Positions 1 to 64,000 of a DNA stretch of 64,000 nt are shown piece by piece. The notes below the pieces were generated by a model that was not told where the DNA came from, ran no database searches, and was given only the letters and a program-made list of their open reading frames with translations. Position 1 is the stretch's first letter. The number at the start of each line of letters is the position of its first letter. The translations under genes and the position numbers were made by a program. The stretch is from Thermoflexales bacterium. Lineage in GTDB: Bacteria > Chloroflexota > Anaerolineae > J036 > Brachytrichaceae. Where the stretch lies: the NCBI GenBank assembly GCA_019694215.1, contig JAIBCK010000002.1, positions 1 through 64,000 on the forward strand. Reading direction: 5' to 3'.

Positions 1-27
1 CTTCCGATAAGTAAACATTATCGGAAG
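1..27. promoter_or_regulatory. Perfect 10-bp inverted repeat (CTTCCGATAA / TTATCGGAAG) with a 7-nt AT-rich spacer, immediately upstream of ORF 45..452
   Basis: Palindrome read directly from the sequence. It is locally AT-rich in a 68% GC genome and sits 18 nt upstream of an ATG. Confidence 0.4.
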
Positions 28-44
28 TATAGCATCATTCGAGG

Positions 45-452
45 ATGCACAATAGGCCCATGGGCACAGAAACGATTTCCACCAAGCTTGCCGCGTATGG
101 CGAGCTCATGGCCGCACTCGACGTCATTCGGGCTGACCAGCAACGCGCCCGGGACTCGGTGCTGACGCCGGAGATTCGTGCGCGCCTGGCGGAGATCGAG
201 CTGGAGTTCGCGCCCCAGATCGACGCCGCTACGGCGCGCATCGACGCGCTGCTGGCCGAGATCAAGACTGAGGTGCTGACAGCCGGAGAGACCGCCCGCG
301 GTGGCGGCTACACGGCGGTTTGGTCACGCGGCCGCGCCAGCTGGAACGACAAGGCCCTCCTGAACTACGCTGTCGAACATCCGGAGATTCTGGGCTTCCG
401 GGCAACCGGCGATCCCACGGTCAGCTTGCGTAAGGCAAAGGCAAGCGACTGA
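45..452 (+). CDS. Hypothetical protein (coiled-coil-like N-terminus)
   Basis: Open frame with codon usage consistent with its neighbours. I recognise no family. Confidence 0.35.
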   Translation: MHNRPMGTETISTKLAAYGELMAALDVIRADQQRARDSVLTPEIRARLAEIELEFAPQIDAATARIDALLAEIKTEVLTAGETARGGGYTAVWSRGRASWNDKALLNYAVEHPEILGFRATGDPTVSLRKAKASD

Positions 453-635
453 CGCCTGCCTGGCCGCGGGACAGTCATGCGTCATCCGTCATGCGTTGGG
501 GGCGTCTGCAGGGCGGCGAGTCGTGCGCGGCCATGCAGAACAAATGTTCCACTATCTTCCTTCGTCCCTTCGTTCTTCTGTGAACCTATCGCTGTGAACC
601 TGCCGCTGTCTACGGTCGGCCGTCCGCCGTCAGCG

Positions 636-1169
636 ATGTCGCAGTATCATCCCCCAATGGCACACGAACTCGACAACTACAAAGCGATGCTGACCATGCT
701 CTTTGGTCAGGTGGATGAAACCCTCAAGGGCATTTCGCCCGCAGCGATGCTGTATGTCCCCTTTGTCGGCGATGCTGCGAGTGGAGAGACCGCGTCGGCG
801 GGCTGGTTCCTCGCCCATGGCGTCTCGTCAACGGTCTATCTGTTGCGCCTGGCGCAGTTTGCCGCGGGTCAGATCCCGTATGACGCGGTCAGCGGGGATC
901 AGGGTGAGGACGAATTCACACCCGCCAATCAGGACCCCGAGCGCATGCGTGAGCGCTCGCGCAACGCGCTGGCCACCTCGCTCGCGGTCATGGACGCCCT
1001 GGGGCATGCCAATCTCGACGGTGAGGTCCCCCACCCCACGCGCGCCGGCCGCACCCTGCGGGCACGCTATTGCATCACGCACGCCATCGACCACCTCAGC
1101 CAGCACATCGGCCACGCTCAGGTCACCCGCCAGATCGCCGAGCGCATGGGCGGCCGGCCTATCGCGTAA
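636..1169 (+). CDS. DinB/YfiT-like (DinB_2 superfamily) metal-dependent protein
   Basis: Size about 177 aa with His-rich C-terminal motif HAIDHLSQHIGHAQ. Start taken at the internal ATG at 636; the 477 start in the ORF track looks like an extension. Confidence 0.5.
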   Translation: MSQYHPPMAHELDNYKAMLTMLFGQVDETLKGISPAAMLYVPFVGDAASGETASAGWFLAHGVSSTVYLLRLAQFAAGQIPYDAVSGDQGEDEFTPANQDPERMRERSRNALATSLAVMDALGHANLDGEVPHPTRAGRTLRARYCITHAIDHLSQHIGHAQVTRQIAERMGGRPIA

Positions 1170-1204
1170 TGCGTCCTGCCGCGCTTTGACCCGGGAAAAC
1201 AGCG

Positions 1205-1238
1205 AGGGCCGCTCAACTGAGCGGCCCTCATCATTTCA
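1205..1238. terminator. Bidirectional intrinsic terminator between convergent genes
   Basis: 11-bp perfect stem GAGGGCCGCTC / GAGCGGCCCTC with loop AACT, followed by ATCATTTC. Confidence 0.6.
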
Positions 1239-1250
1239 AGCGCTTCCCGG

Positions 1251-1709
1251 CTATTTGCCCGAGACCGTCGGAAAGCCCTTCGATCGCCAGGACAGCAGGC
1301 CTCCCGCCATGCTCGTCACGCTGGGATAGCCCGACTTGAGCAGGATGTCGCGCGCCTGCCCGCTCCGGTTGCCGGAACGACAAACGATCACCACTTCCCT
1401 GTCACGCGGGATCTCCGCCAAACGCTGTTCGAGCTGACCGAGCGGGATGAGCTTCGTGTTGCTGACATGGAACTCCTCCCACTCCGATGGCTCGCGCACA
1501 TCCAACACGAAGGCACCCGTGGATTGCTTCTTCTGGGCCTCCTCCGGCGTGATCTCGCGGGGCAGCGGCGCAAGCGACATGGGGCCAGCCGCCACGGGCA
1601 CGGCCGGCACGGCCGTCGACGGCGCGCTGGCGCCACCGCAGCCACTCAGCAACAGCACCCCGCCAAGCGCGCCCGCAATGACGGCAGCCAGGGGTCGATT
1701 GGATTTCAT
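1251..1709 (-). CDS. Rhodanese-domain lipoprotein (sulfurtransferase-like)
   Basis: Signal peptide with lipobox LLSGC. Rhodanese active-site loop VIVCRSGNRS. Confidence 0.8.
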   Translation of the reverse strand: MKSNRPLAAVIAGALGGVLLLSGCGGASAPSTAVPAVPVAAGPMSLAPLPREITPEEAQKKQSTGAFVLDVREPSEWEEFHVSNTKLIPLGQLEQRLAEIPRDREVVIVCRSGNRSGQARDILLKSGYPSVTSMAGGLLSWRSKGFPTVSGK

Positions 1710-1749
1710 ATCCCTATCGTCTTCGCAAAGCGTCGAACGTTACACGCGC

Positions 1750-2691
1750 CTATGGCGCCTTTCCGCCGGCACCGCTGGCGATCAGCTGCGGCAGGATTCC
1801 CGCGTCGGTTGGCACCAGCGTGATCGCGCCCTTGCTTTCGAGCAGGCGCTGCACTTCGAGCGCCTCGAACAGCGTCTTCGCCACCTCGGGGTTCTCCGAG
1901 ATCTTCTGCAGCGTCGCGCCGACGATCTGCGGGCGCGTGGCCGCGGCCTTGCCGAACTCGATTGCCGCCTGACGTTCGGCGGTGCTGGTGATGATGTTGA
2001 CCTGGTTGATGCCGTTCTGGCGGATTGCCGCCGTGACCTGACGCAGGCGGTTCACGACCTTGGCCTCGATCCCGCGCTTCATGGCCTCGTCGCGGAACTG
2101 CACCTTGCGCACATACACACTGCCCAGGCGATAGCCCCAGTCGGCCGAGTGGGCCGTCACCTCGTTTCGCACGAGTTGGCTCATGCGATGGCGTTCCTCG
2201 AGCAGCTGTGCCAGTGGCATGTTGCTGAGCGTGCGCACCGAGGCGTTGCTCACGTTCGCTGCGAGCGAACCGCGCGGGTCGCTGTTCTTGAAGAGGAAGG
2301 CAACCGGGTCACTCACGAACATCTCGTACCACAGGCCAATGCCCATCGGCGCGCCCTCTTCGCTGTTGACCGCGCTATTGCGCAGATACTGCTGATCCAG
2401 GCGCAGGTCGACGACGCGCATGCTGCCGAGCCAGTTCACCACGAAGGCGGCCGGCCCAAGCTTGGCGGGGAGCAGGTGCAGGCCAGGTTCGTCGATCACC
2501 CCGATGACCTTGCCGAACAGGACATAGACAAAAGCGCGGCGCTCGGGGACGACGACATACAGCCCGAGGATGCGCATGATGCCCTTGGCAATCCCCCACC
2601 CCAGCGACATCACGACAAAAATCAAGATTGCGGTCGGGATGGCCGCAAGGAATCCGAACTGGCTGAACAGGCGTTCAAGGAGCTGGCTCAC
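1750..2691 (-). CDS. SPFH/band-7 (stomatin/HflC-like) membrane protein
   Basis: N-terminal TM followed by an SPFH domain. GTG start at 2691 preceded by GGAGGTGA. Its start overlaps the stop of the upstream SPFH gene (GTGA). Confidence 0.8.
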   Translation of the reverse strand: MSQLLERLFSQFGFLAAIPTAILIFVVMSLGWGIAKGIMRILGLYVVVPERRAFVYVLFGKVIGVIDEPGLHLLPAKLGPAAFVVNWLGSMRVVDLRLDQQYLRNSAVNSEEGAPMGIGLWYEMFVSDPVAFLFKNSDPRGSLAANVSNASVRTLSNMPLAQLLEERHRMSQLVRNEVTAHSADWGYRLGSVYVRKVQFRDEAMKRGIEAKVVNRLRQVTAAIRQNGINQVNIITSTAERQAAIEFGKAAATRPQIVGATLQKISENPEVAKTLFEALEVQRLLESKGAITLVPTDAGILPQLIASGAGGKAP

Positions 2692-3680
2692 GGCTTCACC
2701 TCCATCACGGCGCGCTGAGCGTTGGCGTACAGACCGAGCCGGACGTAACGCAGATAGCTGTCCAGCGCATCCGGACCGCTCTCCTTGAGCAGCGAGAGCT
2801 GCTTGGAGAGGGCCAGCAGCGGTTCAGTCTCCGCCTGGGCCTTGAGGGTTTCGATCTCAACGGCGCGCTTGGACTGTACGATCTTCTGATCGGCGCTGGC
2901 CTGGGCCACCGAAATATCTGAACTCACCTGGTTGTACGCGGTGTTGATCGCCGCGAGCGCGTTCTCGACTTCGTTGGGCGGGTCGATGGCGGTAATCAGC
3001 GAGGCATCCAGCACCACGCCGTAGCGCGCCGCTGAGGACGCGCATTCGCGATCCATGTGCTCGTTGATGTCGCGCAGGTTCTTGCGCAGGTCGTTGATCG
3101 AGATGCCCGCCGTCGTCGTGGCATCCACCGGCTGCGACGACTCGGAGGCCGGCCGTTCGGGTGCTTCGTAGTTGGCGATGCGCTCGCGCAGGATCGAGTG
3201 GAAGTAGCCCATGATATGCACGAGCGGGTTCTTGATGCCAAACAGAAAGGCATACAGGTTCGCCTCACTGACGCGGTAGCGGATCTGGCCGCGCAGTTCG
3301 GTGTTCAGCTGGTCCTTCGTCACGGCTTCGAGCACCTGTCCGCCCTGATTGAGCTGCGGATTCTCGGCGTCATAGGCCAGGCTGACGGTCTGGATGGCGA
3401 CCTGGATCTTGTAGACCTTCTCCCACGGCCACTTGATGTACGGGCCGCCGGGCGGGATCACCTGGACCTGCGGATAGATGTAGCGTTCCCGCTCCTCCGG
3501 CCGCAAAGCCTGCGAGATCGGGTTGTCCAGGGTGGTCAGTTTCCCGATGCGGAGGGCTTTTCCAAAACTTGTCTTCACCGCGCGCTCGTTCTGATTGACG
3601 GTGAAGAGGCTCGGCAGCATCGTGCGGATCACCCACAGGGCGATGCCGAGCAAGATGCCGACTGCAATGCCTGCTGACAT
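2688..3680 (-). CDS. SPFH/band-7 (HflK-like) membrane protein
   Basis: TM plus SPFH domain. ATG at 3680 is preceded by AGGAGG 7 nt upstream. The ORF-track start at 3722 is a likely extension. Confidence 0.8.
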   Translation of the reverse strand: MSAGIAVGILLGIALWVIRTMLPSLFTVNQNERAVKTSFGKALRIGKLTTLDNPISQALRPEERERYIYPQVQVIPPGGPYIKWPWEKVYKIQVAIQTVSLAYDAENPQLNQGGQVLEAVTKDQLNTELRGQIRYRVSEANLYAFLFGIKNPLVHIMGYFHSILRERIANYEAPERPASESSQPVDATTTAGISINDLRKNLRDINEHMDRECASSAARYGVVLDASLITAIDPPNEVENALAAINTAYNQVSSDISVAQASADQKIVQSKRAVEIETLKAQAETEPLLALSKQLSLLKESGPDALDSYLRYVRLGLYANAQRAVMEVKP

Positions 3681-3734
3681 ATCGTTCCTCCTCTTGATTT
3701 GCGCCACCGCCCACGCGGGCAACGGCGCGTCTCC

Positions 3735-4274
3735 CTACAATACACCAAGCTTCTTCGCAAGGCGCTGGACGGTGTTCATCCCGCGCAGGGTGCCCGGCGT
3801 GCCGATCGTGCGCTCGAGCACTGCGTTGCTAAAGCGCGAGTCGCTCTGTTTGACGGCGCACAACCAGTACACTTCGCGCCCAACGGCCATCAGCGCGTCG
3901 ATGTCGGAGTTCCGCGCCGCGAGCGCCTTTTGCTGCGCAGCTGTCAGCGTGTGCGCCACAAACGACACATTGAAGGCCCCCGCTGCCGCGATGGCCGCGG
4001 CTGGCCAGGGCGTGCACGTCGCGACCGCCGCGACCTCGGCCTCGCTGCGGACAAAGGTGGCCACGTCATAGCCAAGCCGCGCCTTCAGCCCGTCCGCGAT
4101 GCGGCCCTCGAGCGTCACCGGTGCCAGGCGGGATTGAAAGATCACGTTCCCGCTGGCGATGAAAGTCTCGACCTGCTCCAGCCCGAACGATTCGAAGTGT
4201 GCGGCGAGATCAGCCATGCTGACGAAGCGGCCGCCGACATTGATCGCCCGGAGAAAAGCGACGTAGCGCGGCAT
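3735..4274 (-). CDS. DUF1697 family protein
   Basis: N-terminal MPRYVAFLRAINVGG is typical of DUF1697. It lies 4 nt downstream of the amidohydrolase stop. Confidence 0.6.
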   Translation of the reverse strand: MPRYVAFLRAINVGGRFVSMADLAAHFESFGLEQVETFIASGNVIFQSRLAPVTLEGRIADGLKARLGYDVATFVRSEAEVAAVATCTPWPAAAIAAAGAFNVSFVAHTLTAAQQKALAARNSDIDALMAVGREVYWLCAVKQSDSRFSNAVLERTIGTPGTLRGMNTVQRLAKKLGVL

Positions 4275-4278
4275 GCGG

Positions 4279-5754
4279 CTAGCGCCCCACCCTTGGCACG
4301 GGCTCATGCCGCACCAGCGCGTGGCTGATCGCGTTGTGGCGCTCGATCACGCGCGGCAGGTCCACGGTTGTGAGATGGCCGCCCTCGATCACCACCCGTC
4401 CGTTGATCATGGAGAAGTCGACGCCGCGCGGCGCGCAGAACAGGATCGCTGCCAGCGGGTCATGCAGTGCGCCGGCGTACTCCACGCGGTTGAGATCGAT
4501 GGCGATCAGGTCGGCGGCAAAGCCAGGAGCCAGCTGCGCAATGTCCGACCGCCCCAGGACCGAGGCACCTCCCCGTGTGGCCAACCACAGAGACTCGTAG
4601 GCCGACAGCGCGCTTCGCTTGTGGCCGGCCGAGACGCTGTCATACATCGCGAAGGTCTCGTCCATCACGCGCTGAAGCAGCATGGCCTGGCGCGCTTCCA
4701 GCAGCATGTGGTTGCCATCGTTGCTGGCGCTGCCATCCACGCCCAGCCCAACCTTGACCCCGGCGTTGAGCATCAGGCGGATCGGCGCAATTCCCGAGGC
4801 CAGCCGCATGTTGCTGCTGGGGCAGTGCGCGACACCGCAGCCGCACGCGCCCATCCGGGTGAGGTCATCACCACGAAAGTGGACGCCGTGGGCATACCAC
4901 ACGTCTTCGCCCACCCACTCTACCGATTCGGCGTAGTCCAACGGACGCTTGCCAAACATGCCCAGGCAGAAGGCGTCCTCGTCGCGGGTCTCGGCGAGAT
5001 GGGTGTGCAGCATCACGCCCTTGGCGCGGGCCAGGCGCGCGCTCTCGCGCATCAGGTCGGACGTGACGGAAAACGGCGAGCACGGCGCAAGCGCCACGCG
5101 GGTCATGGCATAGCGTGAAGCATCGTGAAAGGTCTCGATCGCCCGCACGCTGTCCGTGAGGATCGCCCCCTCCTCCTCCGCCGCCCGATCCGGCGGCAGC
5201 CCGCCCTTGGACTCGCCCAGGCTCATCGAACCGCGCGTGGCGTGAAAGCGCAAGCCGATCGTCCGCGCGGCCTCGATCTCGTCGTCGATGCGGCAGTCGT
5301 TCGGATAGATATACAGGTGATCACTTGCCGTTGTGCAGCCGCTCAGCATCAGCTCGGCGATTCCGGTCAGCGCGCTGGTGTAGACGGCGTCACCGGTTAG
5401 GCCCAGCCAGATGGGATACAGCGTCTTGAGCCAGTTGAACAGCCCGTTGTCCTGCGCAATGCAACGCGTCAGGGTCTGATACAGGTGATGGTGGGTGTTG
5501 ACCAGCCCGGGCAGCACGATGTGCCCCTTCAGCCGATGGGTGGCCACAGGCGCACCAGCCCCCAGCGCCGCGATGGCCGCCGAAGCGGCACTGGCCTTCC
5601 CCACCCAGATGATCTCGGACCCGCGCACGAGCAGCGCGGCATCCCGCAAGGGGGCGGCCGGCTGCTCGCGGCTGCCGGTCATCGGGACGAGCGTGTCGAT
5701 GTCGGTGAGGAGGGTGAGGGGCGCGGCGGGGGTTTGGCGGGTCGCGGTTGACAT
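4279..5754 (-). CDS. 8-oxoguanine deaminase family amidohydrolase
   Basis: Strong similarity by recall to 8-oxoguanine deaminase: LVNTHHHLYQTL, WLKTLYPIW, ALAPCSPFSVT, HTHLAET, HCPSSNMRLASGI, GLGVDGSASND. Start taken at the internal Met (MSTATRQ). Confidence 0.85.
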   Translation of the reverse strand: MSTATRQTPAAPLTLLTDIDTLVPMTGSREQPAAPLRDAALLVRGSEIIWVGKASAASAAIAALGAGAPVATHRLKGHIVLPGLVNTHHHLYQTLTRCIAQDNGLFNWLKTLYPIWLGLTGDAVYTSALTGIAELMLSGCTTASDHLYIYPNDCRIDDEIEAARTIGLRFHATRGSMSLGESKGGLPPDRAAEEEGAILTDSVRAIETFHDASRYAMTRVALAPCSPFSVTSDLMRESARLARAKGVMLHTHLAETRDEDAFCLGMFGKRPLDYAESVEWVGEDVWYAHGVHFRGDDLTRMGACGCGVAHCPSSNMRLASGIAPIRLMLNAGVKVGLGVDGSASNDGNHMLLEARQAMLLQRVMDETFAMYDSVSAGHKRSALSAYESLWLATRGGASVLGRSDIAQLAPGFAADLIAIDLNRVEYAGALHDPLAAILFCAPRGVDFSMINGRVVIEGGHLTTVDLPRVIERHNAISHALVRHEPVPRVGR

Positions 5755-5776
5755 GTTTGCAATTATGACGGAAAAT

Positions 5777-5791
5777 CGGGTTCCTAACCCG
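5777..5791. promoter_or_regulatory. Inverted repeat CGGGTT-cct-AACCCG in the divergent intergenic region
   Basis: 6-bp arms with a 3-nt spacer, in the 72-bp spacer between divergent amidohydrolase and LLM oxidoreductase genes. Confidence 0.3.
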
Positions 5792-5826
5792 TGACGGTTC
5801 ACCCCATTCCCCTCAGCAACCAAATT

Positions 5827-6828
<1,002 letters not shown>

Positions 6829-6846
6829 ACGATAACCACAACCATC

Positions 6847-8052
<1,206 letters not shown>

Positions 8053-8106
8053 CGTATTCAGGCGCGCGCCGACATTCCGCGCGCAACAAAAGGAGTAACA
8101 ACCACC

Positions 8107-9087
8107 ATGCAAACCAACCTCCGGGGCCGGGACTTCATCGGCGATCTGGACTTCAGCCGGGAAGAGGTCGAGACCGTTCTCGACGTCGCCTGGGATCTCA
8201 AGCGCAAGCGCGCGCTGCACGAGCCGCACGCGCTGCTGCGCGACAAGGTCCTGGCGATGCTCTTCTTCTTCACCAGCACCCGCACCCGCGGTTCGTTCGA
8301 GGCCGGCATGGCGCAGCTCGGCGGACACGCCGCGTTCATCGATTCCGAGACCACGCAGATTTCGCACGGCGACACCGCCAAGGAAATCGGCGAGATCTTC
8401 GGGCGCTACTTCGATGGGATCGCCATCCGCCAGTGCGACTGGAAGTTTGGCAACCAGTACATCAACGACGTCGCCAAGGCCAGCCGCGTGCCGATCCTGA
8501 ACATGCAGTGCGACGTCTATCACCCCTTCCAGTGTCTGGCCGACCTGATGACCATCATGGAGAAGAAGGGGCGCAACCTCAAGCGCAAGAAGATGGTGGT
8601 GTCGTGGGCCTACGCCGCGTCCTACAGCAAGCCCATCTCGGTGCCGCAGTCGCTCGTCCTGCAAATGACCCGCTTCGACTGCGACGTCGTGCTGGCCCAT
8701 CCGCCGGAGTTCAAGCTGATGCCCGAGGTGATGGAGCAGGCCCGCGCCAACGCGAAGCGCTATGGCGTCGGCTTCGAAGTCACGGACAACATGGACGAGG
8801 CGTTCAAGGACGCCGACATCGTCTATCCGAAGTCGTGGGGCCCGCTGGTCACCGACACGAGCAAGGAGGGCGGCAAGGCCCTCATCGAGAAGTATCGCTC
8901 GTGGATCACCGATCAGCGCCGCATGAACCTCGCCAAGGATGACTGCATCTACATGCACTGTCTGCCCGCCGACCGCAACCTGGAAGTGACTGACGAGGTC
9001 ATCGACGGGCGGAATTCGGTGGTCTATGACGAGGCCGAGAATCGCCTGCACGCGCAGAAGGCCGTGATGGCCCTCACGATGTCCTAG
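8107..9087 (+). CDS. ygeW: YgeW-family knotted carbamoyltransferase
   Basis: STRTR carbamoyl-phosphate motif, plus YgeW-specific stretches WAYAASYSKPISVPQS, AFKDADIVYPKSW and YMHCLPAD. Confidence 0.9.
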   Translation: MQTNLRGRDFIGDLDFSREEVETVLDVAWDLKRKRALHEPHALLRDKVLAMLFFFTSTRTRGSFEAGMAQLGGHAAFIDSETTQISHGDTAKEIGEIFGRYFDGIAIRQCDWKFGNQYINDVAKASRVPILNMQCDVYHPFQCLADLMTIMEKKGRNLKRKKMVVSWAYAASYSKPISVPQSLVLQMTRFDCDVVLAHPPEFKLMPEVMEQARANAKRYGVGFEVTDNMDEAFKDADIVYPKSWGPLVTDTSKEGGKALIEKYRSWITDQRRMNLAKDDCIYMHCLPADRNLEVTDEVIDGRNSVVYDEAENRLHAQKAVMALTMS

Positions 9088-9095
9088 GACCTGTT

Positions 9096-9141
9096 GCGGG
9101 CGGGGGTTTGCCACGGCGAGCCCCCGCCCGTCTGTTGTGTG
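9096..9141 (+). terminator. Intrinsic terminator-like hairpin between ygeW and the carbamate kinase gene
   Basis: GCGGGCGGGGG ... CCCCCGCCCG stem (10-11 bp) followed by TCTGTTGTGTG. Confidence 0.5.
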
Positions 9142-9190
9142 AGGACGTGATTCGCTGACGCCCCCACCCCCTCAGACCGGAACACACTCC

Positions 9191-10150
9191 ATGACGAGCA
9201 CCCCCAAGCTGGCCGTTCTTGCGGTCGGCGGCAACGCCCTTATTCTCGATGAAAAGCACAAGACGGTGCAGGATCAGTACGCCGCCGTCGTCGAGTGCAT
9301 GGATCATGTCGTCGCGCTGATGCGCGATGGCTGGAACGTCGTCGTCACCCACGGCAATGGCCCGCAGGTCGGTTTCATCCTGCGGCGCTCGGAGCTCTCG
9401 CGCCACGAGCTGCACGAGGTGCCGCTCGACTCGTGCGGCGCGGACACGCAGGGCGCGATTGGCTATCTCTTTCAGAAGGCGCTGGTGAATGCCTTCAAGA
9501 AGGCAGGCATGGACCGCCAGGCCGTCACCGTCGTCACCCAGGTCGAGGTCGACGCCAATGACCCCGCCTTCAAGAAGCCCACCAAGCCCATCGGCTCGTT
9601 CATGCCTGAGGCCGATGCGCGCGTGAAGATGGAGAAAGAGGGTTGGACGATGGTCGAGGACGCCGGCCGTGGTTGGCGCCGCGTCGTTGCGTCCCCCCTG
9701 CCCAAGCGCATCGTCGAGCGCGATGCGATTCTGACCCTGATCGACCACGGCTTCACCGTCATCGCGGTCGGCGGCGGCGGCATCCCGGTCGTGCAGAACG
9801 CGGCAGGTGAGCTGAACGGCGTGGAGGCCGTCATCGACAAGGACTTTGGCGGCGCCCTGCTCGCGGCCAGCCTGCCGGTCGATCTCTTCATCATTGCGAC
9901 CGCGGTTGAGAAGGCGGCCATCAACTTCCGCAAGCCCAACGAACGCTGGTTGGATGTCATCACCGTCGATGAGGCGCGCAAGTTCCAAAGCGAAGGCCAC
10001 TTTGCTGCCGGAAGCATGGGCCCGAAGATCGAAGCCGCCATTTCGTTTGTCTCGCGCACGGGCAAGCCGGCCGTCATCACCAACCTCGAAAGCTTGAACC
10101 AGGCCGTGGCCGGCAAGAGCGGCACGCGCGTGGTGGCCAATCCCAAATGA
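9191..10150 (+). CDS. arcC: Carbamate kinase
   Basis: Amino-acid kinase family with carbamate-kinase motifs: VLAVGGNAL, VVTHGNGPQVG, IAVGGGGIPVV. Confidence 0.85.
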   Translation: MTSTPKLAVLAVGGNALILDEKHKTVQDQYAAVVECMDHVVALMRDGWNVVVTHGNGPQVGFILRRSELSRHELHEVPLDSCGADTQGAIGYLFQKALVNAFKKAGMDRQAVTVVTQVEVDANDPAFKKPTKPIGSFMPEADARVKMEKEGWTMVEDAGRGWRRVVASPLPKRIVERDAILTLIDHGFTVIAVGGGGIPVVQNAAGELNGVEAVIDKDFGGALLAASLPVDLFIIATAVEKAAINFRKPNERWLDVITVDEARKFQSEGHFAAGSMGPKIEAAISFVSRTGKPAVITNLESLNQAVAGKSGTRVVANPK

Positions 10151-11496
10151 CAGCACGTCCCCTTCACATCACAAACGCCACGTTGGTGACCTGGGGTGCC
10201 GAGCCGCGCCTCCTGTCCGACCATGCCCTGCGCGTGGTCGATGGCCGGATCGCGGAGATCGGCCCGGCCCGGGCGATGAAGGACGCCCACCCCGGGGACG
10301 AGGTCGTGGACGCGCGGGGGCAGCTCCTGATGCCTGGCAACATCTGCGCGCACACGCACTTCTACGGCGCGTTCGCGCGCGGCATGGCGATCCCCGGTGA
10401 CGCGCCCAAGGACTTCCCCGACATTCTGGTCCGGCTGTGGTGGAAACTGGACAGGGCCCTGTCGATGGATGATGTGCGCTCCAGCGCGGAGATCTTCATG
10501 GTCGATGCGATTCGGAATGGCACAACGACGTTGATCGACCACCACGCTTCGCCCAACGCTCTCGAGGGCTCGCTGGATGTCATCGCCGACGTCGTCGATC
10601 AGGCCGGCCTGCGCGCCTGTCTGTGCTACGAGGTGACGGACCGGGACGGCGAAGCGAAGATGCGGGCCGGCATCGCGGAGAACGTGCGCTTCTTGAAGCG
10701 CGCGCCTGGCCTGGCCGGTGGCCGTCTCGCCGCGGCCTTTGGCCTGCACGCCAGCCTGAGCCTGTCCGAAGCATCGCTGGAAGCCTGCCGCGCGGCCGCG
10801 CCAGCTGACACGGCCTTCCACGTCCACGTCGCCGAGCACGAGTCCGACGAGTACGACAGCCTCAAGCGCTCCGGTCTACGCGTCGTCGATCGGCTGCACA
10901 AGCATGGCCTGCTTGGCCGGCGCTCGATCGCTGCGCACTGCGTGCATGTCGACCTGGCCGAGGCCGCGCTCCTGAAGGAGACTGGCACAACGGTCACACA
11001 TCAGGCGCGCTCAAACATGAACAACGCCGTCGGCGCGGCCGACATCGAAGGCCTGAGCCGGCTTGGGGTGCGGGTGTGCCTCGGGACGGATGGCTTCTCG
11101 CACGCGATGTGGGATGAATGGAAGGCGGCCTATCTCCTCCACAAGGCCCAGCACCGCGACCCACGCCGCGCCAATGGCTCGCTCATCGCCCAGATGGGCG
11201 TCGCCAACAATGCCGCGTTGGCCGAACAGTTCTTCCCCGGCGCGCGCCTGGGCGAGCTGACCGTGGGCGGGCAGGCCGATCTGATCCTGGTCGACTACCA
11301 CGCCCCCACCCCGCTCAGCGCCGGCAACCTGCCGTGGCACATCCTGTTCGGGTTTGGTGCGCAGATGGTGACGATGACCATGGTGGCCGGGCGCATCCTG
11401 ATGCGCGACCGCCAGCTGGTCGGTCTCGACGAAGCCGCCATCGCCGCCCGCGCACGCGCGCTGGCGGCTCGCACCTGGGAGCGCTACTGGGGCTAG
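10147..11496 (+). CDS. ssnA: SsnA-like aminohydrolase (amidohydrolase superfamily)
   Basis: Similarity by recall to E. coli SsnA (MPGNICAHTHFY, LWWKLDRAL, LIDHHASPNA, ARSNMNN). Overlaps the arcC stop by 4 nt. Confidence 0.85.
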   Translation: MTARPLHITNATLVTWGAEPRLLSDHALRVVDGRIAEIGPARAMKDAHPGDEVVDARGQLLMPGNICAHTHFYGAFARGMAIPGDAPKDFPDILVRLWWKLDRALSMDDVRSSAEIFMVDAIRNGTTTLIDHHASPNALEGSLDVIADVVDQAGLRACLCYEVTDRDGEAKMRAGIAENVRFLKRAPGLAGGRLAAAFGLHASLSLSEASLEACRAAAPADTAFHVHVAEHESDEYDSLKRSGLRVVDRLHKHGLLGRRSIAAHCVHVDLAEAALLKETGTTVTHQARSNMNNAVGAADIEGLSRLGVRVCLGTDGFSHAMWDEWKAAYLLHKAQHRDPRRANGSLIAQMGVANNAALAEQFFPGARLGELTVGGQADLILVDYHAPTPLSAGNLPWHILFGFGAQMVTMTMVAGRILMRDRQLVGLDEAAIAARARALAARTWERYWG

Positions 11497-11520
11497 GGCG
11501 CGCCATTCACGGGTTTCGAG

Positions 11521-11558
11521 GCCTCCCCGCCCTTGTCGGCAGGGAGGCCCTTTCGTTT
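11521..11558 (+). terminator. Rho-independent terminator after the ssnA-like gene
   Basis: GCCTCCC ... GGGAGGC hairpin followed by CCTTTCGTTT. Confidence 0.6.
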
Positions 11559-11701
11559 ACATAACTGAATGAGACCGCCAATGAAGCGCCAATGCGCCGG
11601 ATATAGACTCCGCACGTTTGTCTCGTTGAACGACCTGCCCGAATGTCTCGGTCGTTCGTACGCCGGGACAGTGCCATCAATCTGACACGGTCCGGCAAGG
11701 A

Positions 11702-13708
11702 GTGACCATGTTCCCCCTGGATTTGCTGCTAGTGAACCCCTTCGTGCTGGGGCTGTTGATTCTGCTTGCGCTGGGGGTCGGATTCGTCCTGTTGGGGCTT
11801 CGAAGAATTCCCAACAACAAGGTGGGCATCGTGGAAAAGCGCTTCAGCGGTCGCGGAAGCGTCAAGTCCGGATTCATCGCGCTGAACGGTGAGGCCGGCT
11901 TCCAGCCCGCAGTCCTGCGCGGTGGATGGCACTTCCGAATGCCGTTCCAGTACGTCGTGCATACGGCGCCGCTGGTCACCATCCCGCAGGGCAAGATCGG
12001 CTATGTCTTCGCCCGTGATGGTGGCGTGCTGGATGCCACCCAGGCGCTGGCGTCGAACGCCTCAGCCAAGGACTTCACCGACGTGGTGGGCTTCCTGCGC
12101 AATGGCGGCCAGCGTGGCCCGCAGCGCCAGATCCTTCGCGAAGGCACCTATGCGATCAACCTGGCCCAGTTCGTGATCATCACGGAACAGCGCGTGCACT
12201 ACCTGCCGCTCAGCCGCGAGGAGCAGGCGATCATCGCCGGGATGGCCAAGGAGATCGCTGAGCGTGAGGGCTTCACGCCCGTCGTCATCCGCGACTCCGA
12301 CGACCTGGTCGGCATCGTGACCGTGCACGACGGCCCGTCCCTGCCCCAGGGCGAGATCATCGCCCCGACGGTGGGCGAGGACGCCAGCAAGCTCGAGACC
12401 TATCACAACAACTTCCAGGACGCCGACAAGTTCCTGGCGGCCGGCGGGCAACGCGGCCGGCAGCTACAGGTCATCGTGGAGGGCACGTACTACCTGAACC
12501 GCCTCTTCGCCACCGTAGAGACGGTGAGGAAGACCATCGTTGAGGTGGGCTCGGTCGGCGTGCTGGTGTTCTACACCGGCAGCGAGGGCAAAGACCTCAG
12601 CGGCACGGAGTACAAGCACGGCGAGATGGTCAAGCGCGGCGAGCGCGGCGTGTGGAACGAGCCCCTGCTGCCCGGCAAGTACGCGCTGAACACGTACGCG
12701 GCAAGGCTGATCAGTGTCCCGACGACGAACTTCATCCTCAAGTGGACGCGTGGCGACATCGGCTCGCATCGGCTGGACGAGAACCTGAGTGAGGTGAGCC
12801 TGATCACCAAGGATGCCTTCGAGCCGCAGCTGCCGCTCAGCGTGGTCGTGCACATCGACTACAAGAAGGCGCCGATGGTCATCCAGCGCTTCGGCGACGT
12901 CAAGCGGCTGGTGGAGCAGACGCTCGACCCGATGGTCGCGGCCTACTTCAAGAACGTGGGTCAGACGCGCACGCTGATCCAGCTGATCCAGGACCGCAGC
13001 CAGATCCAGCGCCAGGCCAGCGAGGAGATGAAGGAGAAGTTCGCCCGTTACAACCTCGAGCTCGAGGAAGTGCTGATCGGCACGCCATCCGCGCCCAAGG
13101 GTGACACGACGATCGAGACGATCCTCACCCAGCTCCGCCAGCGCCAGATCGCCAACGAGCAGGTCGAGACCTACGAGCGCCAGGAGAAGTCGGCCGTGCA
13201 GGAACGGGTGCTGCGCGAGGCGCAGGCCCGGGCCGCCCAGCAGACCAAGATCACGGAGAGCGAACTGAACATCATGGTCCAGGGCAACCAGGGTAAGGCT
13301 GACTATCAGCGCGCGGTGCAACAGGCTGCGCAGATCCGCACGCTGGCCGAGGCCGAGGCCGAGAAGGCCGCCCGCGTGGGTATTGGCCAGGCGTTGGCCA
13401 TCGAGGAGCAGGTGCGCGCGTATGGTGGGCCGCAGTTCCAGGTCACGCAGCTGGTGATGAACCGCTTCGCCGAGGCCATCGAAGCCGCCAAGGTCGACGT
13501 CGTGCCGCGCATCTCGATCAATGGCAGTGGCGCGAGCGGCGGCACGGGCGGCAGCCTGATGGAAGGCCTGCTGGCCATGCTGCTGAGCGAGCGCATGGGT
13601 CAGGTGCTCAACGTCAACGCGTCCGGCACCCGGTCGGCCGAGGCCGAAGCCCTGCGGCAGGACATCTTCGCCAAGCTTGCGAAGGGGCTCGAAGAGACCA
13701 AGGGCTAG
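11702..13708 (+). CDS. Flotillin-like SPFH-domain protein (YqiK/flotillin family)
   Basis: N-terminal TM, SPFH domain, and a long Glu/Ala/Gln-rich coiled-coil tail. 668 aa. Confidence 0.8.
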   Translation: MTMFPLDLLLVNPFVLGLLILLALGVGFVLLGLRRIPNNKVGIVEKRFSGRGSVKSGFIALNGEAGFQPAVLRGGWHFRMPFQYVVHTAPLVTIPQGKIGYVFARDGGVLDATQALASNASAKDFTDVVGFLRNGGQRGPQRQILREGTYAINLAQFVIITEQRVHYLPLSREEQAIIAGMAKEIAEREGFTPVVIRDSDDLVGIVTVHDGPSLPQGEIIAPTVGEDASKLETYHNNFQDADKFLAAGGQRGRQLQVIVEGTYYLNRLFATVETVRKTIVEVGSVGVLVFYTGSEGKDLSGTEYKHGEMVKRGERGVWNEPLLPGKYALNTYAARLISVPTTNFILKWTRGDIGSHRLDENLSEVSLITKDAFEPQLPLSVVVHIDYKKAPMVIQRFGDVKRLVEQTLDPMVAAYFKNVGQTRTLIQLIQDRSQIQRQASEEMKEKFARYNLELEEVLIGTPSAPKGDTTIETILTQLRQRQIANEQVETYERQEKSAVQERVLREAQARAAQQTKITESELNIMVQGNQGKADYQRAVQQAAQIRTLAEAEAEKAARVGIGQALAIEEQVRAYGGPQFQVTQLVMNRFAEAIEAAKVDVVPRISINGSGASGGTGGSLMEGLLAMLLSERMGQVLNVNASGTRSAEAEALRQDIFAKLAKGLEETKG

Positions 13709-13741
13709 GCGATCAGACGAACTTGATCCCCTGGCAGGACC

Positions 13742-13785
13742 GTGCCGGGCTGATCCGAGCGATCAGCCCGGCACGTTTGTTTTCG
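13742..13785. terminator. Bidirectional intrinsic terminator between convergent genes
   Basis: 14-bp perfect stem GTGCCGGGCTGATC / GATCAGCCCGGCAC with loop CGAGC, followed by GTTTGTTTTCG. Confidence 0.7.
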
Positions 13786-13814
13786 GGGGCGACCGGCCCG
13801 ATGCTGCTTGCGCG

Positions 13815-15281
13815 CTATGGCACGGGGGCCGAGGTCAGTGCCGGCCCGGCCGGCGGAACGACGCCGCCATTGAAGTAGGCGTGCGTGGCGCGCGTGAGTG
13901 CGCCGATGAGCGCGGAGCTCTCTGGCCAGGCGAGAGGCGCGCCGGATTTCGTCAGCGCGATGACCAGCACATAGTCGGCGTCGCGCGTCATGACGATCCC
14001 GGCGTCGGCGTGTGTGTTGGCATCCCAGTTCTGGCGGTGTGCCAGCGCCGCGTTGCCGACGTTGGCATCCATCAAGCCGACGGCTGTGTTACGTGACAGC
14101 ACGGTCATGATCTGCTCGCACTCGGCCCCGGTCAGCGCGCCACGCGCCAGCACCATGAAGGCGCCCTTCCCCGCCTTGCAGGCGTTGAGTGCCTCCAGGA
14201 GCGCGGCAATCTCCGCAGGTGTGGATTGGGCGTTTACGTCCAGGGCACGCGTCCCTGCCCGCAGATTCGCCGGTGTGATGACGTTGACGGGCTCATTGCG
14301 CTGGTCGAAGGGTTGCGCCAGGAAGGTGCTGAGGGCGCCAAACTTGCGCAGAAAGCCGTTCAGGTTGCTGAGGCCGGCACCGGCATCCCCCTTGCCCGCG
14401 ACGCGCAGCAGCTCATTGGCCGAAAGCGAACTGCCATCGATCAGGGCCGCGCGGACGGCATCGCTGCTGAGGGTGTCGGGTCCGGATCGGGCGGCCTCGA
14501 CCGCGGCCACGACGCGCAACCAGCCGGGTGCCGATACGGCCATATCGCCGTTGATGGAAAGCTCCTCGCCGGTGCGCAGGTTCTTGACGAAGACGCCCAT
14601 CTCGCCACCCTGGTCGGTGAAGGCGCGGCCCTGCTGGCGGAGCACGGCTTCCAGCGATTTGAGCGAAGCGCCCCCCGCGCCGATCACGTCAATGGGCAGG
14701 TCGACATTGCGCGCCTGTGAGCGACCGAGGGCGGCGATCACAGCATCCCGCGCATCGACCACGCTGAGTGCGCGACCGGGCTGCGGTGGCGGCGCGGCCA
14801 ATGTGTCTGTCGTGACCGCGCTCACCCCCGGCTCCCGGTCCAGGCGTGCGGCGACGCCGAGCAGAAAGGCGGTCAGCTTGTTCTCCGAGTAGACGATGGG
14901 GGCCGGGATGCGCTCGGCGAGCTGTTTGCGCAGGACGTGGTCGGGAAAGGCGCTGAGGGTCTGCTTTCGGCGCAGGATCTGGTCGATTTGGATGCGCGCG
15001 ACGGCGGGGTTGAGGCGCACGTCCACGGCCGCAGGATCCAGCAGGACGGTCTCGCCGGCATAGTTCAGGGCGACCGGAGGACTGAGCGCTGCAGCCGTTT
15101 GGCTGATGGCTTGTTCGGCGGTCAGGCCGGAGACGTCGATGTCTGCGATCGTGGTGCGGGCCGGGAGCCGATTGCGATCCACCACGAAAGAGATTGCATT
15201 GCCCACGAGGATGAGGATGGCGGCCAGCCCCAGAAGGGTCAAAACGAGTTCCGCGCCCTGACGCGCGGTGAGGCGTTTCAT
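13815..15281 (-). CDS. Membrane-anchored beta-lactamase-fold (class A serine hydrolase-like) protein
   Basis: N-terminal TM. C-terminal half resembles the class A beta-lactamase fold by eye. Start taken at MKRLTARQ. Confidence 0.45.
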   Translation of the reverse strand: MKRLTARQGAELVLTLLGLAAILILVGNAISFVVDRNRLPARTTIADIDVSGLTAEQAISQTAAALSPPVALNYAGETVLLDPAAVDVRLNPAVARIQIDQILRRKQTLSAFPDHVLRKQLAERIPAPIVYSENKLTAFLLGVAARLDREPGVSAVTTDTLAAPPPQPGRALSVVDARDAVIAALGRSQARNVDLPIDVIGAGGASLKSLEAVLRQQGRAFTDQGGEMGVFVKNLRTGEELSINGDMAVSAPGWLRVVAAVEAARSGPDTLSSDAVRAALIDGSSLSANELLRVAGKGDAGAGLSNLNGFLRKFGALSTFLAQPFDQRNEPVNVITPANLRAGTRALDVNAQSTPAEIAALLEALNACKAGKGAFMVLARGALTGAECEQIMTVLSRNTAVGLMDANVGNAALAHRQNWDANTHADAGIVMTRDADYVLVIALTKSGAPLAWPESSALIGALTRATHAYFNGGVVPPAGPALTSAPVP

Positions 15282-15357
15282 CGCAGCGAGTATAGCCGGT
15301 CGACACCCGGTTGGTATACTGCCTTCAAAACGGCACCGTTGCCATAGGAGATTCAAC

Positions 15358-15672
15358 ATGAACGTATTGGAGGCCATGCAGGCCATGACCGGCCGGTTTG
15401 ATCCGGCCAAGGCGCGCGGCGTCAACGCCGTGGTTCAGATCAACGCAAATGGGGACGGCGGCGGCAAGTACGCCATCACCATCAAGGACGGCGCAGCAAC
15501 GCTTCAGGAGAGCGCCGCTGAGAAGCCCAATGTCACCGTTGATGTCGCGGCCCAGGATTGGCTGGCGATCCTCGGCGGTGAGATGGACCCGACGGTCGCA
15601 TTCATGAGCGGGAAACTGCGCATTTCGGGCGACCTCGGCCTGATGATGCGCTTCCAGCAGATCTTCATGTAG
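15358..15672 (+). CDS. SCP2 sterol-binding domain protein
   Basis: About 105 aa with an SCP2-like pattern (ISGDLGLMMRFQQIF). Start at MNVLEAMQ. Confidence 0.7.
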   Translation: MNVLEAMQAMTGRFDPAKARGVNAVVQINANGDGGGKYAITIKDGAATLQESAAEKPNVTVDVAAQDWLAILGGEMDPTVAFMSGKLRISGDLGLMMRFQQIFM

Positions 15673-15684
15673 TCGTCGCAGGAC

Positions 15685-16755
15685 ATGAAAGGACTCATCC
15701 TCAGCGGCGGCAAGGGCACCCGCCTGTATCCGCTTACCTTCACCAGTGCCAAGCAGCTGATCCCGGTCGCGAACACCCCGGTGCTCGTTCGGGTGATCCA
15801 AACCATCCGCGATGCCGACATCACGGATATCGGAATCGTGATCGGCGACACGGGCGAGGAGATCAAAGCGGCGGTGGGCGACGGCAGCCGCTGGGGCGTG
15901 AGTGTCACCTACATCAAGCAGGATGCGCCGCTCGGGCTCGCGCACGCGGTCAAGATCAGCCAGGGCTTTCTCGGCGATGACAAGTTCGTCATGTTTCTCG
16001 GCGACAACGTCATCCAGGGCGGCATCCACGGGCTGATCCGTCAGTTTGACACGTCCGGCTACAACAGCCAGATCGTGCTGACCCGCGTGCGTGAGCCGCA
16101 ACACTACGGCGTCGCCGTGTTGCGAACGGACGGATCGATCGAGCGTTTGATCGAAAAGCCCAAGCAGCCGCCGAGTGACCTGGCGTTGGTCGGCATCTAC
16201 ATGTTCGACAAGAGCGTGTTCCAGGCCGTGAACGCCATCACGCCGTCCTGGCGCGGTGAGCTTGAGATCACCGATGCGATCCAGTGGCTGGTGACCGCCG
16301 GCAAGAGCGTGTTCCCGTACATCCACAAGGGCTGGTGGGTGGACACGGGCAAGCCCATCGACATGCTCGAGGCCAACAGCCTGGTGCTGGATGAGCTCAA
16401 ACCGGTGCGCGAAGGTGCAAGCGTGGATGAGGCCTCGGTCGTCGACAGCCGCGTGACGCTGCAACCTGGCGCACAGATCATCAACAGCATCGTGCGTGGC
16501 CCAACCATCATCGGGGAAAACACCCGCGTGGTGAACAGCTATGTCGGCCCTTTCAGCAGCATTCACCATCACTGCGTGATCGAGAACGCCGAGATCGAGC
16601 GCAGCATCGTGCTGGAGAACAGCATCATCAAGGATGTGCCCGCGCGCATCCAGGACAGCCTGATCGGACGCCGCGCCACCATCAGCAAGGCGACCGGCCG
16701 GCCGGCCTCGTATCGCCTGACGCTGGGCGACTACAGCGCCGTGGGCCTCGTCTAG
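15685..16755 (+). CDS. rmlA: Glucose-1-phosphate thymidylyltransferase, long form
   Basis: N-terminal GGKGTRLYPLT nucleotidyltransferase motif plus a C-terminal left-handed beta-helix extension. 356 aa. Confidence 0.85.
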   Translation: MKGLILSGGKGTRLYPLTFTSAKQLIPVANTPVLVRVIQTIRDADITDIGIVIGDTGEEIKAAVGDGSRWGVSVTYIKQDAPLGLAHAVKISQGFLGDDKFVMFLGDNVIQGGIHGLIRQFDTSGYNSQIVLTRVREPQHYGVAVLRTDGSIERLIEKPKQPPSDLALVGIYMFDKSVFQAVNAITPSWRGELEITDAIQWLVTAGKSVFPYIHKGWWVDTGKPIDMLEANSLVLDELKPVREGASVDEASVVDSRVTLQPGAQIINSIVRGPTIIGENTRVVNSYVGPFSSIHHHCVIENAEIERSIVLENSIIKDVPARIQDSLIGRRATISKATGRPASYRLTLGDYSAVGLV

Positions 16756-16776
16756 CAGCGGCCCGTTCCATCGATC

Positions 16777-17805
16777 ATGCAGAATGCCCCCCGCGTCACC
16801 GCCTTTGCGGCCGCGAATCTTCCGACGGTCGAGACGCACATGCGCGAGATCGTCGCCGCCGTCGGCCCGGGGCTGTTGCGCACCATGCTGCTGTATCACC
16901 TCGGCTGGTCGAGCACAACGGGGGAACCCGAGCGCGCCGCGGCCGGCAAGCGCATCCGCCCCATCCTGGTGATGGCGGCTGGACTGGCAGGGGGTGATGT
17001 GTCCCCCTCGGCGGGCGCGCACTGGGCTGCCGCGGCCGTCGAGCTGCTGCACAACTTCTCGCTGATCCATGATGACATCGAGGACCGCGACCTGTTGCGG
17101 CATGGACGGGCGACGCTGTGGTCGGTGTGGGGTGTGCCGCTCGCAATCAACGCCGGTGACGCCATGTTCGCGATGGCGCATCAGGCGCTTCTCCGCACAG
17201 CCGAACACGGCGCAAAGGCGGAGCACAGCCTCGCGGCGTTGAATGTGTTCGATACCATGTGCGTGGCGCTCACACGGGGCCAGCATCAAGACATCGGCTT
17301 TGAGCAACGCACGGAAATCAGCTCTGCCGAGTATCTGGAGATGATCGGCGGCAAGACGGCGGCCCTCACCGAAGCCTGTTGCGCGCTTGGCGCAATATTC
17401 GGAGGAAGCTCCGCCGAACAGCGGATCGCGCTTGCCAGTTTTGGGCGCGATCTGGGGCTCGCCTTTCAGATTCAGGACGACGTGCTCGGCGTGTGGGGCG
17501 ACCCGGCCCGTACCGGGAAGGCGGACAGCGACCTCGCCCACGCCAAGAAGACCTATCCCGTGCTCATCGCCGCTGAACGCGACGCAGAGTTCAAACGCCG
17601 GTACTTCTCCGCCATCGAGGCAAAGCGCGACGAGGATTGGCTGCGGGACCGTATGGAAGCCTGCGGTGCGCGTGAAGCGAGCGAGGCGGCCGCGTCGGCG
17701 ACCTACCAGCGCGGTCTGGCGGCGCTGACTGCCGCGCAGGCCGCGGCACCCGCCCTGTCGCTGCTCGGCGAGCTGGCCCGCGCCCTGTTTGGCCGCGACG
17801 CCTAA
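16777..17805 (+). CDS. Polyprenyl (geranylgeranyl) diphosphate synthase
   Basis: Two Asp-rich motifs, IHDDIEDRD and FQIQDDVLG. Confidence 0.85.
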   Translation: MQNAPRVTAFAAANLPTVETHMREIVAAVGPGLLRTMLLYHLGWSSTTGEPERAAAGKRIRPILVMAAGLAGGDVSPSAGAHWAAAAVELLHNFSLIHDDIEDRDLLRHGRATLWSVWGVPLAINAGDAMFAMAHQALLRTAEHGAKAEHSLAALNVFDTMCVALTRGQHQDIGFEQRTEISSAEYLEMIGGKTAALTEACCALGAIFGGSSAEQRIALASFGRDLGLAFQIQDDVLGVWGDPARTGKADSDLAHAKKTYPVLIAAERDAEFKRRYFSAIEAKRDEDWLRDRMEACGAREASEAAASATYQRGLAALTAAQAAAPALSLLGELARALFGRDA

Positions 17806-19280
17806 CGCAGGACGCTAAAGAGCGGATCGGTGAGCACAGCCGCCCTGTGATCGGGATCCGTTTCCAGGGCGAGATATGCGCGGAGGGCCTCACGGGCGCG
17901 CGGCACTTCGCCCCCGGCCAGATGGGCGCGACACAGCATCAGGATCGGCGCTGGATCGGATGGCGCGAGTGCCCTGGCCCGCCCGAATGCGTCGGTGGCC
18001 GCCTCCGGATTGCCCGCATCGAGGTAGGCCTGCCCGAGCACCATCAGCACGTCGGGACGCTCCCCCTCCCGATTCAGCCGGTCGTACGCCGCGCTGATAC
18101 GTTGACTGTTCGACGCGGAAGGACCAACGTTGGATCCCCACTCTGCTGTCAACCCCGCTGGCGCGTCAAAGCGGGGGGCCTCCTGAATGCCTGGCGCCGC
18201 GATGGGCGGCGCATGACTGAAGGTCTTTTCAATCGGGCGCGAGTAGGAGATGGCCGGCGCCGGGGCTGCCGGTGGTGGCATGGGCGCGCTGCGGAGCTGG
18301 CCCAGCGCCGGCGCGCCATACGGTGAAAGGCTGGCTGCCGCAGGCGGTGCCGGTGCGGCACCGCGCTTTCGAAGATCGAGGTAGCACAACGTAAAGAACG
18401 TCGTTACCAGCGGACGCTCGATCCAGAAGACGAGGGCCTGCAGAATGGCGCCGAGCGCGTGCAGGATCACGAAGGGCAGGCTCTGACCGGCCGCGTCAGT
18501 GGCCTGGGACGCCCCGACGGCGCCAAGCGTGCCGCTGGCCATGAGGACGCTGGGAAGCGCGTTGAGAAGGGCCAGCACAGCAAGCAATTGCAGGGATCGT
18601 CCGAGCATCGTCAACGTGGCGCGCCGGGTCAGGGCGTTGCTGCGCTCGAGCCCTGAAAAGCCGGAGCGTGCCTCGGCAACCACGGCCGGATACAGCAGGC
18701 TCCAACGCAACCCGATGAAGAGCAGCAGCGCCCACCCGACGATGCCGAGCGGTACCAGGCACACTCCAACGATGAACAGCGCGCCAACTGGCGCGCGCTG
18801 GCCGACCATGAGCAGCAGGAGCAGTGGTGCCAGCGCAAGCACCCATCCGAGAGCCATGGCTGCGACGCGCAGGGCGTGGGCGGCCCAGAGACTGATGGCC
18901 ATCGGGCGCACATTGCGCCATGCGATGCGCGTCGTCGTCTTTCGCCCCTCGGCGCGCTCCATGGCCTCGTAGGTCAGGGCCGCATCCATCCACGGCCACA
19001 GCATCCCCAGCGCCAGCACCAGGATTCCTGCGCAAAGCGTGACGAACAAACCAGCCAGGCCACCCGGCGCGACGCGGAGCCGGCTCGCGCTGCCGAGCTG
19101 GTTGACCAGCATGGGAAAGGAGACGATCGCGTTGGTGGCGGTGAACAGCGCAACGGGCAGGCTAAGCGGTGCCGCGGTGCGCAGGAAGGCGATGAAGTTG
19201 GCACCGACCAGCGAGATCGTGCGCGCCAGTATTGGTTTGGGATTTGCCGTTGGATTCAGAACGGTGATCGAGGATGTCAC
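17802..19280 (-). CDS. Polytopic membrane protein with C-terminal TPR repeat
   Basis: Multiple hydrophobic segments and a C-terminal TPR-like region. Start uncertain: GTG at 19280 was chosen to avoid a divergent overlap with ccmC. Confidence 0.45.
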   Translation of the reverse strand: MTSSITVLNPTANPKPILARTISLVGANFIAFLRTAAPLSLPVALFTATNAIVSFPMLVNQLGSASRLRVAPGGLAGLFVTLCAGILVLALGMLWPWMDAALTYEAMERAEGRKTTTRIAWRNVRPMAISLWAAHALRVAAMALGWVLALAPLLLLLMVGQRAPVGALFIVGVCLVPLGIVGWALLLFIGLRWSLLYPAVVAEARSGFSGLERSNALTRRATLTMLGRSLQLLAVLALLNALPSVLMASGTLGAVGASQATDAAGQSLPFVILHALGAILQALVFWIERPLVTTFFTLCYLDLRKRGAAPAPPAAASLSPYGAPALGQLRSAPMPPPAAPAPAISYSRPIEKTFSHAPPIAAPGIQEAPRFDAPAGLTAEWGSNVGPSASNSQRISAAYDRLNREGERPDVLMVLGQAYLDAGNPEAATDAFGRARALAPSDPAPILMLCRAHLAGGEVPRAREALRAYLALETDPDHRAAVLTDPLFSVLR

Positions 19281-19288
19281 GCGGTCAG

Positions 19289-19294
19289 TATAAT
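19289..19294 (+). promoter_or_regulatory. Candidate -10 hexamer TATAAT upstream of ccmC
   Basis: Perfect TATAAT about 40 nt upstream of the ccmC ATG. Confidence 0.3.
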
Positions 19295-19334
19295 GCTTGC
19301 CTTGCGGCCTGCTCCGGCCGAAGTTCGTTTCGAG

Positions 19335-20096
19335 ATGGCCCAAAGCACGTCAAAATCCCCCCAGGCTCCCTCGCCGCGCCCACCGGCGCGGTGGTTTGTC
19401 TTGCTGACCGCTGTGATGATCGTCGTGGCCGGCGCACTCGCGCTCTTCGTCGCGCCTCGCGCCCAGGAGCAGGCGGGTGGCGACGCCCAGCGCATTTTCT
19501 ACTTTCACGTGTCATCGGCCTGGCTGGGCTTTGGTGCCATGGCCGCCTCGGCCTACTTTGGCTGGCGCTACCTGCGCTCACGTCAGATGCGATGGGACTG
19601 GCTTGCCCTGGCAAACGCCGAGATTTCGGTGGTCTTTCTAGGGATGGTGCTGCTGAGCGGCATGGCCTGGGGCCGTCCGACCTGGAATGTTTGGTGGACG
19701 TGGCAGGAGCCCAAACTGGTTGTGAGTGCGTTGCAGTTCCTGCTTTACGTGGCCCTGCTGGTACTCCGCTCGGCAATCGATGAGCCCGAGCGCCGAGCCC
19801 GTCTGTCGGCCGTGTTCGGTCTGCTGACGATCATCCTGGTGCCCTTCAACCTGCTGATCAGCCGGGTCATCGCGGATGGCGTTCACCCGGTCGTCTTCGG
19901 GCCGAGTGTCAGCGCCGAGGCGCAGGGCAAAGTTGGCGTGGCCACCACGATGGTCCCGATCCTGCTCTTTGCGCTGGTCGCCTTCTCGTTGCTGTGGGTG
20001 GTGTTTGTGCAGGCGCGGGTGGCCCTGCAGGCGCGAATGGACGCCCTGGCGGCGCGGCGGGCCGCCCTGCTCGACCTGCCCGAAGGAGGCCGGTGA
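19335..20096 (+). CDS. ccmC: Heme exporter protein C-like (CcmC family, WWD domain)
   Basis: Tryptophan-rich WGRPTWNVWWTWQEPKL motif, 6 predicted TMs, about 253 aa. Followed by a coupled small ccmD-like gene. Confidence 0.7.
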   Translation: MAQSTSKSPQAPSPRPPARWFVLLTAVMIVVAGALALFVAPRAQEQAGGDAQRIFYFHVSSAWLGFGAMAASAYFGWRYLRSRQMRWDWLALANAEISVVFLGMVLLSGMAWGRPTWNVWWTWQEPKLVVSALQFLLYVALLVLRSAIDEPERRARLSAVFGLLTIILVPFNLLISRVIADGVHPVVFGPSVSAEAQGKVGVATTMVPILLFALVAFSLLWVVFVQARVALQARMDALAARRAALLDLPEGGR

Positions 20097-20281
20097 TGTT
20101 TGACAAGAATGCCGCCTATCTGCTGGGCGCCTACGTCGTTTTTGGGATTGGTATCGTGGGTTATGCAGTTTCGTTGGTCATGCGTGTTCGCGCGGCGCGG
20201 CGTGATGAGGCCAGGCTCGAAGCGCTGGAGGCCGAGTTGGCCGAGGAAGCGCGCGCGAAGTCAGGAGGGTCAAAGGGATGA
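20096..20281 (+). CDS. ccmD: CcmD-like small membrane protein
   Basis: 61 aa with a single TM. ATG overlaps the ccmC stop (TGATG) and is preceded by GGAGG. Confidence 0.5.
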   Translation: MFDKNAAYLLGAYVVFGIGIVGYAVSLVMRVRAARRDEARLEALEAELAEEARAKSGGSKG

Positions 20282-21057
20282 GCGCTGTGGCACAAACGCG
20301 CGGCGGGCGCTGGAACACCGTCGTGCAGAGCCTGTTCTTCGTGGGAGGCTTCGCGGTCTTTGTCGTCGGGCTGTTTGGCGCGGTTGGCGCGCTCGCCGAC
20401 GTGATCTACGGGCTGAAGGACATCATCCGGGTGCTCGGTGGCGTTTTGATGATCGTGTTTGGACTGTTTACGTTGCGCATCATCAACATCCCGATGCTGT
20501 ATGCGGACACGCGGCGGGGTCTGAGTGCGGCGGGGCGGCGGGTCGGCGCGGCGCAGTCCTTCCTGACCGGGCTGTCGTTTGCGGCTGGCTGGACGCCATG
20601 CATCGGCCCCTTCCTCGGCGCCATCCTGACGCTGTCAGCCGAAACCGCCGGCCTGCAGCGGGCGCTGCTTCTGCTCGCCTACACGGTCGGGCTGGGGCTG
20701 CCGTTTGTCCTTGTGGCCCTGCTGGCGGATCGAATGACCCCCCTGCTCCGCTTTCTGCGCGCGCACACCCGGGCTGTCGAGATCGTAAGCGGGTTGCTGT
20801 TAATCGTTGTAGGCGCCCTGATCGTGTTCGGGCTGATGGCGGATGTGACGCGGCGCTTCGCGGGAGTCGAGTCGGCGCTCGAGAGCGATCTGGCCGTGGC
20901 GACCGGTTTCACGGGCCTGAGCGCCCCCAGCCCGCTGATTGCGCTGGTGGCCGGCTTCCTGTCCTTCGCCTCCCCCTGTGTGCTGCCGCTCGTCCCCGCC
21001 TACATCGGCTACATCTCGGGCTGGGCGGTCAACTCGGCCGCGAAGGGCGAAGGCTGA
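20278..21057 (+). CDS. ccdA: CcdA/DsbD-family thiol-disulfide transporter homolog with swapped motif order
   Basis: Carries both conserved Cys motifs, GWTPCIGP (TM4-type) and SPCVLPLVPAYIGYISG (TM1-type), in reverse of the usual order. ATGA overlap with ccmD. Confidence 0.7.
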   Translation: MSAVAQTRGGRWNTVVQSLFFVGGFAVFVVGLFGAVGALADVIYGLKDIIRVLGGVLMIVFGLFTLRIINIPMLYADTRRGLSAAGRRVGAAQSFLTGLSFAAGWTPCIGPFLGAILTLSAETAGLQRALLLLAYTVGLGLPFVLVALLADRMTPLLRFLRAHTRAVEIVSGLLLIVVGALIVFGLMADVTRRFAGVESALESDLAVATGFTGLSAPSPLIALVAGFLSFASPCVLPLVPAYIGYISGWAVNSAAKGEG

Positions 21058-21061
21058 CTTC

Positions 21062-21826
21062 GTGGGACGCTGGCTCAAGCTCGGGCTCGACATTCTGATT
21101 GGCGCGGTCATCCCCATCTACCTGCTCGAAAACATGAGCGAGCGGTGGGGCACGGTCCCCACCTACGTCGTCGCGGCGCTGATTCCGGTTGCCTACGTGC
21201 TGGTCGATACCTTGTTCATCACGCGGCGCTTCAACGTCATCACCAGCTTCGCCGCGGCGGGTGCCCTCCTGCGCGGCGGGCTGGCCTTCTGGTTTGTGGA
21301 TGGCCTGCGCTTCGCAGTCAAAGACACGCTGGGCTTTGTACTGAACCTGACCCTCTTTGGCGGCAGCCTGCTGCTCGGAAAGCCGATCATGCGCTTCTTC
21401 CTGGCGCAGGCGCTGGCACCGGACAACGCGGAGAAGCGCGCTGCGTTGGACGCGGCCCTTGCCGAAGGCGGCGTCGCGCGGGCGATACGCAATGCCACTG
21501 GTCTGCTGGCCGGCGAGGCCGCGCTGACGGGCGTCGTCAATTTCGCGCTCAACCTGCAAATCGTCACGGCCGCCTTTGGCGATGCGATTTTCAACAAACA
21601 GGTCGCCCAGGTCAACGCCATCACGCGGATCGCGTTCACGGTGACGAGCTTCCTGGCCTTTGGGCTGGGATTCTTTCTGATCTATCGCACGCTCTATGCG
21701 ATCCTGCCAGAAGAACCAGGCAAGGCCAAGGAGGAGAGCGACTTGCTCACCTTGATCGTGGCATGGTACCGGGCACGCCGTGGCGAGCCCTCGCCCGGGA
21801 TGGATCAGGCCGAGCGCACGGCGTAG
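21062..21826 (+). CDS. Conserved hypothetical polytopic membrane protein
   Basis: GTG start 5 nt after the ccdA stop. Multiple TM segments. I do not recognise the family. Confidence 0.4.
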   Translation: MGRWLKLGLDILIGAVIPIYLLENMSERWGTVPTYVVAALIPVAYVLVDTLFITRRFNVITSFAAAGALLRGGLAFWFVDGLRFAVKDTLGFVLNLTLFGGSLLLGKPIMRFFLAQALAPDNAEKRAALDAALAEGGVARAIRNATGLLAGEAALTGVVNFALNLQIVTAAFGDAIFNKQVAQVNAITRIAFTVTSFLAFGLGFFLIYRTLYAILPEEPGKAKEESDLLTLIVAWYRARRGEPSPGMDQAERTA

Positions 21827-22590
21827 AGAAAGCCGATGTGATCGTGGGCGGGGTTGCGGCGTAGCACGACGCCGAACCCGCGCTGCCGCAGCAGGTTGGC
21901 CAACCAGGCGCCGGAGTAGTGCGTCACACCGTCGTGATATTCCATCGCGATCGTACCGATTCGGTCCAACGTTCCGTCCTCGGCTGCGCGCTGCAGGATG
22001 TCATACTCGGCCCCCTCGCAGTCCAGTTTGAGGAAATCGCAGCGGGTTGCGCCCAGTGATTCGAGCGCCTCACCCAGAGGACGTTGCTCGATGTGTTCGC
22101 CCAGGTCCCCGCCCTCGCGAACGGTGCTGTGCTGGACGGCGACGCCGGTCTCCAGGCTGAGACGGACTTCGCCGCGCGACGCGCCAATCGCCATGCGGTG
22201 TGCCTCAACGTTGTTCAGGCCGTTTTCCGCGATGTTGCGCTGCAGCAGCCCGAAGGACTCGCCAAACGGCTCGAAGGCCAGCACGCGGGCGCGCGGAAAG
22301 CGGCGGGCGACCGAAATGGCGAAGTCGCCCAGACCCGCCCCAATGTCGACCACAGTATCGCCGTCCTTCAACGTCGCGCCGGCCCGCTCGTAGTCACGAT
22401 CGAGACACGTCTCTTTGATCACCCATGCGTCCATCGCGCTGCGCGCGCTGAAGCGGGCGCCATTGCGCAGGTGGGCGACGAAGGGGCTGCGTCGGGCCGC
22501 CGCGAGGGCGATCTGGAGCGGGTTAGAGAAGCCAAGGAGCGCGACGGGGATCGAACGCGCGTAGTAGGTCAGGCGGCGAAGCAGGGTCAT
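21805..22590 (-). CDS. FkbM-family SAM-dependent methyltransferase
   Basis: VVDIGAGLGDF SAM-binding motif and FkbM-like length. Confidence 0.75.
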   Translation of the reverse strand: MTLLRRLTYYARSIPVALLGFSNPLQIALAAARRSPFVAHLRNGARFSARSAMDAWVIKETCLDRDYERAGATLKDGDTVVDIGAGLGDFAISVARRFPRARVLAFEPFGESFGLLQRNIAENGLNNVEAHRMAIGASRGEVRLSLETGVAVQHSTVREGGDLGEHIEQRPLGEALESLGATRCDFLKLDCEGAEYDILQRAAEDGTLDRIGTIAMEYHDGVTHYSGAWLANLLRQRGFGVVLRRNPAHDHIGFLYAVRSA

Positions 22591-22637
22591 GGTGGGCAGG
22601 GACGAATGTTAGCAGGGCGGCGGCGCGGGTCTGCGCC

Positions 22638-23504
22638 TCACACGCCCCAGTCGCGCGGATACAGGAAATCGGCCCCGACGGTACGGGTACTGATCTTGGC
22701 GATGAGGGGATAGCGGCGCTTGAACTGGTTGCGCGCGACCATCCCCGCCACGCGCTTGACCAGCGCGGCGTCAAGGCCAAGGGCGATGGCCTCTTCTGGG
22801 CTGTAGCGCAGGTCGACGAGCACGCGCAGGATGCGATCGACGGCGTCGTAGGTCAGCCCCATCTCGCCTTCGTCGGTCTGACCCTCCCACAGGTCTGCGG
22901 AAGGGGCCTTGTCCAGGATCGGCTTCGGCACGTCCATCGCTGCCGCCAGCTGGCGGATCTGGGCTTTGTAGAGATCGCCCAACGGATTGAGTGCACATGC
23001 CTGGTCGCCGAAGAGCGTCGTGTAGCCGAGCATGAGCTCCGTCTTGTTTCCGGTGCCCACGACGAGGCCATTGAAGGCGGCGCTGCGATCAAAGAGCACG
23101 ACCATGCGGCAGCGCGCCATCGCATTTCCCGCTCGGAGCGGTGTGACCTGGCTGCTTTGGCCAAGCAAACTGTCGACCATCCCACTGATGTCGACGGTCT
23201 GGGCGCGCACGCCCAGCTGATCGATCACCAACTGCGCATGCGCAAGGCTGCCCGCTGATGATGTGCGATACGGCATGCGCACGGCAAGCACGTTCTCTGG
23301 GCCGAGCGCTTCCGCAGCGAGGAAACAGGACAGCGCCGAGTCGATGCCGCCCGAAAGCCCGAGAACGGCGCGAGACAGCCCGACCTTGCGGATCTCGTCG
23401 CGCAGAAAGCCGACCAGCATGCGACGCGCCAGGGCGACATCGAGGATGGGAAGGCCGGGTGAAATCGATTGGGACACCGCGCGCGATCTTACCTGATCCG
23501 TCAC
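22638..23504 (-). CDS. nadE: NH3-dependent NAD+ synthetase
   Basis: PP-loop GLSGGIDS and NadE-like architecture. 288 aa. Confidence 0.85.
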   Translation of the reverse strand: MTDQVRSRAVSQSISPGLPILDVALARRMLVGFLRDEIRKVGLSRAVLGLSGGIDSALSCFLAAEALGPENVLAVRMPYRTSSAGSLAHAQLVIDQLGVRAQTVDISGMVDSLLGQSSQVTPLRAGNAMARCRMVVLFDRSAAFNGLVVGTGNKTELMLGYTTLFGDQACALNPLGDLYKAQIRQLAAAMDVPKPILDKAPSADLWEGQTDEGEMGLTYDAVDRILRVLVDLRYSPEEAIALGLDAALVKRVAGMVARNQFKRRYPLIAKISTRTVGADFLYPRDWGV

Positions 23505-23580
23505 CTGCCGGTGCTGCGGTCATCTGTATCCCGATGCGAACCAGGTCCCGGACATTCACATCCGTTAGAGCGTCCGAGCC

Positions 23581-23586
23581 TATACT
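23581..23586 (+). promoter_or_regulatory. Candidate -10 hexamer TATACT 7 nt upstream of an ATG (possible leaderless transcript)
   Basis: TATACT ends 7 nt before the ATG at 23594. No SD is possible in that spacing. Confidence 0.35.
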
Positions 23587-23593
23587 CGCACGC

Positions 23594-24532
23594 ATGTTTC
23601 ACGACACAGAGATCATCGACTTTCACTCGCACTTTGGGCAGATCATGCCCGAGTGGCTCAAGAACCATGCTCCGCCCTATCACGCCCTCAGCGAGAAGCG
23701 GCAGCAGATCGCGCGCGGCTTCGCCATGCAGTACAACGCACAGTGGCGGGATGCCTGGGATATGCCGGTCCCGGAGCGCGGGCAGCAGACCCCGGAGGAG
23801 CTGGCGCACCGCTGGGCGCGCGAGCTGGACGAAAACGGCATCAGCAAGATCGTCTGGGTGACCGGCATGGGCAACGACACGCTGGGCAAGGTCTGCGCGA
23901 TGTATCCCGACAAATTCATCGGCATGGCGCATCATGACCCGTTTGCCCCGAACGCCGCCGACGAGATGGAGCGCTGCATCAAGACCTACGGGTTCCGCGC
24001 CTTCAAGACGATTGGTCCGTGGCTGAGCCGGCCGATCAATGACCCGGCGCTTTACCCGCTTTGGGAGGTGTGCGCGGCCTACGAGACGCCGGTGCTGATC
24101 CATTTTGGGATCCTGGGCAGCGGTGGCGGGATCGCCAACCACATCAACATGAATCCGATGATGATTCACGATGTGGCCAAGATGTTCCCGGATGTGACGT
24201 TTGTCGTCCCGCACTTCGGCTGTGGCTACATCACCGACACGCTGATGCTGTGCTGGGCGTGCGGCAATGTCTGCATCGACACCTCGGGGAGCAACCAGTG
24301 GGTGCGCTGGGTGCAGGGCCAGGAGACCACGCAGACGCTGTTCCGCAAGTATCTCGAGACCATCGGGCCGAGCCGCATCCTGTTTGGGACGGACTCGAGC
24401 TGGTTCCCGCGCGGTTTCTCGATGCGCTATCTGCAGGACCAGTGGCGCGACCTCGTGGACCTGAACGTGCCCCGCAGCACCCTCGAGGCGATCTTTGGGG
24501 GCAATGCGCGCCGCCTGCTCAAGCTTGGCTAG
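23594..24532 (+). CDS. Amidohydrolase_2 family (TIM-barrel metal-dependent hydrolase)
   Basis: N-terminal IIDFHSHF metal-binding motif and a C-terminal FGTD motif. 312 aa. Confidence 0.7.
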   Translation: MFHDTEIIDFHSHFGQIMPEWLKNHAPPYHALSEKRQQIARGFAMQYNAQWRDAWDMPVPERGQQTPEELAHRWARELDENGISKIVWVTGMGNDTLGKVCAMYPDKFIGMAHHDPFAPNAADEMERCIKTYGFRAFKTIGPWLSRPINDPALYPLWEVCAAYETPVLIHFGILGSGGGIANHINMNPMMIHDVAKMFPDVTFVVPHFGCGYITDTLMLCWACGNVCIDTSGSNQWVRWVQGQETTQTLFRKYLETIGPSRILFGTDSSWFPRGFSMRYLQDQWRDLVDLNVPRSTLEAIFGGNARRLLKLG

Positions 24533-24646
24533 CGCCAGACCACGGGCAGGGTTACAATCATTCGAGCCGTCGCGTTCGCGCGGCCCCGGGGAGAGGGGAC
24601 CATTGCGTTATGCGCAGCGTGAGCGCGGTTGCCAAAAGGAGCAAAT

Positions 24647-26008
24647 ATGAAATCCACGAAGCTTACATTTCTGGGCCTGGCAAGCGCGCTGATCCTCGCC
24701 GCCTGCACAGGCGGTGCGGCGGCGCCGACCGCCGCCCCCGTTGCCCCGGCAGCGACGACCGCAGCCGCCAAGCCGACCGAACCCGCGAAGCCCGCGCCTG
24801 CGGCCGGCGAGACCATCACGATCGAATACTGGCAGTACAACTTCCAGGTCCGCATCGACGCGATGAACGACCTCATCAAGCAGTTCGAGGCGGCCAACCC
24901 CGGGATCAAGGTCGTTCACAACAGTGAGATCCCGAATGCCGACTTCCAGACCAAGATTGCTGCGGCCGCGGCCGCGGGCGCTGGTCCCGATGTCGTGACG
25001 CTGTTCAATGGCTGGGTGCCTGCCTGGGTCGACGCGGGCTACGTCATCCCGCTGCCCGAGAAGGACTTCCCGCCGGCGGAGATCGAGAAGAACTTCACCT
25101 CGCTGGTGCAGGGGACGAAGTTCCAGGGCAAGTACTGGGCCATCCCGACCGCCGTGCGCTCGCTGGCTCTGTTCTGGAACAAGGACATGTTCAAGGCCGC
25201 CGGCCTCGATCCCGAGAAGCCACCTGCGACGCTGGACGAGTTTGTCGACTACGCCAAGAAGCTGACCAAGACCGAAGGCGGCAAGATCACCCAGCAGGGC
25301 TTTGCGGTCGAGATGAACGGCCAGGCCCACCAGTGGTTCCGCGAGGTGCTTACGCGGCAGTTCGGCGAGACCCCGTTCTCGGCCGACAACAAGACCATCA
25401 ACTACGGCAGCGCCAAGGCCTGCGAGGCCTTCACGTGGCTGACCAAGTTCGAGACCGACTACAAGACCGGCAGCAATGACCTGTTCGACGGCGCCACGAC
25501 GGCGTTTACGAATGGCAAGCTGGCCATGCACATCGATGGCTCGTTCCGCCTCGGCGCGCTGAACTCGGCCAAGGGCCTGAACTTCGGCGTGGCCGTGCTG
25601 CCGACGCGCAACGACATCAAGTCGAACTTCGGCTCGTTCTGGACGCACGGCATCACCAAGAAGGCCGCCGCGGACCCGAAGAAGCTCGAAGCCTCGATCA
25701 AGTTCCTGAAGTTCATCACCACGCCAGCCGCTGGCACGCTGTGGGTGAAGTACACGGGCGAGCTGCCCGCGCAGCTGTCCGCCGCCGCCGACCCCGCGCT
25801 GGCCGCCGACCCGAAGCTGGGCGCGTTCGCCAAGCAGATGCCGTACAGCATCGCGACCTTCTTCGTCGACGAGGCCAAGCAGCGCCAGGCGCTGATCGAT
25901 GCCTTTGACGCCGTCCGCCTCAACAAGGTGGATCCGTGCAAGGCCCTCGCAGACGCCGCCAAGAAGGACCAGGCGCTCTACGACGACTTCTGGGCGAAGC
26001 ACAAGTAA
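24647..26008 (+). CDS. Sugar ABC transporter substrate-binding lipoprotein (SBP family 1)
   Basis: Lipobox LAAC, Ala/Pro-rich linker, and SBP_bac_1-like features. AAGGAG RBS upstream. Confidence 0.85.
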   Translation: MKSTKLTFLGLASALILAACTGGAAAPTAAPVAPAATTAAAKPTEPAKPAPAAGETITIEYWQYNFQVRIDAMNDLIKQFEAANPGIKVVHNSEIPNADFQTKIAAAAAAGAGPDVVTLFNGWVPAWVDAGYVIPLPEKDFPPAEIEKNFTSLVQGTKFQGKYWAIPTAVRSLALFWNKDMFKAAGLDPEKPPATLDEFVDYAKKLTKTEGGKITQQGFAVEMNGQAHQWFREVLTRQFGETPFSADNKTINYGSAKACEAFTWLTKFETDYKTGSNDLFDGATTAFTNGKLAMHIDGSFRLGALNSAKGLNFGVAVLPTRNDIKSNFGSFWTHGITKKAAADPKKLEASIKFLKFITTPAAGTLWVKYTGELPAQLSAAADPALAADPKLGAFAKQMPYSIATFFVDEAKQRQALIDAFDAVRLNKVDPCKALADAAKKDQALYDDFWAKHK

Positions 26009-26079
26009 CTGACTTTCGTCCGTTGGCCGGCAGGGTGGTGCAATACTCCGCCCTGCCGGTTTCATTCCCCGCAAACGCC

Positions 26080-26982
26080 ATGACCCTGAAAAACCGTCGC
26101 ATCCTGTGGGCGTATCTCTTCCTGCTGATCCCGCTGACCTTCTTCATCGTCGTCAGGACGGGACCGACCCTGTTCGCGTTTGACATCAGCCTGAGGAATT
26201 ACAACCCGATGGCGGCGGACAAGCCCTACAACGACTTTGCCAACTTCGCGCGGCTGTTCAAGGATCTGGCGGATCCGGATCACGTCACCCGAAAGGCGTT
26301 CGAGAACACGTTCAAGTACGTGCTGATCGGCATGCCTTTGCAGCTGTCCATCGGGCTGCTGTTTGCGATGCTGTTGAACACGATCCGCCGCCTGCGCACG
26401 CTCTACCGCGTGATCTACTTCATCCCCTTTGTCACGAGCGCCGTTGCGGTGGCGTGGGTGTGGCGTTCGCTCTACATGCCCGACTTCGGGCTGTTCAACC
26501 TGATTCTCGAATTGTTCGGGGTGCCCTCCCAGCGCTTCCTGCTCGATCCCGCGCAGTCGCTGCCGAGTGTCACGGCCGTCGTGGTGTGGCAGGGCCTCGG
26601 GTATGTCATCATCATCTTTCTCGCGGGGCTGCAGGGCATCCCTGAAACGTTCTACGAAGCGGCCCGCGTCGACGGCGCCAACCGCTGGAAGATCTTCACC
26701 AAGGTCACCCTGCCCCTGCTCAACCCCACCCTGGTGTATTTGCTGGTGCTGCAAACCATCGCCTTCCTGCGCATGTTTGCCGAGGTCGTGAACCTGAGCC
26801 GGCAGGGCGACGGCGGCCCGGTGAATTCGACGACGACGGTGGTATTGCGCGTCTTCCGGGAGAGCTTTGGGAGCAGCTTGAACATGGGCTATGGCGCGGC
26901 GATCACCGTAATGCTCTTTGTCATCATCATGACCATTTCGTTGGTGCAGATGCGGCTGACGCAGCGCCAGGTGGAGTACTAG
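26080..26982 (+). CDS. Sugar ABC transporter permease (MalF-like)
   Basis: Six TMs with an EAA-like motif region. Confidence 0.85.
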   Translation: MTLKNRRILWAYLFLLIPLTFFIVVRTGPTLFAFDISLRNYNPMAADKPYNDFANFARLFKDLADPDHVTRKAFENTFKYVLIGMPLQLSIGLLFAMLLNTIRRLRTLYRVIYFIPFVTSAVAVAWVWRSLYMPDFGLFNLILELFGVPSQRFLLDPAQSLPSVTAVVVWQGLGYVIIIFLAGLQGIPETFYEAARVDGANRWKIFTKVTLPLLNPTLVYLLVLQTIAFLRMFAEVVNLSRQGDGGPVNSTTTVVLRVFRESFGSSLNMGYGAAITVMLFVIIMTISLVQMRLTQRQVEY

Positions 26983-26983
26983 G

Positions 26984-27829
26984 ATGGACCTTACCTACTC
27001 CCCTCCCCGCCGCCGCGGCCTGCCAACCCCACAGATCGTGGCCTATGCGATCCTGACGCTGGGCGCACTTGCCATGGTGACGCCGTTTATCTGGATGGTG
27101 GCGACCTCGTTCAAGAGCCCGGGCGAGATTCTGCAACCGCGCTTCCTGCCCGAAGATCCGACCGGCGACAACTACACGCAGGTACTCACTCGCACGCTGT
27201 TTCCGCAGTGGTATCTCAACAGCCTGGTGGCCGCGGCCATCAGCACGGCGAGTGTGGGCTTCTTTGACAGCCTGACCGGCTATGTCTTCTCGAAGTTCGA
27301 GTTTCCCGGCAAACGGATTGCCTTCATCCTCGTTCTGGCGACGTTGATGGTGCCGACCGAGATGCTGGTCATCCCCTGGTATGTCATGGCCCAGCAAACC
27401 AGCCTTGTGGACACGACGCTGGGCATCGTCTTCCCCGGCCTGATCACCGCGACGGGCGTTTTCCTGATGCGCCAGGCCTTCAAGAGCGTGCCCGACGAGC
27501 TGCTGGATGCCGCGCGCATCGACGGCATGAATGAGTTCGGCATCTTCTCAACGGTGGCCTGGCCGCTCGTCATGCCCTCCGTGGCGGCGATCTGCATCTT
27601 CAATTTCCTGGGCAACTGGAATGCGTACATCTGGCCTCTCATCGTGACGAGCAAGCGCGCGACCATGACGCTGCCGATCGGGCTGGCCTTCTTCAGCAGC
27701 GAGGCGGGCAGCGCATGGAACCTGATCATGGCCGGCGCGACGCTGTCGACCGTCCCGTTGCTCACTGTCTTTGTCTTTCTGCAGCGTCAGATCATCCAGG
27801 GTGTGGCGTTGACGGGTATGAAATCGTAG
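26984..27829 (+). CDS. Sugar ABC transporter permease (MalG-like)
   Basis: Six TMs and an EAA motif (DAARIDGMNEF). Confidence 0.85.
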   Translation: MDLTYSPPRRRGLPTPQIVAYAILTLGALAMVTPFIWMVATSFKSPGEILQPRFLPEDPTGDNYTQVLTRTLFPQWYLNSLVAAAISTASVGFFDSLTGYVFSKFEFPGKRIAFILVLATLMVPTEMLVIPWYVMAQQTSLVDTTLGIVFPGLITATGVFLMRQAFKSVPDELLDAARIDGMNEFGIFSTVAWPLVMPSVAAICIFNFLGNWNAYIWPLIVTSKRATMTLPIGLAFFSSEAGSAWNLIMAGATLSTVPLLTVFVFLQRQIIQGVALTGMKS

Positions 27830-27833
27830 CCAC

Positions 27834-29234
27834 ATGGGAACCTTTCCGCATCCGCTGTATCGACGGCTCGTCCTCGAGCCAACCTATGCCGGCGCGTCGC
27901 GCCATCTGTTTGAGCCCATGTTGGCCGCGAACCGCGCCCACGTGCGCATGTTGGCACGTCAGGGCCTGATCGAGCCCGCCTGCCGGGACCGCATCCTCGA
28001 GGCGCTCAAGACCATCGAGGACATGGGCATCGAGGCGTTTCCGTATCGCCCGCCCACCGAGGACCTGTTCTTCGCCATCGAGGGGAAGGTCATCGAGCTG
28101 GCCGGACCGGACTGCGGTGGCAACCTGCAGCTGGCCCGCAGCCGCAACGACCTGGGGGCGGCACTCGGCCGCATGGCGCTGCGTGAACTGCAGGGTCGGC
28201 TAATCGTCGCCCAGAAGGCCCTGCGCCGCGTGATCCTGAGCCAGGCGCGCGCCCACCTCGGGACGCTGATGCCCGGGCACACGCATACGCAACCGGCGCA
28301 GCCGACGACCTTTGCCCACTATCTGATGGCGGTTGCATCGGCGCTCGCACGCGACACTGCGCGCATGGAGCAGGCCCGCAAGGTGACCAACCGCAGCCCG
28401 CTGGGCGCGGCAGCCTTCACGACCACGGGCTTTCCGATCGACCGCGAGTCAGTGGCGAAGGAATTGGGCTTTGAAGGATTGATGGTCAACGCCCACGACG
28501 CCATCGGCGCCGCCGACCACTACCTGCAGACCGCGAGCGCGCTCCAGATCATGGCCAGCACGCTCAGCCGCTTCTGCCACGACCTGCTGATCATGGCAAC
28601 CCGCGAGGTCGGCGCGCTCACCGTCGACGACAGCTTCATCCAGATCAGCTCGATCATGCCGCAGAAGCGCAATCCGGTTGTATTGGAGCATCTGCGGGCG
28701 CGGCTGGCGCAGCTGTATGGCGGCGCGCAGACCGTCTTCGTCCAGGCGCACAACGTGTTCTACGGTGATACGCAGGACATCGAAGATGAGATGCACGATC
28801 CCTTCTTTGCGTTGTGCGAGACCGCCCTCGATTGCTTGGACCTGCTGACGGAAACCGTCTCCACCCTGAACATCAACACCCAGGTGCTGGCTGCGCGGGC
28901 TGCGGCGGGCTTCACAACCGCGACCGAGCTGGCGGATGCGCTGGTGCGCGAGCGCGGCTATCCCTTCCGGAGCGCCCACGGCATCACGAGCCGCGTGGTG
29001 CGAACCGCTCTGGCGGCGGGGCTCGAACCTGCGGACGTCACCGCAGACATGATCAATGCCGCCATCGATGCGCAAGGCCTGCCCCGGCCGACACCACCCA
29101 TCGACGCCGACTTTGCCCGGCGCGCGCTCGATCCGGCCCTGTTCGTTGCATCGCGCAACGTGATGGGTGGCGTCGGCCGTCAAGCGGCTGAGGCGATGTT
29201 GACCGCGCTCGAGACGGAATTGGCGGCGTCGTAG
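27834..29234 (+). CDS. Argininosuccinate lyase family (fumarate lyase class I) paralog
   Basis: Signature SSIMPQKRNP. It lacks the canonical ArgH N-terminal WGGRF motif. Confidence 0.7.
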   Translation: MGTFPHPLYRRLVLEPTYAGASRHLFEPMLAANRAHVRMLARQGLIEPACRDRILEALKTIEDMGIEAFPYRPPTEDLFFAIEGKVIELAGPDCGGNLQLARSRNDLGAALGRMALRELQGRLIVAQKALRRVILSQARAHLGTLMPGHTHTQPAQPTTFAHYLMAVASALARDTARMEQARKVTNRSPLGAAAFTTTGFPIDRESVAKELGFEGLMVNAHDAIGAADHYLQTASALQIMASTLSRFCHDLLIMATREVGALTVDDSFIQISSIMPQKRNPVVLEHLRARLAQLYGGAQTVFVQAHNVFYGDTQDIEDEMHDPFFALCETALDCLDLLTETVSTLNINTQVLAARAAAGFTTATELADALVRERGYPFRSAHGITSRVVRTALAAGLEPADVTADMINAAIDAQGLPRPTPPIDADFARRALDPALFVASRNVMGGVGRQAAEAMLTALETELAAS

Positions 29235-29292
29235 CGCAGCCTCCCACCGGTGTCCCGGAACGAGACCCGGTGCGTGGATAGAATCAGCCATC

Positions 29293-29988
29293 ATGCCAGC
29301 CACACCCCACATTGAAAAGCACTTCACCAGCAGCGAAACCGTGCGCGACATCGTCATCGGGATGTCCGACGGATTGACGGTTCCCTTTGCGCTGGCGGCC
29401 GGACTTTCCGGCGCGGCTTCGGCGACCACGATCGTCGTCACCGCCGGCCTGGCCGAAATCGCGGCGGGATCCATCGCGATGGGCCTCGGTGGCTACATGG
29501 CGGCGCGTGGGGATGCCGAGCACTACGCGGCGGAGCGGGAGCGCGAGGTCCGCGAAACGAAAGAGCTGGCGGAACGCGAGCGCGCCGAAGTGAGCGGCAT
29601 CTTCCAGAGCTACGGCCTGAGCGAAGCGCAGGCGGCGCCCATCGTCAGTGCGCTCGCGCAGAACCCTGACAAATACGTCGACTTCATGATGCGCTACGAG
29701 CTTGGTCTGGAGGCCCCCGACAAGTCGCGCGAGCTGAAGAGCCCGCTCACGATTGGCCTGTCGTATATCGCGGGTGGACTGATTCCCCTCGCGCCCTACA
29801 TGCTGATCGCCAACATGTCGACGGCGCTCGTGGTTTCGGTCGTCTTCACGCTAATCGCCCTGTTTGTCTTCGGAGCGGTCAAAGGTCGCTTTACCGGTGC
29901 TCCGCCGCTTCGAAGCGGGCTGCAGACGCTCCTCATCGGCGGCATTGCCGCTGGCGTAGCGTTTGGCGTTGCGAAGTTGCTTGGCTGA
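29293..29988 (+). CDS. VIT1/CCC1-family Fe/Mn transporter
   Basis: VIT-family organisation: N-terminal TMs, a coiled acidic cytoplasmic loop (EREREVRETKELAERERAE), then C-terminal TMs. Confidence 0.8.
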   Translation: MPATPHIEKHFTSSETVRDIVIGMSDGLTVPFALAAGLSGAASATTIVVTAGLAEIAAGSIAMGLGGYMAARGDAEHYAAEREREVRETKELAERERAEVSGIFQSYGLSEAQAAPIVSALAQNPDKYVDFMMRYELGLEAPDKSRELKSPLTIGLSYIAGGLIPLAPYMLIANMSTALVVSVVFTLIALFVFGAVKGRFTGAPPLRSGLQTLLIGGIAAGVAFGVAKLLG

Positions 29989-29994
29989 CGGCTG

Positions 29995-30405
29995 TCAGGC
30001 GGGCAGCGGCCCGGTGTAGACGAACTCAAACAGGATGCGGTCCGGGGACTCGAACATGACCTGGTAGTAGGTCTGGCCCGGGCCGCGCGCGAACTCAGGG
30101 CGGTGGCGCGGCGTTTCAAACAGGGCCGCGACCTTGTGTTCGCGCAGCCAGCCGACCAGGGCGTCGACATCGGCGATGCTCTCCGCGCCCAGTGCAACGT
30201 GGTTGAGCCCCGGGGCGTCGTAGTCATTGGCCGTTTTGTGCGGGGCCTCACCAAACCAAATGCTGATGTCCCCCGCGCCGGCCACGCCCAACATGCCGTG
30301 ATCGTCGTAGATGTTGATCCAGCCCAGGGTCGCGAAGAGCTGGCGATAGAAGGCGATGTTCTCGGTGCGAATGCCGAAGACGAGATGTCCGAGGTTTGCT
30401 TTCAT
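29995..30405 (-). CDS. VOC (glyoxalase/bleomycin-resistance) family protein
   Basis: About 136 aa with a glyoxalase-like beta-alpha-beta-beta-beta pattern. Confidence 0.6.
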   Translation of the reverse strand: MKANLGHLVFGIRTENIAFYRQLFATLGWINIYDDHGMLGVAGAGDISIWFGEAPHKTANDYDAPGLNHVALGAESIADVDALVGWLREHKVAALFETPRHRPEFARGPGQTYYQVMFESPDRILFEFVYTGPLPA

Positions 30406-30447
30406 GGTTGTACTCCTGTGGGCGCAGCTTGACGCCCAATTGGCGCA

Positions 30448-31332
30448 TCAAACGTAGGCGGCCAGCCGCGCCAGCTTGGCCGCCATTTCCGTCCACCCCA
30501 GGGGCGACAGCCCGAAGAAGGCCTGCATCTGCTCGTCACTGCGCCCACCCTCACGAAGCATGCGCAGGGCGCATGTCCAACGCATCATCTCGAACGTCAG
30601 CGCGCGGATCCCGGCGGCCGGTGCCACCCGACCGGTGAGCAGATACTCCAGATTGCGGCCGGTGCAGTCGAACAGCGCCTCGCGCGAGCCGTAGCGTGCG
30701 ATGTGCTGGTCGAGCTCCGTCAGACATCCCGCGCTGATCGGCAGCTCGCGCTCCTTGAACTGGAGGTGGGGTTTGTCATAGCGAATGCGGATGCGCGGCG
30801 CCGGCCCGTCACGCAGGATGTCGGCCACGTCCAACGCAAGACACTCCGCCTTCTTGATGCCTGTCTCGATGACGAGTTGGATCGCGGTCAGGGGGCGGAA
30901 TTCGGCCTTCTCCCCGTCAGCCAGCACGCGGGCGGCCGCGAGCACGGCGTCGACCTGTGCGTCTGTCAGGGACTCAGGCAGCGGGTCGACAAAGGGGCGG
31001 TACGCCACGCCCTCGGCCGGGTCCACGGCGAGATAGCCGTTGTCGCGCAGCCAACGAAAGAACACTTTGAGGGAGGTGAGTCGTCGTTCGATCGACTTCG
31101 GGCTGCCGGCGCGGGGCGAACGCTCCTGCTCGGCGAGAAAGCGTTTGATGCGTTCGGCGTTCACCGTGGCCAGGCTGACCCGACCCTCCCGCCCGGTCTG
31201 CAAATCCCGGGCGAAGATGCGGGTGTCACCGATGAACGCCTTGCGGGTGTTCTCGCTGAGCGGACGACGCGCCAGGCTCCGCTCGAAGGCATCGATCGCT
31301 TCGTCGAGGGTGGCTCGGCCCAAACCTGTCAT
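30448..31332 (-). CDS. Tyrosine recombinase (XerD/integrase-like) with divergent catalytic-site residues
   Basis: N-terminal SAM-like core-binding domain and a C-terminal catalytic-domain pattern (KERELPI beta-hairpin, C-terminal AAYV). Start at MTGLGRA. The long ORF-track extension to 31887 is antisense to the neighbouring gene. Confidence 0.6.
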   Translation of the reverse strand: MTGLGRATLDEAIDAFERSLARRPLSENTRKAFIGDTRIFARDLQTGREGRVSLATVNAERIKRFLAEQERSPRAGSPKSIERRLTSLKVFFRWLRDNGYLAVDPAEGVAYRPFVDPLPESLTDAQVDAVLAAARVLADGEKAEFRPLTAIQLVIETGIKKAECLALDVADILRDGPAPRIRIRYDKPHLQFKERELPISAGCLTELDQHIARYGSREALFDCTGRNLEYLLTGRVAPAAGIRALTFEMMRWTCALRMLREGGRSDEQMQAFFGLSPLGWTEMAAKLARLAAYV

Positions 31333-31420
31333 GCGAAGCAGTGTAGCACAAATGTTCGATTCTGTGAATGGTGCGGATTTTGGGCCACCGGCTTCGCTGC
31401 TCGCGTGGTTTAATGACCGG

Positions 31421-32017
31421 ATGCCATCGTTCCCAACACGACGACAGTGGGTGGTTGTCGTCCTGGTCAACATCGTCATCTCCGCAATCACCACGATTCT
31501 GGTGGCGCGGGTGCTGACACGTCCCATGGATGTCGCTCCGCTGCCCATCTCGACGCCGATCGCAGCAGCGACTGCGACGCCGCGTGCCGCCGTCGTCCCC
31601 ACCGCGACACCGGCCGTGGCACCGCCGGTCGCGCCGACGCCGACGCCGCAGACGGCGGGGTCAACGCCGACGCGCCCCGCCCCGACCCCCACCTCACCGC
31701 CTGCGGCGGAGCGGGCCAACGTGCTGATCAGCAACGTGAACTTCCCCGGGCAGCGCCAGCGTGAATCGGTGGTGATTGCCAACGCAGGCGACCTCATCGA
31801 TCTCAGAGGCTGGACGCTGTCTTCACCGCGTGGTGTGGTGTACACCTTCCCGGCCGTGACACTCTTCCGCGACACATTCATCAACATCTACACGACGACG
31901 GGGGCGGATGTGAATTCCGATCTGTTCATGAATCGAACCGAGGCCGCATGGCTGGTTGGCGACGTGGTCACCCTCTCCCGGAATGGGCAGCCGGTTGCGA
32001 CCTACACGGTCAAGTAA
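31421..32017 (+). CDS. Lamin-tail-domain (LTD) protein with N-terminal TM and Pro/Thr/Ala-rich linker
   Basis: TM, about 60 aa of PT-rich linker, then an LTD-like domain (VLISNVNFPG ... IDLRGWTL). Confidence 0.7.
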   Translation: MPSFPTRRQWVVVVLVNIVISAITTILVARVLTRPMDVAPLPISTPIAAATATPRAAVVPTATPAVAPPVAPTPTPQTAGSTPTRPAPTPTSPPAAERANVLISNVNFPGQRQRESVVIANAGDLIDLRGWTLSSPRGVVYTFPAVTLFRDTFINIYTTTGADVNSDLFMNRTEAAWLVGDVVTLSRNGQPVATYTVK

Positions 32018-32020
32018 GCG

Positions 32021-33397
32021 ATGCTGACAAGCGCCGACTTCCGACGCCTGAGCGCGGCAGGTCCGGGCACGCGCATCGATGTGCTCAGCCCCGGGGCCGC
32101 GAGCGCGGAGCGACTGGCCCGCAGCCTCGTGGCCATGGCCAATGCGCAGGGTGGCGTCGTGCTCGTGCCCCTGCGCAGTGGCAAGGCGCGCGTTGATGCC
32201 GATGAGATTCGCGCGCAGGCCATGGAGGCTTTGCTGCTTGCCCAGCCCCGGCTGATCGTCCCACTTCCCTATCTCATCCGCGCCGGCGCGGAGGCGGAAC
32301 CCGATGCGGTGGCAGTTGAAGTGCCGGAGGGCCTGCCCAACGTCTACAACCTGGACGGACGGTATCTTGCGCGCGACGGCTCGCGAAATCTCGCCCTGAA
32401 CGCGCGGGCACTGCGCGAGCTGCTTCTGGTGCGCGGAGAGGGCTCCGGCGAAACGACTGTGCCGACGGGGAGCAGCAAGGATGACCTGGACTGGGCGCGC
32501 GTGGAGACCTACGCAAGCGGTGCCGGAATGCCTGACGCCAGCGTCGAGGAGCTCCTGCTGCGGCGCGGCTGTGTCGTGCGCCAGGGACGCAAGCTGCGTC
32601 CAACGGTCGCCGGCCTACTCCTTTTTGGCCGACAACCGCAGCGCTGGGTGCGCGGTGCCGAGGTGCTCGCAGCGCGCTTCTCGGGCACGCAGATGGACGA
32701 TGCCTTCACCCGGCAGACGATCTCGGGCACCCTCCCCGATCAGATCCGCAAGGCAGAGTTCTTTGTGGCCGAGAACACCGCGTTGCGCTCGCGGATCAAG
32801 GCGTGGCAACGCAGTGATGAGGGCGCGTACCCGGCGGGTGTCCTGCGTGAGGCGGTCGTGAACGCCATTGCGCATCGCGACTATCGCCTGACCGGCGCGC
32901 AGGTCCACGTCCTGGTCTTTGCCGATCGCGTCGAGGTGAAGAGCCCGGGCAGACTGCCCGGGCATGTCACGCTGAAGAATCTCATCCGCGAGCGCTATTC
33001 GCGGAACGAGGCCATTGTGCAGGTACTCGCCGACATGGGTTTCATCGAGCGCCTGGGCTATGGCATCGACCGCATGGTGCGCGCGATGAAGGAGCGCAAT
33101 CAGGCTGCGCCAACCTTCAGTGAGGGCGAGGCCACATTCGAAGTCACGCTGTTTGCGCGCGTGCCCGATGGTGCCGCGGTTGCCGCACAGGCCGCTCCGC
33201 AGAGCGCGCGCATCGAGAAGCTGCTCGGCTTTGTTCGCAAGTCCGGTCGCATTACGAATCGCGAGTATCAGGAGCTCTGCCCGGATGTCAGCGCCGAGTC
33301 GCTGCGACGCGACTTCGTCGAGCTGGTCGAGCGCGGCGTGCTGATGCGCGTGGGCGACAAGCGCGGGACGTACTACATCCTCAAGCAGGGGTTGTAG
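32021..33397 (+). CDS. AlbA_2 (Schlafen-like) + HATPase_c_4 + wHTH protein (RecG-C-terminal-like putative regulator)
   Basis: Domain pattern typical of the 'putative transcriptional regulator / ATP-dependent DNA helicase RecG-related' family, with a C-terminal wHTH (GRITNREYQELCPDVS). Confidence 0.65.
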   Translation: MLTSADFRRLSAAGPGTRIDVLSPGAASAERLARSLVAMANAQGGVVLVPLRSGKARVDADEIRAQAMEALLLAQPRLIVPLPYLIRAGAEAEPDAVAVEVPEGLPNVYNLDGRYLARDGSRNLALNARALRELLLVRGEGSGETTVPTGSSKDDLDWARVETYASGAGMPDASVEELLLRRGCVVRQGRKLRPTVAGLLLFGRQPQRWVRGAEVLAARFSGTQMDDAFTRQTISGTLPDQIRKAEFFVAENTALRSRIKAWQRSDEGAYPAGVLREAVVNAIAHRDYRLTGAQVHVLVFADRVEVKSPGRLPGHVTLKNLIRERYSRNEAIVQVLADMGFIERLGYGIDRMVRAMKERNQAAPTFSEGEATFEVTLFARVPDGAAVAAQAAPQSARIEKLLGFVRKSGRITNREYQELCPDVSAESLRRDFVELVERGVLMRVGDKRGTYYILKQGL

Positions 33398-33413
33398 ATA
33401 GAATTCCCACGGC

Positions 33414-36014
33414 ATGGCCCCTGCCCCTCTCGCTGACGCGACCCCCATCCGCCGCCAGTATCTGGAACTCAAGGCGAAGCACCCGGACTGCATCCTGTTC
33501 TTCCGGCTTGGTGACTTCTATGAAACGTTTGACGCCGACGCCGAGCTCATCGCGCGAGAGCTGGGGGTGACCTTGACCTCTCGGCCGGTGGGCAAGGACG
33601 TCCGCGTTCCGCTCGCCGGGGTGCCGCATCATGCCGTCGAGGGCTATCTCGCCAGGCTGATCGAGCGGGGCTATCGCGTGGCGATGGCTGATCAGATCGG
33701 CGATGAGGCGGTCAACGGGCTCGTGCCGCGGGAGATCCGCCGCGTGGTGACGCCCGGTACCGTTGTCGAGCCTCGCATGCTCGAAGCCGGGCAGGCGAAC
33801 TATCTCGCCGCGCTGGTCGGTGCGGGATCGGGCGGTCCGATGGGCCTGGCGTATTGCGACATCACCACGGGTGAGTTCATGGCCACGCAGCTCGACAGCG
33901 AGATTGAGGTCGAGCGCGAGTTGGCCCGGGTGAGACCGCGTGAGCTGCTGGTGCCTGAAGAAAGCGCGTTTGGCGCCGCGGAAGCCGCAACGCGCGTCGG
34001 ACCGCGGCCCAACGCCACCCCCTACCCCGCCTATCGTTTTGAGATCGGCAATGCGCGCCAGGCTGTGCTCGGCCACTACAAGGTCGGCAGCCTGCATGGC
34101 TTCGGTTTGGACGAGCAGCCGCAGGCCTTGCGCGCGGTGGGCGGGATCCTGGCCTACCTCCGCGAGATGCAGCCCGCCGCGCTGCGCCAGCTCGGGGAGT
34201 TGCGCAGCTACAGCACCGCGCGGTTCATGGCCCTCGATGCGGTCACGCGCCGCAACCTCGAGGTGAGTGAGAGCCTGCGTGGCCGGGGCAAACAGGGCTC
34301 CCTGCTGGGGGTGCTTGACCGCACCGAGACGCCGATGGGGGCCCGTCTGCTACGCGCATGGCTCGCACAACCCTTGCTTGACCGGGCAGAAATCGAACAA
34401 CGCCTGACGCGTGTCGATGCGTTTTATGGCGATGCGCTCTTGCGCGAGAAGAGCCGTGACGGCCTGCGGGGCTTGCCGGATCTCGAGCGCCTGGCGACGC
34501 GAATCGTCGGCGATCTGGCTACGCCCAAGGAGCTGCTCAATCTGCGGGATGGGTTGCGGCGCTATGCCGAACTGCCCGCCGCGGCGCTCGCCTGTGTGGC
34601 CGACGAGAGCGCGGGCGATGGGCTGGCGGGGCGTCTCGAAGCGACAGTGGGATTGATCACCGCTGCGATCCGAGCGACGGATGCCGAGGGCGAGAGCGAG
34701 GTCGAGGGCTTCATCCGCCCGGGATATTCGGCCGAGCTGGACGGCATCGCCCAGGATGCGCGCGTGGCCAAGGCCTGGGTGGCCAACCTTGAACGCGTAG
34801 AGCGCGAGCGCACGGGGATCAAATCGCTCAAGGTGGGCTACAACAAGGTCTTTGGCTACTACCTCGAGATCACGCACGCGAATCGCGACGCCGCCCCTGC
34901 CGACTACATCCGCAAACAGACGCTGACCAATGCCGAACGCTATATCACACCGCAGCTCAAGGAGTACGAGACGCTAATCCTGAACGCGGATGGTCGGATC
35001 GCGGAGTTGGAGCGTGGGTTGCTTGTCGATTTGCGGCAAAAACTTTCTGCCTATGCGAAAGACATCATGCTGGCAGCGGGGCTGGCTGCGCGGGTGGATG
35101 TGGCCATGGCGCTCGCCGATGTGGCGGCCCGCAACGGATACACGCGCCCGACCCTGACTGACGAGGATGTCATCGAGATCGTCGATGGTCGACACCCGGT
35201 GATCGAACAGCTACTGGCCGAGATCCCCTTCACGCCCAACGATTGCCGCATGGATGCGGACGCACGGATTCTCGTCATCACCGGGCCGAACATGAGCGGG
35301 AAATCATCGTATATGCGGCAAATCGCGCTGATCTGCCTGCTCGCCCAGATCGGCGCCTACGTCCCTGCCCGCGCGGCCCGACTGCGCGTCGTTGACCGCA
35401 TCTTCACCCGGATCGGCGCCCAGGATGAGCTGACGGCAGGCCAGAGCACCTTCATGGTGGAGATGGTGGAAACGGCCGCCATCCTGCGACACTGCACGCC
35501 GCGAAGCCTGGTGGTGCTGGATGAAATCGGCCGCGGCACGAGCACCTACGACGGCCTCGCCATCGCGTGGAGTGTGATCGAGTTCCTGCACAACCATCCT
35601 GATCGACGCGCCTTCACGCTCTTTGCCACGCACTATCACGAACTCATCAAGCTGGCCGATCGGCTCCCGCATGTGCGCAACCTGAACGTCGCCGTCAGCG
35701 ATGAGGCCGGCGAGGTCGTCTTCCTGCACAAGGTGGTTGATGGTGGAGCCGACCGCTCGTACGGCATCCACGTCGCGCAGCTGGCCGGCATCCCAAGCGG
35801 CGTTCTGCACCGCGCGCAGGACATCCTGCGCGATCTCGAGGAGGGCAAGGGCCGCGGACGTGCGCTCGACGCAACGCGCCGAGCAGCGTCTCAGACCCCC
35901 TCGCTGTTCGCGCCAGACTCCCCCGCCCTCGCCCGGCTGCGCGAGCTCGACCCCAATGCCCTCAGCCCGATCGAAGCGCTAACGGCCCTGTTTGAACTGA
36001 AGAAGTTGATCTAG
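33414..36014 (+). CDS. mutS: DNA mismatch repair protein MutS
   Basis: N-terminal mismatch-binding motif (TPIRRQYLELKAKHPDCILFFRLGDFYETF) and Walker A GPNMSGKSS. 866 aa. Confidence 0.92.
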   Translation: MAPAPLADATPIRRQYLELKAKHPDCILFFRLGDFYETFDADAELIARELGVTLTSRPVGKDVRVPLAGVPHHAVEGYLARLIERGYRVAMADQIGDEAVNGLVPREIRRVVTPGTVVEPRMLEAGQANYLAALVGAGSGGPMGLAYCDITTGEFMATQLDSEIEVERELARVRPRELLVPEESAFGAAEAATRVGPRPNATPYPAYRFEIGNARQAVLGHYKVGSLHGFGLDEQPQALRAVGGILAYLREMQPAALRQLGELRSYSTARFMALDAVTRRNLEVSESLRGRGKQGSLLGVLDRTETPMGARLLRAWLAQPLLDRAEIEQRLTRVDAFYGDALLREKSRDGLRGLPDLERLATRIVGDLATPKELLNLRDGLRRYAELPAAALACVADESAGDGLAGRLEATVGLITAAIRATDAEGESEVEGFIRPGYSAELDGIAQDARVAKAWVANLERVERERTGIKSLKVGYNKVFGYYLEITHANRDAAPADYIRKQTLTNAERYITPQLKEYETLILNADGRIAELERGLLVDLRQKLSAYAKDIMLAAGLAARVDVAMALADVAARNGYTRPTLTDEDVIEIVDGRHPVIEQLLAEIPFTPNDCRMDADARILVITGPNMSGKSSYMRQIALICLLAQIGAYVPARAARLRVVDRIFTRIGAQDELTAGQSTFMVEMVETAAILRHCTPRSLVVLDEIGRGTSTYDGLAIAWSVIEFLHNHPDRRAFTLFATHYHELIKLADRLPHVRNLNVAVSDEAGEVVFLHKVVDGGADRSYGIHVAQLAGIPSGVLHRAQDILRDLEEGKGRGRALDATRRAASQTPSLFAPDSPALARLRELDPNALSPIEALTALFELKKLI

Positions 36015-36023
36015 GAGGTCACC

Positions 36024-36410
36024 ATGTCCTTGAGCCCCGAAATCGAACGCCGGCTCGATGTCGAACGTAACCTGTGGTTGGCAACTGCGCGCGCCGATGG
36101 CACACCGCACCTCATCCCGGTCTGGTTCATCTGGCGCGACGGCGTCGCCTGGATCTGCACCGGACCGGAGAGCGTCAAAGCGCGCAACCTGCGAACCCAA
36201 CCCAAAGTCATGTTTGCCCTCGAGGATGGAGACAAGCCCGCGCTGGCTGCGGCGGTCGCAACGCGCACGACGCAGCCCTTCCCGGCCGAGATCGTCGCAG
36301 CCTTCAAGCAGAAGTACAACTGGGACATTCTCACGGACGCCGACTACGGCGACTTGTATGCGCTTCAGGTCACCCGCTGGCTGAGCTGGAAGCCAAGCGG
36401 CTCGGCGTAG
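36024..36410 (+). CDS. Pyridoxamine 5'-phosphate oxidase-like FMN/F420-binding family protein
   Basis: About 128 aa with a PPOX-like split-barrel pattern (LATARADGTPHLIPVWF). Confidence 0.55.
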   Translation: MSLSPEIERRLDVERNLWLATARADGTPHLIPVWFIWRDGVAWICTGPESVKARNLRTQPKVMFALEDGDKPALAAAVATRTTQPFPAEIVAAFKQKYNWDILTDADYGDLYALQVTRWLSWKPSGSA

Positions 36411-36412
36411 CC

Positions 36413-37678
36413 ATGCGCGCCTCCCTCGCCTACGGTCGGGGCAGCCTCGACGTCGATCTGCCTGAGGATGCCCGAATACTCACGGGCAAGCAAGCGCGCG
36501 GGCTCGCCCACCCTGCCCGCGCCATCGCCGACGCCCTCGCGGCCCCGCTGGCGGGTCCGCCGTTGGCCGAGCGGGTGCGCCCCGGCGACACCGTCGCCAT
36601 CGTTCACACGGATATCACCCGGGCAACACCCAACGCACTGATCCTACCCATTCTTCTGTCGGCCCTTGAAGCGGCCGGCGTGCGGCCCCGGGACATCACC
36701 CTGATCAACGCGCTGGGCACGCACCGCCGTCAAACCGACGCTGAACTGCGTACGCTGCTCGGGGATGCCGTTGTCGCGGGCTATCGCTGCATCCAGCATG
36801 ACGCCTGGGATGATGCCAACCTGGTTGACTTCGGTACGACCGGACGGGGAAACCCGGTGCGCATCAATCGTGCCTATGCGAAATCCGATGTCCGCATCCT
36901 GACGGGCTTCATCGAGCCACACTTCTTCGCCGGGTTCAGCGGCGGGCCGAAGGGCGTGCTGCCCTCCATCGCCGCCTTCGAATCTGTGCTGTCGAATCAC
37001 GGCTTTGACCTCATCGCCCATCCCGGCTCGACCTGGGGCGTGACCGAGGGCAACCCGATCTGGGAGGAAATGCGCGAGATGGCGCTGCGCACAGCGCCCA
37101 CGTTCCTGCTGAACGTCACGATGAACGACGCGCGGGAGCTGACCGGCGTCTTCGCCGGCGACCTGCTCCCCGCGCACGCCGCAGGCTGCCGCTTCGTCGC
37201 GGAGCATGCGCTGGTGCCTGTTGCTGATCCGTTTGACATCGTCATCACGACCAACAGCGGTTACCCGCTCGATCAAAATCTGTATCAGACCGTCAAGGGG
37301 ATGAGCGCCGCCGCGCGTGTGGTGCGCAAGGGCGGCGCGATCATCCTGGCCGCCGGTTGCGAAGATGGCCTGCCCAACCATGGCCAATATGCCAGCCTGC
37401 TGCGGCAGGGCGAGACGCCGCGCGGCGTGCTGGACATGCTCGCGCAGCCCGGCTTCCACGCGCACGACCAGTGGCAGGCGCAGACGCAGGCTCAGATCCA
37501 GTTGCGCGCCGATGTCTACGTTCATACCGACGGCCTGAGCGACGCCGACGTGCGCGCCGCCCTGCTCACGCCAGCGCGATTGCCGCAGGCGTTGCCCGGG
37601 CTGATCGCGCGCTACGGCCCGCGCGTGTGTGCGCTGCCCAATGGCCCGCTGGTGATCCCGACCCTCATGCCAGCCTAG
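36413..37678 (+). CDS. larA: LarA-family (nickel-pincer nucleotide-dependent) 2-hydroxyacid racemase/epimerase homolog
   Basis: Strong LarA motifs: HTDITRATP, FIEPHFFAGFSGGPKG (Lys for cofactor attachment), TTNSGYPLDQNLYQTVKGM. Confidence 0.8.
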   Translation: MRASLAYGRGSLDVDLPEDARILTGKQARGLAHPARAIADALAAPLAGPPLAERVRPGDTVAIVHTDITRATPNALILPILLSALEAAGVRPRDITLINALGTHRRQTDAELRTLLGDAVVAGYRCIQHDAWDDANLVDFGTTGRGNPVRINRAYAKSDVRILTGFIEPHFFAGFSGGPKGVLPSIAAFESVLSNHGFDLIAHPGSTWGVTEGNPIWEEMREMALRTAPTFLLNVTMNDARELTGVFAGDLLPAHAAGCRFVAEHALVPVADPFDIVITTNSGYPLDQNLYQTVKGMSAAARVVRKGGAIILAAGCEDGLPNHGQYASLLRQGETPRGVLDMLAQPGFHAHDQWQAQTQAQIQLRADVYVHTDGLSDADVRAALLTPARLPQALPGLIARYGPRVCALPNGPLVIPTLMPA

Positions 37679-37702
37679 CCGCTGAACGGCGGCCAGCAAC
37701 AG

Positions 37703-39109
37703 CTACTTCAGCGCCATCGGCGGGCGCGGCCAGGGGCGCGCTTCCTCAAAGGCCGCCGCTGCCCGCAGAACACGCGCATCCGCCCAACGGGGGCCAATCA
37801 CCTGCAACCCAACCGGCATGCCATCGGCGGCGACGCCACACGGCACGGTCGCCGCCGGGTGGCCGGTCATGTTGAAGGGGAAGGTGAACGGCGTGTAGCG
37901 AAACTCCGCGGTCGGCTTGCCCGCAATTTCGAGCGGGATGGGCGCATCGGCCCGCCAGGCAGTCGTCGGCATGGTGGGCGTCAGCAGCAGGTCGTAGCGG
38001 TCGAAGAAGCGCTGGACGGTGTCGTAAAGGCGCGACCGCTCGATGTGCGCGGCCGCGAGATCACGCGCCGGCGCATCCTGGTAGGTGTCCAGCATCCCTA
38101 CCAGCCCGGGGTCCATCTCGCCCGCCCGGTGCGGAAGATACGCCGCCAGCGAAGCGCGCAACCCGCACGCCCACAGCAGCTTGAAGGCCGAAGCCGGGTT
38201 TGCGAAGCCGGGATCGGCCTCAACGACCTCGGCACCGAGCTCGTCTGCGAAAACGCGGGCAGCGCGCTCGCACAGCGCACGAATCTCATCTGTGACGGGT
38301 GCATAGCCGAGCGTCGGCGACCAGGCGATGCGCAAGCCGCGCACCCCACCGGCGCAGGCCTCCAGATACGAAATACCCTCGGATGGCAGGCAGGTCGCGT
38401 CGCGCGGGTCAGGGCCGGCCATCCCATCCAGGAGCAGGGCCGCATCGCGGACGCTGAACGCCAGCGGCCCGATGTGGGAGAGCATCCCGACCGCGCTGGG
38501 CGGATAAACGGCCACACGCCCGACCGAAGGCTTCAAACCGAAAATGCCACAGAACGAGGCCGGGATGCGCACCGAGCCACCTCCATCGGTGCCAACGCCC
38601 AACGGTCCGCAGCCAACCGCCACGGCTGCGGCCGCGCCGCCAGACGACCCGCCCGGCGTGCACGCGAGGTTCCACGGGTTGCGCGTCACGCCGGTGAGCG
38701 GGCTGTCGGTCGCGCCCTTCCAGCCAAGCTCGGGTGTCGTCGTCTTGCCGAAGAGAATCGCGCCCGCTTCGAGGAGACGATCCACGGTTGGCGCGTTCTC
38801 TGATGGGATGAAGTCGGCATACAGCCGGGAGCCGCGCATGGTGCGCACCCCGCGTGTGAGCAGGAGGTCCTTGATCGTGACCGGCACGCCGTGCAGCGGC
38901 CCGAGCGCTTCCCCGCGCATCACGGCGGACTCGGCTGTGCGGGCGGCCAAACGGGCGTCCTCCACCATCATCGTGCAGAATGCATTGAGGCTGGGTTCGT
39001 GGCGCGCCACGCTGTCGAGCACGGCGTCGAGGACTTCGACGGGCGATACCGCACGGGCGCGGATCATGCGGGCGAGCGTGACGGCTGGCAGGAGGGCAAG
39101 TTCTTGCAT
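37703..39109 (-). CDS. Amidase-signature family amidase
   Basis: Amidase signature GGSSGGAAAAVAVG and a Ser-cisSer-Lys triad context. 468 aa. Confidence 0.85.
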   Translation of the reverse strand: MQELALLPAVTLARMIRARAVSPVEVLDAVLDSVARHEPSLNAFCTMMVEDARLAARTAESAVMRGEALGPLHGVPVTIKDLLLTRGVRTMRGSRLYADFIPSENAPTVDRLLEAGAILFGKTTTPELGWKGATDSPLTGVTRNPWNLACTPGGSSGGAAAAVAVGCGPLGVGTDGGGSVRIPASFCGIFGLKPSVGRVAVYPPSAVGMLSHIGPLAFSVRDAALLLDGMAGPDPRDATCLPSEGISYLEACAGGVRGLRIAWSPTLGYAPVTDEIRALCERAARVFADELGAEVVEADPGFANPASAFKLLWACGLRASLAAYLPHRAGEMDPGLVGMLDTYQDAPARDLAAAHIERSRLYDTVQRFFDRYDLLLTPTMPTTAWRADAPIPLEIAGKPTAEFRYTPFTFPFNMTGHPAATVPCGVAADGMPVGLQVIGPRWADARVLRAAAAFEEARPWPRPPMALK

Positions 39110-39150
39110 TCCCCTATGCTACCGGCTGGAGGTGGATACAATCCGCCGCC

Positions 39151-40392
<1,242 letters not shown>

Positions 40393-40425
40393 TGACGCCC
40401 GGGTAGCCTGCGCCCGTCGTCGCGC

Positions 40426-41664
40426 TCAGGCCAGCTTGCCGTGCGCGAGGATGGCATTGGCGGCGCGCCAGCCCGTCTCGATGGCACCGTGCACGGTGCC
40501 GACATGGCCGTTCGTGCTGCACGCTTCGCCCGCAAAATAAAGCGGCGGAAGCGCTTCTGCCAGCGCCTCACGGGCACCTGCCCCACCCACGGGCGTGTAG
40601 CTGTAGCCACCCAGGATGTACGGCTCGGCCGTCCAGTCGGTGACCACGCCCTCGATAAAGGCACCGCGCGCGTGGTTGCCGAACCAGCCGCACACATCAT
40701 CGAGCGCATCCTCGATCACCCGCGATTCGCCCAACGCACGTACTCGCAGCGTCTCCGGTCCACCCATCAGGCCAACGAGCGCCGTGCTCTCCGCGGCCCG
40801 CCACCACCCCGGCACGCGGGAGTCCGCGCCAAGGTAGCTGAAGCTGGGCCATACCGGCTCGCGAAACCACAGCGCGACCTTGGCAGCCTGGCCCATCCGC
40901 AGCCGTGAGATGCCATCGAGCTTGCGCGCGGGAAGGACGGGGTCAAAGGCAATCAGCCCACGTTGCAGGATGGAGAGGGGCACGCTCAAGACCACCTCGC
41001 CCGCGCGCCAGGTGCGTCCATCGACTGCGGTGACCGTCGCGCCACCGGACGTCCAACGCACATGTGCGACCGGCGTGTTGAGCGCGATCTTCAGGCCGCG
41101 TGCGAGCACGTCGATCACCTGGCTGTAGCCGCCAGGAAAGCGGGCGTTGTCCCAGCCCGCGGTGTTCAGCGCCCGCTCGCGGGCGAGCTCGCGCGCGCTC
41201 AAGTCATCGGGATCCGCCGCCTCGATGCGCGCGAGGCGCTGTAGGGCGAAGTCGACGGCTGGCCCACCCTCGGGATGAAGACGATGAAAAGCCGCGCGCA
41301 GGCTGACGTCGGGGCCCGCGTAGCGCTCCATCTCATCGACAATCTCCTCGATGCGCGGGGCTGCGGGCCAGTCGACGGCTTCCAGTCGCCTGCCACGCGC
41401 GAAGCGCCGCGGCCTCTCCGCTGTGACCTCGAAGGGAAGCGTCTTCAGCCCCGCACTGCGGATGATCTGCCATGTCGTCGCATTGTTGCCGTGGACGTAC
41501 TCGGCTCCGAGCTCGACCGCGCCGCGGCGAAAGTCCGTGCGAACTCGGCCGCCAATACGGCCGGAGGCCTCGAGCACGACGACGTCGTGACCCGAGGCCT
41601 CCAGTCGCTGCGCCGCGGCGAGACCTGCCGCACCCGCGCCGATGACAACTACGCCGGCGTCCAT
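40426..41664 (-). CDS. FAD-dependent amine oxidase (flavin monoamine oxidase family)
   Basis: N-terminal GAGAAGLAAA dinucleotide-binding motif (VVIGAGAAGLAAAQRL) and a C-terminal amine oxidase pattern. Confidence 0.75.
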   Translation of the reverse strand: MDAGVVVIGAGAAGLAAAQRLEASGHDVVVLEASGRIGGRVRTDFRRGAVELGAEYVHGNNATTWQIIRSAGLKTLPFEVTAERPRRFARGRRLEAVDWPAAPRIEEIVDEMERYAGPDVSLRAAFHRLHPEGGPAVDFALQRLARIEAADPDDLSARELARERALNTAGWDNARFPGGYSQVIDVLARGLKIALNTPVAHVRWTSGGATVTAVDGRTWRAGEVVLSVPLSILQRGLIAFDPVLPARKLDGISRLRMGQAAKVALWFREPVWPSFSYLGADSRVPGWWRAAESTALVGLMGGPETLRVRALGESRVIEDALDDVCGWFGNHARGAFIEGVVTDWTAEPYILGGYSYTPVGGAGAREALAEALPPLYFAGEACSTNGHVGTVHGAIETGWRAANAILAHGKLA

Positions 41665-42737
41665 TTCGCGAGAAGCGCCGACAGGTCTGGCATGCCCTGG
41701 CTCGCGCTCATCGGCTGGGCGAACTCGTCGAACACGGTTTGCAGACCGCGCGCTGCCGTCCCCGCATCGATGCCCGTCGCAGAAGAAAGCTCATCGGCGA
41801 AGCCAAACTGCTTGATCGTCTTGCGATCGACGCGCTGACCCTGGCCGAGGCTGCCGAGGATCTGGCCGATGTCCAACCCACCAGGCGCGGCCGAGCCTGC
41901 AGAAGCGCCAGTCGGCATACGCTGTTGCGCACCGCCCGCCAGCAGCTTGCTCACCGCAAAGGCCACGATGGCCTGCGCGATCACGGGCGAGATGCCCAAC
42001 TTGGCCGCGAGCTTCTGAACGATCGGGGCAAGGAAGGCGTTGGCCATGATGTTGCCCCCCATGTTCCCCATGCCTCCACCTGCGCCACCACCAACCACTG
42101 CGCCCAAAATGGTGCTGAGGGGATCCGAGCCGGCCTGGGAATTTGCACCGCCCCCGCCCAGAATCGAACCGAGGATATTGCCCATCCCACCGCCCTGGGG
42201 TGCGCCCTGCTGGCCGCCACCCATTGCACCGCCGATGATCGAGCCGAGGATGTCGCCCATCCCACCGCCCTGGGGTGCGCCCTGCTGGCCGCCACCCATT
42301 GCACCGCCGATGATCGAGCCGAGGATGTCGCCCATCCCGCCGCCCTGGGGCGCCGCCTGCTGGGTCTGGCCGCCCATCGCGCCACCCAGGATCGAGCCGA
42401 GGATGTCACCCGCGCCGCCGCCCTGTGGCGCCGCCTGCTGGGTCTGGCCGCCCATCGCGCCGCCGAGGATCGAGCCGAGGATGTCGCCCATCCCGCCAGA
42501 CTGACTCTGGCCGCCCTGCGAAAGCCCACCAAGGATGTCGTTGACCGACACACCCTGCGCCTGCGCCTGCTGTTGAACTTTTGGATTGCCGCCCAGAATT
42601 GCGCCGAGCAGGCCATCGAGCGGGTCGCCGGCCTGGCCTCCAGTCTGCGTCTGAGGTGCCACCGTTTGTTGCGGCATCGCCTGCTGTCCGGCTGCACCGC
42701 TCAGGACAGCCCCCAGAATACCGTCAAAGAGTCCCAT
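41649..42737 (-). CDS. DUF937/YidB-like protein with internal Gly/Gln-rich 25-26 aa tandem repeats
   Basis: N-terminal MGLFDGILGAV, and a C-terminal region like YidB. Five repeats of GGMGDILGSI[LI]GGAMGG(G)QQ(Q)AAPQ. Overlaps the amine oxidase start by 16 nt. Confidence 0.55.
   Translation of the reverse strand: MGLFDGILGAVLSGAAGQQAMPQQTVAPQTQTGGQAGDPLDGLLGAILGGNPKVQQQAQAQGVSVNDILGGLSQGGQSQSGGMGDILGSILGGAMGGQTQQAAPQGGGAGDILGSILGGAMGGQTQQAAPQGGGMGDILGSIIGGAMGGGQQGAPQGGGMGDILGSIIGGAMGGGQQGAPQGGGMGNILGSILGGGGANSQAGSDPLSTILGAVVGGGAGGGMGNMGGNIMANAFLAPIVQKLAAKLGISPVIAQAIVAFAVSKLLAGGAQQRMPTGASAGSAAPGGLDIGQILGSLGQGQRVDRKTIKQFGFADELSSATGIDAGTAARGLQTVFDEFAQPMSASQGMPDLSALLAKWTPA
42140..42540. repeat. 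Coding tandem repeat: about 5 copies of a 75-78 bp unit, copies 1-2 identical
   Basis: Direct read. 42181-42255 and 42256-42330 are identical 75-mers. Following copies are 78 bp with substitutions. The flanking partial copies are degenerate. Confidence 0.85.
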
Positions 42738-42848
42738 TGTTTTCCTCCATGTGTCAAGCGCGCCATTGGTTGATCGCTTGCTGGCGTTGCGGCACGCATC
42801 GAAGATTGTAGCGCGGGTTGTGTTTGAATCGCAGTTGAAAACGAAAAG

Positions 42849-43415
42849 TCATGCGCTCGCAGCCCGCTCGCGCACAAGCTCGTCTATCAGCGCGGCCGGG
42901 GACGGAACGGTCCGAATCAGCGCACGCTGCGTCGGAGGCGTGAAGCCCTCGCGGACGGCGTGATCGAGGAAGGCCAGCAGCGCGTCAAAGTAGCCGCGCG
43001 TGTTGACCAGCCACAGCCGTTGGCCGCTGAGTCCAAGGCCGCTCAGCGTGGCGGCCTCGAAGAGCTCATCGAGCGTGCCGTAGCCGCCGGGCAATGCAAC
43101 AACGGCTCGCGACAGGTTGAGAAGCATCGTTTTGCGTGTCGGGAAATCCGGCACACGCCGGAGGTCGCGGAGCTCAGGGAAAGGCGTCTCGCGGCCCATC
43201 AGCGAATCCGGGAGGACGCCGATCACTTGGCCACCCTCCTCCAGCGCCGCATAGGCAAGCTTGCCCATAAGGCCCAGGTTTGAGCCACCGAAGACGATGC
43301 CAAAGCCCGCCCGCGCCAAGCCGCGCCCGACCTCGTCGGCAGCCTGCGCATATTCTGGCGAGCCCCCTGCGTGGCCGCCGCAAAAAACCGCTACGCGATA
43401 AGGTGAAAGTGTCAT
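42849..43415 (-). CDS. LOG-family protein (cytokinin riboside 5'-monophosphate phosphoribohydrolase-like)
   Basis: PGGYGTLDE motif and about 188 aa. Confidence 0.8.
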   Translation of the reverse strand: MTLSPYRVAVFCGGHAGGSPEYAQAADEVGRGLARAGFGIVFGGSNLGLMGKLAYAALEEGGQVIGVLPDSLMGRETPFPELRDLRRVPDFPTRKTMLLNLSRAVVALPGGYGTLDELFEAATLSGLGLSGQRLWLVNTRGYFDALLAFLDHAVREGFTPPTQRALIRTVPSPAALIDELVRERAASA

Positions 43416-43482
43416 GAGGGGCGACTATACCGTTTTGAGCGTCAGGGTCCCGTCAGGCGGCTGGCGCGCCGATTGAAGTAGG

Positions 43483-44481
43483 ATGCCCCCGACGATGCAC
43501 GGTTCCATCTCCGCACGCGCCCTGCGCCTCCTGCTCGTCGGGCTGATCACCCTGACGCTGACTGCCTGCCCCGCCCCCGGCGGTGGCCCCGCCCCGGTCC
43601 GCCTGCTCACGTTCCCTGGCACACCGGAGCTCACCTTCGTCCAGGCGATCCAGGGCGCACAACGTCGTGTTCTCGTCACAGTCTACTTGCTGACGGATCT
43701 TCGAATCGTCGATGCGCTCGCGGCCGCCCGGGCAAAGGGGCTCGAAGTGCGTGTGCTGCTGGAGGGCAATCCCTATGGCGCAACGGTCGCGGCGCAGGCC
43801 ACACTGACGCGCTTGCAGGAGGCTGGCATCGCGGTAAAGGCCGGAAACCCGGCCTTCCGCTACACCCATCAGAAGAGCCTGATCACCGATGACAGCGCCT
43901 ACATCCTGACGAACAACCTTACCCGTGCCGCCGTGCAGGCAAATCGCGAGTTCGGAATCGTGATCGAGGGCACCGCGGAAGTGTCAGAGATCGTGGGCGC
44001 CTTCGAGGCGGATTGGGCGCGCACGCCGTTTGCGCCAGCCAACCCGCGCCTGATCTGGAGCCCGCTGAATTCGCGGTCGCGCCTGACCGGCATGATCGAT
44101 GCCGCGCGGACCTCGCTCGAGATCTACGCTGAGGTCGTGCAGGATGATGCCATCGTGGCCGCGCTTGGAAGGGCCGCACAACGGGGCATAAGCACCCGCG
44201 TCCTGATTGCCCCGGCCGACGCCGGCAGCACCGCCGAGGGCAACGGCGACGTGGGAGTGCTCCTCGGCGCGGGAGTGCAGGTGCGGGTGCTGCGAAACCC
44301 ATACGCCCACGCCAAGGTCATCATCGTCGACGCCAGCTCGGCCTTCGTCGGCTCGCAGAACCTGACCTTCACCTCGATCGAGCGCAATCGCGAGCTGGGC
44401 ATCACAATTGGCGATCCCGGCGCCCTCCGCAGCCTGCGCGCAACCTTTGAGGCGGATTGGGCCAGCGTGTCGGCGCCCTAG
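43483..44481 (+). CDS. Phospholipase D-like (two HKD motifs) secreted lipoprotein
   Basis: Signal plus lipobox LTLTAC. HxK motifs YTHQKSLITDD and YAHAKVIIVD. Confidence 0.75.
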   Translation: MPPTMHGSISARALRLLLVGLITLTLTACPAPGGGPAPVRLLTFPGTPELTFVQAIQGAQRRVLVTVYLLTDLRIVDALAAARAKGLEVRVLLEGNPYGATVAAQATLTRLQEAGIAVKAGNPAFRYTHQKSLITDDSAYILTNNLTRAAVQANREFGIVIEGTAEVSEIVGAFEADWARTPFAPANPRLIWSPLNSRSRLTGMIDAARTSLEIYAEVVQDDAIVAALGRAAQRGISTRVLIAPADAGSTAEGNGDVGVLLGAGVQVRVLRNPYAHAKVIIVDASSAFVGSQNLTFTSIERNRELGITIGDPGALRSLRATFEADWASVSAP

Positions 44482-45527
44482 CGCCGGACGGTACCGGCGC
44501 GCACTGCCGCCAACAGCGCCTCGGGCTGCCGCTGATAGCGCGCCCACGGCACGCGCCCTTCAACGATGCCCTGCAGTGTGGATGTCAGCGCGGCGTTCAC
44601 CGGTGTGGGAACTCCAAGGGCCGCACCCCGCGTCGCGACCGCGCCATTCAGCCAGGCCACCTCGCTTCGCCCGCGTCCCGAGGCAAGATCGTAGTAGAAC
44701 GATGGGCGCTTGTTGCCGCGGCCGCGCGAGAAGCGACCGCGGAGCAGTGGGCGAAGGAGCGCTGCCGGCACGCAACGGACCAGCGTCGCAAGGGTGGCGG
44801 CCGGATTGGAGGGAAGATTGACTATTGCCGTTTTGCTTGCCCGCAGCACGGCGATTGCCTCGCGCAGCATGTCGAGCTCAACGTCGAACAGGCGACGGTC
44901 GGCGAACAGGGCCGCCGCAGACAGGTCGAGGATGGCTCCGCTCGCATTGCCGATGAGGTTCAGAAGCATTTTCGAGCCCTTGAGCGCGTCCGCATCGTCA
45001 TACACCTGCCCCAACCCCGATGTCGTCAGCGTGCGGATGAGGCCCGCCGCAGCCGGAGCGTCGGGGGCGCAGGCCGCCCAGCACAGATCGCCACCCTCCC
45101 GTTCCACCTGCAGCGCGCCATCGTCCGAGAGCGAAAGCGGCGTGGTCGTGGTTGCAGCCACGACACACTCCCGCCCAAACACCTCGGCCAACGTGGCCTC
45201 GCTGCCCAGGCCATTCTGGAAGGCTGCGATGAACGGCACCCGCCCCGGCACGGTCAGCGCGGCCAGCTCTCGCGCCACGATCGGAACATCATACGATTTC
45301 ATGCACAACGCAATCAAATCGGGCACGTTCACGGCGAGACCGGTGGCAAGATCGTGTGCCACGTCAAGCGCGGTGTGGGTGCGTGCGCCCGAGGGTGCGC
45401 GCACGCGCAGCCCGCGATGCCGCAGGACGGAGGCGGCCACCGGCCGCGCGACGAGCGTCACCTCCCACCCGCAATCGAGAAAGCGCATCGACACCCACTG
45501 CCCGACCGGACCGGCACCAACGACCAT
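44478..45527 (-). CDS. panE: 2-dehydropantoate 2-reductase (ketopantoate reductase, ApbA/PanE family)
   Basis: N-terminal Rossmann motif MVVGAGPVG and a PanE-like C-terminal region. The ORF-track extension to 45992 is an Arg/Gly-rich artefact. Confidence 0.7.
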   Translation of the reverse strand: MVVGAGPVGQWVSMRFLDCGWEVTLVARPVAASVLRHRGLRVRAPSGARTHTALDVAHDLATGLAVNVPDLIALCMKSYDVPIVARELAALTVPGRVPFIAAFQNGLGSEATLAEVFGRECVVAATTTTPLSLSDDGALQVEREGGDLCWAACAPDAPAAAGLIRTLTTSGLGQVYDDADALKGSKMLLNLIGNASGAILDLSAAALFADRRLFDVELDMLREAIAVLRASKTAIVNLPSNPAATLATLVRCVPAALLRPLLRGRFSRGRGNKRPSFYYDLASGRGRSEVAWLNGAVATRGAALGVPTPVNAALTSTLQGIVEGRVPWARYQRQPEALLAAVRAGTVRR

Positions 45528-45532
45528 TGCCC

Positions 45533-47386
45533 TCACGGGTTGACCTCCACGGCCGCCACCCAGGTTCCATCGGGCAGGCGAACACCAAGGCCTTCCTGGC
45601 TCGGGTAACGATAACGGCCGATCGCCACCCTCAGCCCGCCGCCTGACTGCGCGAGCCCGGGAATCGGCGCCCACAGCCGCAAGACATCTCCGCTGCGCAA
45701 CGCGGCCGGGGGCAGTGCGCCGAGATCGACGCTGCCAAGCGGGGCGCCATCCGCCGCAACCACACGGACAAACCAATGCGCGTCCGGCGCCGTCGCCGGC
45801 GGTGTGGCCGGCACGGCGACCAGCGCCGTGATCGCCCCACCCTCTCGCCGCACGGCGCGCAACTCGAGGCCGTCCTCCCACGTGCCGAGAACCGTCGCGG
45901 GCAGGTCCATCGCCGGGGCCGCCACCGCTGCGGGGCCGCGCGTCGGACCGAGCCCGGCCAGCGCCGGGGCGGGCCCCTCGGCAATCACCCATGTCGCGCA
46001 GCCCATGGGCCGCAACGCCACCTCACCTGCCGGGAAGAGGCGGGGATGGAGGTCCTCCAACAGCGCGGAGTAGGTTGCCGCGCCCTCATCGATCGAGGCC
46101 TCCGCGTGCTGCACGCCTACTGCGATGCCGCCTTGGCCGCACTCGCGGAGCAGCGCGCGCGCCTGACGGGCAATCTCAAGCACTGGCAGGAGCGGGCGGT
46201 AGCCGGCAGCCGGTTGAAGCGCGCGCGCGGCGGCTGCCTCGTTCACGCGCAGCAGCCCGGACGAGAAGAAGATCAGGAGAAGCGCGACCACGGCGACGAT
46301 TGCGATGCGCGCGCGCCGTACGCCCACGCGTTCCGCCAGCCAGGCCAGCCCGACGCCCATCAGTGCGAAGGCGAAGGGCTGCGCGGCCTGCACATAGTGG
46401 GGTTGGACGGCGGAACCAGCCCGCACTTGTGTGACCACGAGGCTCGCCCAGAAGACGGCCAGGATGAGCGCCATCTGCGCAAGCGCGTCGTCGCGCCAGG
46501 CACGCCCGCGCCTCGAAACGATGCGCAACAGCCCCAGCCCAAACAAAAGCACGGCCCCGAGCCCGAGCTGCGGCAGCAGCGGCACGGCGGCGGGCAGCCC
46601 GGCCACCTCGGGCAGCAGCCGACCCTCCATCTGCCACAGGGCGAAGTCGACGGGCGCCAGCGAGAATGTCCCGGCCGCGGTCCCTGCACCCGCCAGCGCA
46701 CGCAGGTTGGTATATCCCGTTTGGCCGTCGAGTGCGCCATAGGCGACTGACACGAGAAGGACCGGCAGTGCCCCGAGCGCAAACCGGCCAAGGCCGAGAC
46801 GACGGAGCGCCACCACAGCCAGCACAGCGTAGGCCGGAAGGAGGTAGAGCGCACTGAGATGGGTCGCCAGGGAGAGGGCCACCCCGAGGCTGGCCAGCAC
46901 CCAGCCCACGGAGCGCCGCTCAGCCAACAGGAGAACAATGCCCAGAACGATCAGCACACCCCATGCGTTGATTGGGGCCACCCAGACCTTGCGCGCGAAA
47001 TACACCACCCAGGGGCCCAACGCATACAACAATGCCGCGCCAAGCGCTGCCGGTCGCGGGAGCAGGCGTTGGAGCGCCCAGGCCAGCACACCTGCGGCCA
47101 GCGCGTCCAGTGCGGCGCGAAATCCGGCGATGACGAGTACGTCGTGCGAGAGGGCAGCGGGGATTGCCATCAGCCACAGCGCGAGGCCCGGGTGTGTGGC
47201 GACGCTGCCGCTGTGCGGAGCCAACCAGTACCAGGCGCCCCCGGCGATGTCGAGGGCGAAGCGCACGGCGACGGCCTCATCGTAGCGGTAGTCGATCAGG
47301 TCCAGCCGGGCCAAACGCGGCAAAAGCGCCACGAGCCCGATCAGTACCGCAGGGAAAAACGCGCGGGCCCTGGCACTCACCGACAT
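45533..47386 (-). CDS. GT39/GT83-like (ArnT/PMT-type) polytopic glycosyltransferase
   Basis: N-terminal DE motif (YRYDEAVAVRF), about 11 TMs, and a C-terminal soluble domain. Confidence 0.6.
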   Translation of the reverse strand: MSVSARARAFFPAVLIGLVALLPRLARLDLIDYRYDEAVAVRFALDIAGGAWYWLAPHSGSVATHPGLALWLMAIPAALSHDVLVIAGFRAALDALAAGVLAWALQRLLPRPAALGAALLYALGPWVVYFARKVWVAPINAWGVLIVLGIVLLLAERRSVGWVLASLGVALSLATHLSALYLLPAYAVLAVVALRRLGLGRFALGALPVLLVSVAYGALDGQTGYTNLRALAGAGTAAGTFSLAPVDFALWQMEGRLLPEVAGLPAAVPLLPQLGLGAVLLFGLGLLRIVSRRGRAWRDDALAQMALILAVFWASLVVTQVRAGSAVQPHYVQAAQPFAFALMGVGLAWLAERVGVRRARIAIVAVVALLLIFFSSGLLRVNEAAAARALQPAAGYRPLLPVLEIARQARALLRECGQGGIAVGVQHAEASIDEGAATYSALLEDLHPRLFPAGEVALRPMGCATWVIAEGPAPALAGLGPTRGPAAVAAPAMDLPATVLGTWEDGLELRAVRREGGAITALVAVPATPPATAPDAHWFVRVVAADGAPLGSVDLGALPPAALRSGDVLRLWAPIPGLAQSGGGLRVAIGRYRYPSQEGLGVRLPDGTWVAAVEVNP

Positions 47387-47416
47387 TGCCCGACTGTAGC
47401 ACGGGCGGCGTGACCG

Positions 47417-49840
47417 TCAGGGCAGCACAACAAAGGGCACGCCGGGCACGTCGACGTTTCGGCCATCGGCGAGGGTCACACGCGCGGCCGCAACGTGCGC
47501 GCCCGGCTGGAGCGCCCAGACCCCCTCGAGCGCACTGGCGCCCTGCGCCACCGATGCGCCATCCACCGAGAATGCAATCGCAACGACGGGCAGGTCGGTG
47601 GCCGCGATCGCAAGCAACATCCGTTGTGCGCTCGCCGGCAGGTCACTGGCCATTCGATACTGCGCGCCGGCGAGTGGGCGTGCGAGCCGCAGCGCACCCG
47701 CGTCCCCACCGATGGCGGCGTCGTCGAGCGGCCAGCCGTGCTCACGCGCCCAGGGAACGGCCAGTTCCGGCAGCCGATACCGCAGCTGGCCATTGACGCG
47801 CACGATCCAGGTGTCGCGCGTCTGCGGCTCGGTGCCCGGTACGAACCACTCGCGCCGATGGCCTTGACACTCGGGCGTCGGAAGCAGGCCCGACAACGTG
47901 CAAATCTCCACCTGACGAAGCGCCGTCGGCCGCTCAAAGCCGCGCACGGCCAGGTTGCGCGACCCGACCTCCATCACGTCGTGCCAGAGCGGCGCGGCAC
48001 CCGTCACGCCGCTGATGCGCGTCATGGGCTCACCGCTGGCGTTGCCCACCCATGCCCCGACCACGAGGTCGGGGGTGTAGCCCACCGCCCAGTTGTCTCG
48101 CCAGTCCGTGGTCGTGCCGGTTTTCACAGCAGCCGGACGCGCCAGGCGTAGCGCGCTGTTTTCACCAAAGGCGGGCGCACGCGCCGCGTTGTCTGAGAGG
48201 ATGTCGCTGATCAGCCAGGCCGTCAGGGGTGACATGGCCGCACTGGCGCCCGGCGCTGTCGATCGCCGATAGAGCAAAGCGCCGCCGGTATCCGAGACAG
48301 CGAGGACGATGGCAGGCTCGACCGGCACACCCTCCCGCGCGAAGGCGGCGAAGGCGGTCGTCAGGTCCAACAAGCGTACTTCACCACCTCCCAGCGTAAG
48401 CGACAGGCCATAGCCATCCTCGCTGCCCAGGGTCCGCAAACCGAGACGGCGCCCGAAATCCAGCATCGTCGTCAGACCCACCTGCTGCAGCGTCGCGACT
48501 GCGGCAACGTTGTTGGATGTCGCCAACGCATCCCGCACGCTGATCGGCCCCCCGAACTGACGGTTGTAGTTTTCCGGCAGGTAGGGCAAGCCCTCCCGGG
48601 TGGGAAAGGCGCGCGGCACATCCAGCAACGGGGTCGCTGCTGTGAAGCCGGCCACGGTCTCGAAGGCCGCCGCATAGGTCACGGGCTTGATCGCGCTTCC
48701 GGGCTGACGCAAGGCAATGGTCGCATTCACGGCGCCGCTGATCGAGCGGTCGAAGTAGTCGGGGCTCCCGACCATGGCCAGGATGTCACCGTTGTGCGGA
48801 TCGAGCACGATCACAGCTGCGTTGTTGGCGTTGTAGCCATACGGGCGCTGCTGCTCCTCGGGCTCGGCGCGCAACTGGGCCAGGCGCTCGCGGGTGAGCT
48901 GCTCCGCAGCCCGGTTAAGCTCGCTGTCAATGGTGAGCGTTATCACAAGACCGCCACGGGCCACCGCCTCCACGCCGAAGCGCTCTTCCGCCCAGGACCG
49001 CGCATACGCCACCGCATGGGGGGCTTGCATGCCCTGCTGCAGGCCTCCGAAACTCAGCCGCGTCGCGCGGGCGATGTCTGCCTGGTCGGGCGCAACCCGG
49101 GCGTGTTTAACCATCAAGTCAAGCACGACGGATTGTCGCGCGCGCGCCGCCTCGGGGTGGTTGAGCGGATCGTAGGCCACGGGGTTCTGCAGCAGCCCGG
49201 CCAGCATGGATGCCTCGCTCACGTCAAGATCGCGGGCGGACTTGCCAAAATACACGCGTGACGCCGCCTCGGCACCATAGGCGAGGTTCCCGAAATAGAC
49301 TTCATTCAGATAAAACGTCAGAACCTCATCCTTCGAATAGCGCGCACCCATGAGCAACGCGAGCAAGCCCTCGCGCACCTTTCGCAGCAGGCTGCGCGAG
49401 GTGCGTTCATCCTCGTCCATGAAGGCCAGCCGCGCCAGTTGCTGGGTGATGGTGCTGCCGCCCGAGACGGTCTCGCCGCTTTGGATGTTCAGCCAGACGG
49501 CGCGGACGATTCCGCGCACATCGACACCGGGGTTGGTGTAGAAACTTTCGTCCTCGACAGCGACGACGGCGTCACGCAGGCTTGGTGCGATCGCGGCGAG
49601 GGGCACGCGCTCGCGTAGGCCACCGCTTTGCTTGCTGGGATCGATTACTTCATACAACAGCTGACCCTGGCGATCGACAAAGCGGGTGCTGCCCACATGC
49701 ACGCGTGCCGGCAGTGACTCCACCGAAGGCAGGCTGAGGACGAGCGCACACAGGGCCAACGCGCACGCCAGGGCCCCCCACCCGGCAATCCGCAGGAGGG
49801 TTCGTCCGAGCCGACGGGGCTTTGCGCGACGCGCTGTCAC
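47417..49840 (-). CDS. Class A penicillin-binding protein (PBP1A, transglycosylase + transpeptidase)
   Basis: GT51 motifs EDESFYTNPGVD and GGSTITQQLARL. Transpeptidase region with an S-x-x-K context. 807 aa. Confidence 0.85.
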   Translation of the reverse strand: MTARRAKPRRLGRTLLRIAGWGALACALALCALVLSLPSVESLPARVHVGSTRFVDRQGQLLYEVIDPSKQSGGLRERVPLAAIAPSLRDAVVAVEDESFYTNPGVDVRGIVRAVWLNIQSGETVSGGSTITQQLARLAFMDEDERTSRSLLRKVREGLLALLMGARYSKDEVLTFYLNEVYFGNLAYGAEAASRVYFGKSARDLDVSEASMLAGLLQNPVAYDPLNHPEAARARQSVVLDLMVKHARVAPDQADIARATRLSFGGLQQGMQAPHAVAYARSWAEERFGVEAVARGGLVITLTIDSELNRAAEQLTRERLAQLRAEPEEQQRPYGYNANNAAVIVLDPHNGDILAMVGSPDYFDRSISGAVNATIALRQPGSAIKPVTYAAAFETVAGFTAATPLLDVPRAFPTREGLPYLPENYNRQFGGPISVRDALATSNNVAAVATLQQVGLTTMLDFGRRLGLRTLGSEDGYGLSLTLGGGEVRLLDLTTAFAAFAREGVPVEPAIVLAVSDTGGALLYRRSTAPGASAAMSPLTAWLISDILSDNAARAPAFGENSALRLARPAAVKTGTTTDWRDNWAVGYTPDLVVGAWVGNASGEPMTRISGVTGAAPLWHDVMEVGSRNLAVRGFERPTALRQVEICTLSGLLPTPECQGHRREWFVPGTEPQTRDTWIVRVNGQLRYRLPELAVPWAREHGWPLDDAAIGGDAGALRLARPLAGAQYRMASDLPASAQRMLLAIAATDLPVVAIAFSVDGASVAQGASALEGVWALQPGAHVAAARVTLADGRNVDVPGVPFVVLP

Positions 49841-49923
49841 GACCCTATCCTAGCGCGGCTTCGCGTGTGTGAGATGACGCAGCCCGGGCGCTGAACCTGC
49901 GGCCGGCCAACGACCAGGGGGCC

Positions 49924-50706
49924 TCAATTCGCCTCGCGCCAGCGGCGAGCCAGGCGACGGGTCTGATCGAAGCGGTACCAGGCCATCAGCGCGCTGAGGT
50001 GCAGCCCGTGCAGGCCATCGCGCCAACCCTTCAATGTGACAAAGCGCCGCCAGAACTCTCGCAGGGGCTGCATGAAATACGTCCACGGTCTCGGGCGCAC
50101 GCCCTGCTTGAAAAGGATGCCCGCGTCATACTCCGAGTAGCGCTTCTGCTTGGTGTGGAATTGAGCCACATCCTCGTAGTTGAAGTGCGTGAGGGGCGCG
50201 CGCAGACGACCCATCTCGCCTTTGAAGCGGGCAACCTCATGCACCTCGCGGACCGGATCGAAGTCGGCTGCGCCAACGCGAAAGAAGCGGGCCTGAAAAT
50301 CGGGATACCAGCCCGCGCCCAGGGTCAACTTGCCGAAGAGATAGTTGTGTCGCGGCACTGCCCAGACATCGTGGCTCGGATCCGTTGCGACTTCGCGCAG
50401 CTCAGAGGCAAGCTCCGGTGAGCAGCGCTCATCGGCATCGAGGAAGAACACCCAGTCCGCAGGCGGGAGCATCGCCCCGGCATGGGCGAGCGCAAAGTTG
50501 CGCTGCTGTGCGTAGTTCTCGAAGGGATTCGCCACCATGGCGGCGCCGGCCGCGCTCGCCAGGGCCTGCGTGTCATCGGTGGAGATGGAATCCACGACCA
50601 CGCGATCATCTGCCCAACGCAACGAATCAAGGCATTCCGAAATGTGCCGGGCCTCGTTGAAGGTCAGCACGATCGCGGCGATGCGGGGGGGCTGGGCGGC
50701 GGCCAT
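49924..50706 (-). CDS. Family 2 glycosyltransferase
   Basis: GT2 N-terminal pattern (IVLTFNEARHISECLDSL) and a DxD motif (FLDADE). Confidence 0.75.
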   Translation of the reverse strand: MAAAQPPRIAAIVLTFNEARHISECLDSLRWADDRVVVDSISTDDTQALASAAGAAMVANPFENYAQQRNFALAHAGAMLPPADWVFFLDADERCSPELASELREVATDPSHDVWAVPRHNYLFGKLTLGAGWYPDFQARFFRVGAADFDPVREVHEVARFKGEMGRLRAPLTHFNYEDVAQFHTKQKRYSEYDAGILFKQGVRPRPWTYFMQPLREFWRRFVTLKGWRDGLHGLHLSALMAWYRFDQTRRLARRWREAN

Positions 50707-50730
50707 GGTCCTGATTCTACGAAGGAGATG

Positions 50731-52131
50731 CTACGGCACCCAGGCAGGCAGAAGGGCATCCCGGACTGCCAGGTGGGCGCTCGTCCCATCAGGCGCAATC
50801 AGCCAGATTTCCGGCGCCGGGTTGATCTCGCGCAGGCTGGTTCGCATGAAGGCGATCCAGCGTCCGTCCGGTGACCAGGTCAGGGCGCCATGGCTGTGGT
50901 CGTAATCGGCCGTCAGGGCACGGGCTGTGCCGGCAGGCAGATCGGCCACCCAGACCTGCGGCCCAAAGAAGCCGACTGCATCCTGCATGGCCACATCGGA
51001 GCTGACGCGGCGGCCAAACGCGATGCGATCCCCCAGCGGCGACCACGTGGGGCTGCCATCGTCGGTGCGCGTCAACGTCTGGGCCGGGGTGATGACCCCG
51101 CTGGCGAGATCAAAGCGCAGCAGCTGCTGAAAGCGTTCCTCCCCCACACTGACGAGATCTGCGAAGACAAAGGCGTTGCCATCAGGCGCCCAGACCGGCG
51201 GATCACCGAGCATGCTGGGCAGTTCGAGCGCGCTACCTGCGCGCAGGTCGACCAGAGACTGGACGCCCAGCAGGTTGTCGTAAAACGTCAGACGTTCCCC
51301 GGTCGGTGACCAGCGCGGCAGCGCGGCAAGAACCTGCGTATCCGTGTAGAGCGCCGAGGCCGTGTTGGTTGGCAGATCAAAGATCCAGGCGCGCGATGGT
51401 CCAGGGGTGACGCCGAACGTGCCCTTCTCCAACTTGCGGCGCTCAAAGGCGATGCGTTGACCATCGGCCGACCATGAGGCAGTCCCGCACAACTGTTCTT
51501 CACAAGCCACGATCCGGCGCCGGTTGCCCCCACTCGTGTCAATGAGCCACAGGTCCCGGCTGCCGCTGATGTCCCGTGTCGCCGCGTAGACAATCCAGGC
51601 GCCGTCCGGGCTCACCGCGAAGTCGTACACGCCAAAGGGCTCGGACGTCAGCGCGCGCGGGCGCAGCGTGCCAGCGGCATCCAGTTCCGCCAGCACCAGG
51701 TTGGCCACGCCGCTTGCGGGCCATAGATACGCGAGACGCGCCTGGCGCGTTGTGAAGGGGATGACCGTCCGCTCAGTCATGACGCGGCCGCGCACGCTCA
51801 CGGCGCCGGGGGCCAGGGTCACGGTGTAGGTCGCGGCCGGCAGCAGCGGCGCACCCGGCGCAAACGACGCCGTCGCGCCCGCCCACGACCAGGTCCCGGA
51901 GATGGCGGGCGTGATGGCCAGCCGCGCCTCGACGTCGGCCCTGCGCATGGGCTCAGAAAACTGAAGCAGAAGCGTTGGGCGGAGCGCCACTGCGCGCTCG
52001 CCGGGATCCGGCTTCGAGCTCAGCAGGCGCGCGCCGACCTGATCCCCCCGCGCCAACAGCACCCCAATCGCGCAGGCGATCAATGCCAGTACCAGCCCGA
52101 CCGCGCGATCGAGACGGTCAAGTCGCGGCAT
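50731..52131 (-). CDS. TolB-like WD40/PD40 beta-propeller protein with N-terminal TM and Ig-like domain
   Basis: Repeated SPDG/SWSADG/TWSPLGDRIAF/TWSPDGRWIAF PD40 motifs. Confidence 0.65.
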   Translation of the reverse strand: MPRLDRLDRAVGLVLALIACAIGVLLARGDQVGARLLSSKPDPGERAVALRPTLLLQFSEPMRRADVEARLAITPAISGTWSWAGATASFAPGAPLLPAATYTVTLAPGAVSVRGRVMTERTVIPFTTRQARLAYLWPASGVANLVLAELDAAGTLRPRALTSEPFGVYDFAVSPDGAWIVYAATRDISGSRDLWLIDTSGGNRRRIVACEEQLCGTASWSADGQRIAFERRKLEKGTFGVTPGPSRAWIFDLPTNTASALYTDTQVLAALPRWSPTGERLTFYDNLLGVQSLVDLRAGSALELPSMLGDPPVWAPDGNAFVFADLVSVGEERFQQLLRFDLASGVITPAQTLTRTDDGSPTWSPLGDRIAFGRRVSSDVAMQDAVGFFGPQVWVADLPAGTARALTADYDHSHGALTWSPDGRWIAFMRTSLREINPAPEIWLIAPDGTSAHLAVRDALLPAWVP

Positions 52132-52693
52132 GCCCCTGCCCCAGCGCCTTGCGCGCCATGCGGCTCAGCGACGCATCATCCAACGCGGCCACTTCAGCCA
52201 GCGGCACCCAGCGCAGTGCGCTCTCCGGCTCAGGCGTGAGTGCACCCTGCCCGACCACCTCAAACAAATAGCGGATGTCGTGGTGGCGGTGCGCGGGCAC
52301 ATCCCCGCGGGCCGGGATGGCATGCACGTCGATGTCGAAGGGCGCGTCGCCGGACAGTGCCGGAAGGAGCTTGGCGGCGGTCAGCCCGGTTTCCTCACTG
52401 GCTTCGCGCATGGCGGCCTCACAGAGTGATGGGTCGGATGGCTCGCAGTGTCCGCCCGGCTGGAGCCAACGCTTCAACTTGGTATGCCAGATCAACAGCG
52501 TCGCCGTCCGCGCAGAATCAACGACAAACGCCGACGCCGTGATGTGGCCGGCGGCGCGCTCGCGCGTGAAGGGGTCGTCGGGGCCGGCCAGCAGCGCGTC
52601 AACTTCGGCCACGCTCGCGGCTTCCTGCGCATCCGCCGGGCGATGCGCGCGAAGCGCCCGATGCAGGCGCACGCGCGCGGGTTCGATCTCCAT
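52118..52693 (-). CDS. NUDIX hydrolase
   Basis: Nudix box REASEETGL with surrounding GGHCEPSD. The ORF-track extension to 53617 is antisense to the MFS gene. Confidence 0.7.
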   Translation of the reverse strand: MEIEPARVRLHRALRAHRPADAQEAASVAEVDALLAGPDDPFTRERAAGHITASAFVVDSARTATLLIWHTKLKRWLQPGGHCEPSDPSLCEAAMREASEETGLTAAKLLPALSGDAPFDIDVHAIPARGDVPAHRHHDIRYLFEVVGQGALTPEPESALRWVPLAEVAALDDASLSRMARKALGQGHAAT

Positions 52694-52714
52694 GCGGACG
52701 ATAATACACGGCCC

Positions 52715-54025
52715 ATGTCCCAGACCCGTTCCAGGCGGCCGCGCTTCGCGGCTTTTCAACATCGCGACTATCGGCTGCTCTGGTTGGGGCAATTGGTCTC
52801 GCAAACGGGCACCCAGATGCAGCTCACGACGGTGAACTGGCACATCTTCACGCTCCTGCGCGGACAGACCTTCGTCGTTGACGTCTTCGGCTCGCCGGCC
52901 ACCTTTGATGCCCCCGCGTTTGCGCTGGGCGCGCTGGGACTCGTGCGCATCGTGCCGATCATCGTCTTCGCGCTGCTGGGCGGCATCGTCGCCGATACGC
53001 GCGACCGGCGCAAAGTGATGATGATTACGCAGACCGTGGCCGGGCTTGCTGCGGCGCTTCTTGCGATCGCGACCCTGGCCGGCTTCGAGGCGCTGTGGGT
53101 GATCTATATCCTCACCGCGGTGAACGCGTCGGCCATGGCGTTTGACAGCCCGTCGCGTCAGGCGCTCGTCCCACGACTGGTGCCGCGCGAGGACCTGACC
53201 AACGCTTTGAGCTTGAACACCACGCTGATGCAGGTCACGTCGATCATCGGACCGAGCCTGGCCGGCGTCCTGATCGCGAGCGTGGATCCGGGGTTGATCT
53301 ACGCCTTCAACGCGCTGTCCTTTGGCGCCGTCGTGCTGGCCCTGCTGCTGATGGAACACCGCACCCCGCCAGCAGCCAGCGTGTCGACGATCACGCTCTC
53401 GGCCATGCTCGATGGCGCGCGCTTCGTCTTCCGCGAGCGCATCATCCTGAGCTCGATGCTGCTCGACTTCTTCGCCACGTTCTTTGCGTCGGCGCGCACC
53501 ATGCTTCCGGTGATCGCCGCCGACATCCTGCACACCGACGCGCACGGCTACGGGCTGCTCTCCGCGGCGCAGTCGGTCGGGTCCGTCATCGCGGGGCTGG
53601 TTGCATCGCTGCGTCACGACATTCCCCGCCAGGGCCGCGTGCTGCTGATCAGCGTGATAGTCTATGGCCTCGCCACGGCGCTGTTTGGGCTGTCAACAAA
53701 CTTCGCGCTGTCGTATTTCCTGTTCGCAATCACGGGCGCAGCCGACACGGTCTCGACGGTCATCCGCGGCACCATGCGCCAGCTGCTCACGCCCGATCAC
53801 CTGCGCGGCCGCATGGTCGGCATCAACATGATGTTCTTTATGGGTGGGCCACAACTTGGCGAGGCAGAGGCAGGGCTCGTGGCCTCGCGCTGGGGCATCG
53901 TCGCGAGCGTCGTGAGCGGCGGGTTGCTCTGCCTGGCGTGCAGCACGCTCGTCGCCTGGCGCTACCCAACCCTGCGCCAGTACGACGGCCCGCACAGCGT
54001 TCCGGCACCGGCCGCCTCGCACTAG
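52715..54025 (+). CDS. MFS transporter (EntS/YbdA-like)
   Basis: 12 TMs. N-terminal FRHRDYRLLWLGQLVSQTG is typical of the EntS-like MFS subfamily. Confidence 0.75.
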   Translation: MSQTRSRRPRFAAFQHRDYRLLWLGQLVSQTGTQMQLTTVNWHIFTLLRGQTFVVDVFGSPATFDAPAFALGALGLVRIVPIIVFALLGGIVADTRDRRKVMMITQTVAGLAAALLAIATLAGFEALWVIYILTAVNASAMAFDSPSRQALVPRLVPREDLTNALSLNTTLMQVTSIIGPSLAGVLIASVDPGLIYAFNALSFGAVVLALLLMEHRTPPAASVSTITLSAMLDGARFVFRERIILSSMLLDFFATFFASARTMLPVIAADILHTDAHGYGLLSAAQSVGSVIAGLVASLRHDIPRQGRVLLISVIVYGLATALFGLSTNFALSYFLFAITGAADTVSTVIRGTMRQLLTPDHLRGRMVGINMMFFMGGPQLGEAEAGLVASRWGIVASVVSGGLLCLACSTLVAWRYPTLRQYDGPHSVPAPAASH

Positions 54026-54789
54026 CGCGCTGCGGCGCGCCGCGTCGCGATGATTTCCGCCATGATGGCGACGGCGATCTCCTCGGGCGTCTCGGCACCA
54101 ATCTCCAGCCCGATCGGCGCGTGCACGCGAACGAGATCGGCATCGGACACGCCCGCCGTCTTCAAGGCCTCGACGGTGGTCAGCCAGCGCCGCTTGCTCC
54201 CGATCACGCCGATGTAGGCGACCGGCGAGGCCAGCAGTTTGGGCAGAACGGGCACATCCAGCGGATAGCCGCGCGTCACCAACGCAACGTAGGTGTTGGC
54301 GGTGAGCGTGAGGCCAGCCAGCATCTCCGTCGCATCCCCGGGCCGATACTCGTGCGCGCCAGGGGCGAGCGCCGGATCGCACAACGGTGCGCGATCATCC
54401 GAGAGAATCACCCGGAAGCCCGCATACGCGCCGAGCGTCACCAGCGCGCGTCCGACATGGCCGGCCCCGATCACCACCAGTACGTGTGGGCTGAGCAGCG
54501 GTTCGATCAGGATGTCGACCGTGCCACCGCACACGCCCGGATCGCCTTCGTCCGGATCGGCCAGCCGGTAGCTGCCCGTGCGGGGCTGCCCGTCCAAAAT
54601 CGCTTCACGGGCAAGGGCGAGCACGCGGCCTTCCATCGCCCCACCCCCAACCGACCCACCCAGCAATGCGCCGGACGCATCGACGAGCATCTTTGAGCCG
54701 GGGCGACGCGGGACCGACCCCGTCGATCGGATCACCGTGCAGACGGCACACGGTGTGCCGGCCCGCGCAAGCGAGAGGGCGCGCTCCAT
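54022..54789 (-). CDS. xdhC: XdhC/CoxI-family molybdenum-cofactor insertion accessory protein
   Basis: XdhC N-terminal CAVCTVIRSTGSVPR and a C-terminal Rossmann-like VVIGAGHVGRAL. Confidence 0.75.
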   Translation of the reverse strand: MERALSLARAGTPCAVCTVIRSTGSVPRRPGSKMLVDASGALLGGSVGGGAMEGRVLALAREAILDGQPRTGSYRLADPDEGDPGVCGGTVDILIEPLLSPHVLVVIGAGHVGRALVTLGAYAGFRVILSDDRAPLCDPALAPGAHEYRPGDATEMLAGLTLTANTYVALVTRGYPLDVPVLPKLLASPVAYIGVIGSKRRWLTTVEALKTAGVSDADLVRVHAPIGLEIGAETPEEIAVAIMAEIIATRRAAAR

Positions 54790-54863
54790 CAAGTCCAATG
54801 ACACAGTGTCGTGATTATAGAAGCGGCAGCCCACGTGACCGATGCGCGCTTTACAATGGCTGG

Positions 54864-55829
54864 ATGGAATATCGAAGATTGGGCAGCACCGGCCTCAAGG
54901 TCAGCGAGTTGTGCCTCGGCACGATGACGTTCAAGTGGACGTCCAGCGAGCGAGACTCACACGCCACGCTCTCCGCATTCGCCGACGCGGGCGGCACCTT
55001 CATCGACACAGCCGATGTCTACACCCGCTGGGCGCCGGGCAACCCGGGCGGCACGGCCGAGGCGCTGATCGGCGACTGGCTGCGTGGCCGCGCGCGCGAT
55101 CAGTTTGTCATCGCGACCAAGTGCCGCGGGGCGATGGGCAGCGGCCCCAACGATCAGGGCGCCTCGCGCCTGCACATCGTCAGTGCGCTCGAGGCCAGCC
55201 TGCGCCGCTTGGGCACCGACTATGTCGACCTGTATCAGATCCACTCGGCCGACTACGACACCCCGCCAGAGGAGACGCTCCGCGCGCTCGACGACCTGGT
55301 GAGCGCGGGCAAGGTCCGCTATGTTGGATGCAGCAACTATCCGGCCTGGTGGCTGATGAAGTCGCTGTGGGCGAGTGAGCGCGGTCGCCTGATCCGTTTC
55401 GAGTGCCTGCAGCCGCATTACAACCTGATGAACCGCGCGGAGTTCGAGCGCGAGCTCGCGCACGTGGTCGCCGATCAGAAGCTGGGCGTGATCCCGTACA
55501 GCCCGTTGGCCGGCGGCTTTCTGACCGGGAAATACGCGGCCGGCGCGTCGATCGAGGGCACGCGCGGCGCCTCCAGCGCGCGGGTAAAGGGCTGGATCGA
55601 TCACCCCCGCGGCCAAAGCGTACTTGCGGCACTGGGCGCAATTGCCACGCGCAACGGAAAGAACATTGCCGCGACCGCGCTGGCCTGGCAGCTCAGCAAC
55701 CCGCTCATCACCGCGCCCATCATCGGCGCGAATACCGTGGAACAATTGAACACCCTGCTCGGCGCCGTTGGCTACCGGTTGAACGCCAGTGACATGGCCG
55801 CTCTCAACGACGCGTCAAAGTGGGAATAG
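54864..55829 (+). CDS. Aldo/keto reductase
   Basis: AKR motifs GLKVSELCLGTMTF, FIDTADVY and IPYSPLAGGFLTGKY. Confidence 0.85.
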   Translation: MEYRRLGSTGLKVSELCLGTMTFKWTSSERDSHATLSAFADAGGTFIDTADVYTRWAPGNPGGTAEALIGDWLRGRARDQFVIATKCRGAMGSGPNDQGASRLHIVSALEASLRRLGTDYVDLYQIHSADYDTPPEETLRALDDLVSAGKVRYVGCSNYPAWWLMKSLWASERGRLIRFECLQPHYNLMNRAEFERELAHVVADQKLGVIPYSPLAGGFLTGKYAAGASIEGTRGASSARVKGWIDHPRGQSVLAALGAIATRNGKNIAATALAWQLSNPLITAPIIGANTVEQLNTLLGAVGYRLNASDMAALNDASKWE

Positions 55830-55838
55830 GAGTACAGC

Positions 55839-57029
55839 ATGTGGTTCTTTCGATCCCCCACCGTCGTCTTTGGCGAAGACGCCCTGCTTCACATCCGTGA
55901 GCTGCGCGGCAAGCGCGCCATGGTGATTACGGACAAGAACATCAACAAGGCAGGAATGGTGGCGCCGGTCTTGTTCCAGCTCGAGCACGCCGGCATCCAG
56001 GCGCAGATCTTCGATGAGATCGAGCCCGAGCCCAGCCTGGAGACCGTCGAGCGCTGCACCGATCTTGCCCTCGAGTTCAACCCGGACTGGTTTGTCGCGG
56101 TCGGCGGCGGCAGCGTCATGGACGCGGCCAAGGCGGTCTGGATCCTGTATGAGAACCCCGAGGTCGACGTTGATGAGATCAATCCGTTGGACCCCATCGT
56201 GTTGCGCGAGAAGGCGCGCATGGTCTGCGTGCCGACGACGGCCGGGACCGGCAGCGAGGCCACCTGGGCGGTGGTACTGACCGATCTGCGCATGGGCGTG
56301 CCGCGCAAGCTCACGACCGGCCATCCGCTCGCGACGCCCGACTATGCAATCGTCGATCCCGGCATGTCCTCCGGCATGCCCCCGTCACTCACCGCCGACA
56401 CCGGGCTGGACGCGCTGACGCAGGGCATCGAGGGCTTTCTCGCGACCTGGCGAAATGACTTCAGCGATGGCCCCTGCCTCACGGCCGTCAAGCTCTGTTT
56501 CGACTATCTGGAGCGCGCCTACCTCGAAGCGCATCGCGAAAAGGCTCAGGACATCGAAGCGCGCGAGGCCATGGCCAACGCCGCCACCCTGTCGGGCATC
56601 GGCTATGTCAATTCCATGGTCGGCCTCGTGCACTCGCTCGCCCATGCCAGCGGCGCCATCCTGAAGATCCCGCATGGGCGCGCCTGCGGCCTCTTCCTGC
56701 CCTACGTGATTGACTTCTACGTCTCTCCGATCGAGGGCGGCGCAGACGCCCCTCAGACGCGCTTTGTCGAGCTCATGAACTCGCTCGGCGAGCACTACGA
56801 ATCGGAACAGGCCGCCGCTGCGCGGCTTTCTGAACTCGTGCGGTCTCTTCTCGACAAGGTCGACGCGCCCCTCACGTTGCAGGAGGCTGGCGTTTCGCAC
56901 GAGGACTTCGAGCAGGTGCTGAGCGAGTTGGTCGCCGCGGCCTCGACGGACACGGTGCTTTTCACTTCGCCGCGGCAGCCCAGTGAGGCCGAACTCAAGC
57001 GGCTGCTGCAGTCGGCTTACGGCGCATAG
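55839..57029 (+). CDS. Iron-containing alcohol dehydrogenase
   Basis: Fe-ADH GGGSVMDAAK motif and a His-rich metal site (HSLAHASG). Confidence 0.8.
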   Translation: MWFFRSPTVVFGEDALLHIRELRGKRAMVITDKNINKAGMVAPVLFQLEHAGIQAQIFDEIEPEPSLETVERCTDLALEFNPDWFVAVGGGSVMDAAKAVWILYENPEVDVDEINPLDPIVLREKARMVCVPTTAGTGSEATWAVVLTDLRMGVPRKLTTGHPLATPDYAIVDPGMSSGMPPSLTADTGLDALTQGIEGFLATWRNDFSDGPCLTAVKLCFDYLERAYLEAHREKAQDIEAREAMANAATLSGIGYVNSMVGLVHSLAHASGAILKIPHGRACGLFLPYVIDFYVSPIEGGADAPQTRFVELMNSLGEHYESEQAAAARLSELVRSLLDKVDAPLTLQEAGVSHEDFEQVLSELVAAASTDTVLFTSPRQPSEAELKRLLQSAYGA

Positions 57030-57032
57030 TTC

Positions 57033-58277
57033 ATGATCAAACGCATCGCGTGCATCAGTGTCCACACTTCGCCGCTGGCCACGCTGGGTGGCAAGGACAC
57101 GGGCGGGATGAACGTCTACGTGCGCGAAGTGGCGCGCGAATGCGCCCGCCGCGGCATCGCCATCGATGTCTTCACGCGCAGCGCGAGCACGTCCAACCTG
57201 CGCATCGATCCGCGCATCGCGCCCAACGCACGGGTGATACACGTGCCGGCCGGGCCGGAGGCGCCGATCCCAAAAGGGGAGCTGCGATCGATTCTGCCCG
57301 CATTCACAGAGTGGATTTGTGCGTTTGGCAAGGACGAGGAGGTCGGCTACGACATCATCCACGCCCACTACTGGCTGTCCGGCCTGGTCGCCGAGGAATT
57401 GGGCAAGTGCTGGGGCGTGCCGTTCGTTCAGACCTTTCACACGCTTGCCGAGCTCAAGAACCAGATCGCGCAACGGCCCGAGGACCTCGAAAGCGATGAG
57501 CGCACCGCCGGCGAGTGCCACGTCTGCTCCGTGGCCGGCCGGATCACCGCCGCGACCTCGGTCGAGTGGGATCAACTCGTGCACATCTACGGCGCCGGAT
57601 CATCGATCATCCGCACCATCCCGCCCGGCGTCGACACGGCGCGCTTCAACCCGATCGAGCCAACGTATGCGCGACGCGTGATCGGCGTGGGCAAGTCGCA
57701 CCGAGTCATCGTCTTTGCGGGAAGGATCGAGCCGCTCAAGGGCATCGACACCCTGCTGCGCGCCATTGCCATCCTGCGCACGCGTTATCCGGAGTATTCG
57801 CCGTGCAATTTGTGCGTCCCGATCGTCGGCGGCGATCCCAGCGAGGCCGGCGCGCGCGCCAACGCCGAAATGGGTCGGCTACTATCGTTGCGCGACGAGC
57901 TGGACCTGGGTGACCTGATCACCTTCGTCGGCGCACAGGATCAGGACAGCCTGCACTTCTACTTCTCGGCCGCCGATTGCCTGGTCATGCCCTCGCACTA
58001 CGAGTCGTTTGGCATGGTCGCGCTCGAAGCCATGGCCTGCGGCACCCCCGTGATCTGTTCGGACGTCGGCGGTCTCAGCCAGCTGGTCCGGCACGGCGAG
58101 ACCGGACTTCGCGTTCCGCCGCGTGATCCCGAAGCCCTCGCCGACGCGATCAACTACCTGCTCAGCGACGAGCCGCGTCGACGGCGCATGGGCCACAGCG
58201 CGGCCTGTCTCGCCGAAGACTACGATTGGGCGCGGATTGTTGATAAACTTACCGAGGTCTATGAGGAGCTGGTGTAA
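57033..58277 (+). CDS. GT4 retaining glycosyltransferase, MshA-like (D-inositol-3-phosphate glycosyltransferase family)
   Basis: N-terminal ISVHTSPLATLGGKDTGGMNVYV closely resembles the MshA N-terminus. C-terminal GT4 motif (SHYESFGMVALEAMACGTPV). Confidence 0.75.
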   Translation: MIKRIACISVHTSPLATLGGKDTGGMNVYVREVARECARRGIAIDVFTRSASTSNLRIDPRIAPNARVIHVPAGPEAPIPKGELRSILPAFTEWICAFGKDEEVGYDIIHAHYWLSGLVAEELGKCWGVPFVQTFHTLAELKNQIAQRPEDLESDERTAGECHVCSVAGRITAATSVEWDQLVHIYGAGSSIIRTIPPGVDTARFNPIEPTYARRVIGVGKSHRVIVFAGRIEPLKGIDTLLRAIAILRTRYPEYSPCNLCVPIVGGDPSEAGARANAEMGRLLSLRDELDLGDLITFVGAQDQDSLHFYFSAADCLVMPSHYESFGMVALEAMACGTPVICSDVGGLSQLVRHGETGLRVPPRDPEALADAINYLLSDEPRRRRMGHSAACLAEDYDWARIVDKLTEVYEELV

Positions 58278-58280
58278 CTA

Positions 58281-58628
58281 ATGCCGAAGCAGATTAGCTA
58301 CGTTTCGATCTGGTCAAACGACCTGGCCGCAAATCGGCACGTCTTCGCGACGGTGCTCGGGATTCCGATCGCATACGAGGATGAAGAAGTCGTGGTTTTC
58401 CAGACCGATGGCGCTCAGCTCGTCCTCCAGCGTGCCGTCGATGCCGATGCCAACCTGGCAGGCAGCGTCGCGATCGGATTCTCCTCAGACAACCTGGCCA
58501 GGCTCACCCAGCGACTGCGCGAGGATGGACAACGCCTCGACGTCGAGCTCGAGACGTTTGACAATCAGCAGCGCGTCACCGCGATGCGCCTGCCCACCGG
58601 CCAGCTGGTCGAGTTCGTCGGCGACTGA
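58281..58628 (+). CDS. VOC/glyoxalase-family small protein
   Basis: 115 aa with a glyoxalase-like pattern. 3-nt gap after the preceding gene. Confidence 0.5.
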   Translation: MPKQISYVSIWSNDLAANRHVFATVLGIPIAYEDEEVVVFQTDGAQLVLQRAVDADANLAGSVAIGFSSDNLARLTQRLREDGQRLDVELETFDNQQRVTAMRLPTGQLVEFVGD

Positions 58629-58632
58629 GGCG

Positions 58633-60351
58633 ATGGTGACCCGACCCCGCGCCGCCCTCGCGCTGGCGTTGGCCCTGCTTCAGGCCCTCACCCTGGCATG
58701 CAGCGCCGCCACGTCGCAGCTGGGCATCCTTCCCGAGAGCGTGGCAGCCACGCCCAACGCACCGTATGCCATCGCCACCGCGACCCGCCCGCCCGCGACG
58801 ATGTCCACAGCCGGGCTGGTGCGCGCCCGTGGCGCGCTTGCCATCGGCGTCCGCTTTGACGCCCCGCCCCTCGCCTCGGTCAACGCAAAAGGCGAGCTGG
58901 AGGGTCTGGACATCGATCTGGCGCGCGAGTTCGCCCGCCGCTGGCTGGGCGGACCGGACAAGGTAAGCTTCCGCCAGGTGACGTCGGTCTCGGCGCTGAG
59001 CACCCTTGCCAACCGCGAGATCGACCTCGCCATGGGTGGTCTGGCGGCATCGCGGGCCGGCGACCTGCAGGTGGACTACAGCCTTCCATATCTCACAGAC
59101 GGCGACGCACTGCTCACGCGCAGCGGCGTCTATACCTCGGTCGTTGGGCTGGCCCGCAAATCAGTGACCTATGTCGATGTCGAAACCGTCGATGCGCTGC
59201 GGGCCTGGCAGAACAGCAACAACTTCACGGTCACGCTGAAGAGCGTCAACAGCTACCCGGCCGCCTTTGACCTCGTGCGCGCTGGTGGCACGGCGGCCAT
59301 GGTGGGGCGTTGGCGGCGTCTGCGCGTCGAGGCGGCCAACGACCCTGCGCTGTCCGTGCTGACGGTGCTACGCCGTGAACCCGTCACCGTCGCACTGCCC
59401 GAGGGCGACCCGGAGTGGGCGTCGCTGGTCAACGCCACGCTGAACGACGTGATCGCCGACGGCACCTTCGCCAGGCTCTATCAGAAGTGGTTCAAGTCGG
59501 CACCGGATGCGGCACGTGCGCCCGGCGGGTCGCCGGCCATGGCTTTCTCCTCGCTCAGCGACACGCTCGTGGCTCGCAACAGCGCGGCCGCGATCGCCAA
59601 AGCCCGCAAGTTGCGCGTCGGCTACATCTCGAGCGCCGATCCCCTCAGCTTCAACAACAAGGATGCCGCGAGCGGGTATCTGCCAGAGCTTCTGCGCGAG
59701 GTTGCCAAACGCTGGTTTGACAGTGAAGCGGCTGCGTCTTTCGTCGCCTACCCCACGCCGGACGCGCTCGCCGCCGCCCTGCAAGCCGGGAGCATCGATC
59801 TCGGCATCGGCAACCTGACCGTCAGCGCGGCCAACGCAAAACGCTTTGATTTCACGCCGACCGTGTTCCAGGGCGGTTTCGGCCTGCTCACAACGGCCGC
59901 GTCAAAGGCGACGGGCTTCGGCGACTTCAACGGCAAGACCATCGGCGTGCTTCGCGATAGCCTGGACGGCGAGAGCCTGGCCGCTGCCAAACAGGCGCGC
60001 AGCCTGACCTTCAACGAGGTCTCCTTCTCGGACATGGGCACCGCCCTGCAGGCCCTGCGCTCGGGGCAAATCGTTGCCATCGCCGGGGACCGCCTCACCC
60101 TGTTCGCCACCGACCGCGTCAACCGCGACACCAAGATGCTGGGCGATCAGCTCAGCGCGGTGCCAGTCGCCATCGTCGTCGCCCCCGGCGAGACCACGCT
60201 CAAGAATGCGCTCGGGCTGGCCCTGCAGGAGATGGCCGTCGACGGTGCGCTGCAGCGCATCTACCGCAAGTGGCTCGAAGAGCCCTACAAGGCACCGTTG
60301 GACGTGCTGCCCGGCGAGGCGCCCTCCTCCCGAACGGTCATAGCGCCCTAG
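58633..60351 (+). CDS. Lipoprotein with two tandem amino-acid-type substrate-binding (SBP_bac_3) domains
   Basis: Signal plus lipobox LTLAC, then two repeated SBP_bac_3-like modules (LAIGVRFDAPPLASV ... ; LRVGYISSADPLSF ...). Confidence 0.7.
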   Translation: MVTRPRAALALALALLQALTLACSAATSQLGILPESVAATPNAPYAIATATRPPATMSTAGLVRARGALAIGVRFDAPPLASVNAKGELEGLDIDLAREFARRWLGGPDKVSFRQVTSVSALSTLANREIDLAMGGLAASRAGDLQVDYSLPYLTDGDALLTRSGVYTSVVGLARKSVTYVDVETVDALRAWQNSNNFTVTLKSVNSYPAAFDLVRAGGTAAMVGRWRRLRVEAANDPALSVLTVLRREPVTVALPEGDPEWASLVNATLNDVIADGTFARLYQKWFKSAPDAARAPGGSPAMAFSSLSDTLVARNSAAAIAKARKLRVGYISSADPLSFNNKDAASGYLPELLREVAKRWFDSEAAASFVAYPTPDALAAALQAGSIDLGIGNLTVSAANAKRFDFTPTVFQGGFGLLTTAASKATGFGDFNGKTIGVLRDSLDGESLAAAKQARSLTFNEVSFSDMGTALQALRSGQIVAIAGDRLTLFATDRVNRDTKMLGDQLSAVPVAIVVAPGETTLKNALGLALQEMAVDGALQRIYRKWLEEPYKAPLDVLPGEAPSSRTVIAP

Positions 60352-60379
60352 AGGCGGCACCGTCGCGGCTGTGTTGTGC

Positions 60380-61123
60380 TTAGATCTTCTCGACGACGAG
60401 CACGTGCGAGATGCCGAAGACCCGCAGCGGCGTGCGTTCGAGGCCCTGCCAGAACGCCCGCAGGAAGCGCCCGAACACCCCGAGCCGGCGCACCAGGTTG
60501 TCGAACCCTCCGTAGATCTGTGTGAGTGACACGATCCGGCACGGCGCGCCGGCGAACAACGCTTTCAACCCGGATGCGGTATAGGCCCGCACATGTGGGG
60601 CGAGCCGGTTGCGCAGCGGCGTGGGCAGCCAGTTGATGAGCGGCTTGTTGCCGAAATGATAATGCCCGCGCCAGTACAGCCCGTGCGTCTCGAAGAAATA
60701 CAGCCGGTTGGGCACAAAGATGACGGCCCGTCCGCCCGGCCGCAAGACGCGCACGATCTCGCGCGCGGAGGCCCGGTCGTCGGCCACGTGCTCCAGGACT
60801 TCATTGCTGAGGATCACGTCGATGCTGCCGTCCGCGTAGGGCAGGCGCTCTCCCACGGCGGCAATCAGACCCGGCACGCCATCCCGTCGGCCCTCGACCA
60901 GCCGCTCGACCTCGATGTCAAATCCAAACGCCGTCGGCGTGTGCGCCCCCAGCGCACGCACGTAGGTGCCGATCCCGCAGCCGGCGTCCAACACGATCTT
61001 GTCGCGCAGGGGCGCGGCGGCATCGACCATGCGCAGGCGGCGCACCTGGCCGGCGCGCCAGACGAAGGAGGGGTTGCCGCGCTCGGCGGCCTTCGCGCCG
61101 TGCGTCACGTCATTGTCTTGCAT
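60380..61123 (-). CDS. Class I SAM-dependent methyltransferase
   Basis: VLDAGCGIG SAM-binding motif. 247 aa. Confidence 0.75.
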   Translation of the reverse strand: MQDNDVTHGAKAAERGNPSFVWRAGQVRRLRMVDAAAPLRDKIVLDAGCGIGTYVRALGAHTPTAFGFDIEVERLVEGRRDGVPGLIAAVGERLPYADGSIDVILSNEVLEHVADDRASAREIVRVLRPGGRAVIFVPNRLYFFETHGLYWRGHYHFGNKPLINWLPTPLRNRLAPHVRAYTASGLKALFAGAPCRIVSLTQIYGGFDNLVRRLGVFGRFLRAFWQGLERTPLRVFGISHVLVVEKI

Positions 61124-61132
61124 CGCGCGGGA

Positions 61133-62104
61133 TTATCCCGCAGCGAGGCGCGGATAGCGCAACAACAGCGCGTCAAACACGAGCTGGGGCCGGGCGTTCT
61201 CGCGCAGGCGCTTCATCGCTTCGCGGGTGTCGCGCGCGGCAGCAAAGGCAGTACGGGGTCCGATGCGTTGGGCGAGCGCGCTGATCTCGGGATCCGCTGC
61301 GCCGCCAGGCGCGGCGGCGCGGGCCAGATCGCGCCATAGCCCCTGCCAGGTCTGCAGCATGGCCTCGCGCTCCTCATCCTCGCCTGCCCGGCCAAGCTTC
61401 TCGGAGAACAACAGACGGTCGGTGCGCGACGCGGAGAGCAAACCGATCAGGTCTCGCCGCCGTTGTGCGCGGGCCGCGAAAAGCGACTCGCTGTTCACCG
61501 CGGAGAGCGCCCAACCCGGACAGCCTCGTGCCGCCCGCGCCAGTTGGCTGGCCCGCTCCGGGGCAAGCCCGCGCGCGCGCAGGGCCGCGTCGATGTCATC
61601 CGTGGCCACCGCGCGCAGGCTCAGCGTTTGACAGCGCGAGACGATGGTCGGTATCAAACTATCGACGTTGGGCGCGGTCAGGAGGATCACCACCGACGGG
61701 TTGGGCTCCTCGAGCGTCTTCAGCAGCGCATTGCGCGCGCCGTCCGTCATGGCGTCGGCCTGGTCGATCACCGCCACACGCGCCCCACCCTCCACGGGCG
61801 CAAGGGCGAGGGCGTGCAGCAGGTTGCGGATGGTCTCGACCTTGATCGAACCGCCATCGTCGGGGGCCACCCAGGCGAGATCGGGATGCCGGCCACCGAG
61901 GGCAAGCGTCCGGGCGCGGTCGGCGTTCCCGGCGCGCGCCGCCAGCGCCTCAGCGGCAAGCGCGCGGGCCATCGCGGTCTTGCCCACCTGCGGCGGACCA
62001 ACGATGAGATGGCTTTGCGCCAAACGCCCGGAGCCCAGCGCCGTCTGCAGCAGGCGGCGCGCCCAGGCGTGCCCGATGATGGCGTCAAAGGCGCTGGTCG
62101 ACAT
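61133..62104 (-). CDS. holB: DNA polymerase III delta' subunit
   Basis: AAA+ clamp-loader pattern: HLIVGPPQVGKTAMARALA, SRC motif (TIVSRCQTL) and sensor regions. Confidence 0.8.
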   Translation of the reverse strand: MSTSAFDAIIGHAWARRLLQTALGSGRLAQSHLIVGPPQVGKTAMARALAAEALAARAGNADRARTLALGGRHPDLAWVAPDDGGSIKVETIRNLLHALALAPVEGGARVAVIDQADAMTDGARNALLKTLEEPNPSVVILLTAPNVDSLIPTIVSRCQTLSLRAVATDDIDAALRARGLAPERASQLARAARGCPGWALSAVNSESLFAARAQRRRDLIGLLSASRTDRLLFSEKLGRAGEDEEREAMLQTWQGLWRDLARAAAPGGAADPEISALAQRIGPRTAFAAARDTREAMKRLRENARPQLVFDALLLRYPRLAAG

Positions 62105-62115
62105 GCGCTATCCGC

Positions 62116-62691
62116 CTAGGCGGACTCCAATTTTGCGCGGTCGGCGTCATCCTTGCCGCGAATGCGCCAGCGCCAGTACAGGTAGCCGATCAGCAGCACC
62201 AGCACAACCAGCAGCGGGGGCAGGAAGATGGCCACCAGCGACGTGGTCGCGGACGTGACATCCTCGAGGGCGCTGACCACCGGAGCGCCGAGCCCGGCCG
62301 TGGTGGCATTGACCACCGGGCGCGCAGCCGCCTTGACGGCATGGGTGCTCAGCGCCATGACCAGGCCGAGCCCCAGCGCCAGCGTGGGATCCATCCCTTG
62401 CACCACGCCCGTGTTTGCGGCGAACAGGACCGCGCCGGCAGCGGGCCGCACGATCGTCTGGATGACGTCATTCAGGTGGTCGGCCCCGGGGACCTTGTCC
62501 ACGACCACCTCGACGATGAGCAATACCGCGATGATGATGATGGCCGGCCAACTGGTCAGAATGTTGAACGGCTCGCTCAGCGTCAGCACACCCAGCTTGC
62601 CAAGAATGCCAACGATGAGAAGCGGGATGTAGGCGTTTAGGCCGGCAGCGCCAGCGAGACCGAATGCCGTGATGATGTTGGTAAGTGCCAT
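62116..62691 (-). CDS. DUF4126-family membrane protein
   Basis: About 191 aa, 4-5 TMs, pattern typical of DUF4126. Confidence 0.5.
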   Translation of the reverse strand: MALTNIITAFGLAGAAGLNAYIPLLIVGILGKLGVLTLSEPFNILTSWPAIIIIAVLLIVEVVVDKVPGADHLNDVIQTIVRPAAGAVLFAANTGVVQGMDPTLALGLGLVMALSTHAVKAAARPVVNATTAGLGAPVVSALEDVTSATTSLVAIFLPPLLVVLVLLIGYLYWRWRIRGKDDADRAKLESA

Positions 62692-62810
62692 GTCAATTCC
62701 TCCTTGACACGACCGATGTCCAGAACGACGCCGGAGCGGAATCCCGGCGTGATGGTGAACACGCGAGGACGATCATAGCACCGGGTGTGTGAATGGCATT
62801 AGTGCTGGGG

Positions 62811-62847
62811 CGAAAAACGAAGGGGCGCCGCCGTGTGGCGACGCCCC
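62811..62847 (-). terminator. Rho-independent terminator downstream of rplT
   Basis: On the minus strand, GGGGCGTCGCC-acac-GGCGGCGCCCC (one mismatch) followed by TTCGTTTTTCG. Confidence 0.55.
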
Positions 62848-62872
62848 GCAATCGTCGATGGAGCGATCCGAA

Positions 62873-63226
62873 TCAGGCCGGCTTGATCGCCGCCTTCACC
62901 ACTTCGGTGAAAGCTGCGGCATCGCGAACGGCCAGATCAGCAAGCATCTTGCGATTGATGATGATCCCGGCCGCGGTCAGCCCCGCCATGAGGCGGCTGT
63001 AGGTTGTGCCGTTCAGCCGCGCCGCGGCGTTGATGCGCGTGATCCACAGGTTGCGGAGCAGGCGCCGGCCGTTGCGACGGTCACGGTAGGCATAGGCCCA
63101 TGCGTGCAGGCGAGCTTCGGTCGCCTTGCGGATGTGCTTGTGGCGGGCCCCGAACTGCCCTTTTGTCGCCTCGAGCACCCGATTGTGGCGGCGGCGTGCC
63201 TTGACGCCACCCTTTACTCTTGCCAT
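62873..63226 (-). CDS. rplT: 50S ribosomal protein L20
   Basis: Canonical L20 sequence ([23 protein letters not shown]...). Confidence 0.95.
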
Positions 63227-63386
63227 CTCGTTTCTCCTTTTAGAACCAGTTGTTGGCGGATGGGTTGTCCATCTCTTGGGTGCCAGTCAACTTACTTCGC
63301 CGCCGGTGTTCGGGGCACCGCTCGCGCGTCCCCGACGCTTGTTGGCTCAACCGAACGGCTGGTCGATGATCCGTCCCCGGCTTGAA

Positions 63387-63593
63387 TTACTTCTTGTCGA
63401 GATACGGCGCCAGTTTCTGGATGCGCTTGACTTGCGTCGCATCCACTTCATGCATCTCGGGCAGATCGGCGAGGAGCCGACCGGAGCGGTTGCGCCGGAA
63501 GTGGCTCTTGCCCTGTCGAGTCCGCATGAGCTTGCCCGTGCCCGTCACGCGAAAGCGCTTGGACGTGGACTTGTGCGTCTTCATTTTTGGCAT
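63387..63593 (-). CDS. rpmI: 50S ribosomal protein L35
   Basis: Canonical L35 (MPKMKTHKSTSKRFRVTGTGK...). Confidence 0.92.
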   Translation of the reverse strand: MPKMKTHKSTSKRFRVTGTGKLMRTRQGKSHFRRNRSGRLLADLPEMHEVDATQVKRIQKLAPYLDKK

Positions 63594-63652
63594 GGTCTAT
63601 CCCTGTCGTGGACACGAAACTCGGCGCCTGAGCGCCGAATTCCGGGCCTCTT

Positions 63653-64000
63653 TCATGGCAGATTGAACTGCTCCATCGCTAAGTCTTTGCGACGCTTCTG
63701 GCGATTCTGCATCTTCTGCTTCTCGCGCTGGATCTGCTCCTGCTGAGCGGGCGGCGGCGCGACGCTGATCGCCGCGCTGCCCGTCTCCAGGCGGGCCGCC
63801 GTCTCCTCATCGAGCACATCGTTGTCGTCGTCGGTATCCTCTTCGTTGTCCTCCACGTAGCCCTTGGACTTGTCCTCTTCCAGTTCGCGCGCGATGCGGT
63901 CCTGCGTCGTCTTGCTGTGCGCGTTGGCGATCGTCTGCGCCGTCGGGGCCAGGACAATCAACATCGTCTTGCCTTCCATGTTGGGAGGCGCCTCGATGGC
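63653..64000 (-). CDS. infC: Translation initiation factor IF-3, C-terminal part; gene continues beyond the window
   Basis: MEGKTMLIVLAP matches the IF3 C-terminal-domain end. Conserved infC-rpmI-rplT order. In-frame coding continues to the window edge. An unusual ~96-aa charged tail follows LAP. Confidence 0.7.
   Translation of the reverse strand, partial: AIEAPPNMEGKTMLIVLAPTAQTIANAHSKTTQDRIARELEEDKSKGYVEDNEEDTDDDNDVLDEETAARLETGSAAISVAPPPAQQEQIQREKQKMQNRQKRRKDLAMEQFNLP

Follow-up and report, generated by a model that had tools for sequence, protein, structure and literature searches.

The locus examined here raises the question of whether a compact group of seven genes in a GC-rich, environmental Thermoflexales (Chloroflexota) MAG encodes a purine pathway of its own or part of one that is already known. 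The genes lie in a 64-kb stretch of DNA (64,000 nucleotides; hereafter the window) that an initial annotation had read as a rearranged purine-urate island with non-enterobacterial partner enzymes. The non-enterobacterial character is borne out by the host, as the luciferase-like (LLM) protein of the window is 100% identical to one named from a Thermoflexales MAG, and by the relatives of the window's ssnA gene, since all 80 that were found (80/80) are Chloroflexota. We consider it likely that reductive degradation of urate/2,8-dioxopurine is represented in the window by part of a Chloroflexota (Thermoflexales) pathway, the remaining steps of which are probably encoded elsewhere in the genome.

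Layout of the cluster and its relatives

All seven genes first annotated (7/7) were recovered in place with refined starts. On the plus strand, genes for a Mer-like LLM (luciferase-like) oxidoreductase (5827..6828), a YgeY-family M20 hydrolase of 401 aa (6847..8052), a short-form YgeW-like carbamoyltransferase (8107..9087), a carbamate kinase of 319 aa (9191..10150), and an SsnA-family amidohydrolase of 449 aa (10147..11496) follow one another in that order, opposite a divergent minus-strand pair that encodes an 8-oxoguanine deaminase family amidohydrolase of 491 aa (4279..5754) and a DUF1697 protein (3735..4274). The five plus-strand genes form one operon headed by the LLM gene, with spacers of 18, 54, and 103 bp followed by a 4-nt overlap of ssnA with the carbamate kinase stop codon. 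The LLM gene had been described as divergent from the YgeY group; it shares the strand of ygeY, ending 18 bp before that gene, and diverges from the deaminase-DUF1697 pair alone, with a 72-bp spacer (5755..5826) in between. The placement of the DUF1697 gene beside the deaminase gene holds, as 4 nt separate its start from the stop codon of the deaminase gene. Its ORF reaches 4307, the PF08002 domain (112 bits against a cutoff of 24.4) begins at ORF residue 12, and an internal ATG gives a protein of ~179 aa, for which there was no NCBIfam match.

In most relatives, two modules occupy separate loci (L001-L003 versus L014-L084), which could mean that the cluster is a recent, possibly nonfunctional joining of two Anaerolineae modules (ssnA...LLM and deaminase/YgeY/transferase/kinase) that are not jointly regulated. 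We regard this as very unlikely. All ORFs of the cluster are intact and have a high GC3 coding signature, the spacers are tight and end in a 4-nt overlap, and the five-gene order is found again on three further contigs (L007, L010, and L087) whose cluster proteins are 55 to 89% identical to those of the window. This recurrence indicates that the clustering is not due to chance, and the level of identity at which it occurs suggests that the arrangement is old and maintained. The initial annotation had also asked whether the deaminase and DUF1697 co-occur with these genes elsewhere. That pairing is found among the relatives only in L007 (55% identity), which has the same seven-gene set as the window on a contig of only 7.8 kb.

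The divergent spacer contains ATTATGAC twice and holds a sigma-70-like promoter match (TTGACA-17-GAAAAT, 5748-5776, plus strand), the only one between 3400 and 12000. The total of promoter matches across the region is not above shuffled expectation, and only the position of this match in the divergent spacer is suggestive. A GC-rich 16-bp hairpin (9096..9131, plus strand; MFE of -36.3 kcal/mol, z = -4.05) lies in the carbamoyltransferase-carbamate kinase spacer, where hairpins of divergent sequence are also found in L007, L010, and L001-L003. A search of the whole window for tRNAs and with the Rfam models (gathering thresholds) found nothing, and in particular no purine or 8-oxoguanine riboswitch. 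Downstream of ssnA, the window continues with a 668-aa Band7/SPFH gene. This gene was considered as a counterpart of the 660- to 671-aa conserved protein that follows the carbamate kinase gene of L001-L003 and was rejected, as the two have no similarity.

Enzyme families and a short relative of YgeW

The initial annotation had listed four contiguous hallmark genes of anaerobic urate catabolism. Three of these assignments stand by curated family cutoffs, at the equivalog level for YgeY (TIGR03526, 469.6 versus 321.5 bits; NF009555, 432.3 versus 321) and SsnA (NF005540, 489.1 versus 444; TIGR03314, 475.4 versus 455.5), together with the carbamate kinase (NF009007, 392.3 versus 266; TIGR00746, 371.4 versus 358.25). 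Identities to the E. coli proteins are 40.5% for YgeY, 35% for SsnA, and 49.7% between the kinase and YqeA. The neighboring deaminase likewise passes its family cutoff, as had been claimed (NF006055, 613 versus 532), aligns over its full length with the solved 8-oxoguanine deaminase 7ww2 (517 bits), and scores 498 bits against 3hpa; its orthologues (58% identity) adjoin adenine deaminase in L001-L003. With its family established in this way, its probable role, as predicted from sequence, is that of a feeder step that converts 8-oxoguanine or guanine to urate or xanthine.

The fourth hallmark, YgeW, requires a more careful reading. The carbamoyltransferase falls below both YgeW models (212.9 versus 453 for NF005538; 202.2 versus 500 for TIGR03316), and its scores are likewise under the OTC cutoffs (264 versus 306; 255.5 versus 280.85) and the AOTC cutoff (250 versus 288). 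It is related to the YgeW of the E. coli cluster at 37 to 40% identity and has 326 aa, compared with about 396 aa for YgeW, whose full-length form has insertions of its own and an extended C terminus; eight YgeW segments, 66 aa in total, are missing. Its second-substrate domain carries the YgeW-type motifs SWAYAASYSKPISVPQS, YPKSWGP, HCLPAD, QCDVYHPFQ, and GNQY, which are common to E. coli YgeW (3q98) and the E. faecalis homologue (2yfk) and are not those of P. furiosus OTC; the patterns held with 3q98 and 2yfk are SWAYxxSYxKPxSVPQ, YPKSW, HCLPAD, and QCDxxHPxQ. The OTC motifs DxxxSMG and GDGNNV are replaced by the YgeW-type ones. Residues 141 to 250 are 52 to 53% identical to YgeW versus 28 to 46% identical to OTC, and over the last 36 residues the identity is 74% with OTC and 28% with YgeW. 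In an NJ distance tree, built without support values from 87 full-length 50%-cluster representatives of the transcarbamylase superfamily, the window's enzyme belongs to a clade of five members, whose sister clade contains the long YgeW representatives together with E. coli YgeW. AOTC-like and OTC-like sequences fall outside. More than 100 Anaerolineae-type proteins are 87 to 95% identical to the window's enzyme. Judged by its motifs and the distance tree, the carbamoyltransferase is a short sister form of YgeW.

An LLM oxidoreductase with F420-linked relatives

The LLM protein (PF00296, 214 bits) has as its best 16 NCBIfam matches F420-dependent LLM classes and enzymes exclusively, each under its cutoff (Mer, 166 versus 276; TIGR03555, 163 versus 349), and FMN-type LLM models score far below the F420 ones. 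The closest solved structures are the F420-dependent Mer (126 bits) and FGD (F420-dependent glucose-6-phosphate dehydrogenase, ~50 bits). That no curated F420-family cutoff is reached counts against the pathway reading favored here, as does the failure of the carbamoyltransferase at both YgeW cutoffs.

Gene linkage adds to this picture. Orthologues of the LLM protein (72 to 87% identity) are linked with ssnA, fno, and cofCDE in 45 of the 49 informative loci, that is, those with enough sequence downstream. Among the 80 Chloroflexota ssnA loci, fno (TIGR01915, 213 versus 150) adjoins ssnA in 72, and the full order ssnA-fno-cofE-fbiB(C)-cofD-cofC-LLM is found in 47. This linkage holds for the relatives and not for the window itself, where Chloroflexota fno and CofC/D/E queries had no match within the 64 kb. 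The LLM protein probably uses F420H2, judging by homology and by gene order in the relatives. The linkage also supports it as a candidate 2,8-dioxopurine reductase in place of YgfK/UacX, a role that has been published as a suggestion and that the initial annotation had raised as an idea; comparative support for such a replacement comes from the order seen in 47 of the 80 ssnA loci, together with the contigs on which a fused Mo hydroxylase gene is present (see below).

To our knowledge, no F420-dependent purine reductase has been characterized. The substitution of a PF00296 "F420-dependent" protein in Chloroflexota is noted in PMC12507026 in one bioinformatic statement without an assay; the supplement of that paper adds nothing on the Chloroflexota variant, and the Dodd preprint is silent on it. 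The literature that we searched contained no other paper linking F420 with SsnA, and a 2021 review of F420 (PMC8498797) makes no mention of purines.

A probable partial urate pathway and its known counterparts

The absence of YgeX, HyuA, YgfK/XdhD, and YgfM from the window, reported earlier, was confirmed. tblastn searches with E. coli YgeX, HyuA, YgfK, XdhD, YgfM, and XdhABC gave no match at E<1e-10 in the 64 kb, so that none of these partners is adjacent to the cluster inside the window, and Chloroflexota HyuA-like and PLP-enzyme queries found nothing within it either. The sole related gene in a Pfam scan of the other window ORFs was an orphan XdhC/CoxI-family gene (54022-54834). The 64 kb contain no gene for a Mo hydroxylase, hydantoinase, PLP lyase, Fno, or F420 biosynthesis, which weighs against the reading favored here.

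The relatives show what may be missing. In L010 and L087, the five-gene order sits within larger clusters that add a YgfM-like FAD subunit, a Mo hydroxylase, a Bmp-type ABC transporter, an adenine deaminase, XdhC, and a PLP enzyme. In L039, which has a related order, a fused Fe-S/Mo gene overlaps the ssnA start and is followed by fno and then by the LLM gene, an arrangement that mirrors E. coli ygfK-ssnA-ygfM-xdhD. Genes for the fused Fe-S/Mo hydroxylase lie beside LLM/YgeY or LLM/SsnA genes in L010, L039, L086, and L087, and a PLP enzyme, threonine-synthase-like or CysK-like rather than of the YgeX type, adjoins the core in L010, L087, and L039. Because a Mo hydroxylase and a PLP enzyme accompany the core in L010, L087, and L039, the window looks like a partial module. 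For L007, L010, L039, and L087, the search for a hydantoinase gene up to 10 kb from the core was negative; the only HyuA homologue among the loci examined is in the Caldilineaceae locus L085. Anaerolineales homologues of the L085 hydantoinase (65 to 67% identity) were rejected as the source of a second ring opening, as their genes lie in another kind of cluster, which also encodes XDH subunits, AllF/AllG/AllH, an amidase, a cyclase, and an aminotransferase.

The initial annotation had in essence proposed a shortened pathway that the seven genes would sustain by themselves, without a Mo hydroxylase, hydantoinase, or YgeX, and in which the LLM protein reduces the deaminase product directly and SsnA, perhaps with the deaminase-family enzyme or YgeY, performs both ring openings. 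None of the three missing functions is encoded in the 64 kb, the hydantoinase is also missing near the core of the four relatives named above, and L007 holds the identical gene set. Still, we find this proposal improbable: the fused Fe-S/Mo hydroxylase occurs beside the same genes in four relatives, E. coli SsnA alone does not yield the doubly opened product (PMC12507026), and the support from L007 is limited to a short contig without flanks. The replacement of the hydantoinase by two amidohydrolases finds no support. SsnA has a step of its own, and the 8-oxoguanine-deaminase-like enzyme was rejected as a substitute, given its close homology to the solved deaminase. It is also no constant partner, being absent from three of four further contigs, namely L010 and L087, which have the same core order, and L039, which has a related one. 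The failure to find a hydantoinase within 10 kb of any LLM-YgeY-carbamoyltransferase-carbamate kinase-SsnA cluster examined would fit a shortened purine/N-heterocycle fermentation, in which an F420H2-dependent LLM protein and SsnA act directly on the deaminase product with no need for a hydantoinase. We give this little credence; in such a fermentation, an enzyme that is present or spontaneous chemistry could open the second ring, and the route would be mechanistically distinct from that of E. coli.

We return to a partial reductive urate pathway as the preferred reading and propose the following sequence of steps. The deaminase would supply urate (or xanthine) from 8-oxoguanine (or guanine), and a fused Fe-S/Mo hydroxylase of the Se-dependent XDH/DOPDH type, predicted from the relatives to be encoded elsewhere in the genome, would interconvert urate and 2,8-dioxopurine. 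The Mer-like LLM protein, acting with F420H2 in the YgfK/UacX role that its gene linkage suggests, would reduce 2,8-dioxopurine, and SsnA, a clear family member whose chemistry we carry over from E. coli, would open the first ring of the reduced dioxopurine. A second ring opening, to which we assign no enzyme, would give 2,3-diureidopropionate. On homology and context, the short YgeW-like carbamoyltransferase may then phosphorolyze one ureido group to carbamoyl phosphate, from which the carbamate kinase would form ATP with ADP. YgeY would release 2,3-diaminopropionate by hydrolysis of the remaining ureido group, and a PLP enzyme encoded elsewhere would complete the pathway.

The substrate could also be another N-heterocycle, such as an isocytosine/uracil-like single ring or a pterin, which would undergo deamination, F420H2-dependent ring reduction, and one opening by SsnA before the transferase/kinase pair and YgeY remove the carbamoyl moiety. 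A single ring needs no hydantoinase, Mo hydroxylase, or YgeX and so fits the gene content, the nearest solved relatives of the LLM protein use a pterin (methylene-H4MPT), SsnA is only 35% identical to the E. coli enzyme, and isocytosine is a reported substrate of the 8-oxoguanine deaminase family. We nevertheless consider such a substrate unlikely. Relatives that share the core also encode adenine deaminase, XdhC, XDH-family enzymes, and nucleoside/purine ABC transporters of the Bmp type; the scores of SsnA and YgeY exceed cutoffs set at the equivalog level; and the carbamoyltransferase retains the YgeW second-substrate-domain motifs.

Should the LLM protein prove to be an F420H2-dependent 2,8-dioxopurine reductase, purine catabolism would gain its first F420 enzyme, and F420 would have a defined physiological function in the Anaerolineae. 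Most of these bacteria, which abound in the environment and in wastewater, have F420 biosynthesis genes between ssnA and the LLM gene. The recently solved gut urate pathway would then extend to environmental anaerobes, and an oxygen-tolerant TIM-barrel reductase and a compact YgeW would offer alternative parts for the engineering of uricolytic strains. Differences in chemistry may lie at the unfilled hydantoinase step and at that of the PLP enzymes, which are not of the YgeX type.

The pathway had been thought undescribed for this gene set, but the E. coli version was reconstituted in 2025 and the LLM replacement is noted in PMC12507026. In E. coli, urate is converted to 2,8-dioxopurine, which undergoes reduction, ring opening by SsnA, and the HyuA step; YgeW and carbamate kinase then yield ATP, followed by YgeY and YgeX, and the cluster comprises xdhD-ygfM, ygfK, ssnA, hyuA, ygeW, yqeA, ygeY, and ygeX (PMC12507026; bioRxiv 10.1101/2025.04.24.650524). 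The role of each E. coli homologue was shown experimentally (PMC12507026), as was ATP formation by YgeW and YqeA (bioRxiv 10.1101/2025.04.24.650524). An ATP-yielding transferase/kinase step on an undefined intermediate had been postulated for the window; the pair is supported, but the intermediate is not undefined, as the YgeW substrate is 2,3-diureidopropionate. Like the E. coli cluster, the window has SsnA, YgeY, and YqeA homologues, a YgeW-related carbamoyltransferase, and, as in E. coli with guaD, a purine deaminase nearby; like most gut clusters, it has an adjacent transferase-kinase pair. Unlike E. coli, it has no XdhD/YgfM, YgfK, HyuA, or YgeX and has the LLM protein in the place of YgfK. 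Its carbamoyltransferase is shorter by 70 aa and scores too low for the YgeW models, its deaminase belongs to the 8-oxoguanine type and is not GuaD, and the host is not a gut bacterium. In C. difficile, UacX replaces YgfK and UacY replaces YgeW and carbamate kinase (PMC12507026), so that the reductase and ureido-cleavage steps are interchangeable modules around a constant SsnA; unlike that system, the window keeps the ATP-yielding phosphorolytic branch and has a TIM-barrel LLM protein rather than a PydA-like FMN enzyme. The window matches the Chloroflexota variant of PMC12507026 in combining SsnA with a PF00296 protein in the absence of YgfK/UacX. That paper describes neither the fused order LLM-YgeY-carbamoyltransferase-carbamate kinase-SsnA and the short form of YgeW nor the way in which most relatives have fno and cofCDE/fbiB(C) nested between ssnA and the LLM gene, and it does not describe the missing hydantoinase or the non-YgeX PLP enzymes. 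Finally, the LLM protein shares the Bac_luciferase TIM-barrel fold with Mer and F420-dependent glucose-6-phosphate dehydrogenase of the LLM/LLHT family, but unlike theirs, its gene context is purine catabolism rather than C1 or sugar metabolism.

Layout of the cluster and its genomic surroundings

The cluster at 3735-11496 is a new, uncharacterised version of the known urate pathway and contains seven intact genes, with ORFs chosen on their third-position GC signature in a window of ~65% GC. The minus strand carries a DUF1697 protein (3735-4274), whose Pfam domain begins at an internal Met, and an 8-oxoguanine-deaminase-family amidohydrolase (4279-5754). The plus strand, 3' of a 72-bp divergent spacer, carries a luciferase-like oxidoreductase (LLM, 5827-6828), YgeY (6847-8052), a carbamoyltransferase (8107-9087), a carbamate kinase (9191-10150) and SsnA (10147-11496). 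Pfam and NCBIfam scans against curated cut-offs upheld four of the proposed identities: YgeY passes TIGR03526 (470 versus 321.5), SsnA passes NF005540 (489 versus 444), the kinase passes TIGR00746 (371 versus 358), and the deaminase passes NF006055 (613 versus 532) and aligns over its full length with the solved 8-oxoguanine deaminase 7ww2 at 517 bits. Because the plus-strand gaps from LLM to the kinase are 18, 54 and 103 bp and the kinase and ssnA overlap by 4 nt, we read LLM-YgeY-carbamoyltransferase-kinase-SsnA as one operon. Between 3400 and 12000 a single sigma-70-like match was found, in the divergent spacer upstream of LLM, and together with the spacing this puts LLM at the head of the YgeY operon. 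The initial annotation, which had placed LLM divergently from that operon, was largely right in what it observed (genes, coordinates, families and absences) and mistaken on LLM orientation and on a strict YgeW call.

A GC-rich hairpin of 16 bp (9096-9131, plus strand; MFE -36 kcal/mol, z = -4.05) lies directly 3' of the carbamoyltransferase stop and 5' of the kinase, and the same spacer in five relatives' contigs (L007, L010, L001, L002 and L003) forms hairpins of differing sequence with z of -4 to -6. Its probable role is that of an intercistronic stabiliser or attenuator, fixing the transferase-to-kinase expression ratio. Two copies of the octamer ATTATGAC, at 5762-5769 and 5824-5831, fall inside the divergent spacer or on its border (within 5755-5831), and the motif may be an operator; the L007 spacer carries the similar ATTATGAT. 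No regulator gene adjoins the cluster in the window, and relatives carry a GntR gene.

Three SPFH/Band7-domain genes occupy both flanks (1750-3722, minus; 11702-13708, plus), and the 668-aa one also has a counterpart 3' of ssnA in L006, a Thermoflexales contig (84% identity). This is lineage synteny with no evident purine link. A putative separate catabolic operon 12 kb downstream (23258-29234, plus) combines genes for an Amidohydro_2 protein and an argininosuccinate-lyase-like protein with those of a sugar-type ABC transporter, namely SBP_bac_8 and two permeases. The window also has a tyrosine-recombinase gene of the phage integrase family (30448-31887, minus) and a stretch of 70% GC with strong AT skew (0.13-0.29) at 44000-48000, which includes a 617-aa ORF (45533-47386) with no Pfam match.

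A short relative of YgeW

The carbamoyltransferase scores below both YgeW models (NF005538, 213 versus 453; TIGR03316, 202 versus 500), so the strict YgeW call fails, and it also lies under the ornithine (OTC) and N-acetylornithine (AOTC) carbamoyltransferase cut-offs. It is 326 aa long, compared with 396 aa for YgeW, and is without eight YgeW segments totalling 66 aa. Among solved structures, Pyrococcus furiosus OTC ranks first with 219 bits; E. coli YgeW 3q98 scores 184 bits and the homologue 2yfk from E. faecalis 181 bits. The alignments form a mosaic of YgeW-like and OTC-like parts. Over residues 141-250 the identity is 52-53% with YgeW versus 28-46% with OTC, and over the C-terminal 36 residues it is 74% with OTC. 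The second-substrate domain has the blocks common to 3q98 and 2yfk (KKxxxSWAYxxSYxKPxSVPQ, FKDADIVYPKSW, YMHCLPAD, QCDxxHPxQ and GNxY), and it lacks the OTC motifs GDGNNV and DxxxSMG. The enzyme was placed with a motif table, a neighbour-joining tree and a phmmer search run in full against 1.84 billion cluster representatives; its clade is sister to the E. coli YgeW clade, with AOTC-like enzymes next and true OTCs outside. The mosaic, the motif table, the tree and the failed models lead us to label it a short-form YgeW-like enzyme, a YgeW relative in a YgeW-like context and a non-member by the curated models. More than 100 relatives share 87-95% identity with it, named from Anaerolineales, Thermoflexales and other Chloroflexota. 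In the relative's contig L010, ygeY is separated from the short YgeW-like gene by a second carbamoyltransferase (2556-3509), which passes the aspartate carbamoyltransferase model (255 versus 237); it is either a pyrB embedded in a purine cluster or a second ureido-cleaving enzyme.

Linkage of ssnA to F420 genes in Chloroflexota

Each of the 16 best NCBIfam matches of LLM is an F420-dependent LLM class or enzyme; Mer leads, and all lie below their cut-offs. The closest solved structures are the F420-dependent Mer and FGD, and the protein itself is 100% identical to one named from a Thermoflexales bacterium MAG. All 80 ssnA relatives from species-representative genomes are from Chloroflexota, and window, E. 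coli and relative proteins were mapped onto these 80 loci. The gene fno adjoins ssnA in 72 of the loci, cofE is present in 65, and the full order ssnA-fno-cofE-fbiB(C-domain nitroreductase)-cofD-cofC-LLM occurs in 47. Of the 49 loci whose downstream sequence extends for 6.5 kb or more, 45 contain LLM, at 72-87% identity to the window protein. In locus L022 (11428-16569), as in L016, L027 and L084, genes for Fno, CofE, an FbiB-C-like nitroreductase, CofD and CofC sit inside the interval from ssnA to LLM; Pfam and NCBIfam confirmed those of L022 (npdG/fno, for example, 213 versus 150). This linkage is strong evidence, of a genomic kind, that LLM would use F420 and work with SsnA, and the nesting of F420 genes between the two makes F420 synthesis look tied to purine breakdown in the organisms with the full order. 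Within the literature searched, F420 is linked to SsnA only in PMC12507026, which points to an 'F420-dependent' PF00296 protein as a substitution in Chloroflexota; purines go unmentioned in a 2021 review of F420 (PMC8498797).

Purine modules, missing partners and the proposed route

In the reconstitution of the E. coli urate cluster published in 2025, XdhD-YgfM reduces urate to 2,8-dioxopurine, YgfK reduces the ring, SsnA opens it, HyuA carries out a second ring opening to 2,3-diureidopropionate, YgeW phosphorolyses one ureido group, YgeY hydrolyses the other, and YgeX converts diaminopropionate to pyruvate (PMC12507026). ATP is obtained from diureidopropionate via YgeW and YqeA (bioRxiv 10.1101/2025.04.24.650524). 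With substrate and ATP yield established, the carbamoylated intermediate that the initial annotation called undefined is now defined as 2,3-diureidopropionate. That reading was partly right; it has been overtaken by the 2025 work and was too bold in proposing a self-sufficient variant.

The absence of the usual partners from the 64-kb window was borne out: tblastn found no match there to E. coli YgeX, HyuA, YgfK, XdhD, YgfM or XdhABC, nor to Chloroflexota HyuA-like, PLP-enzyme, Fno or CofC/D/E queries, and Pfam scans showed the other ORFs to be unrelated genes plus one orphan XdhC/CoxI gene. This molybdenum-cofactor insertion protein (54022-54834, minus), 42 kb from the cluster and flanked by MFS transporter and Fe-ADH genes in a window without an XDH subunit, hints at an XDH-family enzyme elsewhere in the genome.

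The exact five-gene order recurs in L007, which has the full seven-gene set, in L010 and in L087. The five genes of L087 are part of a larger cluster that also encodes a Bmp-type ABC transporter, adenine deaminase and a PLP enzyme, along with XdhC, a YgfM-like FAD subunit and an Fe-S/Mo protein of 977 aa. In locus L086, LLM-YgeY is faced by a fused Mo protein that scores above the cut-off of the Se-dependent xanthine dehydrogenase model (875 versus 830). The Anaerolineales contigs L001-L003 have a separate module of a deaminase homologue, adenine deaminase, GntR, YgeY, carbamoyltransferase, kinase, Bmp transporter and PLP enzyme. They also conserve a weakly His_Phos_1-like protein of 173-176 aa between ygeY and the carbamoyltransferase and a 660-671-aa protein 3' of the kinase with no Pfam or NCBIfam match, both absent from the window. 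Comparison of these loci leads us to read the window as two conserved purine modules fused into one, with loss of the genes for the transporter, the hydroxylase and F420.

The analysis established which genes are present, how the operon is laid out, which families the proteins belong to and how the genes are linked; what SsnA, YgeY, YgeW and carbamate kinase do chemically can be carried over by analogy from the E. coli work. In the resulting model, which we consider likely as a whole, the cluster is a partial module: LLM would reduce 2,8-dioxopurine with F420H2, the short transferase would act on diureidopropionate, the deaminase would feed in 8-oxoguanine or guanine, and the Mo hydroxylase, the second ring opening and the final PLP step would be encoded elsewhere in this genome. 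In L007, L010, L039 and L087 no hydantoinase was found at 10 kb or less from the core; the only one is in the Caldilineaceae locus L085 (39% identity to HyuA; TIGR02033, 546 versus 393), and its close homologues in Anaerolineales belong to a different cluster, with XDH subunits, amidase, AllFGH, cyclase and aminotransferase. The Anaerolineales loci L089 and L090 (~1-12800) carry XDH FAD, Fe-S and Mo subunits, amidase, AllF/AllG/AllH of the oxamate carbamoyltransferase type, cyclase, dihydropyrimidinase and aminotransferase, probably another N-heterocycle catabolic route. The PLP enzymes linked to purine clusters in Chloroflexota (L002, 19122-20390; L010, 15436-16713; L085, 11087-12362; L087, 8568-9947), those beside the core in relatives included, are threonine-synthase-like (TIGR00260, 179-192 bits versus 167) or weakly CysK-like and reach 54-70 bits versus 276 on the YgeX model, so the final step there may follow different chemistry. 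The missing hydantoinase and the non-YgeX enzymes keep alive two other explanations, that the pathway is shortened or that its substrate is different, each of which we judge improbable and to about the same degree.

What is most interesting here is the tie to F420 and the lack of a hydantoinase, rather than the gene set as such, and the hydantoinase and PLP gaps are where the Chloroflexota variant may truly differ. In L039, an ssnA locus, the gene for a 915-aa fused Fe-S/Mo protein overlaps the start of ssnA and is followed by fno and LLM, and this arrangement is the counterpart of ygfK-ssnA-ygfM-xdhD in E. coli.
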